A stretch of 64,000 bases of DNA from Psilocybe cubensis (Eukaryota). Below are positions 1 through 64,000 of the stretch, one piece after another. Where the stretch lies: NCBI GenBank assembly GCA_017499595.2, contig CM038999.1, positions 62,001 through 126,000 on the forward strand. Reading direction: 5' to 3'. The notes beneath the pieces are model-generated. The model made no database searches and was not told the origin of the DNA. It worked only from the letters and a program-made list of their open reading frames with translations. The translations under genes and the position numbers were made by a program. The first letter of the stretch is position 1, and every line of letters starts with the position of its first letter.

Positions 1-2309
1 AATCAACTAGATATATTTATACACCATCCCCGTGTGTTGACATCCGACTTTACACAACAATTGTTTGCGTCCAAGCGCATCCTCATCTATCAAATTATGA
101 CGTGTGTAAATATTAAGAGTATTATATTATCGACTCAGTATCTGCTGCAAGCAAAACAAACACGTACTCTTGCAGGTCTCACGAAAGGTGGTTCGGTTGG
201 GCTGGGCACGATCCTATGATACGAGTGCCAGGCAAGATGAATTTTCAAGCGGAGATTGAACAGGCTAACGCACTTCTCGTCTCGCATTCGCGCTCAAACC
301 ATTCTCTGTGCTCGTCCGTTAATGCAGCGCACCAGCATGGTGGTTCTACAATCTTTCTTTGCTGCTGTTCGAAGATCTCGCACATGCCAAGAGACATCCA
401 ATTCAACATTGACACCGACTGCAGCATCAGTGAGTTCGCACATCCGACCCTCTCCTGTGAGCTCCAACGCGCACTTTAACACAGCCGTTTAACTTCACAC
501 TGCCTCCTCCAATCTCGCGCAGTCCACATCAACTCTAACGCGAATAGTGGTCAGCAGTCCAGGGTGAGTCAAACCCGCCGGATTCTCGTCCCCTCTTCCA
601 CCTTTTCATCCCCCTCATCACTTTTCTGTCCAATCCCGTACCACTCTCAATTACCCTCCAAACCACACTCCGTTAGACTCCTTTCCTCCCTTACAAACAC
701 AGCTCATTCCATGCCACTTCATTCACACAGTTCAACCCTTCAGAATCTCCACCCCCGACCTCTCCCCTCATCACACCACCTCCCACCCTTCCAATTAATG
801 AACCAAACCACCGTCGACCCTTTCTCGTACCAATTCCTCCGCTTGGATATATGTGAACCTATCCAAACTCGTCTCACAGTCCACAAAACAAGAGTCGTTC
901 CTCCATACATCATCCGGGCCCCGTTGACGGTCGTCAATGCACTGCGATGAGTTAATGGTCAGCTAGGGCATTTACGGATACAAATAGATGCAGGATCTGC
1001 TTATCGCCTATGCCGCATGCGGTGCATGTTTCCCTCAACACCAATTGGAAAGGGGTGGGGTGTTTGACGAACTTACGGTGCGTTGCAACGTCTATGTACA
1101 CTGTCGCCGTCTTCACATCACTCTTTAAACTTTCTGTATGTTTCAGCAGCATCCGGTATTCACCTCCACATGTCCCGTCCCGTTCACAAACCCCAGGAAT
1201 TGTCCATGGCATTCGGCTGAATTTGCGCAGCAGAGCATGCACGTCGCTCAACGATTCAAATCGTCGACCTCCGCACGTTCAACGTCAATGCACCTCTTGC
1301 ACACTCGACCGCTCGCATTCTCTCCTCTCTCACAGTCACACTTATCGCCGCTCATTCCATTTGTGAACTGGGCCACCGCGTGCTCCCCATCAGGGGGTTT
1401 CGACAAATGGGCACGACAGCATATTGTACAATATAAGTTATTGTTCATCGACGAACCTGAGAGCACGCATATACGCATGTTCAGCAGCTCGTGATGATGA
1501 GCCTGCGCGGGGTTGGGGGCGGGATTCAGTTGGTAGAGTTGCAGAGAGAAACGCGGCGCTTCGTATGGTCGAGCCTGGGCTCTTCCCGAACTTCTCCTCT
1601 GGTCGGTGTCTACCTCCTCTGTAGCCCTCAATACCACATCCTGGCTTCCACAGTGTTATCCAACACCGGCTCTACTTCACACTCCCCAGGGCATCTCTCC
1701 CTCGTCTGCTGTATCCTGAAAATGATAGAGATGAGCTCAAAATATTATGTGCGTACGGAAATTCCATCATATCTCCTGCAAAAAATACATAAATATTGAC
1801 GGAACACGTTGACGTAAATATTTACTTCTGTGACACGACCTTCATACGGTGGTATAAATAAAAAACATTAACGGCCATTATATCGATCAGCGTTCTGCGA
1901 TATCAGGATTCCTGTGCCAACTAAGTCAGTACTCAATCCATCTTTTCATACCTGACTTGGATTGTGCCTTGTTGTCATGCAAGCTATAATATTCGCATTT
2001 GCTCAACATCCCTACTCCACAGCTGCCCGTGATCATTGCCATTTCCATAGCACTGAGTTTGTGTATAAATGGGTTTTGTAAGAATGATTCTTCGGATTCT
2101 TCGTTGAGGTTCTACTGGAGCCAGACCCTCAAGCACACATAATTCCCATGTTTTATAGACCATGTATCATAGACCTGTAAAGAGACTATATATATATAAT
2201 ACAACATCAACCATGAAACCATCTGCATCCTGTTGGAACTGTTTGATCCCCGTGTGGTGGCTACGCACGAACTGGTATATATAGCACACGGGGATACTGC
2301 CATTAGGTT

Positions 2310-2962
2310 GAGGTCAGAGCGTACAATTCAGAGGCGATTCCAACACAATTCAGGTCGGGATTCATGACCGATTCTGGGATCAAAATTTGCTTCCGAAGCG
2401 CGATTCACCCCGACCACCCCCCCTGGATAAAATTTGCTTTACTCACGATTCACGTTTCCGATTCAACAGAATAGCAAAGTCGATTTCTGTAATTTTCAAC
2501 TTACATAGCATGCACAGTGATGCATAATCATTTTCATTTAAATTAAGTATTGAATATGATATATTTGCTGCTGAGACCAATATACCTCCTGTATTAACAT
2601 TTTTCCGTGGTCTGAAAGCACAAAAAGAAAGGAGGATTCTGATTAATCCAATGTTTTCAAGACATATATTAATAGCGCGAACATCCTCAAGAGGCTTTCA
2701 AATTGCTTCAGAAACTACATATTCTAGGAGGAACAAATTATTTTAAGCCTGATTTCATAGAGGCAGAATCGCAATTCTGAAGCGGCTTGAATCGTTGGAG
2801 CAGCTTCAACGATTCAGAGGCGATTCAAGCCGCTTCAACGATTCTGAGGTGATTCAGCGATTCAGATTCTGAGGCCATTCAGCGTCTTCCCACGCTTTTG
2901 ATCTCCAGAATGGCCTCTGAATCGCGTCGCTGAATCGCCGCTGAATCATCCACTCTGACCTC
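2310..2962. mobile_element. Non-autonomous TIR element (MITE-like, possibly hAT-related)
   Basis: 31-bp imperfect inverted termini: GAGGTCAGAGCGTACAATTCAGAGGCGATTC (2310-2340) vs reverse complement of 2932-2962 (26/31 identical). Many subterminal GATTC/GAATC motifs, AT-rich core, no ORF. No TSD found, so superfamily uncertain. Confidence 0.6.
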
Positions 2963-2988
2963 CTCTATTGACACCAAGACCCATTGGA

Positions 2989-3138
2989 TTACAACCTTAC
3001 GTTTAACACAACCGTAACATCGCGTGCAGAACACATCAATATGCGTGTAAAACATAGTTATAGCGCAAAAATGTGTGTCGCGCAAGGCACACGCAAAAAC
3101 GCACGCACGCGCGCAGCCACGCCGATTTCTGTATGCCC
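2989..3138. mobile_element. Solo right end of the MULE-like element also at 62136-63208
   Basis: ~150 bp visibly aligns with 63058-63208 and ends in the same terminus ...GATTTCTGTATGCCC. Confidence 0.75.
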
Positions 3139-3453
3139 TCGCAAGGTTGACAATAATAAATGGAATAGAAGAGGAGGGAATACTGGTATAAAACATGATG
3201 TCGGGAAAAGTTGAATGCTCCGGTATCCTCTCACACAAGTCCAGATGCCCGAGCTTGTCTTGGATGATATGATATCAACAGTGCGGCGATGACGCTCGAT
3301 TTTTATAGTTTGGAAACGCGATAAAATGACCAATATCATACTTATTTATCACTTTGTTAGTTTCGTGATAGCGAGGCCCCTGATGTCTGGTGGTACGGTA
3401 TAAAGTACGCAGTGAATGCCTTTATGTTTTCCATCTACACATACACTCCCTCG

Positions 3454-4592
3454 ATGCAGAACACGGAGAATTTGAACGTTGATATTGGCACTCAGTTAAA
3501 TTCAACACTGGTTCAGTGTTTTCTTTCAGGTACTTGTTATCATGCACTCTATTTCCACCTCTGCCAACCACGACGTTTAGGTGTATACATGGTCATATAC
3601 GGCGGGACGTTATATTTCTACTGTACGCATAATGCATGCATTTATTACTCTGAAATACATTTACTAACGCGTGAAGTATGTCCCAGTATCAAAAAAGCAG
3701 CAAAGCAAGGCGCATCGTGCAGTGTTAGCCGCCATCACAGCTCTCTACGCATTCTCACTCATCAATCTCGTCGTGCAATGGACAGGAAGCAACTCAACCG
3801 TCGTGTATAGCAGTGGCACACGGGTGTCTCTATCTCAAGCCTCATTAAATATCCCGCAACGGATTCGACTGATGATTGGGACTACACTCGCCGTTTCGAT
3901 TTTGATTTCGGATGTTCTGCTCGTTTGTACATTCTCTTGTGCACGGAAAGCATGGTCTCATATTAGATGTGTCGACAGATTTGGAGGTGCTACAGCATCT
4001 GGGGGAACTCCCTGAAAGTGGCCATGATCCCTTTAGTGCTTCTGGCTATCGAAATTGGTAAATATCTATAGTTGCCTGGATTAAATATGACATTAGAGCT
4101 GATAGAACCCCCCCAGTTATCGCAATCGCTAGCACAGTAATTGTCTGTTTACACCCAAAGATAACAGATGCACCCGCCGATTCCAAAATCGACTACGTCG
4201 CAGCCACCGGGCTCCTGTTCTCACTATGCACCAACCTCTACACAACCTCTCTAATCGGGTACAGAATCTACACCACCACACGAGACATATCCATATCCCA
4301 CAACCGCGGGCGGTACATGCGCATCTTCTTCGTGCTCGTCGAGACGTCCGCCATGTACATCTTCGTTCTCGTCGTCGTCGCCATCTGCCAGTTTGTGCCC
4401 CAGGTAAGCGAGCAGACGTACCCGTTGGTCGGGTTGAATGCCTATGCGACTGTGGCTCAGAGTATCCTGGTTTGTTTTCTTATCATTATAACATCATGAG
4501 GGAAATACTGAACAAAGATGTCACTTCAGGGCCTGATTCCAACCGCTATGGTTCTACGTCTGGTGCTTACGGGAATATGTACTGCCTCTTGA
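3454..4592 (+). CDS. 7-transmembrane (GPCR-like) membrane protein, ~282 aa, 6 exons
   Basis: Exons 3454-3529, 3581-3622, 3687-3922, 3979-4057, 4117-4469, 4530-4592, with GT-AG introns and consistent phases (849 nt). Seven hydrophobic segments; motifs SDVLLIWRCYSIW, TNLYTTSLIGYRI, VETSAMY, GLIPTAMVLR typical of the expanded Agaricomycete 7TM family. C-terminus short and less certain. Confidence 0.85.
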
Positions 4593-5294
4593 TGTCAGTC
4601 GATACATAATACGCCTGTATTCGCACGTAAGCCGTAAAACACAAAATCCATTTTCTGCCCGCCCCCTGTACCGAGGCGTGAGAATTGTATCACATGATAT
4701 GTGGGACTTCACCGAATGCCGTCGGTATCCCTATATTGGGACCATTATCCGTCTACCCGAAAAACCCATAGATCTCTGTACCCTAGCCTTGACTCTCAAA
4801 ACCTTTATTTGGTTTTATATCTGCTTTGGAAACAGTATCTCTTCGACGATCCTCCATTCCATTCCGTCACCCGAAGAAGTACCCTTTTACCACTCATAGC
4901 CCCCTTGCGCTTCTGTGTCGACACGTAAAGTAAGATACAAAAGCAGTTCACTCGATACACTACTTGGAGCATCATTAGAAGGGCTATATGTGTTATGGAA
5001 ATATCCCTAAAGTTACGTGTATCTGAATCAGATGAGCGTTTTGCGCTTCATATATCAAGACATTTACATGATCCTGAAAAGACCCAGATCATTGACGGAT
5101 AGACCGTTAAATGCTCTCCAAGCTTATCCGGCCGCTAAACAAAATCTAGCAACTCTACCAACCACTCATATCCGTACAAATTACCTCATCCAAACCGTGC
5201 GCGCTTATAATAGTGCTTACGTCAAACTCCTAAAGCCTGAAGCTGAAGTCGTACGTCTATACATCCGATACCGTTCTCTCTCGCTTACTTCTTC

Positions 5295-5471
5295 CTCGTC
5301 TCGTCTCGTCTTGCTGCTCGTCTTTCTCGTCTCGTCTCGTCTCGTCTCGTTCAACCCCATGCCGTCTCGTCCCGCGCCTTCCACCCCGTCTCGCGCCTCC
5401 ATCTCGCCTCGCCTCATTTACTAAATTCATCGAGGTTTGATCCTGAGACATTACAGGACTCTCGTCTCGTC
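5295..5471. repeat. (CTCGT)n pentanucleotide microsatellite, interrupted
   Basis: Runs of CTCGT at 5295-5350 and ~5460-5471, downstream of the G-alpha stop. Confidence 0.85.
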
Positions 5472-5849
5472 TAGTTAGACTAGTGGCGACAAATTGACCT
5501 GAACGTGTTGGTTAGCACATCCACTGTCGAGAGTCGAGAGTCGACCACCTATCCTGATCGTCTTGCCGTGCTTGCGTAGAACACTGGGAACGGCATCCTA
5601 AACACAATTGGATAGAATTGGATAGATAGATAGAATCGGTTAGGATTGATAGATAAAATAAAATAGCGATGAAACAGACCAAAACAAACGTCACTAACTA
5701 ACTAACTATGCAAGTATATACACAAAAACGGAGTAAGAAAAATTTAACAACTCGATAAACGTGTAGATCGACCAACCGACTCGCGCATATATGTACAGTA
5801 TACATCTACGCACTCAACGCTCTATGCGTCGCACCAGTGTGCTGGGGGA

Positions 5850-8266
5850 TCACGACAACTATCCAACAAAAATCAGCACGAGAAAGGGGAAAGAAAGGGG
5901 GAAGGGACGTACGAAATCGGCGTTTTTGAGGTAGTCCCTCAATATACTGTCTTTGACTGTAAACCGCACGTCAGCTCAGTAAAATAGGGTGGAGGAGAGT
6001 GGTGCTTACCAGCTTTTATAGTCGTCGCTGTAGCTTTTGTGTCCTGTAAATTAATCCATCAGGGATGAGAGAGAGAAGGGGGGAGAGAGAGGGAGGGAAG
6101 GACGTACGACGACGGAGGTAGCGTAAAAGTAGCTCGCGCGCTGTGTCGGCGAGTGTTCCTTCAACTGCTCTTTAAACTTTTCTCTCAAATCTACCAACAC
6201 CATCAGCAATCAAAAATCCAAAAACGGCTCCAACGCACATTTCACAACAGTATTCACATCATTCGCACGTTCACCATAACTAGGCAGATACTTGCGCACC
6301 TGCACACCCGCTTTCAGCTTCCTCTTGAGGAGATCGCATTTGTTCAGGAAGAGGATCATGGTCGTGCTGGCGAGGAGCTTGGAGGAGCAGACGGTGCGCC
6401 AGAGGAGGAAGGAGTCTTCGAGGCGGTTGACGCGTGCGTCTTCGGTCAGACGCTCGTCGAAGCATGATACGGGCGCCACTGGGGTGAGTCAGGGGGATTA
6501 ACGAATGGGAAGGGAGGGGAGGAGAGGGACGCACGGAATATGATAGCTTGGACATTATCAAAGTACGGCAACCACGCATGTCGCTGTGACTATGTGAGCC
6601 AGGGTCGAAACAAGTCGGGAGAGGGGGACATACCACAGTCCGCGAGCCGCCTACGTCGTACAAGATCCACTCTTTGCCTGCGTCGCCGCCGATACCTCCC
6701 GCAAAGATGCTAGTCGGGCCGTCGTCCAGTCTGATGCGGTACTCTTGCACATCGAGCGTGCGGAGTCGGGCGCGGACGACGTCATCGTCTGACGGCGAGT
6801 AATCGCGCTGGGCGATGCGGTCCAGGTCGTCCAGGAAACTGCTCGTCCATCAGCACACACACACTGTAGAGAGAAAGAGCGGACGTACAAGCCAGCTGTA
6901 TCTTCGATCCGTATCCTCCGCTTTTTGAGGACGGCACGTACCACATCGTCCGTCCACAGCGCCTTCATATCCTCCAGACAACTCGCCAGAATCTCCGTCG
7001 CATCATCCACCATCTCTCCTTCCCCCTCCCCATCCTCACCAACGGGCGTCGCACGCCCACTCCCCACCCTCGCCTGCCTCCTCACACTCTGCGCCGATCC
7101 TTTCCTCACCAGGCGCTGCCCGCGCTGCAACGCCTCCTGCAACCGCGTCACTCCAAACTCGCGTTGCGCTGACGCAGCACCGAGCGGCCGCGCCAGACCC
7201 TGCGGTTCCGTTTCGAGACTTAACGGGCCGAGACTCGCTCCGCCCAGCACATTCGTCGCTGCGCTATCACCCGTCGCAGCAGCAGCAGCAGGCGCTGGCG
7301 ATGACAAGGGCAAGCCCATATCCTCATCCGACCCCGCGCCAAGCCGCCTCTTCAGATCCGTCTCCACACGGCGTAACGGCCCAAGCCGCATCTTCAGCAC
7401 CTGGTGTTTACCCGTCAACAGCGTCGACAACTGTTTACTCCCTTCCCTCCCCGTGCCTCCTCCCACCACTCCACTCCCACTTGCCTCTCCCCCTCCACCT
7501 GCACTGCTACTCCCCCCAGGACTGACAGGGTGCTGCAGATCGCCCTCGCCCTCGGGCTCCCCGTCCATCTCAGCTTGCAGCGCCTCCACAATCGTAATGA
7601 TCGAGCGGATCACGTTGAGCTGGATCACAGCGCGCCACGACGCGCGCTCGGCGTCCCAGTCTGCGCGTGCGTATTTCATTCGAAAGTCTGTGTCGCGTGG
7701 GTGGGTGGGAGTATCGGGTGGGTAGGTAGGTGGGTTGGGTTGGGTGTAATACAATAAGTTGGTGGGTTGGGAAGGGAGGAGAGAGGAAAGGGAAAGAAGT
7801 CAGTATAAGCCCACACGGTAAGATAATACAACGCACTTTTCAACGTCGTCGATTTGCCTAACCATCACAACCACACCAACGACCACATCCATATCACGAG
7901 CGCACATCGAATCCCAATCCCAATCGCACATCATATCCCAAAAAAATCCCAAAAAAAAACGTCAGCTCCCTCCCCCCAAAACCCCCAACCCAAAACCCAA
8001 AACCCAAAAAAAAACTCACCACTCTCACTCTGCCCCAACAAAAGCACCCTCACAACCCCCCTCTCCCTCCGTCTCCTCTCCATTCTCTCAACCTTCAACT
8101 CCTCATCAATCATCTCACTCACTCTCCGCGCAGCAGCCTCTGCTTCCAGGCGGGTGCTTCTTTCCGAGGGAGTTTCGTTGGGTGGGGGGAGGAGGAGGGT
8201 TGATAGGGGGTCGTCGTATTGCGAGGTGGTGGTGGTGGAGGTGGTGGAGGATGTTGGGAGACCCAT
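5850..8266 (-). CDS. Heterotrimeric G-protein alpha subunit, atypical, ~576 aa, 10 exons
   Basis: Exons 8266-8020, 7857-7837, 7687-6889, 6838-6634, 6583-6535, 6478-6239, 6190-6108, 6043-6010, 5956-5913, 5858-5850; all GT-AG and phase-consistent (1731 nt). Motifs: VLLLGQSESGKSTTLK (G1), RARLRT (G2), YDVGGSR (G3), LFLNKCD (G4), ATSVVDT (G5). Confidence 0.93.
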
Positions 8267-8948
8267 TTTTTTGAGGGTTGGGTGGGTTTTGGGGGGTGGG
8301 TTGGGTGGAAAGCGTTGGTGTTTTGTTTGGTGTAGATCTATAAGCAGAAACGTCAGCTACGTTCAAATCCAGCTATGATACGATGGGGGTGAGGGGTGAA
8401 TGGAACAGTGCAATGTCAAATGAGTGCACGAACGAACACAAAACCGAATGAACACAAAACAAGAAAAAAAAAAATAAAGATTGAAAGATTGAGAGATTGA
8501 ATCCAATAAAGATACGTGAAAGGTAAAGGAAAAGGAAAAAGTGAGCGTAACAGTGGAAAGGTATAACCGACCGACCAACCGAGGCTCGAGCAAACTCAAC
8601 CTAACTCTACCAACCAACCAACCTAACTCAACCAACTCAACCCAACCAACGGCTAGCGGCCAACGATGTACGATGAACGATGAACGACGCAGACCGAAGA
8701 CCACTACCGATACACGACTGATGTTGTATGATGCGTCCTCCATACATCCCCGCACATCTGCATGCTGACCCGCTTCGAAAATGACACGTTCTTCCGACGT
8801 CGAAGGGACTAGAGAAGGTCAGTGATCCGTCAAGTTGATGTTGATGACATACTCACCAACGTTGCGAGCATTGAACAAGGTCTACTGACAACAATGCAAC
8901 GCCACGTACTTACCACACCCCAACCTCAATGCCCCTAGCAGACAAGAC

Positions 8949-9353
8949 GGGTCGCGGGAACGCGATACATAGCGTCATAGCTACAAAATCAAGGTCAGAC
9001 CATATTCAAAACCCTACAACAAAATGTGCTTACCAGCGTAGCTTCAAGGTCTAATGAATCCACAGGGTGGGTCGCGGGAAAGCGATATATGGCGTCGGAG
9101 CATCCTGCGCTACAGAAACAAGGTCAGACAACACAAAGAACACTTTGACAATATGCACTTACCATAGCTTCCACATGTGTGGGGTCGGTTGCAGGAATTC
9201 GATACATGGCGTCGGAGCATCTGGGGTTGCAGAAACAAGGTCAGTGCGTACTCAAAACCCTCCAACATGTACATACCCTTCCCTAGCACTCGATACATAG
9301 CTTCCAACGGGGGGGCGGTCGCGGGAAATCGACATATGGTGTCGAAGCATCTA
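8949..9353 (-). repeat. Four degenerate ~120-bp tandem units resembling repeated exon+intron modules
   Basis: Core GGTCGCGGGAA..CGATA.ATGGCGTC..AGCATC near 8949, 9069, 9182, 9315. On the minus strand each has a GTAAG/GTATG donor, CTGAC/CTAAT branch-like site and YAG acceptor. Confidence 0.7.
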
Positions 9354-10252
9354 AATCAAATTAGAACACCTCCAAAGCTGTGATAGAAAATATACTTACC
9401 AAGACGTTGCTCAATGCGACCCCTAGCTGTCGATTCGTAGCTTCCAATCTCAAAGTGAACCCTGCGATGGATTATGAGACCGTGAAAACCCAATGAAAAG
9501 AAATAAAACGTACTGATGGTGATGGTTACAAGTCAAGGTGTGACGCGAGCCGAGAGGCCGTGTTTGGCATGACCAAACAACGGCTACGGGTGAAGCACAA
9601 CGAGATAGAATGCCATGCCCACAGGATTGGGGCATAATGAGCGGCTGCAGTGAACGAAATCCGAATCCCTCTTTATACTCATTTTCACCAGGGTCGCTTT
9701 CATTATCACCTCAGACCACTTTCCCTAGCTTCAACAAATCGCCTAGTCCACACTTCGTTTCTGCAGCTTACGAGGTAGAATTTTTTTTTTATTCAAATGC
9801 CATAATTCTTTTCTTAGGAGACCTCACCATTTGCAAACCCGATCGATTTAGTTGTAAGAGTTTACAACAACAATTGGATTTTGGCTGGTTTTCAAAAAGC
9901 CATGAAACACACCAATTCGTCAATGAGTTCCCATAGAAGGGTGGAGACTGTATATAGGAATCTTCCATCGCCGTAGACACACATATCATGACATAAGGTG
10001 TTGATTGCTGCACATAAGGGTTTGCGATATGTTGCATTAGTACAAGTGTCCATGTGAATCAAATTAATACATTACTACAAATACAGATATCAACGAAACG
10101 TCATCTGGCACACAGTAAGTATTATCTACACTGAGATGCAGATATAAAATAATTACCCTCTCCTCGCGAAGGGCTGACATGCCGCAGAGAGCAGGAGCCA
10201 GCGACCCACACCGCAAATGAAACCCGCACGTCGCCCGCTGCACGCACACAAA

Positions 10253-10800
10253 GAGGAGGGGGTGTAGATAAGTGCTGACGCAGCTCGTTTCTCGTCGACT
10301 GCAGGCTTCCCGTCGTCAGAGTCTGCGCGCCTGATGAATGAAACGGCGCTGACTCACCATGTTTGTTAACAGCAGGCCACCCGTCAACCACTGCACACAC
10401 AAAGGAAGACGTTCTAAGAGTAGAACGGTCATGACGCACCTTGATCATCAACTGTAGACCACCCGTCTCCGCTGCACACACGCACACATACAGAGAGAGG
10501 AGGGATTGTAGGTAAGAGGCCACACACCCGATGAGTTGAACGGTGCTCAGGCTGACGCACCGTGGGTGTTACCAGCAGCTCACCAGTCGCGCAGGCTGCA
10601 CACATAGAGGAGGGCGTAGGTAAGAGGCCACACACCCGATGAGTTGAACGGTGCTGACGGACCATGGGTGTCACCAGCAGCTCACCTGTCTCGCGGGCGG
10701 CACAGATAGAGGAGGGTGTGAAGGTAAGAGGCGGCGCCCCTGATGAATGAAACAGCGCTGACGCACCATGTCTATCAACCGCATGTCCCGTGCTCTTGCA
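10253..10800. repeat. Degenerate ~110-bp tandem repeat
   Basis: GAGGAGGG..GTAGGTAAGAGGCCACACACCCGATGAGTTGAACGGTGCT...ACCAGCAGCTCACC near 10495 and 10607, partial near 10707. CTGATGAATGAAAC.GCGCTGAC at 10331 and 10740. Confidence 0.7.
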
Positions 10801-13800
10801 GCAACTTTTTCCTTCGAATCGTCCTTTTCACAGTGGCTGGGGAGGAGATATCGTTGGATGCCGGAAGACAACGAGTGGCGCGTTGTTTGACCTTGCTCGT
10901 CGTCAACTCGGGTCTCATCCATCGTCGCCGATAACTCGAATTTTAACTAGAATTTAGTGGCATCCGAGTCCGAAAACGGCTCAATAATTCTCAGTCAACT
11001 TGACGGGTGCAGGGAGGTAAGTTTGGGGATTTGAATGACGGAATGGAAGGAATGAACACGATCCTGTTGAAGCGGTCAGTGTTTCTCGTTCAACTTTCTA
11101 TCTTGTCGGCATTGTCTCCTTGATGCTTCCAGATAGCAACTACTCCTCGAAACCGATTATCTCAGCGTACAATCTGTGGGAGACGGGACCTCTCTATCAG
11201 GGTTGGTACCACCTCAGACAAGCGGCAGATGGATCATGGAGCTGTGTGAGCCTAGCTGTAGTGCTTTCACGAAGAAAGAGTAAGTAATTGACACATGCAT
11301 GCATATCCTCTTCTGTTCCCTCCGATATTCATGTCTCCCGACTTCATCGTTCGACTCTGCACACCTTCCCTCTTTGTGATCCCACTTTTTCTTGCTCTGT
11401 CAATCTCCCCCGTTCATCCAATTCCCACATAATTCACAAAGGTACCCATCATCGCATCCATCCCCCCGCACTCTCCCAAATCCAGATATGCAAATGTTAA
11501 ACCTCAACTATTTCATCTAGACAAGTGATGGAATGGACATTCCACTGCGACTCCTCGTGAAGGTTTCGTTGCGGCGCAGATCAGATTCACCATCCCTTAC
11601 TCCCTGTTCAAGCGATACACATATCACGATTATTTCAAGTCCGACGAGATCAGGTAGGCGTTTGTGTGCTCTCTGCCGAGGTCGCGGTATCTCCCGCTGC
11701 TTAGAAGCGCTTTTAATCTGTATTCATGTGTGTTGAAGCGCAGGTATCAATATGTACTTGTTACAATACTCGCCGCCTTGACAATTTGCGTTTTAAATTG
11801 TGCTCACTCTGTGCTATCACTTAGAACGAAAAATCTGGTTGCATGTCTCCTGTATCGCTCTCGAGGCAATGTCTCAACTATCTTGAGTCCAACTAAACAA
11901 ACTGATTCCGGGCACGATATCGAGCGCTTGGATATCACAATCAAGATCTACACTCTGCAAGCGGTCCTGCCTGAAAGCTATTCTGATACACGTGCCGCCT
12001 TGCGATGTTTCCATCCCTTCAGCTCAATCTCGCTCTTATATTACAGTGTATTCTCGGATATGTCACATATCAGAGGGCCCTCTGCAGTGATATCAATTCA
12101 AACTCGACGAGACACACGGAGACTTGGCCCATCTCCCTCTCGTAATGCCTCTCCCAGGCGCAAACCCTGCACAAAAAACGAATTTCATTATTCGTGCTCC
12201 CCCAAAGCGATCCGAGAAAGTCAACGTAACACGTGTATATGGGTACGTGCTTTGTTTGTTGACTGCATCTCCTCATCCCCTCTCCGCTGTCCCCTCCTCT
12301 CCCCTCCTGTCCTCTGCACTGCTACAGCGCAACAGCATCCCAAGTCGTCGCTTTCCACCCTCAATTTGATGTCGCGGATCAGCTCCTTGTATGGTACGCA
12401 GTGGACTGCATGACGGATGGGTGAGTCGGGCAGGGTTGCATTTGACAGTGCGCTGACGGTGTGTTTTACAGATTCGGACGCGTCGGTGAGTCTTACACGG
12501 TCTTTTCTCGACGTTGACGCTGATCTGAACATGCCAGCGCCGCCTACATGATGCCAGCTGTACACGGTGAGTGGTGTCAACAGCTCAAGGAAACACTGAC
12601 TGCACATCTTGACAGAGTCCCTCCCCGCTCTCTATGCTATCCCATGTGCATGTGTGCGTTCTTTTCATCCTCGTGCATGATTGATTTAACGCCGGGATTG
12701 GTAGGTGTGTGTTGTCTACGCCAACGGTGCGAGATGGAGGCCGGGTTGGTGTTATTTTGTCATCAGAATGCCGGGTGGCAGAATAGTTAGTCTTATTCCA
12801 GTCGGTTTACGCCCAACTTCTTGTAACAACTCCCTCATCTCACACTTATTTCACTTTCCCAAGGTTCATGCACTCGTCTCATAGGACCTCAGATTCCAAT
12901 AATCTCCTGCAAGACAGTTCGACTACAATACTCAGGCTTGTACAATCTTCAAGTACTCATTGATGGATTCGTGTAGAGTGAGAAACATACCTGCTCCGAT
13001 GTCGAGTTCTAATTTCTTGTCCGGCGGTGGACTGCAACAAGGTGCGCTGATCTCCCTGTCCTCTGCATCTTATCCTTCTCAGCTTAATCAAATGCAACCC
13101 CACTACCTACCCGCCCCTCTACGAGTTCCGCAGCCGTGGATTCGACTTGAGACACAAGGGAACAAAGCGACAACAGAGGAGGATATTGTGACGAGGTCAC
13201 CACAATGAAGGGAGGAGCTGAATAAAGACTTCCACCATTGCAAGGGAAAAGAGCGCAAATTAACGAATCCAACATTGAATTTGACATAGAGTAACTCCAA
13301 ACACATTGACAGCCTCCCAACATCTCCAAACCTCACACAACAACGACTCATTTTCATAAACCTTCCAAAGTTCGCAACCCTCTTTTACTTGTTTTCACCC
13401 GTTCACTGGATTTACTGATCATCTCAGTGCTGTGCACAGAGTTATATCGGGCCTGTCCATCAAGCACCACTTGGCTCAGACCACCACCATGTACACGTTG
13501 ATTGAAAAGTGACTCAATTCCGGACGGTGAAAGACAGAAATGTGAAAGCTTCAGTGGGATAACCAAAGAGATATTTGTGGTTGGAGCATGTATACAAGTT
13601 CTCCTCGCAGGTTCCGTACTGATTTCCGAGATCGCTGGTCCAAATTACCGCACGACGGCCGACATAGTGGCTAGCCAACTAAAAAGCAGGGTGGCAGAGG
13701 GTGTGGTCAAGAAAAAGAAACCAATAATGATCGTGATGATGTGTGGACGCTTCTATTTCCACCTCCTTCCTTGGTGTTTGGATGGGTGTGTGGGTCGGTA

Positions 13801-14063
13801 TAGGTGTTCCAATGGAAGGAAAGTATACAGAAGGATGCAGGCCTGCTTCCATATGCGGATTCCAGGGTTTAGCTACATCCCCATCCGACAACCTGTGTTA
13901 CCTACTGATTCAACATCAAATATACATACTCGCCTACAATATGCAAAGACATCATGATCTAAACTACCTCCCCAACCTTCTCGTCTGCTGGAACCTCACT
14001 GCGTAGTATGGGTGCTATGGTACATTAGACACCACGTATTGCCGCCCGAACGTGGAATCCAAT

Positions 14064-14243
14064 CCTAACCAGCTAAATATTTAATTGTAATTACCAACCC
14101 TAACCAATGCTAACCAACCCTAACCGGACTAATCTGTGCTTTTGTGGTATATCAAATCCCAACCAACCCTAAAACCTAAACCCTAAACCATCCTAATATG
14201 TATTTTTGTGGTCACCACCAACCCTAAACCATAAACCCTAACC
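14064..14243. repeat. Interstitial telomere-like (CCCTAA/CCCTAAA) motifs within ~60-bp tandem units
   Basis: Repeated CCAACCCTAA(A)CC alternating with CTAAT.TGTG/TA.TTTTGTGGT. Confidence 0.65.
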
Positions 14244-17200
14244 AGCGCTAATATGTGCTTTGTGGTGTAGCTGTTACAATTGTTGTAGCACAAATCTCAT
14301 GCAGATTGCACTTATTGCAATCTTTAAAACACATTCACCTTGTATTCGTTCAAACATTTTAATAGAATTGGAACACAACACACAATGAGACACAGGTACA
14401 TGCTAAATAATCCAGTTCTCAAGTTCTGAAATCGTGATACAGATTGCAAGTTCTTAGAATAACCCAAAGCACGAATATCAAGAATCTGTCAAACCATCTC
14501 CAAAGCTCCATGGCTTGGGAACCTCTCCAGCAGACCTTGCACATTTATAAGGGTCCCGGGTGCCTTGTTCGACGACGGCAACAACTTTGAAGATGCTAAA
14601 CGGAAGGTGAGTATGTCTGATGTTGTGCATAGAATGGATGCTAATACAGCTTGAATGTCTACTGCAGTACTGCCACACTTACCCAACCGCTATGTCCATG
14701 TCTAAAGCGCGCCAGAGGAGGTCCAGGGCACAACATACTCCGGGAACTGTCGATGTGAGGGAAAGCTTGAAAAACGAGGGTGAGTTGCGCCCACTTTTAC
14801 ACAGAAAACACGTACTGACCTGTTACCTTGTCCTGCACACCGCAGACGTCGAGAAGAGACATATTGCAAACCCCATTGACATGTTTACTAAGAACGCAGG
14901 TAAGCAACACTGTCCAATACATAAAAAAAGAGCTGACATACCCGAAATGCGATTGCATGCGCAGACAATGCCTCCAGAGCTCACTATGGCCATGTCCTGC
15001 TGTCGAGCAGACCTTGCACGTTGAAAACAGACCCCGCCGCGCAGAGAGAAATGCTAGAAGCTAGGGTGAGTACCAACTCACCTGGTGATATACATGATAC
15101 TAACACCCCATTCACATCGATTTCCTTCAATTCAACTTCGGCTCCATAGGCTGTACACTAGCTCAAACCCGCAACGTTGAAATCTGTGCCATAACAAGCG
15201 GCGTATTGCTTAACGAACCAAAATACCGCTCCGGGGACAAAGGTGAAAAAAACAAGATGTTTATTCGGGAGATGAAACCAACGTAACACGGTACGTACAC
15301 AGTGTATATAAAAGGCCCACGTACCGTTGCTGGATTCCTCATCCCCTCATCCCTCTCTCTCTCTTCTCATCCAATGCACAGTGCGTCACTCGTCCATGCC
15401 GCGTGTTGCTGCAGTGCACTAACCATTCTTCTTGCAGACCGACGACGCCGACCGTCTAGCCACACAGCGTGAGTGGCAGGTTTTGCAATATTGGGAAAGA
15501 CGGGCACTGACGCACCAACCCAACCTAGGCCGGGTCCTCTGCTGGCCTGCACGTCCACTGTGACCTCCACCTTGTCTGCCGCTGCATGGCCGTCGGCGTG
15601 CTGGACTTGATAGCATGGACATCCGATGGAGCGCCCGACGAGTACGCGGTCCACAGGGACGCAGAGTGAGTGTCAGGCCTTTTTGCGTTGGGACAAACGG
15701 TTGACGCACCATCGCAGCCACATCTGACGAAGCACTGTCAACTGTACCGAGGACCGTGTAGCGAGTTGGATGGGTTGATGGGATTGTGTGGCCATGCAAG
15801 ACGAGAGAATTTGTGGTTGGGCGGTAAGAGAGTGTGTGGGCTCAATGGTGAGCGGAGAGAGAAGGGATCTGGGAGTAGATTTCGTGTTGGAGAGGGTCAT
15901 GAAGTTCTATGATAAAGATTAAGTATCGGTTGAACATTGAGAATAATTAACACTCACCTATCATTGTAGATTGACTCCTCCACAAGTCTCCCATAGGTGC
16001 CCGCCGTATGGTCACTCCCATATCAACTCTTACACATATCCACCCCACCCACGCCCACACCTATCTCATCAAAATCCTCATCGTATCGCTTTGGGTAGAG
16101 CAGTCAAATGGTGGAGGAGGCGGACGTGGAGGAGATGAAAGGAATCAAGACGAGCAGCAACTCGTTAGAGAGATGCGAGTGTTGGCAAGTAGCACTGGGC
16201 GTGTACATTGTACGCATTGGTTGCAAACTGTGAAAAGAGGGTTGTCAGCTCTCTCGGGTTGCATTTGATCAAAACGCACGGTTCTAGTCAGTTCTTTTCA
16301 TTACTTCCTGTCCAAACACAATGCAGAGATTCCTCCATTGTTGGTGTTCTTTCCATGCACCGCAAGTTGTCAGTGATGGTGTTGACGGCAGCCATGGTTG
16401 TAGTGAAAAGCAAGAGGTGACGCCTCCATATTTGTTCTTGTTGTGCATCAAGTGGAGGTGTCACGTTGGATTGAATGCATAATTGTAAGCGATATTAGAG
16501 GACGTACCAGACGAGATACAATTATGCAGACATTCAGATAAAGATCTAGATACCACATACAGATAATGGGCGAGGCGTGGTCCGCACAGAGAATAATAAT
16601 ACACAGAAAAAGACACATAGACATACAACCAATCCGCCAGCCACACAAACGGGTACGGAGACTTAAAGCCAGATAGAGAGGTGACTACACAGTCCTATGT
16701 TTGAGTTCAAGTCCGTGTCTGAAGCGAAGTCAGAGTCAGATTTCAATTCAAAAGCAACGTCATTATAGTCGTGCACCGATCGAGAACACATTCCAGTAAA
16801 CCCATCATCAAAATCTCCCGCAACGTAGCCCGCACTCGCGCCAAGCCGCATCCTGGAACCCTCAGACCCATGCACCAGCGCACGTCACAAGCCTCGCTGT
16901 AGTCCGGGGGTCATGGACCACTTTTTCCTTCCTTGATTTCGACAGCGTACTTTGATGGGTGAGGTGGGTTTAGGACAGACAACGTGTAGGCGATTTTAAT
17001 AGAGATGTACCGATGGTGATGATGGAAAGCATGGAGATTAGTGGATAAAGATAGAGAGTAAGACAATGTTTACTCGCTCATATTCACACATGCAAACACT
17101 CACCGGCACCTCTTACAAAAATCCCTCTTTAAACCCATCATACACATTTCTACACCCCGCGCCGCGCACTGGTGCACGTACTGGAACACCACTGTTCATC

Positions 17201-17486
17201 GGACTCAGAAGCAGACGTGTCTACACACCACTTCCCATCGAATCCGTCGTCAACATGGAGGCCGATGCCTACACGCGCATACAGTCCGTCAACGTTGATG
17301 GTAGGGAGTCTTGCCACCCTCGCTATATATCCTCCGCCTACTCGTGGGTTTATGTGTTATGACGAAAGCGAGACGGGTAGATAGACACAACAAGAAAGAG
17401 AAAAAGGAAAAGAGGGTAGAGTGAACACTTGCGAAAACCAACAAAAAGAAAGATAGAGAAGTAAAAGAAAGAAACATAAAACTCAC

Positions 17487-17985
17487 GGATCACTGCTCGT
17501 CCCACCCCGATCCTTGCCCAACAAATTATCACACCCAACAGCCCTCACACAAAGGAGCACAATTGGAAGCTCGCCCTCACGGGGCGCAAGCCCCGCACTC
17601 TCCTCCCTCCCCCCTCTCCTCCCCCTCCTTCCTGCTCCTCCTGCTCCTCCCGCCCCACCTCCACCTCCAACCCCACCACCATCTCCACCCCCGGTACCCG
17701 CACTCCCTTTCCTCCCCATCATACCCAACCCGCCCAACCCAACAGCAGGAGCCTTACCCAACCCCAACCCTGACTTCATACCCATCCCGCGCAACTTGAG
17801 GCCGCTGGTTGGGACGCGTGTTTGATTTTGGTTTTTTTAGGGGTCGTTTGGGTGCTCGGGGTGGTGGTGTTTGCGCTCGAGGGTGCGGTTAAAGCTGTTG
17901 TGTTTGGGCTTGAGGTGTTCAGAGTGGTAGAGGCGGTGGTAGAGGTGGTGGCACCAAGATACCCAGGAATAGGCGTACTCGTCAT
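17487..17985 (-). pseudogene. 5' fragment of a C2-domain gene resembling fungal phosphatidylserine decarboxylase Psd2
   Basis: Translation ends GELPIVLLCVRAVGCDNLLGKDRGGTSSDP followed by a GTGAGT donor (17486), matching the start of a C2 domain (L.V....NL..KD..G.SDP). Frameshift near 17810-17840 and no recognisable downstream C2 exons. Psd2 assignment is from memory of the family only. Confidence 0.5.
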
Positions 17986-18627
17986 AGGCGGTGTGAAACC
18001 CGACCCGTCCGCATCTCCATCTCCATCTGTATCTGTTGCCGTCGTTGTCGTTAATGTTGTAGAGGACGCTGAGGCGGTGGATGTGGTGGATATTGTTGAG
18101 CCCGATGTGTCTGAGTGGTATAGTGGTGGGCGGGGGAGCGGTGTTGTGTGTGGTGTTGCGGTTGGTTGGGGTTAGGTGGTGTGTTGGACATGATGTGTGT
18201 GCAAAGGGTGTGTTTGTGGTTGTTTGCGACGATGACGTGTGTGTGGTCGTGGTTGTGGACAACGAGCGATGTGGCAAGTGAGAGTGTAAATGTGGCGATG
18301 TTGTCGATGGCGCCGTCAAAGTCAAGTCGAAGCTAAAGACATTGATGGTGGTGGTGGTAGTGACAGTTTGAATGTGACAAACAGTGACAAAGGTGTTTAT
18401 GGCACAATGAAAGGCTGCAGCGCGGGGATGACGGCGCAACGACACGCAGCAGAATGCGTGTCGTTGTGGGCGGCAAGTGAAGGCGGCAGCGGCAGCGGTG
18501 GGGAGGCGGCAGCGGCAGCAGCGGCCCGGGGGTGGCGGCGCAACGACACGCAGCGGCAAGCGCAGGCGTCGGGCAGGCAGCGAGCGCAAGCGTCGGGACG
18601 GCAAGCGCAGGCGTTGGGAAACAGGCG

Positions 18628-18838
18628 GGAGGCCGGCCTCCACTCATGCGTACGATGCGCGTACGAATCGAGGCCGGCCTCAGGTGGCCTCGACACGTTT
18701 ATTTCTAGACGGAGGCCGGCCTCCAGTGCCTGTCAAAAATTATTTTTAGACGGAGGCCGGCCTCCAGTGCCTGTCAAAATTTATTTTTAGACAGAGGCCG
18801 GCCTCCAGTGACCTCCATCAATTTGGAGGCCGGCCTCC
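18628..18838. repeat. Array of six (G)GAGGCCGGCCTC(C) palindromes, part in a ~41-bp tandem unit; probable transposon subterminal region
   Basis: Palindromes at 18628, 18670, 18711, 18752, 18794, 18825. Unit TAGACGGAGGCCGGCCTCCAGTGCCTGTCAAAA(A)TTATTTT repeated. Confidence 0.8.
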
Positions 18839-19165
18839 ATAAATTACATGTTTAATTATGTAGCACCTCCGTATGTACAAAATAAAATATTTTGAAAATG
18901 GATTTGGGGGTTTTTGAGGTCGAGGAATCCGAATCTGGCATCAGATTTCCGGAATTCTGAACAGGAGGCCCAATGCAAAGAAGGCCCCCCCTTCGGGGGG
19001 GAATAAGCCTAGGTAAAATGGCTATATATGGACCTGATGAGCCTTATAAAAAGGCGAAAAAGTGGAAGGGAGCTTCTCCATGCCCCCACTTTTGTCCACA
19101 AGCCTTAGGCCATCCAGCCTTTTCTAACCAACTTGCAGCTCGCTTCGCTCGCTGCTCGTTGGGCA

Positions 19166-19198
19166 CCCTAAACCCTAACCCCTAAACCCTAAAACCCT
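19166..19198. repeat. Short interstitial telomere-like tract
   Basis: CCCTAAACCCTAACCCCTAAACCCTAAAACCCT. Confidence 0.7.
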
Positions 19199-22100
19199 GG
19201 CTTTATGCCCAATCGTTTATAATGTCCGCTGGATCGAAGATTTCTGTGCAAGCCAAAGCAGTTGTTGAAGTTCCTGAGTAAAAACGCTCGTACATCAGTG
19301 GGACACAACAAGAACAAACAACGCAACGTCAGCTCTTACTTTTCCACCACCACCCACGACGAGTCGGCACGCAGGGCAAAGGAGCCAACGACGAAGGAAG
19401 AGGCTACTTCCCTGCTGTTAGAAGGGTTTATCATTCTACGGGCAGTGCAAGCATCAAGCACACGAGGGTGAGTTTTTTACCTTTCGAATACGTCGAACGA
19501 GCTCCCACCGGTTCCTCGCTCTCTTACACCTCTACCCCCACCGCCTTTTGCATCAGCTCATTTTCCTTTTACCCAACCTGCCATCATACTCACTCGCAAT
19601 TGCAGTAGATATCAACCTCCTAAATGACCGTGCAGCACCCCCGCATATTTAACGTCCATCCGCAACCCACCACTCTCCCGCCCGATTCCTTAATGACGCA
19701 AAGTACCCCCACACTCCTCCCTTTACTCGGCTTGCCAGTATCCTGGATGTCATGTTGATCTAGATTCCCAGGATTTTCCGGGGGCAGTTTGTTACCCATT
19801 TTGATATTCAGCTTAATGCAGTCTTTGACACCCCCTCAATGGCTCTGCGAGCGTATGCTAACCTTGTGTGGGGCATGGGGGGAGTGTGCTGAGGGACCCA
19901 AGCCCGCTATCTGACACCGAGTAAAGGTTTTCCCCAACGTTTCGTATGGCGGTGGGTTACAACACGGTGCGTCTGCCTCTACCCTACTCCTTCTACCGCC
20001 GCCTTCATGTTTTCTCCATACTATCCCTCCTAGATTAATCAGTTATAAGTCTACCAACTCCCCCTCTTCTACTAGTACCACCCTCGCCCTCGCCATTGAC
20101 TATTGATGACTCGATATACAACGAAAAGCGACCAACGACGGAGGGGTATGAGAGGCATTGCGCCAAGGGCACTGCTCTGTAGTCCGAAGGGAAGAAGGAG
20201 ATAAGCTTGTTAGATTCGTACAAGATGTTAATTGACAGTGCAAGGAGGAAGAGCGCAAGCCTAGCGGCACCTCCTTGTTCGTACCCCTCCCTTCGCACAA
20301 CTTTGGTAAGAGCCATATTACCACCGCTCCACATCTATCCCGCACCTGAACGAGTCGCAGCCACACCGTTTTTACCATTCATAATCGTTCGAATTGGATA
20401 CTTGAGGTTCCCAGACTTTGCGACGCTCCCCACCTCATTTTACCTGTTCGCTGGATCGTGCGGTACAAGACTCAGGTGTGCTAGTGAGTTCGAGTTCCTG
20501 CCCTTCTCAGAGCTCACACCGGTACTGACTATTTTTGTAATGTTTACCGTACGTTATGATCTGCCTCCCCCATTCCCACTTTACATTGATGTCAAGGATA
20601 AAGACAGAGCACACATACGCTTGCCGACTAAATTCACGCTGACTTTGAGCTGTCCACCACCACCATCACTCTGTCCCCATTCCCATTTCCATTCCCCTTT
20701 GCGTCTGCTTCGTCCTCTACAAACCCTATAGCATCGCACTATCGACCCGTGGTTTTAAACAAGGAAAAGAACAAGACTTTGCTTGGGGCATCGATACACG
20801 GCACAGGCAGTGGGTAGATCACCAGAACGTGGACGATTGGGAAGAAGAGGATCCTGTACGATAGAATCCATGGACTCGATTTCCGCGCATATATGCACCT
20901 CTACGCTGAAGCTCAGTACACATGTGTATGGCTTTTAGTTGCGGTATGATGTGTAGAAGGAGATGTGATTGATTCCGTTGTGAAGGTGGGTTTAGGGTTA
21001 CAATGGTTTTCAAGTGATTGGTCCGACTCGCTTCCCACTGCGTAATGCAACTTCCTCGTGGATGCCATCCGCATCCGTGCTGTACTAGTGCGTGCACCAT
21101 CATTCACTGCTTGCTTCTCGGATCACGAAGCACCGTATTGCCTGTGACGCCTCTGCATAACGAGGAACGCGGTGTGCACGTTCTCTGTGCAGTTTCTTGA
21201 AGTAATCTTGGGTTTAAACCTTGGTGTAGTCCTTCATCATTGTCGCCGACTCCCTTACTGTCGCTGTTCGGCTGTGTGTGGGACTGGTTGACTGGCTTGG
21301 TAGTTTGGTGTGATCTGCGTGTCAGTCAACACGGACGCATCTCTAGGACCAAGAACCTTGAAGCTTTCACTCGGACTCGGAAATGGGTACAGACCTTGTA
21401 TTGCCGCTGTCGTCGTTGACTCTATGGCTGGCTTCGACTCTCTGTGTATCTGGATAACTGAAATAGTTTCTTCTCTTGCATCCGAACATCTGGGTGGGCG
21501 TCTATGCACCGAACGCTGGCCGTAAATACCCTGAGGCTTGCTCCCCCCACACTGGTTCTGTAACACAGCTGGGCTTTTCCACCACAACGCGAAGCGTGGC
21601 AGGGGATTGTATCTGTTCGCCTTTTGGTAATTCAAACTTGTTCTGGGTTGGTGTCTGTGTGTCTGGTTGGCTGGTCGTTGGCGTGCCTGCTCGCCTGCTC
21701 GTCCGGTGATGGATGATGGGTGATGTTCAAGTGTTCGTCATCATGCTCTGAATCTGATCATCTTGCCAGCAGTCTGTCGAGTCATGGTATCTCCCACAGA
21801 ACACAATTTATGGCGGATTAGGAGGCTTCTGGTACCGAATAAGTATTGCATTGCGCACGTACTCAATAAACACGGATATAGGCGGAACAATAAGTTTAAA
21901 CTACTCAGACGACAACTAGGACTCGAGATGCTCAGCAAAGCGGCCAACAAAAATGGAGGAAAAGAGACCGTGTGACATATTTTCCATGATGTTATTGGAT
22001 GAGAGGTTTGAAGGAGGAGGTGCTGTAGAATATGACATGCACAGTGAGCAGCCCAGCGAGCTTCCTATACCAGATGACGACTATAACGACTGTGTCAGAC

Positions 22101-23211
22101 CAGTCTCTATTGCCCCCCAGTTCAAACTCACAGTGTACGTTTAACGTTCGTACGTACACGCACAACGGTATCTCTCAATTCCTTCTGTCCCCGTCGATTG
22201 CGATCTCCACTACTCCCGAACGAACAAACGTCGAACGTGGCAACAATAGCACTGTAATTGCACTCCCAACGCCACCAGCTTTCGCCTCATTCTCTCTCCC
22301 CGTCTTACATGTAGGCTTGATCGCATGCCTCAAGACAGTGCTCACAGACCCATACCCATTTGCCACGCAGTACATGTACTTGAATCATTCGAAGGATGGT
22401 AGAGTATAGCAGAGTTCACGCTCGCTCGTCATCTTCTTCCACCCCGCTAAATCGCTGGACTGTAATATTACCGTCTACCTCGCTCTGCGTTAGACGGTTC
22501 TCGTCAACTATGCTCTGTTCCCCTGCAATTCACTTTACAAGACCTACATCCAGTTTCCCCAATCGCATCCAATACGTGTACGTGCTTTCTCGTGGCCACA
22601 AATAGCAGACTACCGCTTCCTTTCAATGCTTCCCACTACTGTCCCACTGCCACCACCTCCATTTGTCTGTACCACTCTCGAACGAGCGGTGACCACACAA
22701 TGATTTACAATTCACAGGCTTCGAGTATCCGCAGCAGGGGGAAATTATTGTTTCCGCCAGCGCATCTAGTCGCAATTCGGAAAGCCCTATATAAACAACC
22801 TTACTTGCTCACCGTCCAGTGCAGGCTAACTCGTATTGAAGCATTGAACTCACCGTCATTCAGGAAGCTTCCAGATAGGTGCGTAGGTAACAATTCGCCC
22901 CATCCTCATTCCTTTTAATGATCACCGCTCGTAAATCATTTCACTTTGATTCACCGCTACATCTCATATCTCCTGATGCACTTGAACATCAACTCTGAGC
23001 TGGAGTTTTGACTTTGTATCTTCACGAAGACGACTTGTTCTCGCTGGAACGACGGAAATAACAATCTTGTTTGGTGAAAACTCTCCTCTGGTTTGCATTG
23101 ATATCCACTGTTACTGTAATTACAATAAGCCATATTTATATTACAGATTGCGAGACCGAGAGCAAAGTACCATCATATGCAAGGTGGGAACGACGAAAAG
23201 TCCGGGTCTTA

Positions 23212-26200
23212 TTAGACGGGCTGGTATACCACCAGCGCAGTGCACTCATCGGTGACTCCGGGATGGGAAAGCAGGATATCGACCACAGATTGGTGTCCAA
23301 TTCTCCGCGCCCATTCCAATGCTGTATAGCCATTGCAATATCGCAAATTTACGTTGATCGCGGGAATTGTCAGGAGGCGTCTTACGACCTCAGTGTGTCC
23401 ATTCCAAGATGCGCATACCAATGCTGTCAATCCACGTTTTGCTGCTCGGAAATTGACATTCACAGCTGGGAAACCAAGAAGCGCATCCACAACTGAAATG
23501 TGGCCCCGGTCCGAAGCATAGATAAGAGCTGTATATCCGTCAATATCTTGTGCATTAACATCTATACCAGGCATTGATAAAAGACGTTTTGCAATGTCAG
23601 CATGGCCATTCCAGGATGCAAACATGAGCGCTGTTTTCCCGCGATTGGTTTCGATATTAACCTCCACCCCTTGGAAACCAAGGATAGCATCCACGATATA
23701 ATCGTAACCGTTATACGAAGCATATATGAGAGCCGTCCATCCGTCATTAAACTGTGTATTGACGTTTGTTTCAGTGACAGAGAGAAGGCAATTGGCAATG
23801 CTAAGGTTAGCATTGCTTAATGCCCATGCAAGTGCTGTATCTCCACATTTGTTTTGGATATTCACGTTCACTTCTGGGAATTCAAGAATTGCTTCCACAA
23901 CAGAACAGTTGCTATTTTTTGAAGCGTGCAGAAGAGCGGTGCATCCATCGTCACATTGTGTATTGACCTTTATATTCGGCACGGACAATAGGCGCATAAC
24001 AATTTCAGGATATCCATTTTCAGATGCCCATAAAAGTGCTGTCTCGCCGACGCTATTTTGGATGTTTACATCCACGTCCGGAATACGAAGGATAGCTTCC
24101 ACGACGGAACAGTGACCATATATCAAAGCAACCATGAGAGCTGTATATCCATTTGGGCCTTGTGCATTTACATTTATTGCCGGGATGGTCAGCAGGCGCT
24201 CAACAATGTCAATATGACCATTGCGTAATGCCCATAACAGTGCTGTTTCTCCAACCTTGTTTTGTACATTTACATCCACGTCCGGAAAAGCAAGAATTGT
24301 GTCCACAATAGAACGATGACCATTGTGGGAAACATTCATCAGAGCAGTCCATCCGTCATTATCTTGTATGTTAATCTGGATTCCCTGTACCAACAGCAGG
24401 CGCTGAACAATTTCAATGTGTCCATTGCCTGATGCCCATGAAAACACGGTGTCTCCATGCGTATTTTGGATATTTACATCCACCTCCGGACAACCAAGAA
24501 TGACGTCCACAATGGAATAGTGAGCATTTTGGGAAGCACGCATGAGAGCCGTCCATCCTTCGTTATCTTGTGTATTAATCATTATTCCCGGGACGGACAG
24601 CAGGCGCTTAACAACGTCAAGGTGGTTATTTCTTGACGCCCATAAAAGTGCTGTGCCTCCACATTTTGTTTGGGTATTTACATCCACCTTGAAAAAGCCA
24701 AGAATGATGTCCACAACAGAACAGTGACCACATTTTGAAGCAGCTATCAGAGCTGACCAGCCTTGGTGATCTTGTATGTCAACCTTTATTCCCCTGACGG
24801 ATAACAGGTGCTCAACGATGTCTAGATGTCCATTGTCTAGTGCCCATAAAATCGCCGTGTCTCCGAGTGTGGTCTGAAGATTTGAATCCACCTCTCCGAA
24901 TTCAAGGAGAGCGTCTACAGTAGAAAGATGACCGTGGTACGAAGCATACATCAGAGCTGTCCATCCATTGGAATTTTGCATATTAACCTTTATTCCTGGG
25001 ATGAATAGGAGACGCTTGACGATTTCAACATGACCATTTTCTGATGCCCATGAAAGTGCTGTTTCTCCGACATTGGTTTGGATATTGACATCTACATCTG
25101 GAAAGGCAAGAATGATCTCCACAGTCGAATAGTGACCCCATCTCGAAGCATGCATAAGAGCCGTTGTTCCATAGCAATCTCCTCTATTAACATCAATTTC
25201 AGAAACTGTTAAAAGATGCTCCAGCACATCAGCATGACCTTTCCCGGCGGCGAACATGAGCGCTGTAATTCCACTGCACTTGAAACACGTGTTTCTGAGG
25301 TCCATCCCTGTTAAGAACGAATCCACAACTGAATTATCATTGCTTCCACCAGTATACGTGGCCAATGTGTAGCTGGGCTCGTTTCCCAGATTGACGTCAA
25401 TTCCAGGTACTGTTAGAAGATGTTTGACGACCTCTGTATGTCCTGCACATGACGCGAGCATCAGCGGTGTCATTCCTTCTGCATGTTCGATGTGTTTTTC
25501 TGGCGAATATCGCAATTGCCTACGAATGAACTCGTACAACCGATCTGATCCTACCATATACACATTGGGATTGATGTTTCCAGATGCCAAGAGGGTGTTC
25601 ACAATAGGAACATGGCTTTTAATGGTAGCACAGGCAAGCGCCATGGTACCCTGACCGTTTGAGATATCCACCTTGATGCTAGAAATAGGGAGAAGAGCCT
25701 TCACAATGTCATTATGGCCACGAACTATTGCAACGGAAAGTGGCGTATTCCCGCTTCTGTCCTTCATATTGGTTACTAGTCCTGGAAACTCTAGCAGCGC
25801 TTCAAGAATTCCCATAGAGTTCTTTGCTGCAGCAAGTAGAAGTGGACTGTGTCCATTGCAGTCTTGGGAATTGACGTTAATTCCTGGTGCCTGGAGCAAG
25901 AGAATGGCTACATCTGTGCGATCCTTTAAGCAAGCATACAGAAGTGGAGTGCGTCCATTTACGTCCGTGGCGTTGATATCGATATTTGGACATGCAAGCA
26001 GGGCACAGACGGCGTCGACGTGACCCATATGGGAGGCATACATGAGGGCAGTAGTGCCTTTGACATCCTGTAAGTTTGGATTTATTCTACTGGTCGAAAT
26101 GAGGGCCTGAATGACATCGACATGTCCAAGGATGGAGGAGTACATTAACGCTGACAGACCCCTTTTGTTGCACAAATTGGGATTGGTGTCTTTGCGCAGA

Positions 26201-26239
26201 GTAAGCATACTGATAATCGACTTGCGGCCTTCCTTGCAG
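23212..26239 (-). CDS. Ankyrin-repeat array (3' part of the NLR, ~27 repeats of 34 aa)
   Basis: Uninterrupted ~1000-codon frame of G.TAL..AS..GH..V..LL..P..DVN.Q repeats. The ORF-track N-terminus (MPRVCL...) is LTR sequence. Confidence 0.92.
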
Positions 26240-27054
26240 TGATAAGGCTCGCAAATGAGCAGGTGTAGAAAACGCGCACTAAGGCAGACGCGCGGCACTC
26301 CAGTCTAAAAATAGCGCATACCAACCACATGGGCCGAGCGCACGGCATCAGCCGGCGTTGACTTGGCAGACACAGACTCGCGAAATAAGTGTACCGCACC
26401 GGGAAAATAAGTTGAGCAGGGACTCGTATCAACACATAAACCCAGAAAACATGGGCGCACTGTTGCCTGCAACGACCCCCGTATGAAACGAGACATATAC
26501 GCCAGGCTAGAAGTCTAACCGTGAGGAGAAATGCAGGAAAAGACGACGGACTCACGCTCTGCCCTGCCCAAGCGCCTAAACATTAAACCTGTAATTATCA
26601 CCCGCACTTCCAGCATTGGGTACCGAGCACAAACGTGTGCAATCACGCACTGGTGCGGATCAATGTGGGCGCGCACGGACGCGCCTCAAAGCATATAAAA
26701 GCCAGCCTAAGAAAGCAGAGGAGGGCAAGTAATCCCCGTGAGAGCTTCTATTGAGTAAAACGAGCTTGCCTTGCATTGCTTAGAAAAGATTGTGCACAGT
26801 TGTTTTGAGCATTGAGCCAGCATTGAACGCTGTTTGATAAAAATTTGATAAATCGGCATTGCATTGAAACAACTTGGAGCCTATTGCACGAAACTACCTA
26901 AATCGTAGATACTCATAATCTAAAAAAATATCGTAAAAACCTAAATATACGCTTATCCCTCCGAACTCAAAACCTCACTCACCAAATAACAAATTTGGTG
27001 AAGTTAGTGTGTGAAATCGAGTCATTCCAGACTCGCACTACACGAACCACTTCA
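26240..27054 (+). repeat. LTR 1 (815 bp)
   Basis: TGATAAGG...CCACTTCA; TATAAAA at 26694-26700; appears identical to LTR2 and LTR3. Confidence 0.96.
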
Positions 27055-27056
27055 TC

Positions 27057-27073
27057 TGGAGCCCACCGCGAGG
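27057..27073 (+). promoter_or_regulatory. Primer binding site (probably tRNA-Lys)
   Basis: TGGAGCCCACCGCGAGG, 2 nt after the LTR; TGG pairs with tRNA CCA. Lys identity inferred from the GGGCU-CCA 3' end of fungal tRNA-Lys. Second copy 36334-36350. Confidence 0.75.
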
Positions 27074-27447
27074 GGGGGTTGATTTAGATTCGGATAAACA
27101 TATATTGAAAAAGAAAACTCACGTTTTCAAAAATACCAAAAGCGACCAAAGTACCTGCTGAGGAAGCACCCCGGCGAAGCACACGAGAGAACGTTGCAAA
27201 GAACACTGCGCAGTCCTATTCGTTAGCAGAAGCCCGAGCACTTGCTCAAAAACAAAAAGCAGAAGCCACTGCTACCAAACCAAAAGCTAGGAGATCAATC
27301 CTAAGTAAAAAGCAGCCGTTAAAAGAGCTCGCAACCGCGCTAACTGAAATCGAAAGAACTGAGTTAAACGCATCAGCGGAAGAGTCATTTTATCAAACTG
27401 CTTCTGAAGAGATAAACCCACAATTTACGGTCACAAAGACATACAAA

Positions 27448-28830
27448 ATGAAAGATCTACCTACCACTAAAGAAAGGAGTGCGCCTAAATTTAATGAAAG
27501 CGAACCCACAGAGTTGTTAAGGTACCTAGAGGAGGTAGAAGAGTTGTTCAAAAAGTATGATGTAACTGAAGAAAAAGATAAAAAGAAGACAGCCTGTAAA
27601 TACGCGCCGGCGGCCACAGAGGCGGAATGGAAAGCGTTCAGTTCTTATGACAAAGGGACGTGGATAGAATTCAAACGAGACCTGATCGCCAGTTATCCAG
27701 AAGTGGTGTTGCTGCATAGAGGTTCGATTGCAACACTGGATAAATTGTGCAAAACCTACAAAGGAAATAACCAGTTGGAATCCAACGAAAGCACCCGCCT
27801 AGCAGCTTTCGTAAGACCTTTTCGCGCAGAAGCAGTAAAGCTTCTCAAGGATCCTGCGTTGGTATCCAACCGAGACCTGGTGACAAGGTTCATGGGATGT
27901 TTAAGTGACGAATTTGCGAGAAGAGTTAGCATCAAATTAGACTCTGACTCAGACACGAAAAATGCGATTAGAAAACTCACTGCTGCGGCACCCGCTGGGG
28001 ATGGAATTCCCCTAATCGAAGAATCGGCCTTCATCAGATGGGAGGACCGCCACAGCTTGCCTGATGTAATAGCAGCTGCTACCAATATCGCGGAAATGGG
28101 GGCTTGGTCACGTACGGGTGAGACTCGAGTAGTACCCAACGAACAACGCACATATGGGGCTGATCAGCTAGCTAGCACGAACCGCTCCGAGACCACTGTA
28201 AAATTGGAAGAAACGATTGCGCAACTCGCGGATACGGTACTGAACAGTGAGAAGCAACGGGCGGCGGAATATAGGCAACTGCAGGATGCACAGATGAGAC
28301 AGTATCAAGAGTTTCAAAGCTTTATGTCATCGTTCAGGCAAAATACGAACATGAACTCATCAGCGCCAGTTGGTAACAACTATGGGGCGCCGAGGGTAAG
28401 AACAAATCAGAATAATGGTTGCTACTATTGCAAAGAAGAAACACACCATATCTACGAGTGTCCCTACATCAAAAAGCATCTGGAACTTAAGTGGATCATA
28501 AAAAATCACGACAACCACATTAGGTTGCCGGGAGGTTCACAGATTCATACAGATGGCGTGAAATCTCGCAAAGACATAGTTGAACAACAGAACTATAAAA
28601 CACCAGGGGTGATACCAGCAGCAAAAATCAGTCAGATGTATAACCACCAAGAACGAGACTCACCAATGGACGAAGCTCACTACAGACTTCACAGGCAGTA
28701 CGAGCTTTCGAAATCGCTGAGATCGTTAACGGAAAACTTTGGTGAAGATGCATTGGAAGCAGTGCTAGAAGAGAGGCGGCGTTATGCGGTTAATGAAGAA
28801 GAAGAGCCAGCCCTGGCAAATTTTCCTTAA
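27448..28830 (+). CDS. gag: Gag, copy 1 (frame is open from 27109)
   Basis: 460-aa ORF after the PBS; RSAPKF N-terminal motif; CX2CX4HX4C zinc knuckle CYYCKEETHHIYEC. Confidence 0.92.
   Translation: MKDLPTTKERSAPKFNESEPTELLRYLEEVEELFKKYDVTEEKDKKKTACKYAPAATEAEWKAFSSYDKGTWIEFKRDLIASYPEVVLLHRGSIATLDKLCKTYKGNNQLESNESTRLAAFVRPFRAEAVKLLKDPALVSNRDLVTRFMGCLSDEFARRVSIKLDSDSDTKNAIRKLTAAAPAGDGIPLIEESAFIRWEDRHSLPDVIAAATNIAEMGAWSRTGETRVVPNEQRTYGADQLASTNRSETTVKLEETIAQLADTVLNSEKQRAAEYRQLQDAQMRQYQEFQSFMSSFRQNTNMNSSAPVGNNYGAPRVRTNQNNGCYYCKEETHHIYECPYIKKHLELKWIIKNHDNHIRLPGGSQIHTDGVKSRKDIVEQQNYKTPGVIPAAKISQMYNHQERDSPMDEAHYRLHRQYELSKSLRSLTENFGEDALEAVLEERRRYAVNEEEEPALANFP
28818..28824 (+). promoter_or_regulatory. 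Predicted -1 ribosomal frameshift site gag/pro (A AAT TTT)
   Basis: X XXY YYZ heptamer in gag phase one codon before the stop; the -1 frame is open into pro. Copy 2 at 38095-38101. Confidence 0.8.
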
Positions 28831-28838
28831 GTTCAAGG

Positions 28839-29867
28839 ATGGGGGCCCATCAGCCTAGGCGCACCTCACCTAGGTTCAATAAACAGCCTGAGCAGCCCCT
28901 TGAGAACGTAGAAAAAGAGGAGAATAAACTAGAACAAGCATCTACACAACCGGTAACATCGACCACCGAGCCAGCCGTCGATAGACAACCAAAAAGAAAA
29001 GAATTACCCTACATTGATGTTCCCCCTCTGAGCGAAGTACCACGGCCTATAGCCGACGCTCGACAGAACTGGGTAACACCGCCAAAAGGAAACGGTAGCC
29101 TGTATAATATCAATTCGCCGATAGAACAACAGGTCAACACGGAAAGCCTACACGAGAAAGCACTAGAGGCCGAGGTCACGCTTACTGTGCGAGAAATCCT
29201 CGGCAGTGCACCAGCCATTCGAGAAAAACTGAAGAAAGCCATTACACCGGTTAGAAAGCCAGTAACACCAATCGAGCCTGTGGCAGCATTCATGCTAGCG
29301 GGGGACGACAGCGGAAGCCTGAAAGCGGAGCACAAGGTGGGCGGGGATCCATACCTACAGCTATACCAGCTAGGGGAAACGGAGTTACCCACCGCCACGT
29401 ATGCAGGAAAAGAAGCAGAAAATCTGCGCGCGCTCTGGCCCAAGGTGAATGGGGTAGAAAGCGTGGAAGCAATTTTAGACAGCGGCTCTCAGATTGTGTC
29501 TATGGCAGAAGAAGTGGCGCTGCGAACAGGATTAAGTTGGGACCCAGACATCGTAATCAGCATGGAAAGTGCGAATAAGTCTATCAATAAGACACTAGGC
29601 TTAGCAAGAAACGTACCGTTTACGTTTGGAAATGTAACAGTATATTTACAAGTTCATATCATAAGGAATCCAGCATATACAATACTGTTGGGGCGCACAT
29701 TCGATTCGCTAACTCGCTCAAATGTACAGTCTGAAAATGATGGGTCCGCCACAATCAAATTGGAAGACCCAAACACAGGAAGAAAAGTAGTGGTGCCCAC
29801 CTTTGAAAGAGGGAAGGGTCCGCATCAGGTTGCAGAAGAAAGAAAACGCAAAGCTGAGGGTTTTTAA
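28839..29867 (+). CDS. pro: Aspartic protease ORF, copy 1
   Basis: AILDSGS catalytic motif and ILLGR motif; in the -1 frame relative to gag. Confidence 0.9.
   Translation: MGAHQPRRTSPRFNKQPEQPLENVEKEENKLEQASTQPVTSTTEPAVDRQPKRKELPYIDVPPLSEVPRPIADARQNWVTPPKGNGSLYNINSPIEQQVNTESLHEKALEAEVTLTVREILGSAPAIREKLKKAITPVRKPVTPIEPVAAFMLAGDDSGSLKAEHKVGGDPYLQLYQLGETELPTATYAGKEAENLRALWPKVNGVESVEAILDSGSQIVSMAEEVALRTGLSWDPDIVISMESANKSINKTLGLARNVPFTFGNVTVYLQVHIIRNPAYTILLGRTFDSLTRSNVQSENDGSATIKLEDPNTGRKVVVPTFERGKGPHQVAEERKRKAEGF
29858..29864 (+). promoter_or_regulatory. Predicted -1 ribosomal frameshift site pro/pol (G GGT TTT)
   Basis: Heptamer immediately before the pro TAA; the -1 frame is open through pol. 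Copy 2 at 39135-39141. Confidence 0.8.
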
Positions 29868-32800
29868 ATCACCTCGAGGATGGTCTAAAACAATCCCTGT
29901 TTGGTCAGATTCCAGGGGATAACGGAGAGGTGGCGGTCGTCTTTGAACTAGACGAACGAAACCAGGAACTCACAGTACAAGCATACCAGACAAAAACGGG
30001 CAGTTTCTCAAAGAATGAGGTGCGGGACGCATTTCTCTCTCAAGTTCTGGATCACAAACCGATGGATAGCAAGTCAAGAAACAGATTAACGCAGTATTTC
30101 CAAGGAAAAACTCACGAAGTATCAGCGAGGCCCGCTAAACCGCAGCCCACAGTAGTGGAAACGCGACAGACAAGGCTACTGGCCACCTACATGGGTAAAA
30201 AGAAATATAAACCCGTGGCACAAAAAGTCAGACCAATATTTGCGGACCTACCTGAAGAATTTAGGATAGTCCGGGACATTAAAGGCGACCCACTACAAGG
30301 GATGCCCCTTCTACCCACGCAACCACGGGAGTTTGCGCCAACAGGCCGCTATACCCAGGAACGAAAGGACGCAATGGATAAAGTCCATAAGGAAGGTTTC
30401 TTATGGCCTGAAGAACGCAAGCTAGTACATAATATAATCATGAATCAAGAACAAGCTTTTGCCTGGGACGATACGGAAAGAGGACACTTCAAAGAGAAAT
30501 ACTTTCCATCAATTAAGATACCCACGGTAGAACACACACCATGGGTATATAAAAACATACCTATTCCCCATGGCTTGTATGATGAAGTGTGTAAAATCAT
30601 CAAGTCCAAGCTGGCGTCGGGCGTATACGAGCTGTCAAACGCATCATATCGCTCAAGATGGTTCACAGTTCTAAAAAAGGACGGCAAGAGTCTTCGGATT
30701 GTCCACAGCCTGGAACCACTAAACGCTGTCACGATCGCGCACTCGGGAGTGCCACCGGGTACGGAAAGTTTAGCAGCACATTTTGCAGGCCGGGCGTGCG
30801 GGGGCATGTTCGACTTATACGTCGGTTACGATGAGCGAAAAATCGATGAGAAATACCGTGATATGACCACCTTCCAGACACCGTTTGGAGCAATGAGATT
30901 GGTTACTTTGCCTATGGGCTGGACCAACTCAGTACCCATATTTCACGATGATGTGACTTACATACTGCGAGACGAAATACCACATGTAACAGTACCATAC
31001 ATCGACGACGTAGCAGTCAGAGGGCCGGAGTCAAGATATGAGCATGAAGGAAGGTATGAAACTATTTCGGAAAATAAGGGGATCCGACGGTTTGTATGGG
31101 AGCACTTACAAAACGTGAATAGGGTCCTCCAGAGAATGAAATATGCTGGGGGTACGTTTTCGGGATATAAATCAGTTCTGTGCGCAGACGAGATCACGGT
31201 GGTCGGGCATCGCTGTACCTACGAAGGGCGTAAACCAATCGAGGAGCGAGTAAAAACCATACTAGACTGGGGAGAATGCGAAGACCTGGGTGATGTACGA
31301 TCTTTCTTGGGCATCTGCGGCACACTAAGAGCGTATATACCAAATTACACTGAACTAGCGTGGGACCTGCAAAAGCTCACTAAGAAACAAAACCCTTTCA
31401 AATGGGGAGATGCACAGCGACTAAGCATGTCCAAATTAAAAGAGGGAGTACGCAATGCGAAATGTTTGTTGCCAATAGACTACGAAAGCGGCGGCAACGT
31501 GGTTCTGGCCGTCGACGCCTCCTACATGGCTGTAGGTTTCTACATCTATCAAGAACCTGTAACAGAGAAAGACGCTATTAGATATGTAAAATTCGGTTCA
31601 ATCACGCTACAGGACCACGAAGCTAGATACTCACAGCCAAAGCGAGAGCTGCTAGGTCTCAAAAAGGCATTAAAGGAAAACAGAGAGTTGCTAATCGGGT
31701 GTCGCAAACTGATCGTGGAAATGGATGCTAAATTCATAGACGGCATGCTGCGCAATCCGGACATGATGCCTAACGCTACAATCAATCGGTGGATAGAAGA
31801 GATTATGTTATATCACTTCACCTTGCGACATAAAGCAGGGAAGACTTTCGGCCCCGATGGTTTGTCAAGAAGAAAAGCTCAGCCCACAGACGTTCCGCCC
31901 CGAGTACCGCCTGAAGAACAGACTGAGTGGGAGCTGCCTCCTACAAGCATGTTTGACGAGTTAGAACCAAAACCGTTGCCGGTGCAGGACTTTGCAGCAC
32001 AAATAGATATGAGGGGGGGATACTTACATGAAATAAAACTAAGTCCCACAAAGCCAAGTAATTGCCAAGACAGGCCAAGGAAACTCACGGAGTTCTTAGA
32101 CAACATTGAAGAACTAGGTGGAAAACTCCGTGGTGCAGCACGTTCAGTAGAAGATTTCAGACAAGAATTGGAAAGAGCCGACGAGTTTCGCGCTATGGAG
32201 CATGCCGCGTTTAACGTATGGTTGAAAAATCACGCAGGTACCCTAGATAAACCTCAACAGGTGTTGTTCCAACAATTAGTAGCAACCCTAGTTCTGCCGG
32301 AAGAGACAGTAGAAACCCAGAAATATGACGAGGAGCACAGAACCATGACCGCGGCGCGACAAGAGAACTTGTTGCCGGAAGTAAGGGAATGGTTGGAGAA
32401 TAAACACAAAATCAGCCGATCACTCACAGAACGTGACAAAGTAAAATTTGAACGTTTTGCACGGAGGTTCTTCCTTTTTGAAGGTCGACTGTATCTGCGA
32501 AGCTACAGCGCGGAACATCGACTCGTAGTAAGCAAAGATCGAAGAACTTACATGATGATAGCGGCGCATGACCATTGCGGCCACCGAGGCTTCTATGCCA
32601 CTAATCAATTATTGGTACAACGGTTCTGGTGGCCCGAGATGGAGAAAGACATAGCCAGGTATGTCAAAACATGTCATAGGTGTCAGGAAAGACAGCTAAC
32701 TATGCTGAAAATCCGGCCCACCTTGACGCATACCCCGTCATTATTCCAAGTCCTGCATACAGACTGCATGAAAATGACTCCACCGTCCAACGGTTGTTCA

Positions 32801-33763
32801 ACCATTGTTCATGGCCGGGACAACATGACCGTCTGGGTAGAAGGCAGAGGGTTGCGACGAGAAACGGGGCGAGCAATCGGGCAATGGTTGTGGGAAGATA
32901 TTGTGTGTCGCTGGGCGTGTTTATCTGTGATCGTCACTGACAACGGGACACCGTTTGTGGCGGCACTTAAGTGGCTAGAGACAAGGTACGGTATTAAGAA
33001 CATTCGCATATCACCGTATAACTCTAAAGCCAATGGAAAAATTGAACGCCCACACTGGGACATAAGACAAATGTTGTACAAAGTGTTGGGACCTAAGAAC
33101 TTACACAAATGGTTCTGGTTCCTCCATTTTGTCTTTTGGGCGGATAGAGTCACCGTCCGCCGACGTCTGGGTTGCTCACCCTACTTTATGGTGACGGCAG
33201 CCCACCCAACGTTGCCCCTAGATGTACAGGAAGCAACGTGGTTAGTAAAACCCCCAGAGGGTATGCTGAGTGAGGAGGAACTCATCACCTTCAGAGCGAA
33301 GGCTCTAGCAAAACATAAAGCGCAACTAGAACTGATGAAAGCTAAGATAGACCACGAAAAGTTAGCCAGATTGCGGAAGTACGAAGAGGATAACAAGGCT
33401 GTGATTAAGGACTACACCTTTGGTCCAGGCGACCTAGTGCTCATACGAAACACTGCAATTGAAGGGTCCTTGGATAGAAAGCTGAGAGCTAGATACCTTG
33501 GCCCAATGATCGTGGTACGCAGGACGCAGGGCGGCTCGTATATCGTAGCTGAACTGTCCGGCGCAGTATGGCAAAATAAGGTTGCTGCATTTAGGGTGGT
33601 CCCCTACTACGCAAGGGAGAAGTTAGTCCTGCCTAAACCAATTGAGGATTTGATTGACGTTTCAGAAGCAGGGCTGTCAAAAATAGAAGCAGCACCAGAA
33701 GAACAATTTACGGGTGCACCGGACTGGGCACATTTACGACTGGATATGACTGATGATAGTTAG
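29861..33763 (+). CDS. pol: Pol (RT, RNase H, integrase), copy 1
   Basis: LPMGW and YIDD (RT); VDASY (RNase H); H-H-C-C zinc motif, TDNG and KIER (integrase DDE); YLGP motif. No chromodomain evident. Confidence 0.96.
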   Translation, partial: FLNHLEDGLKQSLFGQIPGDNGEVAVVFELDERNQELTVQAYQTKTGSFSKNEVRDAFLSQVLDHKPMDSKSRNRLTQYFQGKTHEVSARPAKPQPTVVETRQTRLLATYMGKKKYKPVAQKVRPIFADLPEEFRIVRDIKGDPLQGMPLLPTQPREFAPTGRYTQERKDAMDKVHKEGFLWPEERKLVHNIIMNQEQAFAWDDTERGHFKEKYFPSIKIPTVEHTPWVYKNIPIPHGLYDEVCKIIKSKLASGVYELSNASYRSRWFTVLKKDGKSLRIVHSLEPLNAVTIAHSGVPPGTESLAAHFAGRACGGMFDLYVGYDERKIDEKYRDMTTFQTPFGAMRLVTLPMGWTNSVPIFHDDVTYILRDEIPHVTVPYIDDVAVRGPESRYEHEGRYETISENKGIRRFVWEHLQNVNRVLQRMKYAGGTFSGYKSVLCADEITVVGHRCTYEGRKPIEERVKTILDWGECEDLGDVRSFLGICGTLRAYIPNYTELAWDLQKLTKKQNPFKWGDAQRLSMSKLKEGVRNAKCLLPIDYESGGNVVLAVDASYMAVGFYIYQEPVTEKDAIRYVKFGSITLQDHEARYSQPKRELLGLKKALKENRELLIGCRKLIVEMDAKFIDGMLRNPDMMPNATINRWIEEIMLYHFTLRHKAGKTFGPDGLSRRKAQPTDVPPRVPPEEQTEWELPPTSMFDELEPKPLPVQDFAAQIDMRGGYLHEIKLSPTKPSNCQDRPRKLTEFLDNIEELGGKLRGAARSVEDFRQELERADEFRAMEHAAFNVWLKNHAGTLDKPQQVLFQQLVATLVLPEETVETQKYDEEHRTMTAARQENLLPEVREWLENKHKISRSLTERDKVKFERFARRFFLFEGRLYLRSYSAEHRLVVSKDRRTYMMIAAHDHCGHRGFYATNQLLVQRFWWPEMEKDIARYVKTCHRCQERQLTMLKIRPTLTHTPSLFQVLHTDCMKMTPPSNGCSTIVHGRDNMTVWVEGRGLRRETGRAIGQWLWEDIVCRWACLSVIVTDNGTPFVAALKWLETRYGIKNIRISPYNSKANGKIERPHWDIRQMLYKVLGPKNLHKWFWFLHFVFWADRVTVRRRLGCSPYFMVTAAHPTLPLDVQEATWLVKPPEGMLSEEELITFRAKALAKHKAQLELMKAKIDHEKLARLRKYEEDNKAVIKDYTFGPGDLVLIRNTAIEGSLDRKLRARYLGPMIVVRRTQGGSYIVAELSGAVWQNKVAAFRVVPYYAREKLVLPKPIEDLIDVSEAGLSKIEAAPEEQFTGAPDWAHLRLDMTDDS

Positions 33764-33866
33764 GACTCGGACATGAGCTACGTCGATGGTGGTCCAACTA
33801 TTATATTTGCAAAAACTCCTACGTAGGACAATAAGAGAAAACCAAATACAGTGGGTGCAAGAGGAT

Positions 33867-35185
33867 TTAAACTACAGGACCTTTGCCCTTCACGATGCGA
33901 AGTTGTTCGGCAATGTGTTGAAGAGTGGTGTCCAGCTGTTGCTGTGCAAACGCTACGCGAAATTCGTAATCCGCTTGCTCTAAACGGAGTTGTGCGAGGC
34001 GTCGCTCTGCAGCCTGCACTTCAAAGTTGGGAGAGGGGTCTGAGCAGAAATAGATAAGTCTGCAATCGGAACGGAAAGCAACAAGAATAAAAAGACATAC
34101 CATGGAGGACAGGAGGAATCTCCTGCCGGGCCTTTTTATTTGCATAGTGACGAGCCTTAGCGGCTTGAGGGGTGGATGGGTCAACACCGGCATCCTCATA
34201 CGATAATAACATGGTCTCAGCCCGCTGACAGGCACGTTAGGCAAATCTGAGGGTGAAATAAGATCCGCGAGGCATACCTTGGGGGCTTTTGAGCTACCTT
34301 CACTCGGGGCCACATTGCAGGTGATGATCTCGACAGAGCTATCATCAACTGACATTGCCTGGAGGTCACGGATAAGCTTAGTATACCATGCGCCAACCGC
34401 ACCACGACGAACCTCATCGATGTCATCCTACAGTGTAAGTCAGCACGATAGCACGTTGGAGGGGTACAGGGGCAACCTACTTCAGAGTCGATGATCGCTT
34501 TGGACTTTGGGGCCTTACTGCCTTTGTGTTTCTAAAAAGAAATAAAAACCAAGAGTGTCAGACACTACGACATAAGCGAATATGGAACAAGCCAGACGAA
34601 CCTTGGATTTGGAGGGTCGCACGGGTGCCTCTGTAACAGGACCTACAGGGACAACGGGCGGCGCAATGATGGGCGTAGAAACGACCACAGCAGTAGACTC
34701 AGTGCTGCCCGCAGAGAAGGCTGCGGATGGTGGAGCACTGGTCGGTGCTGGTCCCTCGCTTTTAGGTGCATTGCGTGCTTCCTGGATGAAACGACAGATC
34801 TCGCGGATCACTTGGAACTCCCGAGTATGCAAGGAAAGGTTTTGAGGGTGCGCATTGTGGATGTTGTGGTAGGCTTTGCGGATCTCGAAGCACAAGTTGG
34901 TGGCACCTTTGTTACGCTCGACCTTGGAAGCAGTCCATGTGGCTTCCTGAGAGAAGCACACAACAGGTCAGTAAGGAAAACGCAGGGTGGAAGCATAGAA
35001 CCAGCAACACAACCACTTACCACGAAACGCACGGCCGAATTTAACATGGTAATCAGCCCGGGGGCCTGAGCAATGTCCTTGATTACTGCAGTACCAGTCT
35101 TCCCACCAGCCACTACCAAGGGTACGGCAGCGGCCGACCGAGCATCCTCGACAGAGGGGACCAAGGGTTCAACGGGGACCGACAT
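33867..35185 (-). CDS. Spliced antisense accessory gene of the retrotransposon, 7 exons, 317 aa, unknown function (copy 1)
   Basis: Exons 35185-35021, 34946-34602, 34531-34481, 34427-34413, 34358-34278, 34224-34101, 34039-33867 = 954 nt, ATG to TAA with no internal stop. Six GT-AG introns of 53-74 nt, most with CTRAC/CTAAG branch-like sites. Confidence 0.82.
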
Positions 35186-35502
35186 GAAACAGGGTATGCT
35201 TTGGGAATCAAGGAAAGGAACAAGGGGGCACGACGACTCACCAAGAGGCAAGTTGCCCTCCCTTTTATCCTCTACCGCGGCCTTTAGTTGTTCCCAAGGA
35301 AAGGCGACGGGAAACCGTTGTGGGACAAGTTTCAGGAAAGAAAAAGAAGAGGGCAAACGATGACTCACGGAGAGGAGTAGGTCTCAGCCGGATGGCGCAA
35401 GACACGCCAAACCACGACCCAAGAACGACAGACCTCAGAAAAAAAAAAAAAAAAAAGGCAAGCACTGTACGAGATGTGCCTGACTGGGGACAGTCAGTAT
35501 GC

Positions 35503-35516
35503 AAGTTGGGGGGGGA
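35503..35516 (+). promoter_or_regulatory. Polypurine tract
   Basis: AAGTTGGGGGGGGA abutting LTR2; second copy 44780-44793. Confidence 0.85.
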
Positions 35517-36331
35517 TGATAAGGCTCGCAAATGAGCAGGTGTAGAAAACGCGCACTAAGGCAGACGCGCGGCACTCCAGTCTAAAAATAGCGCATACCA
35601 ACCACATGGGCCGAGCGCACGGCATCAGCCGGCGTTGACTTGGCAGACACAGACTCGCGAAATAAGTGTACCGCACCGGGAAAATAAGTTGAGCAGGGAC
35701 TCGTATCAACACATAAACCCAGAAAACATGGGCGCACTGTTGCCTGCAACGACCCCCGTATGAAACGAGACATATACGCCAGGCTAGAAGTCTAACCGTG
35801 AGGAGAAATGCAGGAAAAGACGACGGACTCACGCTCTGCCCTGCCCAAGCGCCTAAACATTAAACCTGTAATTATCACCCGCACTTCCAGCATTGGGTAC
35901 CGAGCACAAACGTGTGCAATCACGCACTGGTGCGGATCAATGTGGGCGCGCACGGACGCGCCTCAAAGCATATAAAAGCCAGCCTAAGAAAGCAGAGGAG
36001 GGCAAGTAATCCCCGTGAGAGCTTCTATTGAGTAAAACGAGCTTGCCTTGCATTGCTTAGAAAAGATTGTGCACAGTTGTTTTGAGCATTGAGCCAGCAT
36101 TGAACGCTGTTTGATAAAAATTTGATAAATCGGCATTGCATTGAAACAACTTGGAGCCTATTGCACGAAACTACCTAAATCGTAGATACTCATAATCTAA
36201 AAAAATATCGTAAAAACCTAAATATACGCTTATCCCTCCGAACTCAAAACCTCACTCACCAAATAACAAATTTGGTGAAGTTAGTGTGTGAAATCGAGTC
36301 ATTCCAGACTCGCACTACACGAACCACTTCA
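35517..36331 (+). repeat. LTR 2 (shared central LTR)
   Basis: Preceded by a PPT and followed by a PBS; no TSD around it. Confidence 0.96.
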
Positions 36332-36724
36332 TCTGGAGCCCACCGCGAGGGGGGGTTGATTTAGATTCGGATAAACATATATTGAAAAAGAAAACTCACG
36401 TTTTCAAAAATACCAAAAGCGACCAAAGTACCTGCTGAGGAAGCACCCCGGCGAAGCACACGAGAGAACGTTGCAAAGAACACTGCGCAGTCCTATTCGT
36501 TAGCAGAAGCCCGAGCACTTGCTCAAAAACAAAAAGCAGAAGCCACTGCTACCAAACCAAAAGCTAGGAGATCAATCCTAAGTAAAAAGCAGCCGTTAAA
36601 AGAGCTCGCAACCGCGCTAACTGAAATCGAAAGAACTGAGTTAAACGCATCAGCGGAAGAGTCATTTTATCAAACTGCTTCTGAAGAGATAAACCCACAA
36701 TTTACGGTCACAAAGACATACAAA

Positions 36725-38107
36725 ATGAAAGATCTACCTACCACTAAAGAAAGGAGTGCGCCTAAATTTAATGAAAGCGAACCCACAGAGTTGTTAAGGT
36801 ACCTAGAGGAGGTAGAAGAGTTGTTCAAAAAGTATGATGTAACTGAAGAAAAAGATAAAAAGAAGACAGCCTGTAAATACGCGCCGGCGGCCACAGAGGC
36901 GGAATGGAAAGCGTTCAGTTCTTATGACAAAGGGACGTGGATAGAATTCAAACGAGACCTGATCGCCAGTTATCCAGAAGTGGTGTTGCTGCATAGAGGT
37001 TCGATTGCAACACTGGATAAATTGTGCAAAACCTACAAAGGAAATAACCAGTTGGAATCCAACGAAAGCACCCGCCTAGCAGCTTTCGTAAGACCTTTTC
37101 GCGCAGAAGCAGTAAAGCTTCTCAAGGATCCTGCGTTGGTATCCAACCGAGACCTGGTGACAAGGTTCATGGGATGTTTAAGTGACGAATTTGCGAGAAG
37201 AGTTAGCATCAAATTAGACTCTGACTCAGACACGAAAAATGCGATTAGAAAACTCACTGCTGCGGCACCCGCTGGGGATGGAATTCCCCTAATCGAAGAA
37301 TCGGCCTTCATCAGATGGGAGGACCGCCACAGCTTGCCTGATGTAATAGCAGCTGCTACCAATATCGCGGAAATGGGGGCTTGGTCACGTACGGGTGAGA
37401 CTCGAGTAGTACCCAACGAACAACGCACATATGGGGCTGATCAGCTAGCTAGCACGAACCGCTCCGAGACCACTGTAAAATTGGAAGAAACGATTGCGCA
37501 ACTCGCGGATACGGTACTGAACAGTGAGAAGCAACGGGCGGCGGAATATAGGCAACTGCAGGATGCACAGATGAGACAGTATCAAGAGTTTCAAAGCTTT
37601 ATGTCATCGTTCAGGCAAAATACGAACATGAACTCATCAGCGCCAGTTGGTAACAACTATGGGGCGCCGAGGGTAAGAACAAATCAGAATAATGGTTGCT
37701 ACTATTGCAAAGAAGAAACACACCATATCTACGAGTGTCCCTACATCAAAAAGCATCTGGAACTTAAGTGGATCATAAAAAATCACGACAACCACATTAG
37801 GTTGCCGGGAGGTTCACAGATTCATACAGATGGCGTGAAATCTCGCAAAGACATAGTTGAACAACAGAACTATAAAACACCAGGGGTGATACCAGCAGCA
37901 AAAATCAGTCAGATGTATAACCACCAAGAACGAGACTCACCAATGGACGAAGCTCACTACAGACTTCACAGGCAGTACGAGCTTTCGAAATCGCTGAGAT
38001 CGTTAACGGAAAACTTTGGTGAAGATGCATTGGAAGCAGTGCTAGAAGAGAGGCGGCGTTATGCGGTTAATGAAGAAGAAGAGCCAGCCCTGGCAAATTT
38101 TCCTTAA
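36725..38107 (+). CDS. gag: Gag, copy 2
   Basis: Same translation as copy 1. Confidence 0.92.
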   Translation: MKDLPTTKERSAPKFNESEPTELLRYLEEVEELFKKYDVTEEKDKKKTACKYAPAATEAEWKAFSSYDKGTWIEFKRDLIASYPEVVLLHRGSIATLDKLCKTYKGNNQLESNESTRLAAFVRPFRAEAVKLLKDPALVSNRDLVTRFMGCLSDEFARRVSIKLDSDSDTKNAIRKLTAAAPAGDGIPLIEESAFIRWEDRHSLPDVIAAATNIAEMGAWSRTGETRVVPNEQRTYGADQLASTNRSETTVKLEETIAQLADTVLNSEKQRAAEYRQLQDAQMRQYQEFQSFMSSFRQNTNMNSSAPVGNNYGAPRVRTNQNNGCYYCKEETHHIYECPYIKKHLELKWIIKNHDNHIRLPGGSQIHTDGVKSRKDIVEQQNYKTPGVIPAAKISQMYNHQERDSPMDEAHYRLHRQYELSKSLRSLTENFGEDALEAVLEERRRYAVNEEEEPALANFP

Positions 38108-38115
38108 GTTCAAGG

Positions 38116-39144
38116 ATGGGGGCCCATCAGCCTAGGCGCACCTCACCTAGGTTCAATAAACAGCCTGAGCAGCCCCTTGAGAACGTAGAAAAAGAGGAGA
38201 ATAAACTAGAACAAGCATCTACACAACCGGTAACATCGACCACCGAGCCAGCCGTCGATAGACAACCAAAAAGAAAAGAATTACCCTACATTGATGTTCC
38301 CCCTCTGAGCGAAGTACCACGGCCTATAGCCGACGCTCGACAGAACTGGGTAACACCGCCAAAAGGAAACGGTAGCCTGTATAATATCAATTCGCCGATA
38401 GAACAACAGGTCAACACGGAAAGCCTACACGAGAAAGCACTAGAGGCCGAGGTCACGCTTACTGTGCGAGAAATCCTCGGCAGTGCACCAGCCATTCGAG
38501 AAAAACTGAAGAAAGCCATTACACCGGTTAGAAAGCCAGTAACACCAATCGAGCCTGTGGCAGCATTCATGCTAGCGGGGGACGACAGCGGAAGCCTGAA
38601 AGCGGAGCACAAGGTGGGCGGGGATCCATACCTACAGCTATACCAGCTAGGGGAAACGGAGTTACCCACCGCCACGTATGCAGGAAAAGAAGCAGAAAAT
38701 CTGCGCGCGCTCTGGCCCAAGGTGAATGGGGTAGAAAGCGTGGAAGCAATTTTAGACAGCGGCTCTCAGATTGTGTCTATGGCAGAAGAAGTGGCGCTGC
38801 GAACAGGATTAAGTTGGGACCCAGACATCGTAATCAGCATGGAAAGTGCGAATAAGTCTATCAATAAGACACTAGGCTTAGCAAGAAACGTACCGTTTAC
38901 GTTTGGAAATGTAACAGTATATTTACAAGTTCATATCATAAGGAATCCAGCATATACAATACTGTTGGGGCGCACATTCGATTCGCTAACTCGCTCAAAT
39001 GTACAGTCTGAAAATGATGGGTCCGCCACAATCAAATTGGAAGACCCAAACACAGGAAGAAAAGTAGTGGTGCCCACCTTTGAAAGAGGGAAGGGTCCGC
39101 ATCAGGTTGCAGAAGAAAGAAAACGCAAAGCTGAGGGTTTTTAA
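38116..39144 (+). CDS. pro: Aspartic protease ORF, copy 2
   Basis: Same translation as copy 1. Confidence 0.9.
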   Translation: MGAHQPRRTSPRFNKQPEQPLENVEKEENKLEQASTQPVTSTTEPAVDRQPKRKELPYIDVPPLSEVPRPIADARQNWVTPPKGNGSLYNINSPIEQQVNTESLHEKALEAEVTLTVREILGSAPAIREKLKKAITPVRKPVTPIEPVAAFMLAGDDSGSLKAEHKVGGDPYLQLYQLGETELPTATYAGKEAENLRALWPKVNGVESVEAILDSGSQIVSMAEEVALRTGLSWDPDIVISMESANKSINKTLGLARNVPFTFGNVTVYLQVHIIRNPAYTILLGRTFDSLTRSNVQSENDGSATIKLEDPNTGRKVVVPTFERGKGPHQVAEERKRKAEGF

Positions 39145-42100
39145 ATCACCTCGAGGATGGTCTAAAACAATCCCTGTTTGGTCAGATTCCAGGGGATAAC
39201 GGAGAGGTGGCGGTCGTCTTTGAACTAGACGAACGAAACCAGGAACTCACAGTACAAGCATACCAGACAAAAACGGGCAGTTTCTCAAAGAATGAGGTGC
39301 GGGACGCATTTCTCTCTCAAGTTCTGGATCACAAACCGATGGATAGCAAGTCAAGAAACAGATTAACGCAGTATTTCCAAGGAAAAACTCACGAAGTATC
39401 AGCGAGGCCCGCTAAACCGCAGCCCACAGTAGTGGAAACGCGACAGACAAGGCTACTGGCCACCTACATGGGTAAAAAGAAATATAAACCCGTGGCACAA
39501 AAAGTCAGACCAATATTTGCGGACCTACCTGAAGAATTTAGGATAGTCCGGGACATTAAAGGCGACCCACTACAAGGGATGCCCCTTCTACCCACGCAAC
39601 CACGGGAGTTTGCGCCAACAGGCCGCTATACCCAGGAACGAAAGGACGCAATGGATAAAGTCCATAAGGAAGGTTTCTTATGGCCTGAAGAACGCAAGCT
39701 AGTACATAATATAATCATGAATCAAGAACAAGCTTTTGCCTGGGACGATACGGAAAGAGGACACTTCAAAGAGGAATACTTTCCATCGATTAAGATACCC
39801 ACGGTAGAACACACACCATGGGTATATAAAAACATACCTATTCCCCATGGCTTGTATGATGAAGTGTGTAAAATCATCAAGTCCAAGCTGGCGTCGGGCG
39901 TATACGAGCTGTCAAACGCATCATATCGCTCAAGATGGTTCACAGTTCTAAAAAAGGACGGCAAGAGTCTTCGGATTGTCCACAGCCTGGAACCACTAAA
40001 CGCTGTCACGATCGCGCACTCGGGAGTGCCACCGGGTACGGAAAGTTTAGCAGCACATTTTGCAGGCCGGGCGTGCGGGGGCATGTTCGACTTATACGTC
40101 GGTTACGATGAGCGAAAAATCGATGAGAAATACCGTGATATGACCACCTTCCAGACACCGTTTGGAGCAATGAGATTGGTTACTTTGCCTATGGGCTGGA
40201 CCAACTCAGTACCCATATTTCACGATGATGTGACTTACATACTGCGAGACGAAATACCACATGTAACAGTACCATACATCGACGACGTAGCAGTCAGAGG
40301 GCCGGAGTCAAGATATGAGCATGAAGGAAGGTATGAAACTATTTCGGAAAATAAGGGGATCCGACGGTTTGTATGGGAGCACTTACAAAACGTGAATAGG
40401 GTCCTCCAGAGAATGAAATATGCTGGGGGTACGTTTTCGGGATATAAATCAGTTCTGTGCGCAGACGAGATCACGGTGGTCGGGCATCGCTGTACCTACG
40501 AAGGGCGTAAACCAATCGAGGAGCGAGTAAAAACCATACTAGACTGGGGAGAATGCGAAGACCTGGGTGATGTACGATCTTTCTTGGGCATCTGCGGCAC
40601 ACTAAGAGCGTATATACCAAATTACACTGAACTAGCGTGGGACCTGCAAAAGCTCACTAAGAAACAAAACCCTTTCAAATGGGGAGATGCACAGCGACTA
40701 AGCATGTCCAAATTAAAAGAGGGAGTACGCAATGCGAAATGTTTGTTGCCAATAGACTACGAAAGCGGCGGCAACGTGGTTCTGGCCGTCGACGCCTCCT
40801 ACATGGCTGTAGGTTTCTACATCTATCAAGAACCTGTAACAGAGAAAGACGCTATTAGATATGTAAAATTCGGTTCAATCACGCTACAGGACCACGAAGC
40901 TAGATACTCACAGCCAAAGCGAGAGCTGCTAGGTCTCAAAAAGGCATTAAAGGAAAACAGAGAGTTGCTAATCGGGTGTCGCAAACTGATCGTGGAAATG
41001 GATGCTAAATTCATAGACGGCATGCTGCGCAATCCGGACATGATGCCTAACGCTACAATCAATCGGTGGATAGAAGAGATTATGTTATATCACTTCACCT
41101 TGCGACATAAAGCAGGGAAGACTTTCGGCCCCGATGGTTTGTCAAGAAGAAAAGCTCAGCCCACAGACGTTCCGCCCCGAGTACCGCCTGAAGAACAGAC
41201 TGAGTGGGAGCTGCCTCCTACAAGCATGTTTGACGAGTTAGAACCAAAACCGTTGCCGGTGCAGGACTTTGCAGCACAAATAGATATGAGGGGGGGATAC
41301 TTACATGAAATAAAACTAAGTCCCACAAAGCCAAGTAATTGCCAAGACAGGCCAAGGAAACTCACGGAGTTCTTAGACAACATTGAAGAACTAGGTGGAA
41401 AACTCCGTGGTGCAGCACGTTCAGTAGAAGATTTCAGACAAGAATTGGAAAGAGCCGACGAGTTTCGCGCTATGGAGCATGCCGCGTTTAACGTATGGTT
41501 GAAAAATCACGCAGGTACCCTAGATAAACCTCAACAGGTGTTGTTCCAACAATTAGTAGCAACCCTAGTTCTGCCGGAAGAGACAGTAGAAACCCAGAAA
41601 TATGACGAGGAGCACAGAACCATGACCGCGGCGCGACAAGAGAACTTGTTGCCGGAAGTAAGGGAATGGTTGGAGAATAAACACAAAATCAGCCGATCAC
41701 TCACAGAACGTGACAAAGTAAAATTTGAACGTTTTGCACGGAGGTTCTTCCTTTTTGAAGGTCGACTGTATCTGCGAAGCTACAGCGCGGAACATCGACT
41801 CGTAGTAAGCAAAGATCGAAGAACTTACATGATGATAGCGGCGCATGACCATTGCGGCCACCGAGGCTTCTATGCCACTAATCAATTATTGGTACAACGG
41901 TTCTGGTGGCCCGAGATGGAGAAAGACATAGCCAGGTATGTCAAAACATGTCATAGGTGTCAGGAAAGACAGCTAACTATGCTGAAAATCCGGCCCACCT
42001 TGACGCATACCCCGTCATTATTCCAAGTCCTGCATACAGACTGCATGAAAATGACTCCACCGTCCAACGGTTGTTCAACCATTGTTCATGGCCGGGACAA

Positions 42101-43040
42101 CATGACCGTCTGGGTAGAAGGCAGAGGGTTGCGACGAGAAACGGGGCGAGCAATCGGGCAATGGTTGTGGGAAGATATTGTGTGTCGCTGGGCGTGTTTA
42201 TCTGTGATCGTCACTGACAACGGGACACCGTTTGTGGCGGCACTTAAGTGGCTAGAGACAAGGTACGGTATTAAGAACATTCGCATATCACCGTATAACT
42301 CTAAAGCCAATGGAAAAATTGAACGCCCACACTGGGACATAAGACAAATGTTGTACAAAGTGTTGGGACCTAAGAACTTACACAAATGGTTCTGGTTCCT
42401 CCATTTTGTCTTTTGGGCGGATAGAGTCACCGTCCGCCGACGTCTGGGTTGCTCACCCTACTTTATGGTGACGGCAGCCCACCCAACGTTGCCCCTAGAT
42501 GTACAGGAAGCAACGTGGTTAGTAAAACCCCCAGAGGGTATGCTGAGTGAGGAGGAACTCATCACCTTCAGAGCGAAGGCTCTAGCAAAACATAAAGCGC
42601 AACTAGAACTGATGAAAGCTAAGATAGACCACGAAAAGTTAGCCAGATTGCGGAAGTACGAAGAGGATAACAAGGCTGTGATTAAGGACTACACCTTTGG
42701 TCCAGGCGACCTAGTGCTCATACGAAACACTGCAATTGAAGGGTCCTTGGATAGAAAGCTGAGAGCTAGATACCTTGGCCCAATGATCGTGGTACGCAGG
42801 ACGCAGGGCGGCTCGTATATCGTAGCTGAACTGTCCGGCGCAGTATGGCAAAATAAGGTTGCTGCATTTAGGGTGGTCCCCTACTACGCAAGGGAGAAGT
42901 TAGTCCTGCCTAAACCAATTGAGGATTTGATTGACGTTTCAGAAGCAGGGCTGTCAAAAATAGAAGCAGCACCAGAAGAACAATTTACGGGTGCACCGGA
43001 CTGGGCACATTTACGACTGGATATGACTGATGATAGTTAG
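39138..43040 (+). CDS. pol: Pol, copy 2
   Basis: As copy 1 except FKEEY vs FKEKY. Confidence 0.96.
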   Translation, partial: FLNHLEDGLKQSLFGQIPGDNGEVAVVFELDERNQELTVQAYQTKTGSFSKNEVRDAFLSQVLDHKPMDSKSRNRLTQYFQGKTHEVSARPAKPQPTVVETRQTRLLATYMGKKKYKPVAQKVRPIFADLPEEFRIVRDIKGDPLQGMPLLPTQPREFAPTGRYTQERKDAMDKVHKEGFLWPEERKLVHNIIMNQEQAFAWDDTERGHFKEEYFPSIKIPTVEHTPWVYKNIPIPHGLYDEVCKIIKSKLASGVYELSNASYRSRWFTVLKKDGKSLRIVHSLEPLNAVTIAHSGVPPGTESLAAHFAGRACGGMFDLYVGYDERKIDEKYRDMTTFQTPFGAMRLVTLPMGWTNSVPIFHDDVTYILRDEIPHVTVPYIDDVAVRGPESRYEHEGRYETISENKGIRRFVWEHLQNVNRVLQRMKYAGGTFSGYKSVLCADEITVVGHRCTYEGRKPIEERVKTILDWGECEDLGDVRSFLGICGTLRAYIPNYTELAWDLQKLTKKQNPFKWGDAQRLSMSKLKEGVRNAKCLLPIDYESGGNVVLAVDASYMAVGFYIYQEPVTEKDAIRYVKFGSITLQDHEARYSQPKRELLGLKKALKENRELLIGCRKLIVEMDAKFIDGMLRNPDMMPNATINRWIEEIMLYHFTLRHKAGKTFGPDGLSRRKAQPTDVPPRVPPEEQTEWELPPTSMFDELEPKPLPVQDFAAQIDMRGGYLHEIKLSPTKPSNCQDRPRKLTEFLDNIEELGGKLRGAARSVEDFRQELERADEFRAMEHAAFNVWLKNHAGTLDKPQQVLFQQLVATLVLPEETVETQKYDEEHRTMTAARQENLLPEVREWLENKHKISRSLTERDKVKFERFARRFFLFEGRLYLRSYSAEHRLVVSKDRRTYMMIAAHDHCGHRGFYATNQLLVQRFWWPEMEKDIARYVKTCHRCQERQLTMLKIRPTLTHTPSLFQVLHTDCMKMTPPSNGCSTIVHGRDNMTVWVEGRGLRRETGRAIGQWLWEDIVCRWACLSVIVTDNGTPFVAALKWLETRYGIKNIRISPYNSKANGKIERPHWDIRQMLYKVLGPKNLHKWFWFLHFVFWADRVTVRRRLGCSPYFMVTAAHPTLPLDVQEATWLVKPPEGMLSEEELITFRAKALAKHKAQLELMKAKIDHEKLARLRKYEEDNKAVIKDYTFGPGDLVLIRNTAIEGSLDRKLRARYLGPMIVVRRTQGGSYIVAELSGAVWQNKVAAFRVVPYYAREKLVLPKPIEDLIDVSEAGLSKIEAAPEEQFTGAPDWAHLRLDMTDDS

Positions 43041-43143
43041 GACTCGGACATGAGCTACGTCGATGGTGGTCCAACTATTATATTTGCAAAAACTCCTACG
43101 TAGGACAATAAGAGAAAACCAAATACAGTGGGTGCAAGAGGAT

Positions 43144-44462
43144 TTAAACTACAGGACCTTTGCCCTTCACGATGCGAAGTTGTTCGGCAATGTGTTGAAG
43201 AGTGGTGTCCAGCTGTTGCTGTGCAAACGCTACGCGAAATTCGTAATCCGCTTGCTCTAAACGGAGTTGTGCGAGGCGTCGCTCTGCAGCCTGCACTTCA
43301 AAGTTGGGAGAGGGGTCTGAGCAGAAATAGATAAGTCTGCAATCGGAACGGAAAGCAACAAGAATAAAAAGACATACCATGGAGGACAGGAGGAATCTCC
43401 TGCCGGGCCTTTTTATTTGCATAGTGACGAGCCTTAGCGGCTTGAGGGGTGGATGGGTCAACACCGGCATCCTCATACGATAATAACATGGTCTCAGCCC
43501 GCTGACAGGCACGTTAGGCAAATCTGAGGGTGAAATAAGATCCGCGAGGCATACCTTGGGGGCTTTTGAGCTACCTTCACTCGGGGCCACATTGCAGGTG
43601 ATGATCTCGACAGAGCTATCATCAACTGACATTGCCTGGAGGTCACGGATAAGCTTAGTATACCATGCGCCAACCGCACCACGACGAACCTCATCGATGT
43701 CATCCTACAGTGTAAGTCAGCACGATAGCACGTTGGAGGGGTACAGGGGCAACCTACTTCAGAGTCGATGATCGCTTTGGACTTTGGGGCCTTACTGCCT
43801 TTGTGTTTCTAAAAAGAAATAAAAACCAAGAGTGTCAGACACTACGACATAAGCGAATATGGAACAAGCCAGACGAACCTTGGATTTGGAGGGTCGCACG
43901 GGTGCCTCTGTAACAGGACCTACAGGGACAACGGGCGGCGCAATGATGGGCGTAGAAACGACCACAGCAGTAGACTCAGTGCTGCCCGCAGAGAAGGCTG
44001 CGGATGGTGGAGCACTGGTCGGTGCTGGTCCCTCGCTTTTAGGTGCATTGCGTGCTTCCTGGATGAAACGACAGATCTCGCGGATCACTTGGAACTCCCG
44101 AGTATGCAAGGAAAGGTTTTGAGGGTGCGCATTGTGGATGTTGTGGTAGGCTTTGCGGATCTCGAAGCACAAGTTGGTGGCACCTTTGTTACGCTCGACC
44201 TTGGAAGCAGTCCATGTGGCTTCCTGAGAGAAGCACACAACAGGTCAGTAAGGAAAACGCAGGGTGGAAGCATAGAACCAGCAACACAACCACTTACCAC
44301 GAAACGCACGGCCGAATTTAACATGGTAATCAGCCCGGGGGCCTGAGCAATGTCCTTGATTACTGCAGTACCAGTCTTCCCACCAGCCACTACCAAGGGT
44401 ACGGCAGCGGCCGACCGAGCATCCTCGACAGAGGGGACCAAGGGTTCAACGGGGACCGACAT
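43144..44462 (-). CDS. Spliced antisense accessory gene, copy 2
   Basis: Copy 1 coordinates +9277; ORF-track fragments identical. Confidence 0.82.
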
Positions 44463-44793
44463 GAAACAGGGTATGCTTTGGGAATCAAGGAAAGGAACAA
44501 GGGGGCACGACGACTCACCAAGAGGCAAGTTGCCCTCCCTTTTATCCTCTACCGCGGCCTTTAGTTGTTCCCAAGGAAAGGCGACGGGAAACCGTTGTGG
44601 GACAAGTTTCAGGAAAGAAAAAGAAGAGGGCAAACGATGACTCACGGAGAGGAGTAGGTCTCAGCCGGATGGCGCAAGACACGCCAAACCACGACCCAAG
44701 AACGACAGACCTCAGAAAAAAAAAAAAAAAAAAGGCAAGCACTGTACGAGATGTGCCTGACTGGGGACAGTCAGTATGCAAGTTGGGGGGGGA

Positions 44794-45608
44794 TGATAAG
44801 GCTCGCAAATGAGCAGGTGTAGAAAACGCGCACTAAGGCAGACGCGCGGCACTCCAGTCTAAAAATAGCGCATACCAACCACATGGGCCGAGCGCACGGC
44901 ATCAGCCGGCGTTGACTTGGCAGACACAGACTCGCGAAATAAGTGTACCGCACCGGGAAAATAAGTTGAGCAGGGACTCGTATCAACACATAAACCCAGA
45001 AAACATGGGCGCACTGTTGCCTGCAACGACCCCCGTATGAAACGAGACATATACGCCAGGCTAGAAGTCTAACCGTGAGGAGAAATGCAGGAAAAGACGA
45101 CGGACTCACGCTCTGCCCTGCCCAAGCGCCTAAACATTAAACCTGTAATTATCACCCGCACTTCCAGCATTGGGTACCGAGCACAAACGTGTGCAATCAC
45201 GCACTGGTGCGGATCAATGTGGGCGCGCACGGACGCGCCTCAAAGCATATAAAAGCCAGCCTAAGAAAGCAGAGGAGGGCAAGTAATCCCCGTGAGAGCT
45301 TCTATTGAGTAAAACGAGCTTGCCTTGCATTGCTTAGAAAAGATTGTGCACAGTTGTTTTGAGCATTGAGCCAGCATTGAACGCTGTTTGATAAAAATTT
45401 GATAAATCGGCATTGCATTGAAACAACTTGGAGCCTATTGCACGAAACTACCTAAATCGTAGATACTCATAATCTAAAAAAATATCGTAAAAACCTAAAT
45501 ATACGCTTATCCCTCCGAACTCAAAACCTCACTCACCAAATAACAAATTTGGTGAAGTTAGTGTGTGAAATCGAGTCATTCCAGACTCGCACTACACGAA
45601 CCACTTCA
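44794..45608 (+). repeat. LTR 3
   Basis: Ends CCACTTCA followed by TSD GCAG. Confidence 0.96.
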
Positions 45609-48600
45609 GCAGGCAATAATGAGTGCAGTGTCTCCGCTATTTGTTTGCGCGTTGACATCAATACGATTACATGCGAGAAGCAAATCAGCCATTGCGTCGC
45701 ATCCATTTAATGTAGCGAGTATCAGAGCAGTGTGTTTCTTGGTTGTTCGCAAATTGCAAGAATAATCCCAAGAGAACGGCACCAGTAGGCCATAGTAGGC
45801 AATAACATGCCCAGGACTAATCCAAGTAAAGCCAATCCGAGAGTCAAACAGTGGGTAATTGGGAGTTTGGAGGACAAATTGATGCAGAGTCTCTATTGGA
45901 CACGAATCCTCGTCACATTCTCGAACATGAGCTGGCCAATTTTGATAAGCATATTCAAGTAGGGGAGCGTCCTTGGATTTTAAAAAGGCTTCAAAGGCAG
46001 GATATGACAGTTTCTCCAGTGTGGTAAAGCGGAAAGCAGTGAGGTATGAAATGCAGCACTTTGCAATAAATGCGTGCGGCAATTGGATGAGCATCTGAGG
46101 CCAATCATTCAAAAACTCATATGCTGTATGATCTATGTCGGAAGTTTAATTCAATGACCCTGCATCAATAACCCAGAGAAGGTGGAGTAACTCACGGACG
46201 AGACGCACAGTTCCACTTCTTGACTGTATTTCGATAATGCCACAGGATGAAGTGGTAAGCATATCTTGCACAGGAATGTCCCTTTTACTAAAAGAATTGC
46301 TTCCCTCCCGAATACCAAGCGCGTGTTGTAGCTCTGAGACGGTCAGTGGGCGACGTGCATAAACTATCCAAGTAATGGCGCGTTTTGCCAATGCTGGGTA
46401 CTCCCCCTTTTGAGAATTAATCCTGTTCATGAGTGCCAGGTACATTGATTGTACATCGTCGGAGAGCTCGTCTAGACTGTTTGATAAGCTGTTCATGGTG
46501 GTGTACCCCTGTAGAGACTGTGACTTGAGTGACGCAACTAGGAACCTGAACAATGTGTCAACAATACAAATAAAATCTCAGGAAATGACACCCACATTCC
46601 GTTGGAGATTGCCAAGATTTTATCGCATATTTCCTCCAAAAACTCTGCATTTTGTCGAACTATCCGGGCAACACTGGCTGTCCGTGGGATGGTTTTATGC
46701 AAAAAGAGCCGTATGTCCCCTTGATTTTGGTCCCCAATAGTCATGTGTATGGTGTCATTCGGAAGGTCAAAAATCTCCAAGCCAATGATTCGTGACGTGA
46801 AAAATAATGAAACGGGAAGTCTCCGGAGAACCGACATGAGCTCAATCTGTGCACAGTCCGGCAACTCGTCCAGAGCATCCAAGACAACGCGAACATTGGT
46901 GAAAGACAAAATCATGTTGGAGAGTATGGTAATTAACTCAGTTTCTGAAGGCTGGCTTCGTCGTATTTGATGTATCTCGTACGAGTTAAGCACATGTTGT
47001 GCAACTGACGAATTTCCTCTGTAATTAGTGAACAGCTGAGCAATGAGAGACCCTAAATATTGTGAAATCGTCCACGTTTCGTTGTGTCGACAGTACAGGA
47101 ATAGAACAGCGTCGGTTCCTAGGAGATAAGGAAGGCTCAGATCCATGAGGTGCTCAATCACAATCGCCCTAAAGATTATGGATAAGAAGTGGATATACAA
47201 CTCATTCAGCTGAACTCACGCAATAATAGTTTTCCCTGAGCCAGCTATAAAATACGTGAGTAAATATATGCAGCAGAGGGGGGAAATGATACTCACGCTT
47301 TCCATCCAACAACAGGATACGTCTTTGTCCGGATATCCACTCCTTGAATTGTGTGGAACACAAAACCCACTCTCCAGTTCCCGGTGTGCGTTTCGAAATG
47401 GTATCGTAGTGAGTTGCATCTGATCGAATGGGCGTTAACCATTCCACGATATGACGATTTTCTTCACAATTATCAGGATCTTGTTCAAATTGTCCCAATA
47501 CTGTGTTAATTACCCAAGTGATTGGAGTAAAGGTCGCCATTCCCCATGTATACGTTCTCTCCCGCAACAATAGTTGGATTATGAAGATTGGTAAATTGAG
47601 CATTGGTGTAAGCACGAAATCCTGAGGTGGTTAAGAATGGTTTCATGAGACTATACCCAATCCATAACAAACGAGTGCAAATCCTTACCTGTCAAAATTG
47701 CTGCATTATTCGCCATGCTCATCATGGCACGCTAGTCATTGCTTGGCTGCAAAAATAAAGGGGGAAGGCGCTGACTCGTTGTGTCTGTTGAGAGAAGTGG
47801 GAAGGGCCCTTCCCAATCTCCATGCTCCATTTAAGCAACCTGTGTCGAGTCGTGTGAGCGTCGTAAAAATAGTCAGAATGCGGTGTCCATAGCCACAATC
47901 ATCTTTTCCACATTTATACATGCAGTGCATCCATCATCAACCCCACCGGCACAGTTTCATCATCGCGGCGGGTTACTGCACCTGAATATTGCGCATATAC
48001 CTCTTCCTCTATACGATTTGTAGCCTAGATTGGACCGAGGGAAGAAGAACACAGGATTTGTTACATTGTCACAGATGTAGACGTAGACGTAGACGTGGAT
48101 GTGAACGCAGCTATATAGGTAGAGAAGGGAGGGATACAGAGCAGACAGGTAACCAATCACAGTATTGCAGCACAGAAAGAAAAGTACAACCGCAGCGAAG
48201 CAAGAAATACAGCAATACAGAAAAGAAAAGCACCGCGGCGAAGAAATGCAATAAAACCAACGGGACAAGATGAGAAAGGCCAGTACGTGTCAGGTCAGGT
48301 CAGGGCAGAATGGAGGAGGAGGAAGAGGTGGTGGTAGTGGGGATAGACAATAACAGCCACAGTGGTGCATACGCCCACTGGTAGAACGGATAGCGCGGGT
48401 GAGACGAGTGGCGAGTGAAGGAGGTGAGGGTGAAAGCAAACGCCGATATTTTCATACTTTGCTCGAAGCAGACGCAAACAGAAGCGAAAACGCACCTGGA
48501 TGAAACCAATTTGCGGTGGTGGCACACGACGCCGGTAGTACTGTCATCCTGCATGTTGAGTGGTAGCAGGCCGCAGTGGTGTATACGCCCATCGCCCAGT

Positions 48601-49019
48601 GGTGGAAGGAATGAAGGAACGCGGGCGAGGGGAGGGTGATGTCCCAGCGGGATATGTGTGGAGTGAGGAATGAGGAGAGGAAGGTGGAGGTGCTGTCTGG
48701 ACGTGGCTCTACATGGACTCGGCTCGACACAACTTGAGCTTGATGTAACCGCGCGTGAAAGAGATCCACAAGAGCAGATATTGAGAGCGACAAAATCTAG
48801 ACAAGGCAAGTAAAATGTAAGAAAAGGAAGCAAACTCAAGGAGATGCAAGGAAAAGGAAGGAAAGGGAAGAAAATGCAAGAAAAAGTTACGGAAGAGAAA
48901 GACCACTGATAAACCGCAACAACCGCAACAACACAACACTGCCCCGACATGCGAAATTCGTCGATTAGAAGTTCCAGCTCTGAATGGAGTGGGTGCGGTG
49001 CGGGAGTTGGCTTGTTGTC

Positions 49020-49990
49020 AGCCACATCCACAACAAGGCCAAACACGCCAGTTCCCAATTGTCGTTGGGCGGCGGCTTACAACTTCGTCACTCGTGCGTC
49101 TGCCTCACCTCAAATACCAATTTCTCTCTCTCCTCACCTGTCCCTTTTGCACGAATGTGTTTACCTGCATCGATTCTGCTAAGCTCCTAGTTGTGCAAAC
49201 TAAGTGTTTTCTGGAAAACCGCTTCTTCCCTCTGCGTACCAAGAGCACACACCCCAACGCTATCTTCCTCTGGCGCCACTACCACCCCCAACGATCCGGA
49301 ACACAAGTAGAAACCTACGACGGAAGGGGATAAAAGGCGGTGTGACGAGTTTTCTGCGTGTTTGCTGCATGGGAAGAGGGAGTTGGATAATGCCGTACAC
49401 AACCTCATGCGACATCGTGGGCGGAAGGTAAGGGACATGGAGGAGTATAGCATTGGTGTGGCGAAGAAGGTACGTTCACACTCCCCATTCTCCTCCTGTC
49501 TTCCAAAGTTCATCCGCGCCTCGTATCCAATGTACAGCGTCCAATACCCATATATGCATGCCTGACGCTACCCTCTGTATCTCCTACCCTTTCGTATGCC
49601 TTTAATGCAATGTACCACTGCCGCTTATCATCTACACCATTCCTGAGAGAGTTGCGCCGTCACGAACTATCGCAATTCGCCTGCTTTATCATGTCGTTTT
49701 ATGTTTGCTTAGGATGGCAGGTGGGAACACGGCTTGTCGCGCCATTTCGAGAGGCAGCTACGGCTTTTTCACGTGTAGCCATGCCAGTTCCAGAGAGCGT
49801 CCGCTTTCCCTACACAGCCCTCCTGAAGGTGGCTAAGCAGGTTGTTGAAGGTAGAGCTCCCGATGCGCTTTAACAGGGTTTTGATATGCTTTGCATCCTG
49901 TCTGTATGAATGCTTGGTTCAATGGATTTTTTCAACAGTACGTCCATCCCCCAAGCCCTCATGCCTCGTCCTATGCGCTCTCCTAATAGC
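49020..49990 (+). pseudogene. Degenerate copy A of a triplicated unknown spliced gene
   Basis: Frame ...NDPEHK*KPTTEGDKRRCDEFSACLLHGKRELDNAVHNLMR...AKK|GTACGT, later RLVAPFREAATAFSRV; in-frame TAG at 49308. Confidence 0.55.
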
Positions 49991-50039
49991 TCGACATCAA
50001 CACCGATCAAGCACCTATCTGTCAACACAATACACGCAA

Positions 50040-50990
50040 GAACAAGGGTTTCTCTCCCTCTTTCGCCACCACCATTTCCAACGATCCGGGATGCATGGAG
50101 AAATTAACAACGGAAGAGGATAAAAGGCGACGTGACGAGGTTTCTGTGTGGTCGTTGCAAGGGAAGAGGGAGTTGGATAAAGCCGTACGCAACCTTCTTT
50201 GACATCATGAGCGGAAGGTAAGAGTGACGGAGGAGTCCAGTATCGACGTTGTGAAGAAGGCACATTCGCCCCCTCGATCTCCGTCCCGTCTTTCAAAGTT
50301 CATTGGCACCTTTTCAAACTCCCATTGCTTGTTCAACGTCCTGTATCCCCTTCCGTCTTGCTATGCCTTTAATGCAATTGACCACCGCCGCTCGTCATCT
50401 ATACCGTTCCCACAAGTGTCACACCCTCACAAATTGTCGTAATTTGCCTACTTCGTCCTGTCAGTTGGAAGAACAAGTTGTCGCGCCTCTTCAAGAGGCA
50501 GCTGCCGCCTTTTCACGGGTACTCGTACAAGTTTCAGTGAGTTTCTGCATTCCCTACCCACCCCTTCTTATGGTTATTGAAAGTAGAGCTCACGACGCGC
50601 TTCAACAAGGTTTGTTTCGATATGTTTTGCATCATATTGTTAAATACATGCGTGGTTCATTGGATTTTCTTAACAGTGCATTGATTTATCAAGTCGTCAT
50701 GCATCGTACTACGCCCTCTCCTTACGGCTCGACATCACCACCAATCATGCCCAAGAAGAACTCTGGAACTACACCCTCTCGCGTCGGTTGCGTGGTTTGT
50801 CACCGGGTCGTCGCTTCCCCTCTTTGTCTCTACCTCTGTTTTGCTATTATACAGTTCAACAAGAACTCTACCAACGTGCTCTTATGCTCCCTGCAGCACA
50901 AAAACGTGAACGATGGTGCTGGCGAGTATCAGTTCTTCCCTATACCGGAGTTCATTCCTCTTGATATCACTCTTCAAGCCGCTTTAAAAT
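50040..50990 (+). pseudogene. Degenerate copy B
   Basis: Aligns by eye with 55770-56710; TGA at 50200 where copy A has CGA. Confidence 0.55.
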
Positions 50991-52744
50991 GACTCTGATA
51001 CCCAGTCCATGCGCCTTACCGAACCTCTCTGTACCACCACAACCTCGGCTCGACATCGACATCAACACTCCACCCACAAGCGCTCTCATATCCACAGTCA
51101 ACGCTGCTCCTTCTGCTCGCACTCGCATTGAAGATACAAACCTCCCCGTGTTGTCTCTTGGATATGGCCAGGGCCGCGCGAACTCTGCGCAGGGTATTTT
51201 GATGCGTCGGTGGTTCTATTCTTTCGATGGGATCTATAGGGTACTCACGATAAGACTTTGATTAGTTTATGGGCGGTGACGCTGGCCCGTAGGGGTGAAA
51301 CCACCCCTTGTTTGTTTCTCCGACTTGCGCCGCGCGAGTTGATGGGATTCTTGACGGCTGAGGTTTTTGCATGAACATGAGGTAAGAATGGGGAGTGGGT
51401 AACTGGTAGCTTCTCCTTGTCAATGGTTTAGGCTTTGGTTCTGCCATAATCTTCACCACTTTGGTCTCTTTTATGCCCCCCACTGGCACCGTTATCACTA
51501 GCACCGTCAACTACACCATTTTCCGCTTCCCCCACTCCCACTCCACCTCATTGATGCAGTCATGAACGAAAATATCACGACTGCTTTCCAACTGAGGAGA
51601 GTCCCCTGCGTCAACAAGGATAAAGAAAGTTTGCATAGCGGCCAACTGAGCTCCACGAAACTCTATACTGACCACTCTCCACCACCACCACCTCCATTAG
51701 CACCACGCACCTTTCACATCCTCGTCAGTTTCGGGCAAATAGAAAAATCAGTGCATCCAAGTGCATGCACTTGGGTGCGGGGGTATGTGGATAGGAGATA
51801 GGAGGGTTAAAGGTCGGATTATAAAGGTACATCGATTCACATGTCACTTTTCCGAGCGCCTCATTTCATTGCTTGCGTTTTATACGTCACACGAGTCTCC
51901 TACACCTTCCTATACCATATTCCTGTATACACACTCTCTTCAACATCTTCTGATCTCTTATTCCCCTTCCCTGGCATTGTCATCCCGTATAAACCAATAC
52001 TTCATATCATATATTTTTAGAAGCTGGTTACTCGCTACGTCTAGCATATCCTTCGTATTCCTTCTACCTCAAAATTTTCCTGAACGCACATCAGTAATGC
52101 CTGAGTTTCAATATATAAGTGCTATAACGTCACGCCACAGTCGTTCAAGTGATTAGTGCAAAAAGTGTCAAACGATTACAAGTAAGGTGATCTAGAACTT
52201 CGCTTATCGTAGTAGTGTATATCTCGGTGAAGTCTAGGTAGACAACATTCAATTTTAGCACCCAGAAGATGCCTCGATTCTGACTAGAAAGATTGTTCGC
52301 TGTCAACAAAATGGTAATGTGATGCTCAGTAGACCAATTTAAAGTACTAGGGGATATTATAGATTGCACTGATACGTGCGATTTAGACATTATAATACTC
52401 AGAAGAGTCTGCCAGATGCATGACACATGACTGCTGCTCCAATCTGCGGCTGCGGTGTCCAATGGATAAGATATTCCAATACTTCGTTAAAGACATTATG
52501 TGGCGTATCAAAAAGATTTCTTTCGGTATCTACGAACTAAGAGAGTCGCCAAACATAGGTCAAAATTTTCGCAATCTAGCTATCATAGGAAAACAAACCA
52601 AAGCAGACGACCTATAAAGCCGAAATTTGACCTGGATAATTGCTCAAGTGATAATTCCAACAAAATTGTAAGTTCAGTGTACAACAAAATTTCTACCGAC
52701 ATGCTTGAGATACTGATAACAATCTTGACAGAGAAACTTACAAA

Positions 52745-53050
52745 ATGAAGTTTTCAATCTCCTTCTTCTTGGTGGCAGTCACCTCTGTCGCATTTGCTGC
52801 TGAGAGCATTGATAAAGCGACAGATTTATCCGCCTTGTCTGACGCTGAACTCGCAGCTCAGGGATGCTATTGGGATGGAACTGCACCGTTCTGCAACGGT
52901 TCTTGCAAAGGAAAAAATGTAGGCTGGTCGGGTGACGCTCAAACATGCATAGGGTGCAATAGCGATTACGTCGAAACCGAAAGGTCTGATTGCGGGAATG
53001 GCGCCTGCTGCTGGACTGGCCAGAAGGTCCTTTGCTGCCAAGATGTATGA
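52745..53050 (+). CDS. Secreted cysteine-rich prepropeptide, 101 aa (paralog 1)
   Basis: Signal peptide MKFSISFFLVAVTSVAFA, acidic pro-region, 10-Cys domain QGCYWDGTAPFC...CCWTGQKVLCC. TATA ~52613; 5'-UTR intron 52668-52731. Confidence 0.92.
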   Translation: MKFSISFFLVAVTSVAFAAESIDKATDLSALSDAELAAQGCYWDGTAPFCNGSCKGKNVGWSGDAQTCIGCNSDYVETERSDCGNGACCWTGQKVLCCQDV

Positions 53051-54710
53051 ATTCTTACACATTCATGCCGATTGTCCTCTGTACAGTACACGGTTGAATT
53101 AAAACTGTTTCAGTGCGCATAAATGACTTGTATGCATGTCCTTGTGGGAGGTGGGCGGCAAGTGTTAGATGTACTAATGATGAATAGAGTTAGGGCTATA
53201 TAATCACGAAGCAGTAAGCATTCAGTGGCATTTGATCATTGACAAAGAAAACCGTGGGACTATATATTTTGAGCCAAACTGAACTATCTCACAACTAAGC
53301 ACATACCTTTACAGGTGCAAATGTGGTCAGCAGGAACACAGGTCTCTACCGCAATTCACTCCAACTCGACAAACCGTACACAGTTGTTTCACTGTTTTTT
53401 GGGAACCCCACCACGCATAGGACGGATTATCGAGTTGCCTTATGGGAAAGGTAAACCAAGGACACCGTCACTGGATTTGATTGTGCACGTAAAGATGAAG
53501 ATTTGTAAAGGGCGATGGCGGTAGCGGCGGGCAGGAATGCTATTAATATTATATTAGTAGTATTTTTATTTTATAGTTTTGATTTGGGGAGTATGGTCAA
53601 TCGGATACGAGAGTGACGAGCGCGGTGTGGGGGAATAAACCCAGTGAAAATGAGGTAGGGGAATACATATCCTCCATCGTTATCTCTTTTTTCAACAGGT
53701 GCACTCTACCTCCCAACACGCATTAAACCTCTCTGAGATAAAGTCGGACCCAACGTTGAAAAAATCGATTTGGGAAAATGAACATACCAAAGAGATGGAT
53801 CGGGAGTACATGATTTTGCTCCTGCAGAGGTAGATAGGTGACTGACGTTCTTCCCGGTTACGATGGATGTGTTAAGGTAGGATCCCACGCCACAGCAACT
53901 ACTAATTTTTGCATGTATACTACACGCACAGACAGAACGATGACTCACCTCCCCGCCACTGATGACAAATATTGATTTGGAAAAGGAGGATACAAAAGAC
54001 GATGAACTAGATACCAAATCCACTCAATTCCATAGCGATGCGCTACAGTGGTGTAAGGAATTAGTGAAAAAGGTGTTATACAGTGACCTAGAGCTCTGGT
54101 TAGCGTAGCAAATACATGCCGCCTTACACTGTCAAAGATTCTGTCGGGCCCGTATACATGCTCTGAACGCCGCAATGGACACCTTTAGACACTATCTTGC
54201 TCGCTGTCGTAGGATTGTAGCTGATTGATAGGGTATATACCGAGTAATCACGTACCCGTTGAGATACAGGCGCATTTATGGTTGATGTTTAGGAGGTCAA
54301 TTTGAAGTACTATGATATGGTACAGAGTGCCCTGATCCGTCGACCATGCTATTTCAGACATGAATAGAAGTCAGCCTGACGTATAGGACGACATTGCCAT
54401 TCAAATTTACGGCAGCAGTTTCAAATGATAGGCCAATTGCAGTACTTGCTCAGAAGCATTATTGGAGTCTCTTAGAGGTTTTGTTAACCGGATATATGAT
54501 GTCATGATGCCTGTAGAAATAGGTTGTGAAACTCGAAAATCTGGGTAATATAGGCAAATAACCCGGTGCAGTTTTCCTATAAAGAGACCACTCGACCGTG
54601 ATAATTGCTCAAGCAATAAACTCAAAGAAATTGTGAGTTCATCATCCACATAAATTTTTATTCACATTCTCAAGAGACTGATAATAACCTTGTCAGAAAA
54701 GCTTACCAGA

Positions 54711-55016
54711 ATGAAGTTCTCAATCACCTTCTTCTTAATGGCAATGACCTCTGTCGCATTTGCGGCTGAGAGCATTGATAAAGCGAAAGATTTATCAGCC
54801 TTGTCAGACAGCGAACTCGCAGCTCAGGGTTGCTATTGGGACGGCACTGCGCCGTTCTGCGATGGTTCATGCAAAAGCAGAAATTCAGGTTGGTCGAGGG
54901 CATCTCAAACCTGCATAGGATGCAACGACGACTACGTCGAAACCGAACGATCCGATTGCGGGAACGGCAATTGCTGCATGACGGGCCAGAAGGTCCTTTG
55001 CTGCCAAAGGGTATAA
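54711..55016 (+). CDS. Secreted cysteine-rich prepropeptide, 101 aa (paralog 2)
   Basis: Same architecture; ATG at 54711 (the ORF track starts at an upstream TTG); 5'-UTR intron 54633-54696. Confidence 0.92.
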   Translation: MKFSITFFLMAMTSVAFAAESIDKAKDLSALSDSELAAQGCYWDGTAPFCDGSCKSRNSGWSRASQTCIGCNDDYVETERSDCGNGNCCMTGQKVLCCQRV

Positions 55017-55169
55017 ATCCAATTAATTATTCATGCCGATTGTTCTCTATAAAGTACACGGTTGAATTCAAACCATTTCTGTGCTTCTAAAAGTGTTGTG
55101 AGTGTTGTATAATTAGGAGGCATATGAGATCAGAGAAAAGCATGACTGTTCTTTATTACTCATTGGGTC

Positions 55170-56710
55170 CGCCACGTTCACAACAAGGCCAAACACGCCA
55201 TCGCCGTCTGCGCAGTTCACCGCCACTACCTCCGACGACTCAAGACGCAGAGAGACGCAGTGCCGACGGACAAGGATGAGAAATCGCGCAACGCGGCTGT
55301 TGCGCTGTCCTTTGAGGGGAGGAAGTGTCAGGAGCTTGCACTCCGCATACAATATCAACCGATAAACACACCTTAGACTAGACGAGGATATCCTCCCATA
55401 TTCCACCTACAAACGACCCCACTCTCGCTTCTACTCTTGATGATTAACATCACTCCCACACTCGACCTCCGTCCAGGCTCCACTCGTGAGCATCAATCCT
55501 ATGGATTTTACCGCTCAGAAGTCCGATAACAGTTTGAATATGCAAAGTTGTTTAATTTCTCAAATCAGGCCTGGCTTCCCAATTGTCGGCGGCGGCGTCA
55601 TACAACATCGTGCGTCTACCTCATCTCAACCACCAATCTCTCCCTTCTTTCCTGTTCCGTTTGCACCGATGTGTTTATCTGCATCGAGTCCGCTGAGCTG
55701 CTAGTTGTCCGGACCATGTAGTTCCTGGAAAACCGCTTCTTCCCTAGGCGCACCAAGGACATACACCCCAACGGTTTCTCTCCCTCTTTTGCCACCACCA
55801 TTTCCAACGATCCGGGATACTTGGAGAAACCAACAACAGAAGAGGATAAAAGGCGGCGTGACGAGGTTTCTGTGTGGTTGTTGCAAGGGAAGAGGGAGTT
55901 GGATAAAGCCGTACGCAACCTTCTTTGACGTCGTGAGCGGAAGGTAAGAGTGACGAACAAGTCCAGTATCGACGTGGTGAAGAAGGCACATTCGCGCACC
56001 CCATCTCCGTACCATCTTTCAAAGTTCATTGGCCCCTTTTCAAACTCCCATTGTGTGTCCAACGTCTTGTATCCCCTTCCCCATGCCATGACTTTAATAC
56101 AATCTACCACCGCCGCTCGTCATCTATACGGTTCCCGCAAGTGTCACACCCTCACAAATTGTCGTAATTCGCCTACTTCGACCTGTCAATTGGAAGGACA
56201 GCTTGTCTCCCCCCTTCGAGAGGCAGCTTCCGCCTTTTCACGTGTACTCGTACAAGTTTCAGTGAGTGTCTGTTTTCCCTACCCACCCCTTCTCAAAGTT
56301 GTTGAAGGTAGAGGTCACGACGCGCTTTAGCAAGGTTTGTTTTGATATGTTTTGCATCTTATTTGTTAAATATATGCGTGGTTCAATTCATTTTTTCAAC
56401 AATGCTTTCATCCATCAAGTCGTTATGCATTTATGCGTCATACTACGCACTCTCCTGACGATTCGACATCAACGCCGACCAAGCACCTATTTACCAACAC
56501 CATACATGCATGAACAAGTCTGGAATGGAACCCTCTCGCGTCGATTGCGTGGTTCATCACCGGGTCGCTTCCCCTCGGCACTCTACCGACTCGTTCCCAT
56601 CCTTCTTGCAGTACAAAAACATGAGCGATGGTGCTGGCGAGTATCAGTTCTTCCCCTCATCGGAGTTCACTCCTCTTGATCTCTCTCTACCAGCCGCTTA
56701 TAAATTACTT
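55170..56710 (+). pseudogene. Degenerate copy C, with a ~375-bp insertion relative to copy A
   Basis: CACAACAAGGCCAAACACGCCA and TTCCCAATTGTCG are adjacent near 49030-49065 but separated (55200 vs 55576) here; TGA at 55926. Confidence 0.55.
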
Positions 56711-57577
56711 TCTTCCAGGTTATGCCTCCTATAATAACCGCATTGGCCCACCTACAGAGGTTTATGATGTTGTACAACATGTGTATAGTCAACATAAATC
56801 TGTGTGATGGATGATCTGATTTTATTATCACTTGTTGTAGATGCTGGAATACAGATACCATTCTGGGGGGATTAGGTAAAAGCGATTGAATGACTAGTAC
56901 TCGAAATCAACGCTCAATGTTAGTCGAACACTTTAACCGTCGAAGACCGTGAATTCAAAAATCTGCGCCTAATTAGGTCATGTGGTGTCTAGGGACGACG
57001 CGTCGCGACTGACAGGGGAAAGACCGTGCTTACATGTGCAAACTGATAAGATCTCTCTGATTCCCCACGGATGTGCACACAACAACGTAACTACACAGCG
57101 TTGGGTGTCGCTATCAGATGTCGAAGATATTCTCAGGCCTTTTGACAGTGTGGCAAATTTATACTTTTGTCGATGACGAAGAGCCAGTTCTTGCAAACAC
57201 TGTGTGGAGAATTGATTACAATTTTCAGTAGTTAAAAGATAACGAGGAGATTAAGCAATTAAACAAGATTACATCGTTGTTCGCCATGAGGTTGGGTGAA
57301 CGAGACTTCATATAACATGCGCCTTGTTGAAAGCTGTAAAGTCAGAGCGCAGTCTTGCATATACGTCCTGTGCGCCGGTAAAGAAGAGTCTGGCATGGGA
57401 ATCCATCATCAAATCATCGGAATACTTACACGTTGTAAGCATAAGTCATAACCCAGTTCACCGGATAAAGAGCTGGAGCCTGGGACTTTCTATACACATA
57501 TTTGAGTACCATTGTTCCCTTTCGACAGATTATTCCTCCCCTCTTCCACCATCCGTCAACCACTCGACGTCCCAATT

Positions 57578-59298
57578 ATGCCATATTCCGACTTCAATTT
57601 GTCTGACCTGCAAGACTACGTGCCACATAACCCATGCGATGACAACCGCTACCTTGGTGCATTGAGTGGCGCCTCGTATGCAGCCAGAGACAGTAATCCC
57701 GTTGAAGCCATCGATACACCTCTTCTTGACCCCACTTTTCAATTCTGTGCGGATGTGTTGAGCAGTATATCGCGACTTTTTCCGGGCCTACGCACCTACC
57801 ATGAAACAAAATTCAAAGATACAAGAGGGGCTACCATTGATGAGGTCGAGGTACAAGGTCCAGCCACAAGGGGCGCAAGCTCGAGACATCAGGATAATCA
57901 CCAGCCAATCCCTGGTGAAATCGAGGGTTTCCACAACCGTTATACAGTATATGCCACTCCATCGGCATATACCAGCAGTCAATATGAGATACTATCCCCT
58001 CCAGCGATGGTACCCGTACATACAAGCTCCTTACAGGAGCTAATCAACTGTCGGGATGCGACTTCCGAAGGAAGTAGGCGTGAACCGTCAGTCCTAAAGT
58101 CCCATATGTGATAGCCCTATTGACAACAACTTTCTCATTTAGATCAACGTCGCCTTCAATACCAGCAATGGGACAGCCAGGTCCCTCTCATTGGCATCAA
58201 GATCGATTTGACGAGCCGTTCCATCATCACCCATCAGTTCATCCACAGATAGAACCATCCGCGCTTCACCTGGATTCAGAGAGCACGGGTTTTTCAACCC
58301 ACCAAACAGTACCCGATGCCGTCGACGGTACTTTGAGTCATCTGGATAACGGGAAGAGTATGTTTGTTTAACTATAAACCTAATGACTATTGCTGATCTC
58401 ATCATTTGCAGACCTAATGCTTGACCAGCATACGGCGCCCATCGAGAATGTGGATGGCAATGATATGTCAGTCTTACCAGTACATTCACGACAGCTTTGG
58501 TCAAAAAAGAGCATTAGTTTCAAGACATATCCTCAGCCTCTATACATAGGGGGAAGCACACATACAGCCCAGCATCAGGGCATATTTTCCGACAATTCTC
58601 AGTCATGGTTGGACGTGGGAGAGGATTCCAATGCCACCCATGGTCCATCAATGTGTTTTTCCTCGAGAAGAGAGGAAAACAAAACACTAGTATCCGTCAT
58701 CGATGGAAGCGACAGACGCCGCTCCGGGCACACAAAGGAGCCCGTAGAGCAACAAGACATCAACAAAGTCCAAACAAATGACGGAGGGTATGAATTTTGT
58801 CTTCCTCTCTTCATCGTAGACACTAACGCTGCTTTCTTGAATACAGACACGGAGAGCGGAGGATGGTAGGGCATGGCCAAACAATTGGGAGGTATGATCA
58901 TCAGCAATTACTTCGAGGCTGCGAGCTCACGAGGAAAAATATTTGTTTCCAGTGGTGAAAGCGGGTCTCGAAAGAGACAACGCGAGGAGTCTGACTCGGA
59001 GATGGAGTCAGCTGGAGGCTCCCACAAGCCCAAGAAACCCAAAGTAAAGGAGTCCCCGGACTCCGTGCCAGGAGACCAAAGCACAGGGGTGCAGGGCGCC
59101 AGGGGGAAGCGCAGAAACCTGAACCCGAGGGCTCCAGCAATGATGAAGTTGTACGCACACAACTTGACGCCACTGACGACGCCTGAGGCCAAGGAAGGTG
59201 GATTTGTCCCACTCGTCACCGCAGACACAAAAGCGGCTAGCAAGGCGTTTAGCAGCCACCAAATGTCCGTCGACATGGACAGTATGACTATAGTGTAA
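57578..59298 (+). CDS. Hypothetical low-complexity multi-exon protein (possibly decayed)
   Basis: Successive plus-strand ORF blocks separated by intron-sized gaps with CTAAT/CTAAC and YAG; basic NLS-like RKRQRE/KPKKPK. Splice phases not fully resolved and 3' end uncertain. Confidence 0.45.
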
Positions 59299-61270
59299 GT
59301 GTTTTTTTGATTCCGCATCGCTCAGATAAGATAGTGACTTACATGCCGTGATTTTCAAAGGACCGGTTGCCCCGATGAACCACAACGGAAAAGCTCCAGA
59401 GGACGCGGGAAGTCAAAGGCCATTCAGTGATGGGGTAGCGGAAAACGCCATCGCGTATGATAGTCAGTCAGTAGATGGTAGAGCACGTCGTCAACGGCGG
59501 TATAATGCCAATTTTTTTTTGATCTCGCACGTTTTATCAGTTCCGCTCATCGATGAGCCGCGTTGATTTCTCACGGCGAGTTTCGGCAGCGACGTTCACT
59601 GCAACTTGCCCATCGCTTATTATTCGTGACTTAATTCGTTACTCGAAAATGTGATATGCAACGACGTGGGGCAGGTGTTGGGAATACGGAGGGAACGATG
59701 TGTTGGCAGGGGGTGGTTGCAATGTGAGGGTGGGATGTGGAGATGAGTACGGGATGTGGATGGGGAGGGTGGAAACATACTCACATTGCGAAAGCAGTGC
59801 AATGGGCATATGAAAGAGCGTATCGAGCTGACAGTACACGACGCTAGCGTTGTCGCTGAGCGCTAAACGGAGATATAGTACGCGTGTCGAGCGCTTGAAA
59901 GAACGAAGACGGGGTATTGCGGGTCTAGATGTGAATCGACGTGGATTGGTATAGTGCGTTCATAGTTGAATGGCATGTCGAGAGCTAGTTTGAAGATTAG
60001 GTAGGAAACAGAAGGCTCATCGCGCATCGCATGACTTTTGTCGGTTCCCTTAGTTCATAAACGATCGGTTCCCGTAGTTCATAAATGAGAAACCACAAAA
60101 TCTGTTCAGAATATTTTTGTTGCCATGTCCCGTGTATGGCATGGATCAGCACAGTGTAACAATTGGCCGTGGCACTGATGTTGGGATATAACGGCCTATG
60201 ACATTGCGCCGTACTCGCTTAGGGAGTTAGTAAAAAAATCGGCACACAAATGCAAGTGAGGTTGCGCTTTGGCTTAGCAGTATATAACTTGGTGAAGTCT
60301 TTGTGGGAGTTCTTTTAATTCTTAGTGCCCATTAGACGCCTGATTTCACACTTAGCAAACCTTTCTTCATAAAACAACCGTTAATTGATAAAAATACTAC
60401 TTGTATCCAGTAACGGTGATAATCCGCATTGTCTATCTCGCTCCCTTACCAATAGATGATGCACTGTGGTTCAATTTTAAGTACTACAAGACGCAATGGG
60501 TTGCCTCAGCCTGACGACTGGGACAAAGACGTGTTCCGCCGCAATCGTCTCTCCCAGATCCCAAACCCATTACCATACCACTCCAATATCTTGAAAACTA
60601 GTCATAAACACGATTATCCTGCAGGTGTATATAAGGCGTATACCGACGGTTTGTTAGTTATTCGTGACTACAGGAATCTTTACCTATTCGACATTGGAGC
60701 TCCGATTTGCGGCGACAGTCTAGATTAGATTGGGTGGGTATGCATGTTTGTTACTTGATTCTTTTTCATTGTTACCTACTCAAGACTGCTTTTCTCAATT
60801 TGCGGCGTGGGTTTCCAATGAACAAGGATGAGTAGACATTTGTCTCCGAGTTCTGACTCGTTTGAATCTCGACCTGCTCGATACCGCCACTCCGAATTGC
60901 GGCGGCGGCAGTTTTGTATGGAAAGGGAGAGAATATATGATATAGCTGCTCTAATTTACGGCGGCGGGTTTCGAACAATTGGGAGAGTTTTGTACTGCTT
61001 CAACGCATTACGCGTTATGTGGCGTCTCTTAGAGAGGATTTTTGTCAGTTTCTATCAACTAAGGAGACAGAAAAAATGTAAGACGGAAACGACCGAAGCC
61101 AGGTAGTATAAGGTAAGTACCTTGTGGTGGTTATCCTATAAAGCCACATTTCTATCCAGATAATTGCTCAAGCAACAATTTGTTTTGAATTGTAAGTTCA
61201 TCGCACACCAAAATCCGTATTTACTTGCTCGAGAGACTGATAACCAAACTTGACAGAGAAACTTGCAAGC

Positions 61271-61576
61271 ATGAAATTTTCAACCACCTTCTTATTCCTG
61301 GCAGTCATCTCTGTTGCATATGCGACTGAGAACATCAACGAAGCGACAGATTCGACTGCCCTATCCGACGCCGAGCTCGCGGCTCAAGGATGCTACTGGG
61401 ACGGTACTGCGCCGTTCTGCGACGGTTCATGCAAAGGCAGAAACGTAGGCTGGTCGAGGGCATCTCAGACATGTATAGGGTGCAACAACCAATACGTCGA
61501 GACAAAAACATCCGATTGCGGGAACGGCAAGTGCTGCTTGACTGGCCACAAGGTTCTTTGCTGCCAGAAGTTATAA
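61271..61576 (+). CDS. Secreted cysteine-rich prepropeptide, 101 aa (paralog 3)
   Basis: Same architecture; ATG at 61271; 5'-UTR intron 61192-61256. Confidence 0.92.
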   Translation: MKFSTTFLFLAVISVAYATENINEATDSTALSDAELAAQGCYWDGTAPFCDGSCKGRNVGWSRASQTCIGCNNQYVETKTSDCGNGKCCLTGHKVLCCQKL

Positions 61577-62135
61577 AGTCTACGTGATTGCCACAACCAT
61601 TCATACCGATTGTTCGTTGTAGAGTACACGGTTGAATTAAAACCATTTCTGTGTTTCTAAAACCGTTGGGTGTTTAAGCTCTCCATGGACGACATGCAGT
61701 CCGGCCCGAAATCGAACCCGCACTCATACTTGAGTTGCAGGCCGTCGCTTCGCACGGCGGTACGAGTCCTTGATTTTCTGTCTGTGATTTCACATTTACA
61801 GAGTAGAATTAAATTGTGCGACTGTAATCTGCCATCTTTCCTGCTGACGCGAAGTATTGCTTCGCTTCTTTAAAACCAGGTAGAAAAGTGACCGATAGTG
61901 GAATTGCACTTTTTTGATTGGTGTTGCGTAAGTGTGTCAGTCAGTTTCAGACATGGCATTCATTAATAGATAGCTATACAATTTGGGTGCATTTCGTGCA
62001 TTCCACTAGGAAATCCAGATGTAGATTTGAAATCAATATTACTGGGTAGAGGAACCTGACCAAAACAGAATCAAGTACACCGCAAGAATGCAGCACGAGA
62101 TATTCAGTCCTCGACCTCGCGCATACGATGCCCAT

Positions 62136-63208
62136 GGGCACCAGGAAATCAGCGTGGTTAGCCCGCGTGCGACCTATTTTTGCGTGCCACGCATAAATGT
62201 CAATCAGTAAATTTGCGTGTCCTTCATATGACTTTGCGTGCAAAATGCTGGATGTCGCGTGCGCATGATATGTAAATGCGTGCAGCGTCGTTGAAGTACC
62301 GTGCTATTTGCGTGCAACACTTTGTATAAAATTCACATGAAGAGTAGTGTATGTTATGCTGTTTTCTGCAAAGAATGTAGTATGTTATGCATCCAGTTGT
62401 ACTGAATGATTCATTCTCATCCAGATAAAGCTACTTAATTTAGGGTCTAATAATGTTTTAGCGAGCCTTGATCCATTGTCTTAGCATAAGGGCTCAGCCT
62501 ACAAAGCCGAGGCTAGATATTTCTGCCTTTAATTAACAGATCAGCTCAGGTTCAATCTGAAGCCGTTAGGAAAGGCTCAGCTCAGCATCTATGGATTAGG
62601 GGCGACATATGTTATTGGATGAAGCTATCAATAGGGATACGGGTTTGGGAGAACATTTTGATACTTACATCTATGCAGGAAGCTAGAGGAAATGGGTAGT
62701 TGGAATGTTACTTTAATATATCCTGTTTGCGCTTTAAAACACCCATTCCCATTACAATGTCTAATGTTCGCCTCTTAGAGGAACAGGATTTTAATCCCTT
62801 GTATCCTCCATTATTCACTGACTCCTTGCATTAGTAACCGACGGGGTTAGCCACAACAAACTGGAGCGTAAACTCGGGACCGTCGGGGGGAGCGACACCG
62901 TTCGTTGTACAAATCCAGGAGATTCAAACCAACAATTCCTATACAATGACGCACTAACACGGTTCCTAAACCCCCTAACCCTACCAAGCACGTCGGCTAA
63001 ACTGATCCACATGGTTTTAAAAATTAAACAACATCGTAAAAAAGAGAATTGAGTACATTACAACCTTACGTGTGACACAACTGTGACATTGCGTGCAGAA
63101 CACATCAATATGCGTGCAGAACATATAGTTGTTGCGCAAAAATGCGTGTCACGCAGGCACACACAAAAACGCACGCACGCGAGCAGCCACGCTGATTTCT
63201 GTATGCCC
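62136..63208. mobile_element. Non-autonomous Mutator (MULE)-like DNA transposon, 1073 bp
   Basis: Termini GGGCACCAGGAAATCAGCGTGG / reverse complement GGGCATACAGAAATCAGCGTGG; perfect 9-bp TSD GATGCCCAT at 62127-62135 and 63209-63217; no transposase ORF. Confidence 0.85.
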
Positions 63209-64000
63209 GATGCCCATGAGCCACCCACAAACAATCACACTCTCGGTTCTGCCTTTCAGGTAGGGTCAAACCACCCCCGATCCTCTCTTGTACCCCGCCA
63301 CGCCATGGCAGCGCCGCTCAAGCTGTATCGATATGCTACTCCTTGGTGTCACGGTACCGAGTAGCCTATTCTGCATCAGCATTTCACATGCCTCGTCTGC
63401 TGTTAGGCCGGAAGACTATTCGTAGACCGGGGCTGTATGGTCGAAGAAAGCGACGCATGATGGTAGTGTCTGGAGTGCGATTCGTGATACTTGGGAATTG
63501 AGACATGTTGTGAGGGAGCTGTACAGTACAGTACAGGCCAATCACAGCAGAGATAGATTGCACTAACGTTATCAAAGTCATCGTCTGAGGGACGGGGACG
63601 GGGATGGGGGGGAAGTTTAACTGGCGCATTAAATATTACACGCGAACTGCGACTTTGACTCTGAGTAAGGGTCAAGGTTGAATGAAGCATTGGACGGGAA
63701 TTGGAGGTGTAGTGCGTTTTTTTCGGAAAGTGTTTAGCGCTCCAGCGCTCAGCGTTCGTCTCCAGCTCGCACCCCCCGTACCCCCCTAAGCTAACGCCCG
63801 GATATCGGATAATGTGCAAGCCTTGGATCTGGGAGTCAAGTTTTCGCTTTGACTGAACGATTAAATAACAGGATTGTAACACGAATAACAGGATTGGGGC
63901 ACTTGTAATACTCGACAACAGGGATATTTAATGATAAGGTTTTCAGAGGGGCAGGGAGTGATGCGTAGAGCAAGACGAGTCAGCACAAGGAGGGACCGCG

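Follow-up and report, generated by a model that had tools for sequence, protein, structure and literature searches.

Two putative programmed -1 frameshifts beside predicted kink-turn hairpins in a fungal Ty3/Gypsy retrotransposon

MMTV and HTLV are retroviruses that use two -1 frameshifts, and the known natural 3′ elements that stimulate -1 frameshifting are for the most part pseudoknots, simple stem–loops, and sites to which viral proteins bind. In some retroviruses with two -1 events, the first is the more efficient, and a pseudoknot is described at the MMTV gag–pro junction; the usual spacer between heptamer and structure is 5–9 nt, and in cardioviruses and arteriviruses frameshifting is protein-activated and requires a viral protein (PMC5009743; here and below, a PMC number stands for part of the article's text). 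Novikova et al. (2010) reported one or two ORFs in most full-length elements, and the word "frameshift" appears nowhere in the main text of that study, its supplementary structural table aside (PMC2864245). In the articles that literature searches turned up, titles and abstract openings mention neither a natural kink-turn (k-turn) stimulator of frameshifting nor a three-frame fungal Gypsy element; the terms "k-turn" and "L7Ae" are missing from the first 300,000 characters of PMC5009743. The definition and folding rules of the k-turn have been published (PMC4382518, PMC8191799), U.U at pair 3 being the pair selected by Snu13p and 3n=G the ion-folding class (PMC4382518, PMC8191799, PMC1874613).

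The element analysed here lies in a window of 64,000 nucleotides (the whole stretch of DNA examined), and its family, which is found in mushroom-forming fungi, very probably relies on two backward slips of the ribosome, each of one base, to produce its three proteins, much like some retroviruses. Like MMTV and HTLV, it has gag, pro, and pol in three frames, two heptamer sites, and three predicted nested products, and its first site is more often strict than its second (28/30 vs 8/42 clusters). Unlike them, it has a Ty3-like reverse transcriptase (RT), a fungal host, and no env-like family match, and its conserved candidate stimulator is a k-turn hairpin, not a pseudoknot. It would be a non-retroviral case of the double-shift layout, which is easily mistaken for decay because gene callers split or mis-join such elements.

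The tandem insertion and its Ty3/Gypsy identity

Judged by its repeats, domain order, and RT, the element is a young Ty3/Gypsy LTR retrotransposon of non-chromovirus type in an agaric-type fungal host, and a retrovirus is excluded. Its features outside gag, pro, and pol, and the gene that it interrupts, are as follows.

23212–26304, minus strand: host ankyrin-repeat gene, interrupted by the insertion; the ankyrin-like reading resumes past 45608
26240–27054, plus strand: 5′ LTR, 815 bp, TG...CA
27057–27072, plus strand: primer-binding-site-like motif, 2 nt past the LTR, common to related families (L028, L030)
33867–35185, minus strand: antisense gene predicted within the element, with some 335 codons in six coding exons
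35496–35516, plus strand: polypurine-tract region, preceding the middle LTR
35517–45608, plus strand: middle LTR, second internal unit, and third LTR, with a period of 9277

The middle LTR occupies 35517–36331 and the third 44794–45608; the three copies are 100% identical, and no other LTR matches were found anywhere in the genome. A 4-bp target duplication, GCAG, stands on either side of the whole tandem (26236–26239 and 45609–45612), and the two units, compared over 26240–36331, differ at two positions (30497 and 30511), both outside the junctions. Because the LTR occurs at only three places in the genome and the units are 2 nt apart, the arrangement is one recent tandem insertion. The two window copies are therefore not independent, and the agreement between them, to which the initial annotation had appealed, proves little: the junctions are indeed identical (the heptamers of the second unit are at 38095 and 39135), but as evidence this identity loses its value.

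The terminal repeats (TG...CA), target duplication, primer-binding site, and polypurine tract, together with the domain order of protease, RT, RNase H, and integrase, are those of Ty3/Gypsy (Metaviridae) elements. In Pfam, RVT_1 matched at E = 2.9e-5, under its curated cut-off, and the RNase H and integrase zinc domains exceeded theirs. The RT–RNase H region was nearest to the Ty3 type (E = 1e-25 for Ty3, 1e-12 for foamy virus, and 4e-8 for MLV), so that the description "retrovirus-like" in the initial annotation holds for the layout but not for the relationship, the RT not grouping with those of retroviruses. The chromodomain of chromoviruses was not found after the integrase, no such family matching pol at E ≤ 0.1, and the RT is only 26–28% identical to those of the gag -1 pol and single-ORF families in the same genome. 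The element resembles the Ylt1-like and SN_1006 fungal non-chromovirus lineages in its basidiomycete hosts, the lack of a chromodomain match, and the CCHC motif in Gag (PMC2864245), Ylt1 (9453 bp, with LTRs of some 715 bp; PMC5014426) in its size of about 10 kb and its long LTRs, and Tca3 in its 4-bp target duplication (PMC4139406). The 12 long homologs did not include Ylt1.

The 10-nt core of the primer-binding-site-like motif had 110 matches in the genome, compared with 23 for a control, and no primer tRNA was found in the nine loci scanned out of these 110 core matches. The predicted antisense gene has five GT-AG introns of 53–74 nt, four of them with a branch-point match, and its exon products match the antisense-strand DNA of L028, L029, and L030; exon 2 had no usable match in the ESM Atlas. 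Between pol and the LTR, where this spliced gene lies, four frames of at least 150 codons had no match in Pfam, and no env-like family was matched in the element.

Three reading frames and two slippery heptamers

The coding regions, given from stop to stop, and the two heptamers are the following.

27109–28830, plus strand: gag, first AUG at 27448 (460 aa), with a capsid-like domain and a CCHC knuckle
28797–29867, plus strand: pro, -1 to gag, with a spacer region and an aspartic protease (LDSGS); Pfam PF13975 and PF13650 above their cut-offs
28818–28824, plus strand: slippery site 1, A AAT TTT, in the gag frame, one codon ahead of the gag stop
29858–29864, plus strand: slippery site 2, G GGT TTT, in the pro frame, with the pro stop directly after it
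29858–33763, plus strand: pol, -1 to pro, with RT (YIDD), RNase H, and integrase

Each frame is -1 relative to the preceding one, both heptamers are in frame at the ORF ends, and the earliest in-frame ATG of pol is at 30062, all of which agrees with the initial annotation, where three ORFs in successive -1 frames, canonical heptamers at their ends, and a pol without a nearby AUG had been noted. The gag frame stays open for 113 codons upstream of its first AUG. No Pfam family matched gag, and Foldseek alone gave no match for its model at E ≤ 0.001. In a fold search, residues 1–220 of the model aligned with the capsids of dArc1, Ty3, and Copia (Z 8.0–8.3, rmsd 4.4–7.4, 150–167 residues aligned) and, within the same Z range, with the PEG10 capsid; the top seven rows were all retroelement capsids, at Z scores that are modest for a helical model. 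As modelled, the product is a Gag with a capsid fold and a zinc knuckle. Homologs of pro numbered 517 and ranged from 189 to 604 aa. An in-frame ATG of pro that the initial annotation did not mention lies at 28839, 8 nt past the gag stop.

Both window heptamers have the strict form X XXY YYZ and lie in the upstream frame within the overlap, as in a canonical -1 signal. Of the 55 gag/pro overlaps, 52 contained a strict heptamer, where chance would give 0.5, the chance rate being taken from strict in-frame heptamers in pol bodies (63 in 59,879 codon positions). By cluster, 28 of 30 were strict at site 1, the remaining two having G GAU UUC; at site 2, a strict heptamer stood beside the k-turn in 8 of 42 clusters, G GAU UUU in 19, and only a U-run in 15. 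The heptamer of site 1 in the window, A AAT TTT, is also found in L028, L029, and L030. Genome-wide, a loose heptamer-plus-strand pattern gave 47 matches vs 57 for the control, with no excess beyond the five element sites.

Among the best 80 of 564 metagenome loci, the gag/pro junction was -1 in 52, broken or otherwise arranged in 11, and off the contig in 17, and the pro/pol junction was -1 in 68, broken or otherwise arranged in three, and absent in nine. Both junctions were -1 in 47 of these 80 and none was fused, in a sample whose search profile, made from stand-alone pro-sized proteins, is biased towards the split layout. Two intact relatives in the same genome, with only 61–63% DNA identity in pro, have retained both junctions, with identical heptamers. 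The initial annotation had proposed two programmed shifts instead of decay, which conservation across the family should bear out and in-frame junctions in other copies would contradict; conservation in these diverged relatives strongly supports the proposal, and no fused copy appeared among the best 80.

Predicted kink-turn hairpins downstream of the two sites

A hairpin with the sequence features of a k-turn is predicted after each heptamer.

28831–28907, plus strand: predicted k-turn hairpin 1, directly 3′ of the gag stop; C stem 28831–28834 with 28904–28907, bulge 28835–28837, G.A pairs 28838–28839 with 28902–28903, U.U 28840/28901, NC stem 28841–28846 with 28895–28900
29869–29933, plus strand: predicted k-turn hairpin 2, 3′ of slippery site 2; C stem 29869–29875 with 29927–29933, bulge 29876–29878, G.A pairs 29879–29880 with 29925–29926, U.G 29881/29924

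In single-sequence folding, the pairs of hairpin 1 had probabilities of 0.85–0.98, and the C stem of hairpin 2 had 0.99–1.0 for six pairs and 0.52 for the last. The NC stem of hairpin 2 is weak in the window element, its pairs reaching at most 0.02, so that single-sequence folding does not predict it; a model built from 31 other loci detected hairpin 2 at E = 0.014. The z-scores from single-sequence folding lay between -1.3 and +0.8 and were uninformative. The 3-nt bulge, the tandem G.A/A.G between two stems, the C-G at the -1 pair, and the non-Watson–Crick pair 3 are those of standard k-turns, and the first three are shared with Kt-7, box C/D, U4 snRNA, and the SAM-I riboswitch (PMC4382518, PMC8191799, PMC1874613). 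Unlike standard k-turns, the motif lies within coding sequence right after a slippery site, has, at bulge position 3, U in most elements but G in roughly one in three, and matches no Rfam family, a search of 26200–36400 giving nothing at E ≤ 5.

A k-turn test, devised after the sequences had been seen, was passed by 47 of 55 junctions at site 1 (30/35 clusters) and 72 of 74 at site 2 (42/42 clusters), against a background at same-phase anchors of 0.15% and 0.62%, respectively, rising to 0.87% and 3.44% once the bulge filter was dropped. Of the eight failing junctions at site 1, six had the core with 2/4 C-stem pairs, one lacked the 5′ strand, and one was mismatched at pair 4. With the offset left free between 3 and 14 nt, the site 1 bulge lay 10 nt after the heptamer in all 49 matches; at site 2, it lay 8 or 11 nt after. 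In the window, the structure starts 6 nt downstream of site 1 and 4 nt downstream of site 2; the 6-nt spacing is shared by 22 of 30 clusters at site 1, and 31/42 have 4–6 nt at site 2, which we count at both sites as agreeing with a structure about 5–9 nt downstream.

The stems covary. Compensatory changes filled 42 cells at site 1 vs 13.5 after shuffling and 43 vs 12.7 at site 2, in alignments of the 30 passing site 1 clusters and of the 31 of 42 site 2 clusters with a 15-nt inner part; these shuffle counts are not probabilities because only selected clusters were aligned and relatives share ancestry. Pairing in the stems was 85% at site 1 and 90% at site 2, compared with 30–51% for slid partners, and RNAalifold returned the identical two stems. 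In the alignments of passing clusters, the G.A columns are invariant and the bulge is always 3 nt (purine-purine-U/G), while the stems vary freely. The inner loop between the stems ranges from 15 to 60 nt (two site 2 rows with inner lengths of 50–51 nt are probably mis-paired) and is also variable in sequence, which argues against a conserved pseudoknot. The -1 pair is C-G in 28/30 clusters at site 1 and 34/42 at site 2, and U-G in the rest; pair 3 is Watson–Crick in only 3/30 and 1/42. The ion-folding class (3n=G) accounts for 38/42 site 2 clusters, and the box C/D-like U.U at pair 3 for 14/30 at site 1.

The ribosome would read the motif in one frame at site 1 and in another at site 2, and synonymous positions are fixed within it. 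Its Glu codon at site 1 is GAG in 30/30, compared with 38% of Glu in pol, and its Gly codon at site 2 is GGA in 39/39 Gly, compared with 42% in pol (the site 2 table includes one mis-registered row). After synonymous recoding, 13% of trials at site 1 and 46% at site 2 still passed the k-turn test, since some of the motif is already dictated by the amino acids encoded there.

A different candidate stimulator was the inverted repeat GATGGG/CCCATC at 28838–28851, which the initial annotation had noted after the first site. The repeat is present, but such a role for it does not hold: its hairpin starts 13 nt after the heptamer, has a pairing probability of 0.00–0.01 when 28825–28912 is folded, has a similar counterpart in only 2/30 clusters, and, in competition with the conserved k-turn, would engage the G.A pair of the latter. 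It does form when only 28831–28880 is folded.

Proposed mechanism and alternative explanations

We consider two successive programmed -1 shifts, stimulated by k-turn hairpins in a Ty3/Gypsy element, to be the best explanation and a likely one. Sequence comparison shows the frames and heptamers, the conservation, the covarying stems, and the fixed spacing; from these we infer the shifts themselves, the folding of the motif into a k-turn, and its role as the stimulator. One genomic RNA would give Gag of 460 aa from the first AUG, Gag-Pro of 806 aa, and Gag-Pro-Pol of 2105 aa. With the slippery heptamer in the ribosomal P and A sites, the base of the hairpin would stand 4–6 nt downstream at the mRNA entrance, built as a standard k-turn from a canonical stem of 4–7 bp, a bulge of 3 nt (purine, then mostly A, then U or G), tandem G.A/A.G pairs, and another stem beyond them. 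The kink may form with Mg2+ (3n=G in most site 2 elements), or a host protein of the L7Ae family may hold it (box C/D-like U.U pair in roughly half of those at site 1); it would resist unwinding and so promote the slip. Binding of a host protein to the k-turns is speculative.

The k-turn fold has been deduced from sequence, and both shifts could be real with an ordinary stem–loop with an internal loop, or a purine-rich strand contacting the ribosome, in place of a kink and a protein. Sister families do have a plain hairpin of 12 or more bp that opens with a similar purine-rich strand. We give this reading a small chance, as it leaves unexplained why the G.A pairs, the 3-nt bulge, and the -1 C-G/U-G stay constant while the stems vary, and as in many loci the predicted energy of the part of site 2 above the k-turn is close to zero, which is weak for a stand-alone hairpin. 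Production of pro, wholly or partly, by stopping and restarting at an AUG past the gag stop, with the hairpin serving re-initiation, draws on an in-frame AUG within 30 nt of that stop in 25 of 30 clusters, including the window element. This AUG belongs to the k-turn strand and is absent in 5/30 clusters, among them L028 and L030, whereas the heptamer is retained in 30/30; at site 2, only 18/42 have such an AUG, and the window element has none for 200 nt, so we hold restarting to be improbable.

Much the same low standing is given to the idea that the shifts are real and the k-turns serve RNA packaging, export, or protection through Snu13p, sitting next to the slip sites only because such regions, under little constraint, can accommodate them. 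Protein binding is a general property of k-turns (PMC4382518), and box C-like RUGAUG and box D CUGA occur together in 4/30 site 1 elements; against this stand the constant 10-nt distance at site 1, where 7 or 13 would also keep the frame, and the fused relatives, in whose pro/pol linker the motif is missing (present in 0/3). Joining of gag–pro and pro–pol by introns, an explanation that the initial annotation had also raised, would suit an intron-rich host, the predicted spliced antisense gene, and the single proteins of 2350–2484 aa that public annotations contain for related elements. From 250 nt before to 300 nt after the two stops, no in-phase, stop-skipping GT-AG intron with a branch point was found (0 and 0), and splicing leaves the heptamers unexplained; we judge it very improbable. 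A chance split by deletions in a decaying copy, or an assembly error, might be suspected from homopolymer-rich heptamers and two copies that are not independent, but the junctions recur in 47 of the 80 top-ranking metagenome loci (out of 564) and in diverged families of this genome, the ORFs are intact, the LTRs do not differ, and the target duplication is clean; we regard this reading as refuted, with a negligible chance.

If the preferred reading of k-turn-stimulated shifts is true, these k-turns, which covary and keep a fixed distance to the slip site, would form a structural class of stimulator of their own, and a new one; dozens of natural variants are available, and the idea is testable with short reporters and the published folding rules. 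A broader scenario is offered tentatively, as one we doubt more than we believe: a widespread mushroom retrotransposon clade would use the k-turn as a natural -1 stimulator twice per RNA, recruit to it a host protein of the L7Ae family, either Snu13p or a ribosomal paralog, have re-used an older pro/pol k-turn in its gag/pro cassette, and have reached the MMTV/HTLV layout independently of retroviruses. A housekeeping RNA-binding protein would then set the Gag : protease : polymerase ratio. As in cardioviruses and arteriviruses, efficiency would depend on a protein-binding RNA motif whose distance to the shift site is fixed at 8–14 nt; unlike there, the candidate protein is putatively of the host L7Ae family. 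In SECIS elements, likewise, recoding is controlled through a k-turn-like motif to which an L7Ae-domain protein binds (PMC1874613), such binding being putative in our element; SECIS acts on UGA from the 3′ UTR, whereas the motif here is local and tied to a frame change.

Searches of viral contigs found no relative of pro. Thirteen unrelated viral contigs with the same heptamer and the 5′ strand had the partner strand in one case, and none of these 13 pattern-matched contigs had a gag, pro, or pol match. Two of the fused relatives read GF-F/L-G-V-E in frame, which equals the peptide predicted from a slip in their -1 sister L041. The close single-shift relatives (L032/33, L034, L035, and L037) have a long hairpin of the plain kind instead, and -1 shifting in the lineage therefore does not require a k-turn. 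The tree was made with FastTree. One genome holds four routes to pol: fused, one shift, two shifts, and a probable UGA readthrough.

Reading frames of the element

An LTR retrotransposon is present as a tandem of two units joined head to tail (LTR 26240–27054, internal region, LTR 35517–36331, second internal region, LTR 44794–45608), which repeat with a period of 9277 and differ from each other at two positions; both slippery sites under study lie in the first unit. The LTRs of the tandem are 815 bp long, identical, and of the form TG...CA. The tandem (26240–45608) splits an ankyrin-repeat gene and has a single 4-bp target duplication at its two ends; it may have arisen through unequal recombination or through recombination with cDNA of the element. 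LTR matches in the 46.6-Mb assembly were confined to these three places, indicating one recent insertion. The coding features are as follows.

27109–28830: gag, with a CCHC knuckle
28797–29867: pro, aspartic protease
29858–33763: pol, with RT, RNase H, and integrase
28818: A AAT TTT, in the gag frame, within the 34-nt gag/pro overlap (site 1)
29858: G GGT TTT, in the pro frame, within the 10-nt pro/pol overlap (site 2)

Each frame is −1 relative to the preceding one, as the initial annotation had described, and both heptamers lie in the upstream frame inside the overlaps. Its observation that pol lacks an AUG near its start also held, the first occurring only at 30062; the pro frame has an AUG at 28839. 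Among solved structures, the RT–RNase H was nearest to Ty3 (E 1e-25; MLV, 4e-8), and pol gave no chromodomain match. Gag had no match in Pfam, and its model had none in Foldseek at E<=0.001; the N-terminal part of the model (mean pLDDT 79) matched the dArc1, Ty3, Copia, and PEG10 capsids with Z of ~8.

In all 28 clusters examined (27109–27447 in the window, plus 27 related clusters), the gag frame stays open for 58–169 codons (median 110) before its first AUG, whereas the other frames have a median of 9 codons and are equally long in 1 of 56 cases. The stretch from the PBS to the first gag AUG is free of ATG in all frames in 26 of 26 clusters. A long Gag is thus probably made by non-AUG initiation, with AUU, AUA, or AUC in good context close to the start. 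Between pol and the PPT, an antisense gene of six exons and ~335 codons is predicted (33867–35185, minus strand); in the related loci L028, L029, and L030 of the same genome, the antisense strand has matches (32–58%) to the products of exon 2, 4, or 5. Additional sites resembling splice donors, at 35241, 35368, and 35832, hint that the transcript may start in the 3′ LTR.

Conservation of the two −1 junctions

The initial annotation had argued against decay of the frames from the identity of the two copies; this argument fails, because both units represent one recent insertion. The conservation among family members that it proposed to check does rule out decay. L028 and L030 retain both junctions with the same heptamers, despite amino acid identities of only 46–49% in gag and 69% in pol, and 61–63% DNA identity in pro, and even the damaged copy L029 retains both heptamers. 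Metagenomes were searched with a profile built on 64 pro proteins, namely the query plus 63 among the 120 matches listed, and 564 stretches were confirmed. Among the best 80 of these 564 loci, the gag/pro junction lay beyond the contig in 17; it was −1 in 52 of the others and broken or otherwise in 11. The pro/pol junction was −1 in 68 loci and missing from 9, with 3 broken or otherwise. Loci with both junctions −1 numbered 47, and none had a fused layout, in a sample skewed to split forms because the profile was built from pro-sized proteins. Named pro homologs came from agarics (Psilocybe, Panaeolus, Galerina, Collybia, and Armillaria).

When the loci of the genome itself were included, 52 of 55 gag/pro overlaps contained a strict heptamer (0.5 of 55 expected by chance) and the remaining 3 contained G GAU UUY. 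At the pro/pol site adjoining the structure described below, the 42 clusters (defined at 80% identity in pro) comprised 8 with a strict heptamer, 19 with G GAU UUU, and 15 with only a U-run. Since the strict heptamer is so infrequent there, the second shift is probably weaker than the first in most members. In double-shift retroviruses, the first shift is described as the more efficient one (PMC5009743). Splicing could also join the frames, but a search from 250 nt before to 300 nt after each stop found no suitable intron. The core interpretation of the initial annotation was right, the feature is real, and we regard two −1 frameshifts in this element as very likely. Ribosomes would make Gag (460 aa) from the AUG at 27448; a fraction would slip at 28818 to give Gag-Pro (806 aa), and a fraction of these would slip at 29858 to give Gag-Pro-Pol (2105 aa).

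Probable kink-turn hairpins downstream of the slippery sites

Alignment of the junctions revealed one motif common to both sites: pyrimidine-C, a purine-rich three-base run, and GA on the 5′ side of the hairpin, with GA-G on the 3′ side. In sequence, this matches the standard k-turn, in which two stems are described as being separated by a 3-nt bulge and then by tandem G.A and A.G pairs (PMC4382518, PMC8191799).

Site-1 k-turn: C stem 28831–28834/28904–28907; bulge 28835–28837; G.A pairs, U.U; NC stem of 6 bp
Site-2 k-turn: C stem of 7 bp, 29869–29875/29927–29933; bulge 29876–29878; U.G at pair 3

The hairpin bases lie 6 nt (site 1) and 4 nt (site 2) from the slippery sites; most stimulators are reported to start 5–9 nt downstream (PMC5009743). 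Plain thermodynamic folding gave pair probabilities of 0.85–0.98 for both site-1 stems, while the site-2 NC stem of the window is weak and absent from the predicted fold. RNAalifold recovered the same stems at both sites, and Rfam gave no match. The inverted repeat at 28838–28851, noted initially after the first site, is not the stimulator: it begins 13 nt 3′ of the heptamer, has pair probabilities of <=0.01 in the fold of 28825–28912, is predicted only if the sequence is cut at 28880, and has a similar hairpin in just 2 of 30 clusters.

A fixed k-turn test, composed after the data had been seen, was passed by 47 of 55 site-1 junctions (30/35 clusters) and 72 of 74 site-2 junctions (42/42 clusters), against 0.15% and 0.62%, respectively, of same-phase anchors in ORF bodies. 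Without the bulge filter, the figures were 47/55 and 73/74, with backgrounds of 0.87% and 3.44%. When the offset was left free, the bulge fell 10 nt after the heptamer in 49 of 49 site-1 matches; at site 2, 14 clusters had an offset of 8 nt and the other 28 one of 11 nt. Two-sided changes occurred in 9 of 10 pairs in the 30 passing site-1 clusters (42 cells vs 13.5 shuffled) and, for the 31 site-2 clusters whose inner part measures 15 nt, in 7 of 10 pairs (43 vs 12.7), in sets that exclude failing and longer members and whose members share ancestry. True partners paired in 85% (site 1) and 90% (site 2) of cases, compared with 30–51% for slid partners.

The reading frame of the motif differs between the sites, and synonymous positions are fixed: the site-1 Glu codon is GAG in 30/30 (38% of Glu in pol), and the site-2 Gly codon is GGA in 39/39 Gly (42% in pol). 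After synonymous recoding, the test was still passed in 13% of trials at site 1 and 46% at site 2, so that roughly half of the site-2 signal is attributable to the peptide alone. The site-2 hairpin of the window was recovered (E=0.014) by a model built on 31 others, as were the hairpins of L028 and L030, neither of which contributed to the model; some chance matches had similar scores. Of 13 viral contigs that are unrelated but share the heptamer and the 5′ strand, one has the partner strand. The pro/pol linkers of fused relatives contained no k-turn (0/3), and two of the three encode in frame the peptide expected from the slip in a −1 sister.

These observations make the k-turn a likely frameshift stimulator. 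An ordinary hairpin could do the same, and four sister families do have plain long stems, but this leaves the fixed loop unexplained; some other role for the k-turns would explain neither their fixed distance to the heptamer nor their absence from fused forms. Production of pro by stop–restart gains some plausibility from an AUG that 25 of 30 clusters have close to the gag stop. That AUG, however, belongs to the k-turn strand, and 5 of 30 clusters, including L028 and L030, lack it. For the k-turn as stimulator, extra stability would come from the kinked fold, given the k-turn folding rules, the 3n=G and U.U pairs, and site-2 upper stems whose predicted energy is about zero in many loci. According to the published rules, Mg2+-dependent folding is favoured by 3n=G, which occurs with a non-Watson–Crick partner in 38/42 site-2 and 12/30 site-1 clusters. 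U.U, the pair described as almost always selected by Snu13p (PMC1874613), occurs in 14/30 site-1 clusters. Box C/D k-turns are described as requiring protein binding to fold (PMC4382518), and a host L7Ae-family protein perhaps adds stability here too, a hypothesis that we consider less likely than not.

Origin and related families

A FastTree phylogeny was built from 41 RT–RNase H sequences, one for each cluster, with three distant Gypsy families as the root. It placed the 27 double-shift elements together with 2 incomplete ones in a single, moderately supported clade (local support 0.83), which is nested among families of the single-shift, fused, and readthrough types. Outside this clade, the pro/pol k-turn is also present in L041 (hand-labelled) and L106, suggesting that it predates the gag/pro cassette, which would have been acquired a single time. 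Retroviruses with a double −1 shift are known, and the element works like them, but it is a Ty3-like LTR retrotransposon and not a retrovirus. It resembles the Ylt1-like and SN_1006 lineages, whose full-length members are described as having mostly one or two ORFs (PMC2864245, PMC3248453). The literature searched, outside subscription journals, Repbase, and GyDB, yielded no description of a fungal double-shift layout or a natural k-turn stimulator, and the latter may be a new class of frameshift stimulator.

Related families join their frames in other ways. In the single-shift loci L032, L033, L034, L035, and L037 (gag-pro −1 pol), a plain hairpin of ~12+ bp replaces the k-turn after the slip site; L040 and L041 have the same pro/pol shift, but with the k-turn present. 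L038, L039, and L043 encode all three domains in a single frame (1891, 1511, and 2352 codons), the L043 family having six copies with equal scores. In the family of L125:4556-4564 (G000:C12), L127, L128, L129, L130, and L136, whose RT is 49% identical, gag-pro and pol share a frame with a lone TGA between them, and in all 6 copies examined CTA comes next; UGA-CUA is a leaky readthrough context. Two distant Gypsy families of the genome (L137:3040-3115 and L138:3572-3590) have the layout gag −1 pro-pol. At their gag stops are U-rich runs resembling heptamers, and a scripted scan found no k-turn.

At the host locus, an NPHP3_N-like domain (E 4e-10; 46541–47215, minus strand) lies upstream of the interrupted ankyrin gene, and the two are possibly parts of one NLR-like gene. 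The window also contains a weak G-alpha match (6654–7799, minus strand) and several diverged direct-repeat families (49123–56709 and 52720–61545; 69–91% identity; spacings 5725 and 6560).

Follow-up and report, generated by a model that had tools for sequence, protein, structure and literature searches.

Between pol and the 3′ LTR of a very young Ty3/Gypsy element of Psilocybe cubensis we found an antisense gene, predicted to be spliced, that, from the comparison with related elements, is probably (probability of about 0.85) an integral, vertically inherited accessory gene of a Ty3/Gypsy lineage. A preliminary description, made from the letters of the DNA, had proposed an accessory protein of a fungal element, and this proposal is supported by homologues of equivalent position and strand in relatives, by the introns, by dN/dS and by co-divergence with pol. 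The DNA analysed, hereafter the window, is the 64,000-nt stretch from 62,001 to 126,000 of the forward strand of contig CM038999.1 (GenBank assembly GCA_017499595.2); all positions refer to it.

The host element

The block in the window is a very young Ty3/Gypsy element with the order LTR-internal-LTR-internal-LTR, inserted in a host ankyrin-repeat gene. Its youth and mobility are indicated by several observations: the three LTRs are identical, the two units have only two differences (at 30497 and 30511 in unit 1 versus 39774 and 39788 in unit 2), the block is flanked by a 4-bp target-site duplication and the host ORF can be restored: a frame of 1186 aa reappeared once the block and one GCAG were deleted in silico. 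The features of the element are as follows.

26236-26239, no strand: target-site duplication GCAG, left copy (right copy at 45609-45612, so that both ends of the whole block are flanked)
26240-27054, plus strand: 5′ LTR, 815 bp, TG...CA (identical copies start at 26240, 35517 and 44794)
27057-27073, plus strand: putative primer-binding-site-like TGG... stretch, 2 nt past the LTR, proposed from its position alone
27109-28830, plus strand: gag-like ORF1, 573 aa stop-to-stop (the deposited counterpart, in the second unit, is JR316_0001572)
28797-29867, plus strand: protease ORF, -1 frame relative to gag (Pfam gag-asp_proteas, 5.1e-07, and Asp_protease_2)
29858-33763, plus strand: pol ORF (RT, RNase H, integrase), -1 frame relative to the protease (Pfam RVT_1, RT_RNaseH, Integrase_H2C2)
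35508-35516, plus strand: polypurine-tract-like GGGGGGGGA (G8A), adjoining the LTR that starts at 35517
35517-36331, plus strand: middle LTR, common to both tandem units and identical to the outer LTRs
36386-43040, plus strand: gag-pro-pol of the second unit, with 2 differences from unit 1
43144-44462, minus strand: second, identical copy of the antisense gene, JR316_0001573 (from the comparison of the units and the deposited model)
44794-45608, plus strand: 3′ LTR of the block, identical to the other two

The element has the Ty3/Gypsy domain order protease - RT - RNase H - integrase, together with the terminal hallmarks of the group, that is direct TG...CA LTRs (termini TGATAA...CTTCA), a short target-site duplication, and PBS-like and PPT-like stretches adjoining the LTRs. 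In the pol ORF, Pfam placed RVT_1 at residues 288-452, RT_RNaseH at 516-651 and Integrase_H2C2 at 892-946; the integrase core rve gave a weak match, under the cut-off (E 0.026). The last 421 aa of pol had no Chromo match at E <= 5 in a search in which weak matches may escape the HMMER filters. A slippery heptamer A_AAT_TTT at 28818 closes the gag-like ORF1, and a second heptamer, G_GGT_TTT at 29858, is in register in the protease ORF. The Pfam search assigned no family to the gag-like ORF1, and the word-index protein search with gag returned one match, to itself or a near-self sequence.

Model of the antisense gene

The gene is located between the end of pol (33763) and the start of the LTR (35517), on the strand opposite to gag-pol. 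The preliminary description had placed an antisense gene of an LTR retrotransposon there, and the coordinates of the pol end, of the G8A tract and of the LTR agree with it.

33867-35185, minus strand: CDS span of the antisense accessory gene in unit 1, ATG at 35185 and stop at 33867-33869 (from the spliced translation, the deposited model and homologues)
35185-35021, 34946-34602, 34531-34481, 34427-34278, 34224-34101 and 34039-33867, minus strand: the 6 exons of the best model (335 aa, 5 introns)
34359-34412, minus strand: 54 nt, in frame and without stop, the earlier intron 4, for which coding sequence within a conserved helix is the best reading
35262-35268, minus strand: candidate element of an internal promoter, the TATA-like ATAAAAG, which precedes the ATG by 83 nt

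Strict intron-like sites in the gene region were 23 on the minus strand and 1 on the plus strand. A gene model deposited independently (P0001, JR316_0001571/1573) is also 335 aa long, with 100% identity over exon 2. Together with the homologues described below, the strand bias and the deposited model confirm that the gene is more than a chance arrangement. It is very probably a real, element-borne, protein-coding gene under selection, and it is likely to be expressed and spliced as modelled, in the 335-aa form.

As first read, the gene had seven exons joined across six GT..AG intervals (74, 70, 53, 54, 53 and 61 nt) into a stop-free frame of 317 aa. These intervals and this frame were reproduced letter for letter, while the fourth interval as an intron and the 15-nt microexon (DDIDE) did not hold. 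The deposited model translates 34412-34359, reaching 335 aa in total, and the translated stretch aligns with a conserved amphipathic helix that precedes (Q/K)AM in P0002, in P0003 (the two database homologues, see below) and in the metagenome homologues. No intron was present at this position in any relative compared, and the AlphaFold model has the stretch within a helix of residues 187-212. For this comparison the exon-3/exon-4 rows alone were used from alignment A2 (exon fragments plus full-length proteins), in which C-terminal fragments were misplaced. We therefore prefer six exons, five introns and 335 aa, and 'intron 4' with its microexon is probably wrong. Being in frame and having GT..AG ends, the 54 nt could possibly be alternatively spliced.

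Other details of the first reading were recovered as written: two GS(S)KAPK motifs and a C-terminal helical stretch are present in the translated gene, and the TATA-like motif placed about 80 nt upstream was located at 35268-35262. In five related loci the ATG is preceded, at 39-41 nt, by TATAAA or TATTTA. An internal promoter in the unique stretch of about 330 bp upstream of the ATG would drive transcription from integrated copies; the transcript would be spliced by the host and would end near or inside the end of pol.

Homologues in related elements

As a set of related elements we considered 35 metagenome loci retrieved with pol, whose pol identity to the window was 50-65% in the well-matched loci and 37% and 24% in the two weakest (L033 and L034, respectively). 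Sufficient sequence downstream of pol was available in 20 of them. A homologue in antisense orientation to pol, at the equivalent place, was found in 19 of these 20 testable loci; the other one (L015) had no trace of the gene.

When profile A1 was run against the six-frame ORFs of the loci, 42 weak domain rows were obtained, and 39 of them followed the order of the profile and were antisense to pol, at positions downstream of it or, where a contig is circular, wrapped around its ends. In spliced alignments with single proteins the minus strand outscored the plus strand in 18/20 regions. With the profile as a guide, minus-strand scores were 345-590 in 12 loci and 45-154 in 7 more, all above the plus-strand controls (22-34). 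Five of the 12 high scorers (L003, L011, L013, L018 and L024) had been left out of profile building. The minus strand allowed spliced ORFs >= 230 aa to be assembled in 17 of the 20 regions, the plus strand in 3 of them. The gene models of the metagenome loci come from an ad hoc spliced aligner and some junctions are uncertain, precisely those of L004 and L011, in which intron A is read through, and of L013 and L016, in which the last intron is ambiguous.

The gene is tail-to-tail with pol, with its stop about 100-250 nt and its ATG about 1.3-1.45 kb past the pol end, and lies upstream of the PPT and of the 3′ LTR. In 13 of the 15 tabulated loci the stop was 126-247 nt and the ATG 1177-1463 nt from the end of the pol match. 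The outliers are L018 (about 1.7 kb), whose pol match is cut by the contig wrap, and L026 (2.4-2.9 kb), whose model is partial. Four contigs (L002, L011, L013 and L018) close on themselves as units of 10.1-11.3 kb that include the gene. The copy of L024 bears an in-frame stop.

Selection, co-divergence and conserved introns

The preliminary description had indicated conservation of frame and splice sites in related elements as a test, and such conservation was found. Pairwise dN/dS was 0.06-0.18 in 11 of 12 pairs; the remaining pair (L028/L026) had 0.43, that is relaxed constraint. Between L019 and L004 the differences at codon positions 1, 2 and 3 were 0.050, 0.034 and 0.210, respectively, and 0.249 in the introns. 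Indels were of whole codons in exons and of any length in introns. On these comparisons, the protein sequence is under purifying selection. Protein divergence followed pol divergence (Mantel r = 0.95, p = 1e-4; 14 elements, 91 pairs).

The lineage carries 4 to 5 short GT..AG introns. Intron phases were 0,0,0,1 in all the models of the main group, to which introns 2, 3, 5 and 6 of the window, in the numbering of the first reading, correspond. These four introns are in approximately equivalent places, with an offset between the window and the main group of about 9 residues for intron B and about 4 for intron C. Presence in 19/20 loci, dN/dS and the Mantel correlation thus describe a gene conserved across related elements, beyond a one-off transduction.

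The encoded protein

Exon 2 was searched with phmmer against 1.84 billion representative proteins, and three matches at E <= 1e-3 were obtained: the gene itself, P0002 from Agrocybe pediades (D9613_012836, 37% identity) and P0003 from P. cubensis (36%). The latter two are collinear with the window protein along the full length. P0001, P0002 and P0003 are all fungal, and each is deposited as a plain 'hypothetical protein'. Probably, only three database relatives were found because repeat masking hides most members of the family, removing them from protein databases.

The other searches gave nothing beyond this. Word-index protein searches returned self or near-self sequences only (one match for P0001, two for profile A1). 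The accessory-protein profile had 138 pattern matches over metagenome contigs and 21 over viral contigs, and pol had 14 over viral contigs, none of which was confirmed. No Pfam family was above noise in P0001-P0003 and in 33 exon translations of relatives, and the PDB profile search with the accessory protein had nothing at E < 0.1. The ESM Atlas had no usable match by features, and its structure rows had TM <= 0.26. For the full-length predicted model (pLDDT 57.6) the best Foldseek E was 0.19 and the best VIA Z was 9.7, on designed helical proteins; for the predicted model of the N-domain (pLDDT 77.2) they were 1.0 and 7.2, respectively. These fold matches are uninformative, being generic and in a range common for helical bundles, and we name no fold from the predicted models. 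Hence Pfam, PDB sequence relatives and fold matches gave no pointer to a specific biochemical function.

In the element lineage the protein is about 310-335 aa long. Its N-terminal part, of about 115 aa, is a helical bundle with W, F and R as invariant residues; basic/acidic linkers separate it from a long C-terminal helix that bears (D/E)F(R/H). The layout also has a basic-then-acidic motif, KSKAxIDS(D/E)D, an amphipathic helix with (K/Q)AM at its end, a basic cluster followed by KR(P/A)E..L.Y, and a second basic cluster, K(K/R)A(R/K). These motifs are kept although overall amino-acid identity falls to 22-27%. A complex prediction for gag (P0004) with the accessory protein gave 'no answer' (score 0.00), a result that is neutral on binding.

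Proposed role

Introns antisense to the element RNA survive retrotransposition, a logic established with antisense-intron retrotransposition reporters. In the same way, the introns of this gene would persist because, being antisense in the genomic RNA, they would be neither recognised nor removed before reverse transcription. The frame of a gene that evolves solely within a replicating element would last only if propagation of the element benefits from it. Since this gene appears to evolve only inside the element and its frame is kept, its protein probably acts in trans in the life cycle of the element itself, which probably needs it. In principle, trans-complementation among copies may instead preserve a gene whose benefit goes to the host or to other copies and not to its own element.

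As a tentative guess, more doubtful than not, the protein could be a nuclear, self-associating (coiled-coil) adaptor or regulator. It would act on transcription or silencing of the element, or on the nuclear steps that involve the pre-integration complex, in line with proposals for plant antisense ORFs such as gene23 of Grande. In basidiomycetes mRNAs reportedly need introns in order to accumulate well, and transposon RNAs that are spliced poorly are reportedly channelled into RNAi. It is conceivable, if unlikely, that the antisense gene is well spliced and is the sole robustly expressed message of the element and that its product is a nuclear counter-defence or transcription factor against host silencing. 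If true, the gene would be to a fungal element what the accessory genes are to complex retroviruses, using the only orientation that lets retroelements keep introns.

Alternative explanations

The probability that the gene is a chance open frame aided by chance GT..AG pairs, or an artefact of gene prediction, is practically negligible: relaxed splice rules also give long spliced ORFs on the plus strand of the window, and 'intron 4' illustrates chance in-frame GT..AG intervals, but the homologues, the selection, the intron phases and the co-divergence contradict this explanation, as do plus-strand controls of 22-34 against 345-590. It is also very unlikely that the gene is a passenger, that is a host gene captured by one or few elements and of no service to them. 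LTR elements do capture host sequence (as stated in a part of PMC7264820), and the database entries of P0002 and P0003 carry the ordinary label 'hypothetical protein'; however, the gene has the same place and strand in 19/20 elements with pol 50-65% identical, diverges in step with pol and is under purifying selection between element copies, and 1.84 billion representative proteins yielded only three fungal hypothetical proteins. For the same place, co-divergence and selection, the option of a captured host gene raised in the preliminary description finds no support as a recent event. On these comparisons recent capture is largely refuted; any capture would be ancient, with the gene maintained since. 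Similarly, we give little credit to an antisense RNA as the active product, pairing with the 3′ part of the genomic RNA (dsRNA/siRNA) or acting by transcriptional interference, with the frame incidental. In its favour, the gene and pol run towards each other and their stops are about 100-250 nt apart, which makes an overlap of the two transcripts at their 3′ ends probable, and non-coding antisense RNAs are known for micropia, the idea being discussed for antisense ORFs too (in a part of PMC7264820). An incidental frame is nevertheless at odds with protein-like substitutions (position 3 >> 1 > 2, dN/dS 0.06-0.18), with whole-codon indels in exons against indels of any length in introns, and with amino-acid motifs kept at 22-27% overall identity. 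An RNA role alongside the protein is possible.

The protein could also act in the opposite sense, limiting transposition as a form of self-restriction or copy-number control. Ty1 p22 is the analogue for such a protein. Purifying selection and linkage to the element would fit equally, less damaging elements can persist longer, and the long predicted helix is of the self-association type. Against this, the Pfam comparison showed no resemblance to the gag of the element, and cheater copies losing the gene would make a dedicated restriction gene hard to maintain. We consider this role improbable, while as regards a positive versus a negative role as such the data fit both alike and nothing distinguishes them. 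The preferred reading is still that of a factor serving the element.

Comparison with known systems

What is new here is the protein family with its conserved intron structure; the antisense position is already known. Thus the gene does not stand as an undescribed system, for which it was first put forward as a candidate, at the level of the class, since plant elements and Boty of Botrytis/Sclerotinia are already described as having antisense ORFs in the interval from pol to the 3′ LTR (in a part of PMC7264820), but for the protein family and its intron structure no description was found in the literature searched.

The closest arrangement in a fungus is that of Boty (Botrytis), likewise a Ty3/Gypsy element, with an extra antisense gene, brtn, between pol and the 3′ LTR (sections of PMC7264820; Boty/brtn is described also in a section of PMC4227169). 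According to an excerpt of PMC8365987, brtn is missing from the current B05.10 annotation. The two cases share the fungal Ty3/Gypsy host, the antisense extra gene and its position. They differ, by description, in that the host of Boty belongs to Ascomycota whereas here it is an Agaricomycete, and in the 4-5-intron structure conserved across diverged elements here. The search of exon 2 against the 1.84 billion representatives returned no Botrytis protein, from a library that may lack brtn.

In plants the 'aORF-3R' set includes maize Grande gene23, rice RIRE2, Silene Retand ORF4 and Phaseolus PvRetro13 ORF2; according to sections of PMC7264820 and PMC4408406, these ORFs are in most copies and conserved among related families, with no clear database similarity, and for Grande gene23 its own upstream promoter was shown and a nuclear role is suspected. 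Position and orientation are as in the window gene, whereas the kingdom is another and the proteins are unrelated. Those sections describe for them neither spliceosomal introns conserved as a set nor quantified dN/dS and co-divergence. The domains of plant antisense ORFs (PMD, transposase 28 and SMC) had no Pfam match at E <= 1 in P0001-P0003 and in the 33 exon translations of relatives.

HBZ of HTLV-1 is a spliced antisense accessory gene located towards the 3′ end in a reverse-transcribing element, and the C-terminal helix of its protein is of coiled-coil type; the window gene resembles it in these respects. There is no homology between the two. HBZ and other retroviral antisense genes have an antisense promoter in the 3′ LTR (a part of PMC7264820), whereas the candidate promoter here would be in unique internal sequence. 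Neither bZIP nor any other DNA-binding family was found by Pfam at E <= 1 in P0001-P0003 and in the same 33 exon translations, and the C-terminal helix has no recognised basic region before it. In the his3AI and neoAI reporters an intron antisense to the element RNA is spliced solely from the antisense transcript of the DNA copy. Those constructs are engineered, whereas the arrangement in the window is natural and old, four introns having been kept while pol fell to about 55% identity.

According to a part of PMC7264820, the functions of antisense extra genes are unknown and attention to antisense and spliced transcripts is requested. The present case adds a protein family without known relatives, a natural and long-lived preservation of introns in a retroelement via antisense orientation, and quantitative evidence (dN/dS, pol co-divergence and intron phases) for upkeep by selection on the element. 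Because of its identical LTRs and its insertion in a host gene, this young element is a good candidate for an active, testable system, in which the role of the gene may be probed.

Antisense gene model

The preliminary description had placed a spliced minus-strand frame of 317 aa between pol and the 3′ LTR, and we reproduced this frame exactly, with its ATG at 35185, six GT..AG intervals (74, 70, 53, 54, 53 and 61 nt) and its end at 33867; the TATA-like ATAAAAG is also present, 83 nt upstream of the ATG. We considered as a strict intron-like site any interval of 42-110 nt with a GTNNG[TC] donor, a CTNA[CT] branch site and a YAG acceptor. The gene region holds 23 such sites on the minus strand versus one on the plus strand. 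Exon 2 (115 aa) was searched with phmmer against 1.84 billion representative proteins (E ≤ 1e-3), which returned three matches in total.

Proteins matching exon 2 (phmmer)
P0001; 335 aa; 100% identical to exon 2, residues 56-170; deposited as JR316_0001571 and JR316_0001573, two tandem copies
P0002; 407 aa; 37% identical to exon 2; Agrocybe pediades
P0003; 354 aa; 36% identical to exon 2; second P. cubensis protein

P0001 is the 317-aa protein with 18 more residues, encoded by the fourth interval (34412-34359, 'intron 4'). In alignments these residues match hydrophobic stretches preceding QAMS(V/I)D in P0002 and P0003, and also align with an FLxxLFKKAM helix of metagenome homologues, none of which has an intron at this position; in the AlphaFold model they lie inside helix 187-212. 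For these reasons 'intron 4' is probably not an intron: five of the six proposed introns stood, and the 15-nt microexon depending on the remaining one probably does not exist. Because the 54 nt are coding in P0001, aligned with relatives and helical in AlphaFold, the best reading of the gene is one of six exons, five introns and 335 aa, and the in-frame 54 nt may be removed as an alternative splice form.

Search for the gene in related elements

Word-index protein searches and profile scans of metagenome and viral contigs with accessory-protein queries gave no further relatives. Scanning the metagenome contigs with pol yielded 35 loci, the well-matched ones 50-65% identical (L033 and L034 are weak partial matches, at 37% and 24%). 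In L002, L011, L013 and L018 the contig start equals the contig end over 126-409 bases, giving closed units of 10.1-11.3 kb, each a complete element that was assembled as a circle, via collapsed LTRs or tandem arrays like that of the window.

When a profile of P0001-P0003 was run on the complete set of 3501 six-frame ORFs from the pol loci, 42 weak domain rows resulted (E 0.003-10); 39 of these lay antisense to pol and followed the order of the profile. Gene models of the relatives were built with an ad hoc spliced protein-to-DNA aligner, and some junctions are uncertain. In a check on the window, with the paralogue P0003 (34% identical) as query, the aligner recovered introns 1, 2, 3 and 5 and kept 'intron 4' coding, with two spurious introns and one shifted donor. 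In 18 of 20 regions from the loci it scored the minus strand higher than the plus strand, and spliced ORFs of at least 230 aa (at most six relaxed introns) were enumerated on the minus strand in 17 of the 20 and on the plus strand in 3. The profile behind the profile-guided spliced alignment drew in part on first-round models. With it, 12 loci scored 345-590 on the minus strand, five of them absent from the profile (L003 398, L011 443, L013 455, L018 448, L024 345), and 7 further loci scored 45-154; all plus-strand controls scored 22-34.

Two loci differ in state. L015, which scored 25, has an otherwise similar pol and shows no trace of an antisense gene at 5994-7643, with no minus-strand ORF of at least 70 aa downstream of pol. 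The L024 copy (2501-3699) is decaying, since it carries an in-frame stop and many substitutions.

Gene position, introns and motifs

Counted onward from the end of the pol match, the stop codon is reached after 126-247 nt and the ATG after 1177-1463 nt in 13 of the 15 tabulated loci; the outliers are L018 (1746/2912 nt), where the contig wrap cuts the pol match, and L026 (1730/2388 nt), a partial model. The window is laid out alike, the pol stop being 104 nt from the stop and 1422 nt from the ATG of the antisense gene. Genes of the main group consist of five exons and four introns of 45-73 nt in phases 0,0,0,1. Window intron 2 (phase 0) shares its linker with the main-group intron, 8-11 residues ahead of KSKA, and intron 3 (phase 0) is about 9 residues upstream of its counterpart; intron 5 (phase 0), directly after the basic KAPxK(K), equals the main-group site given a 4-residue alignment indel, and intron 6 (phase 1) occupies the same variable linker ahead of the C-terminal helix. 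Intron 1 occurs only in the P. cubensis/Agrocybe type, where 8 residues are inserted at the same site. Common to all groups are W...(V/T)(N/D)L(V/C)F.(I/L)R, KSKAxIDS(D/E)D, (K/Q)AM, KR(P/A)E...L.Y, K(K/R)A(R/K) and, within the long C-terminal helix, (D/E)F(R/H). The expected conservation of frame and splice sites was thus borne out by homologues antisense downstream of pol with comparable introns and phases.

In L010, L011, L013, L016 and L019, TATAAA or TATTTA precedes the ATG by 39-41 nt; the distances are 38 and 13 nt in L018 and 66 nt in L021, and neither motif was found upstream of the ATG in L003 or L007. These TATA-like motifs are suggestive of a candidate internal promoter.

Selection and co-inheritance with pol

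Differences between element pairs fall mostly at third codon positions, and gaps in exons are whole codons, whereas those in introns are not. The dN/dS was 0.06-0.18 in 11 of 12 pairs and 0.43 in L028/L026; ratios of pairs with dS above about 1 are rough, since such distances are saturated. For the clean pair, L019/L004 (dS 0.37), divergence at codon positions 1/2/3 was 0.050/0.034/0.210 and in introns 0.249, with dN/dS 0.12. Accessory-protein and pol identity were strongly correlated over 14 elements and 91 pairs (Spearman 0.92; Mantel r 0.95, p 1e-4); of the two, the accessory protein diverged faster.

Identity of pol and of the accessory protein
pol about 82%; accessory protein about 70-75%
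pol about 66%; accessory protein about 41%
pol about 55%; accessory protein about 24%

Co-divergence of this kind is expected of a gene that descends vertically within the element, and not of a recent capture or a chance frame. At the level of sequence, these comparisons establish that the element carries an antisense protein-coding gene with introns, which selection maintains and which is inherited together with pol.

Element architecture and insertion

The features of the element in the window were as follows.
26240-45608, LTR-internal-LTR-internal-LTR block
26240, 35517 and 44794, starts of three mutually identical 815-bp LTRs with TG...CA ends
27109-28830, plus strand, gag-like frame (ORF map)
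28797-29867, plus strand, second overlapping frame (ORF map)
29858-33763, plus strand, third overlapping frame (ORF map)
32498-33760, integrase region

The block is self-identical at a shift of 9277 over 26240-36331 except at two positions, the A/G differences at 30497 and 30511 between unit 1 and unit 2. GGGGGGGGA directly adjoins the LTR start, and TGG lies 2 nt past the LTR end. A minus-strand host ankyrin-repeat gene (Ank_2 E 7e-171; 23212-26239 and 45613-46145) is interrupted within its coding region, and deleting the block and one GCAG in silico gives an uninterrupted 1186-aa frame. Since the LTRs are identical, GCAG flanks the whole block as one 4-bp duplication and the host frame is restored, this is a genuine, very recent insertion. 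By the names of the matched proteins, the window belongs to Psilocybe cubensis. The tandem dimer with a common middle LTR suggests that LTRs exchanged unequally once the element was inserted, or that a dimer was integrated; a pure assembly duplication is disfavoured because the units differ at 30497 and 30511. We read the 204-nt tandem repeats at 23476-25137 as falling in the host gene's ankyrin-repeat region.

In the plus-strand frames, Pfam profiles placed aspartic protease, RT, RNase H and an integrase zinc domain in Gypsy order. In the integrase region the H2C2 zinc domain is clear, the rve core matches only weakly (E 0.026) and a chromodomain gave no match, in contrast with the recently active look of the element. 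The gag-like ORF has a sub-threshold zinc-knuckle trace at 437-452 and no Pfam family, and a word-index protein search found no relative but its own deposited product, JR316_0001572. Gag, protease and pol occupy three frames, each -1 relative to the preceding one, and the canonical heptamers A_AAT_TTT (28818-28824) and G_GGT_TTT (29858-29864), in register shortly before the upstream-frame stop, suggest two programmed -1 ribosomal frameshifts, as used for gag-pro-pol in some retroviruses. About 255-270 nt separate the antisense ATG from a run of 18 A upstream of it (35439-35456; 18 T on the antisense-gene strand), which precedes the polypurine run by about 60 nt.

The accessory protein and its possible role

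The accessory protein has no Pfam family and no PDB relative by sequence. Its full-length model is poor (pLDDT 57.6): the N-terminal part is helical, residues 118-186 and 212-251 form disordered linkers, and residues 282-329 a helix. A relative's N-terminal domain, folded with 15 sequences, gave a helical bundle (pLDDT 77.2, pTM 0.69). For both models, fold searches returned only generic helical matches under the tool's noise level for such folds. Judged by eye, the basic clusters resemble nuclear-localisation signals, and KSKAxIDSDDE an acidic/serine interaction motif.

Being antisense within the genomic RNA, the introns would remain unspliced before reverse transcription and so survive it. 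The gene would then be transcribed from integrated DNA via the putative internal promoter and spliced by the host, its transcript terminating near or inside the pol end, and the protein would aid the element's propagation. Our main reading, a nuclear, self-associating adaptor or regulator of element transcription, silencing or nuclear entry, is tentative (probability about 0.3). A self-limiting protein exerting copy-number control is a serious alternative, though a less probable one. A role of the antisense transcript as RNA only, or a gene carried as a passenger, would be poorly compatible with both the dN/dS pattern and the co-divergence with pol.

The class to which this gene belongs is already known. 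Additional antisense ORFs located between pol and the 3′ LTR are described in Grande, RIRE2, Retand and PvRetro13 (PMC7264820, PMC4408406) and, among fungi, in Boty (brtn) of Botrytis and Sclerotinia (PMC7264820, PMC8365987, PMC4227169), and the window element resembles all five in this position. The same sources give their functions as unknown (PMC7264820), and report nuclear localisation and an own promoter for gene23 of Grande (PMC7264820, PMC4408406). Full-text searches of an open-access library found neither a basidiomycete case nor the same arrangement. With brtn known by description only, we rate as new here the protein family, the host group and the conserved multi-intron structure with measured selection.
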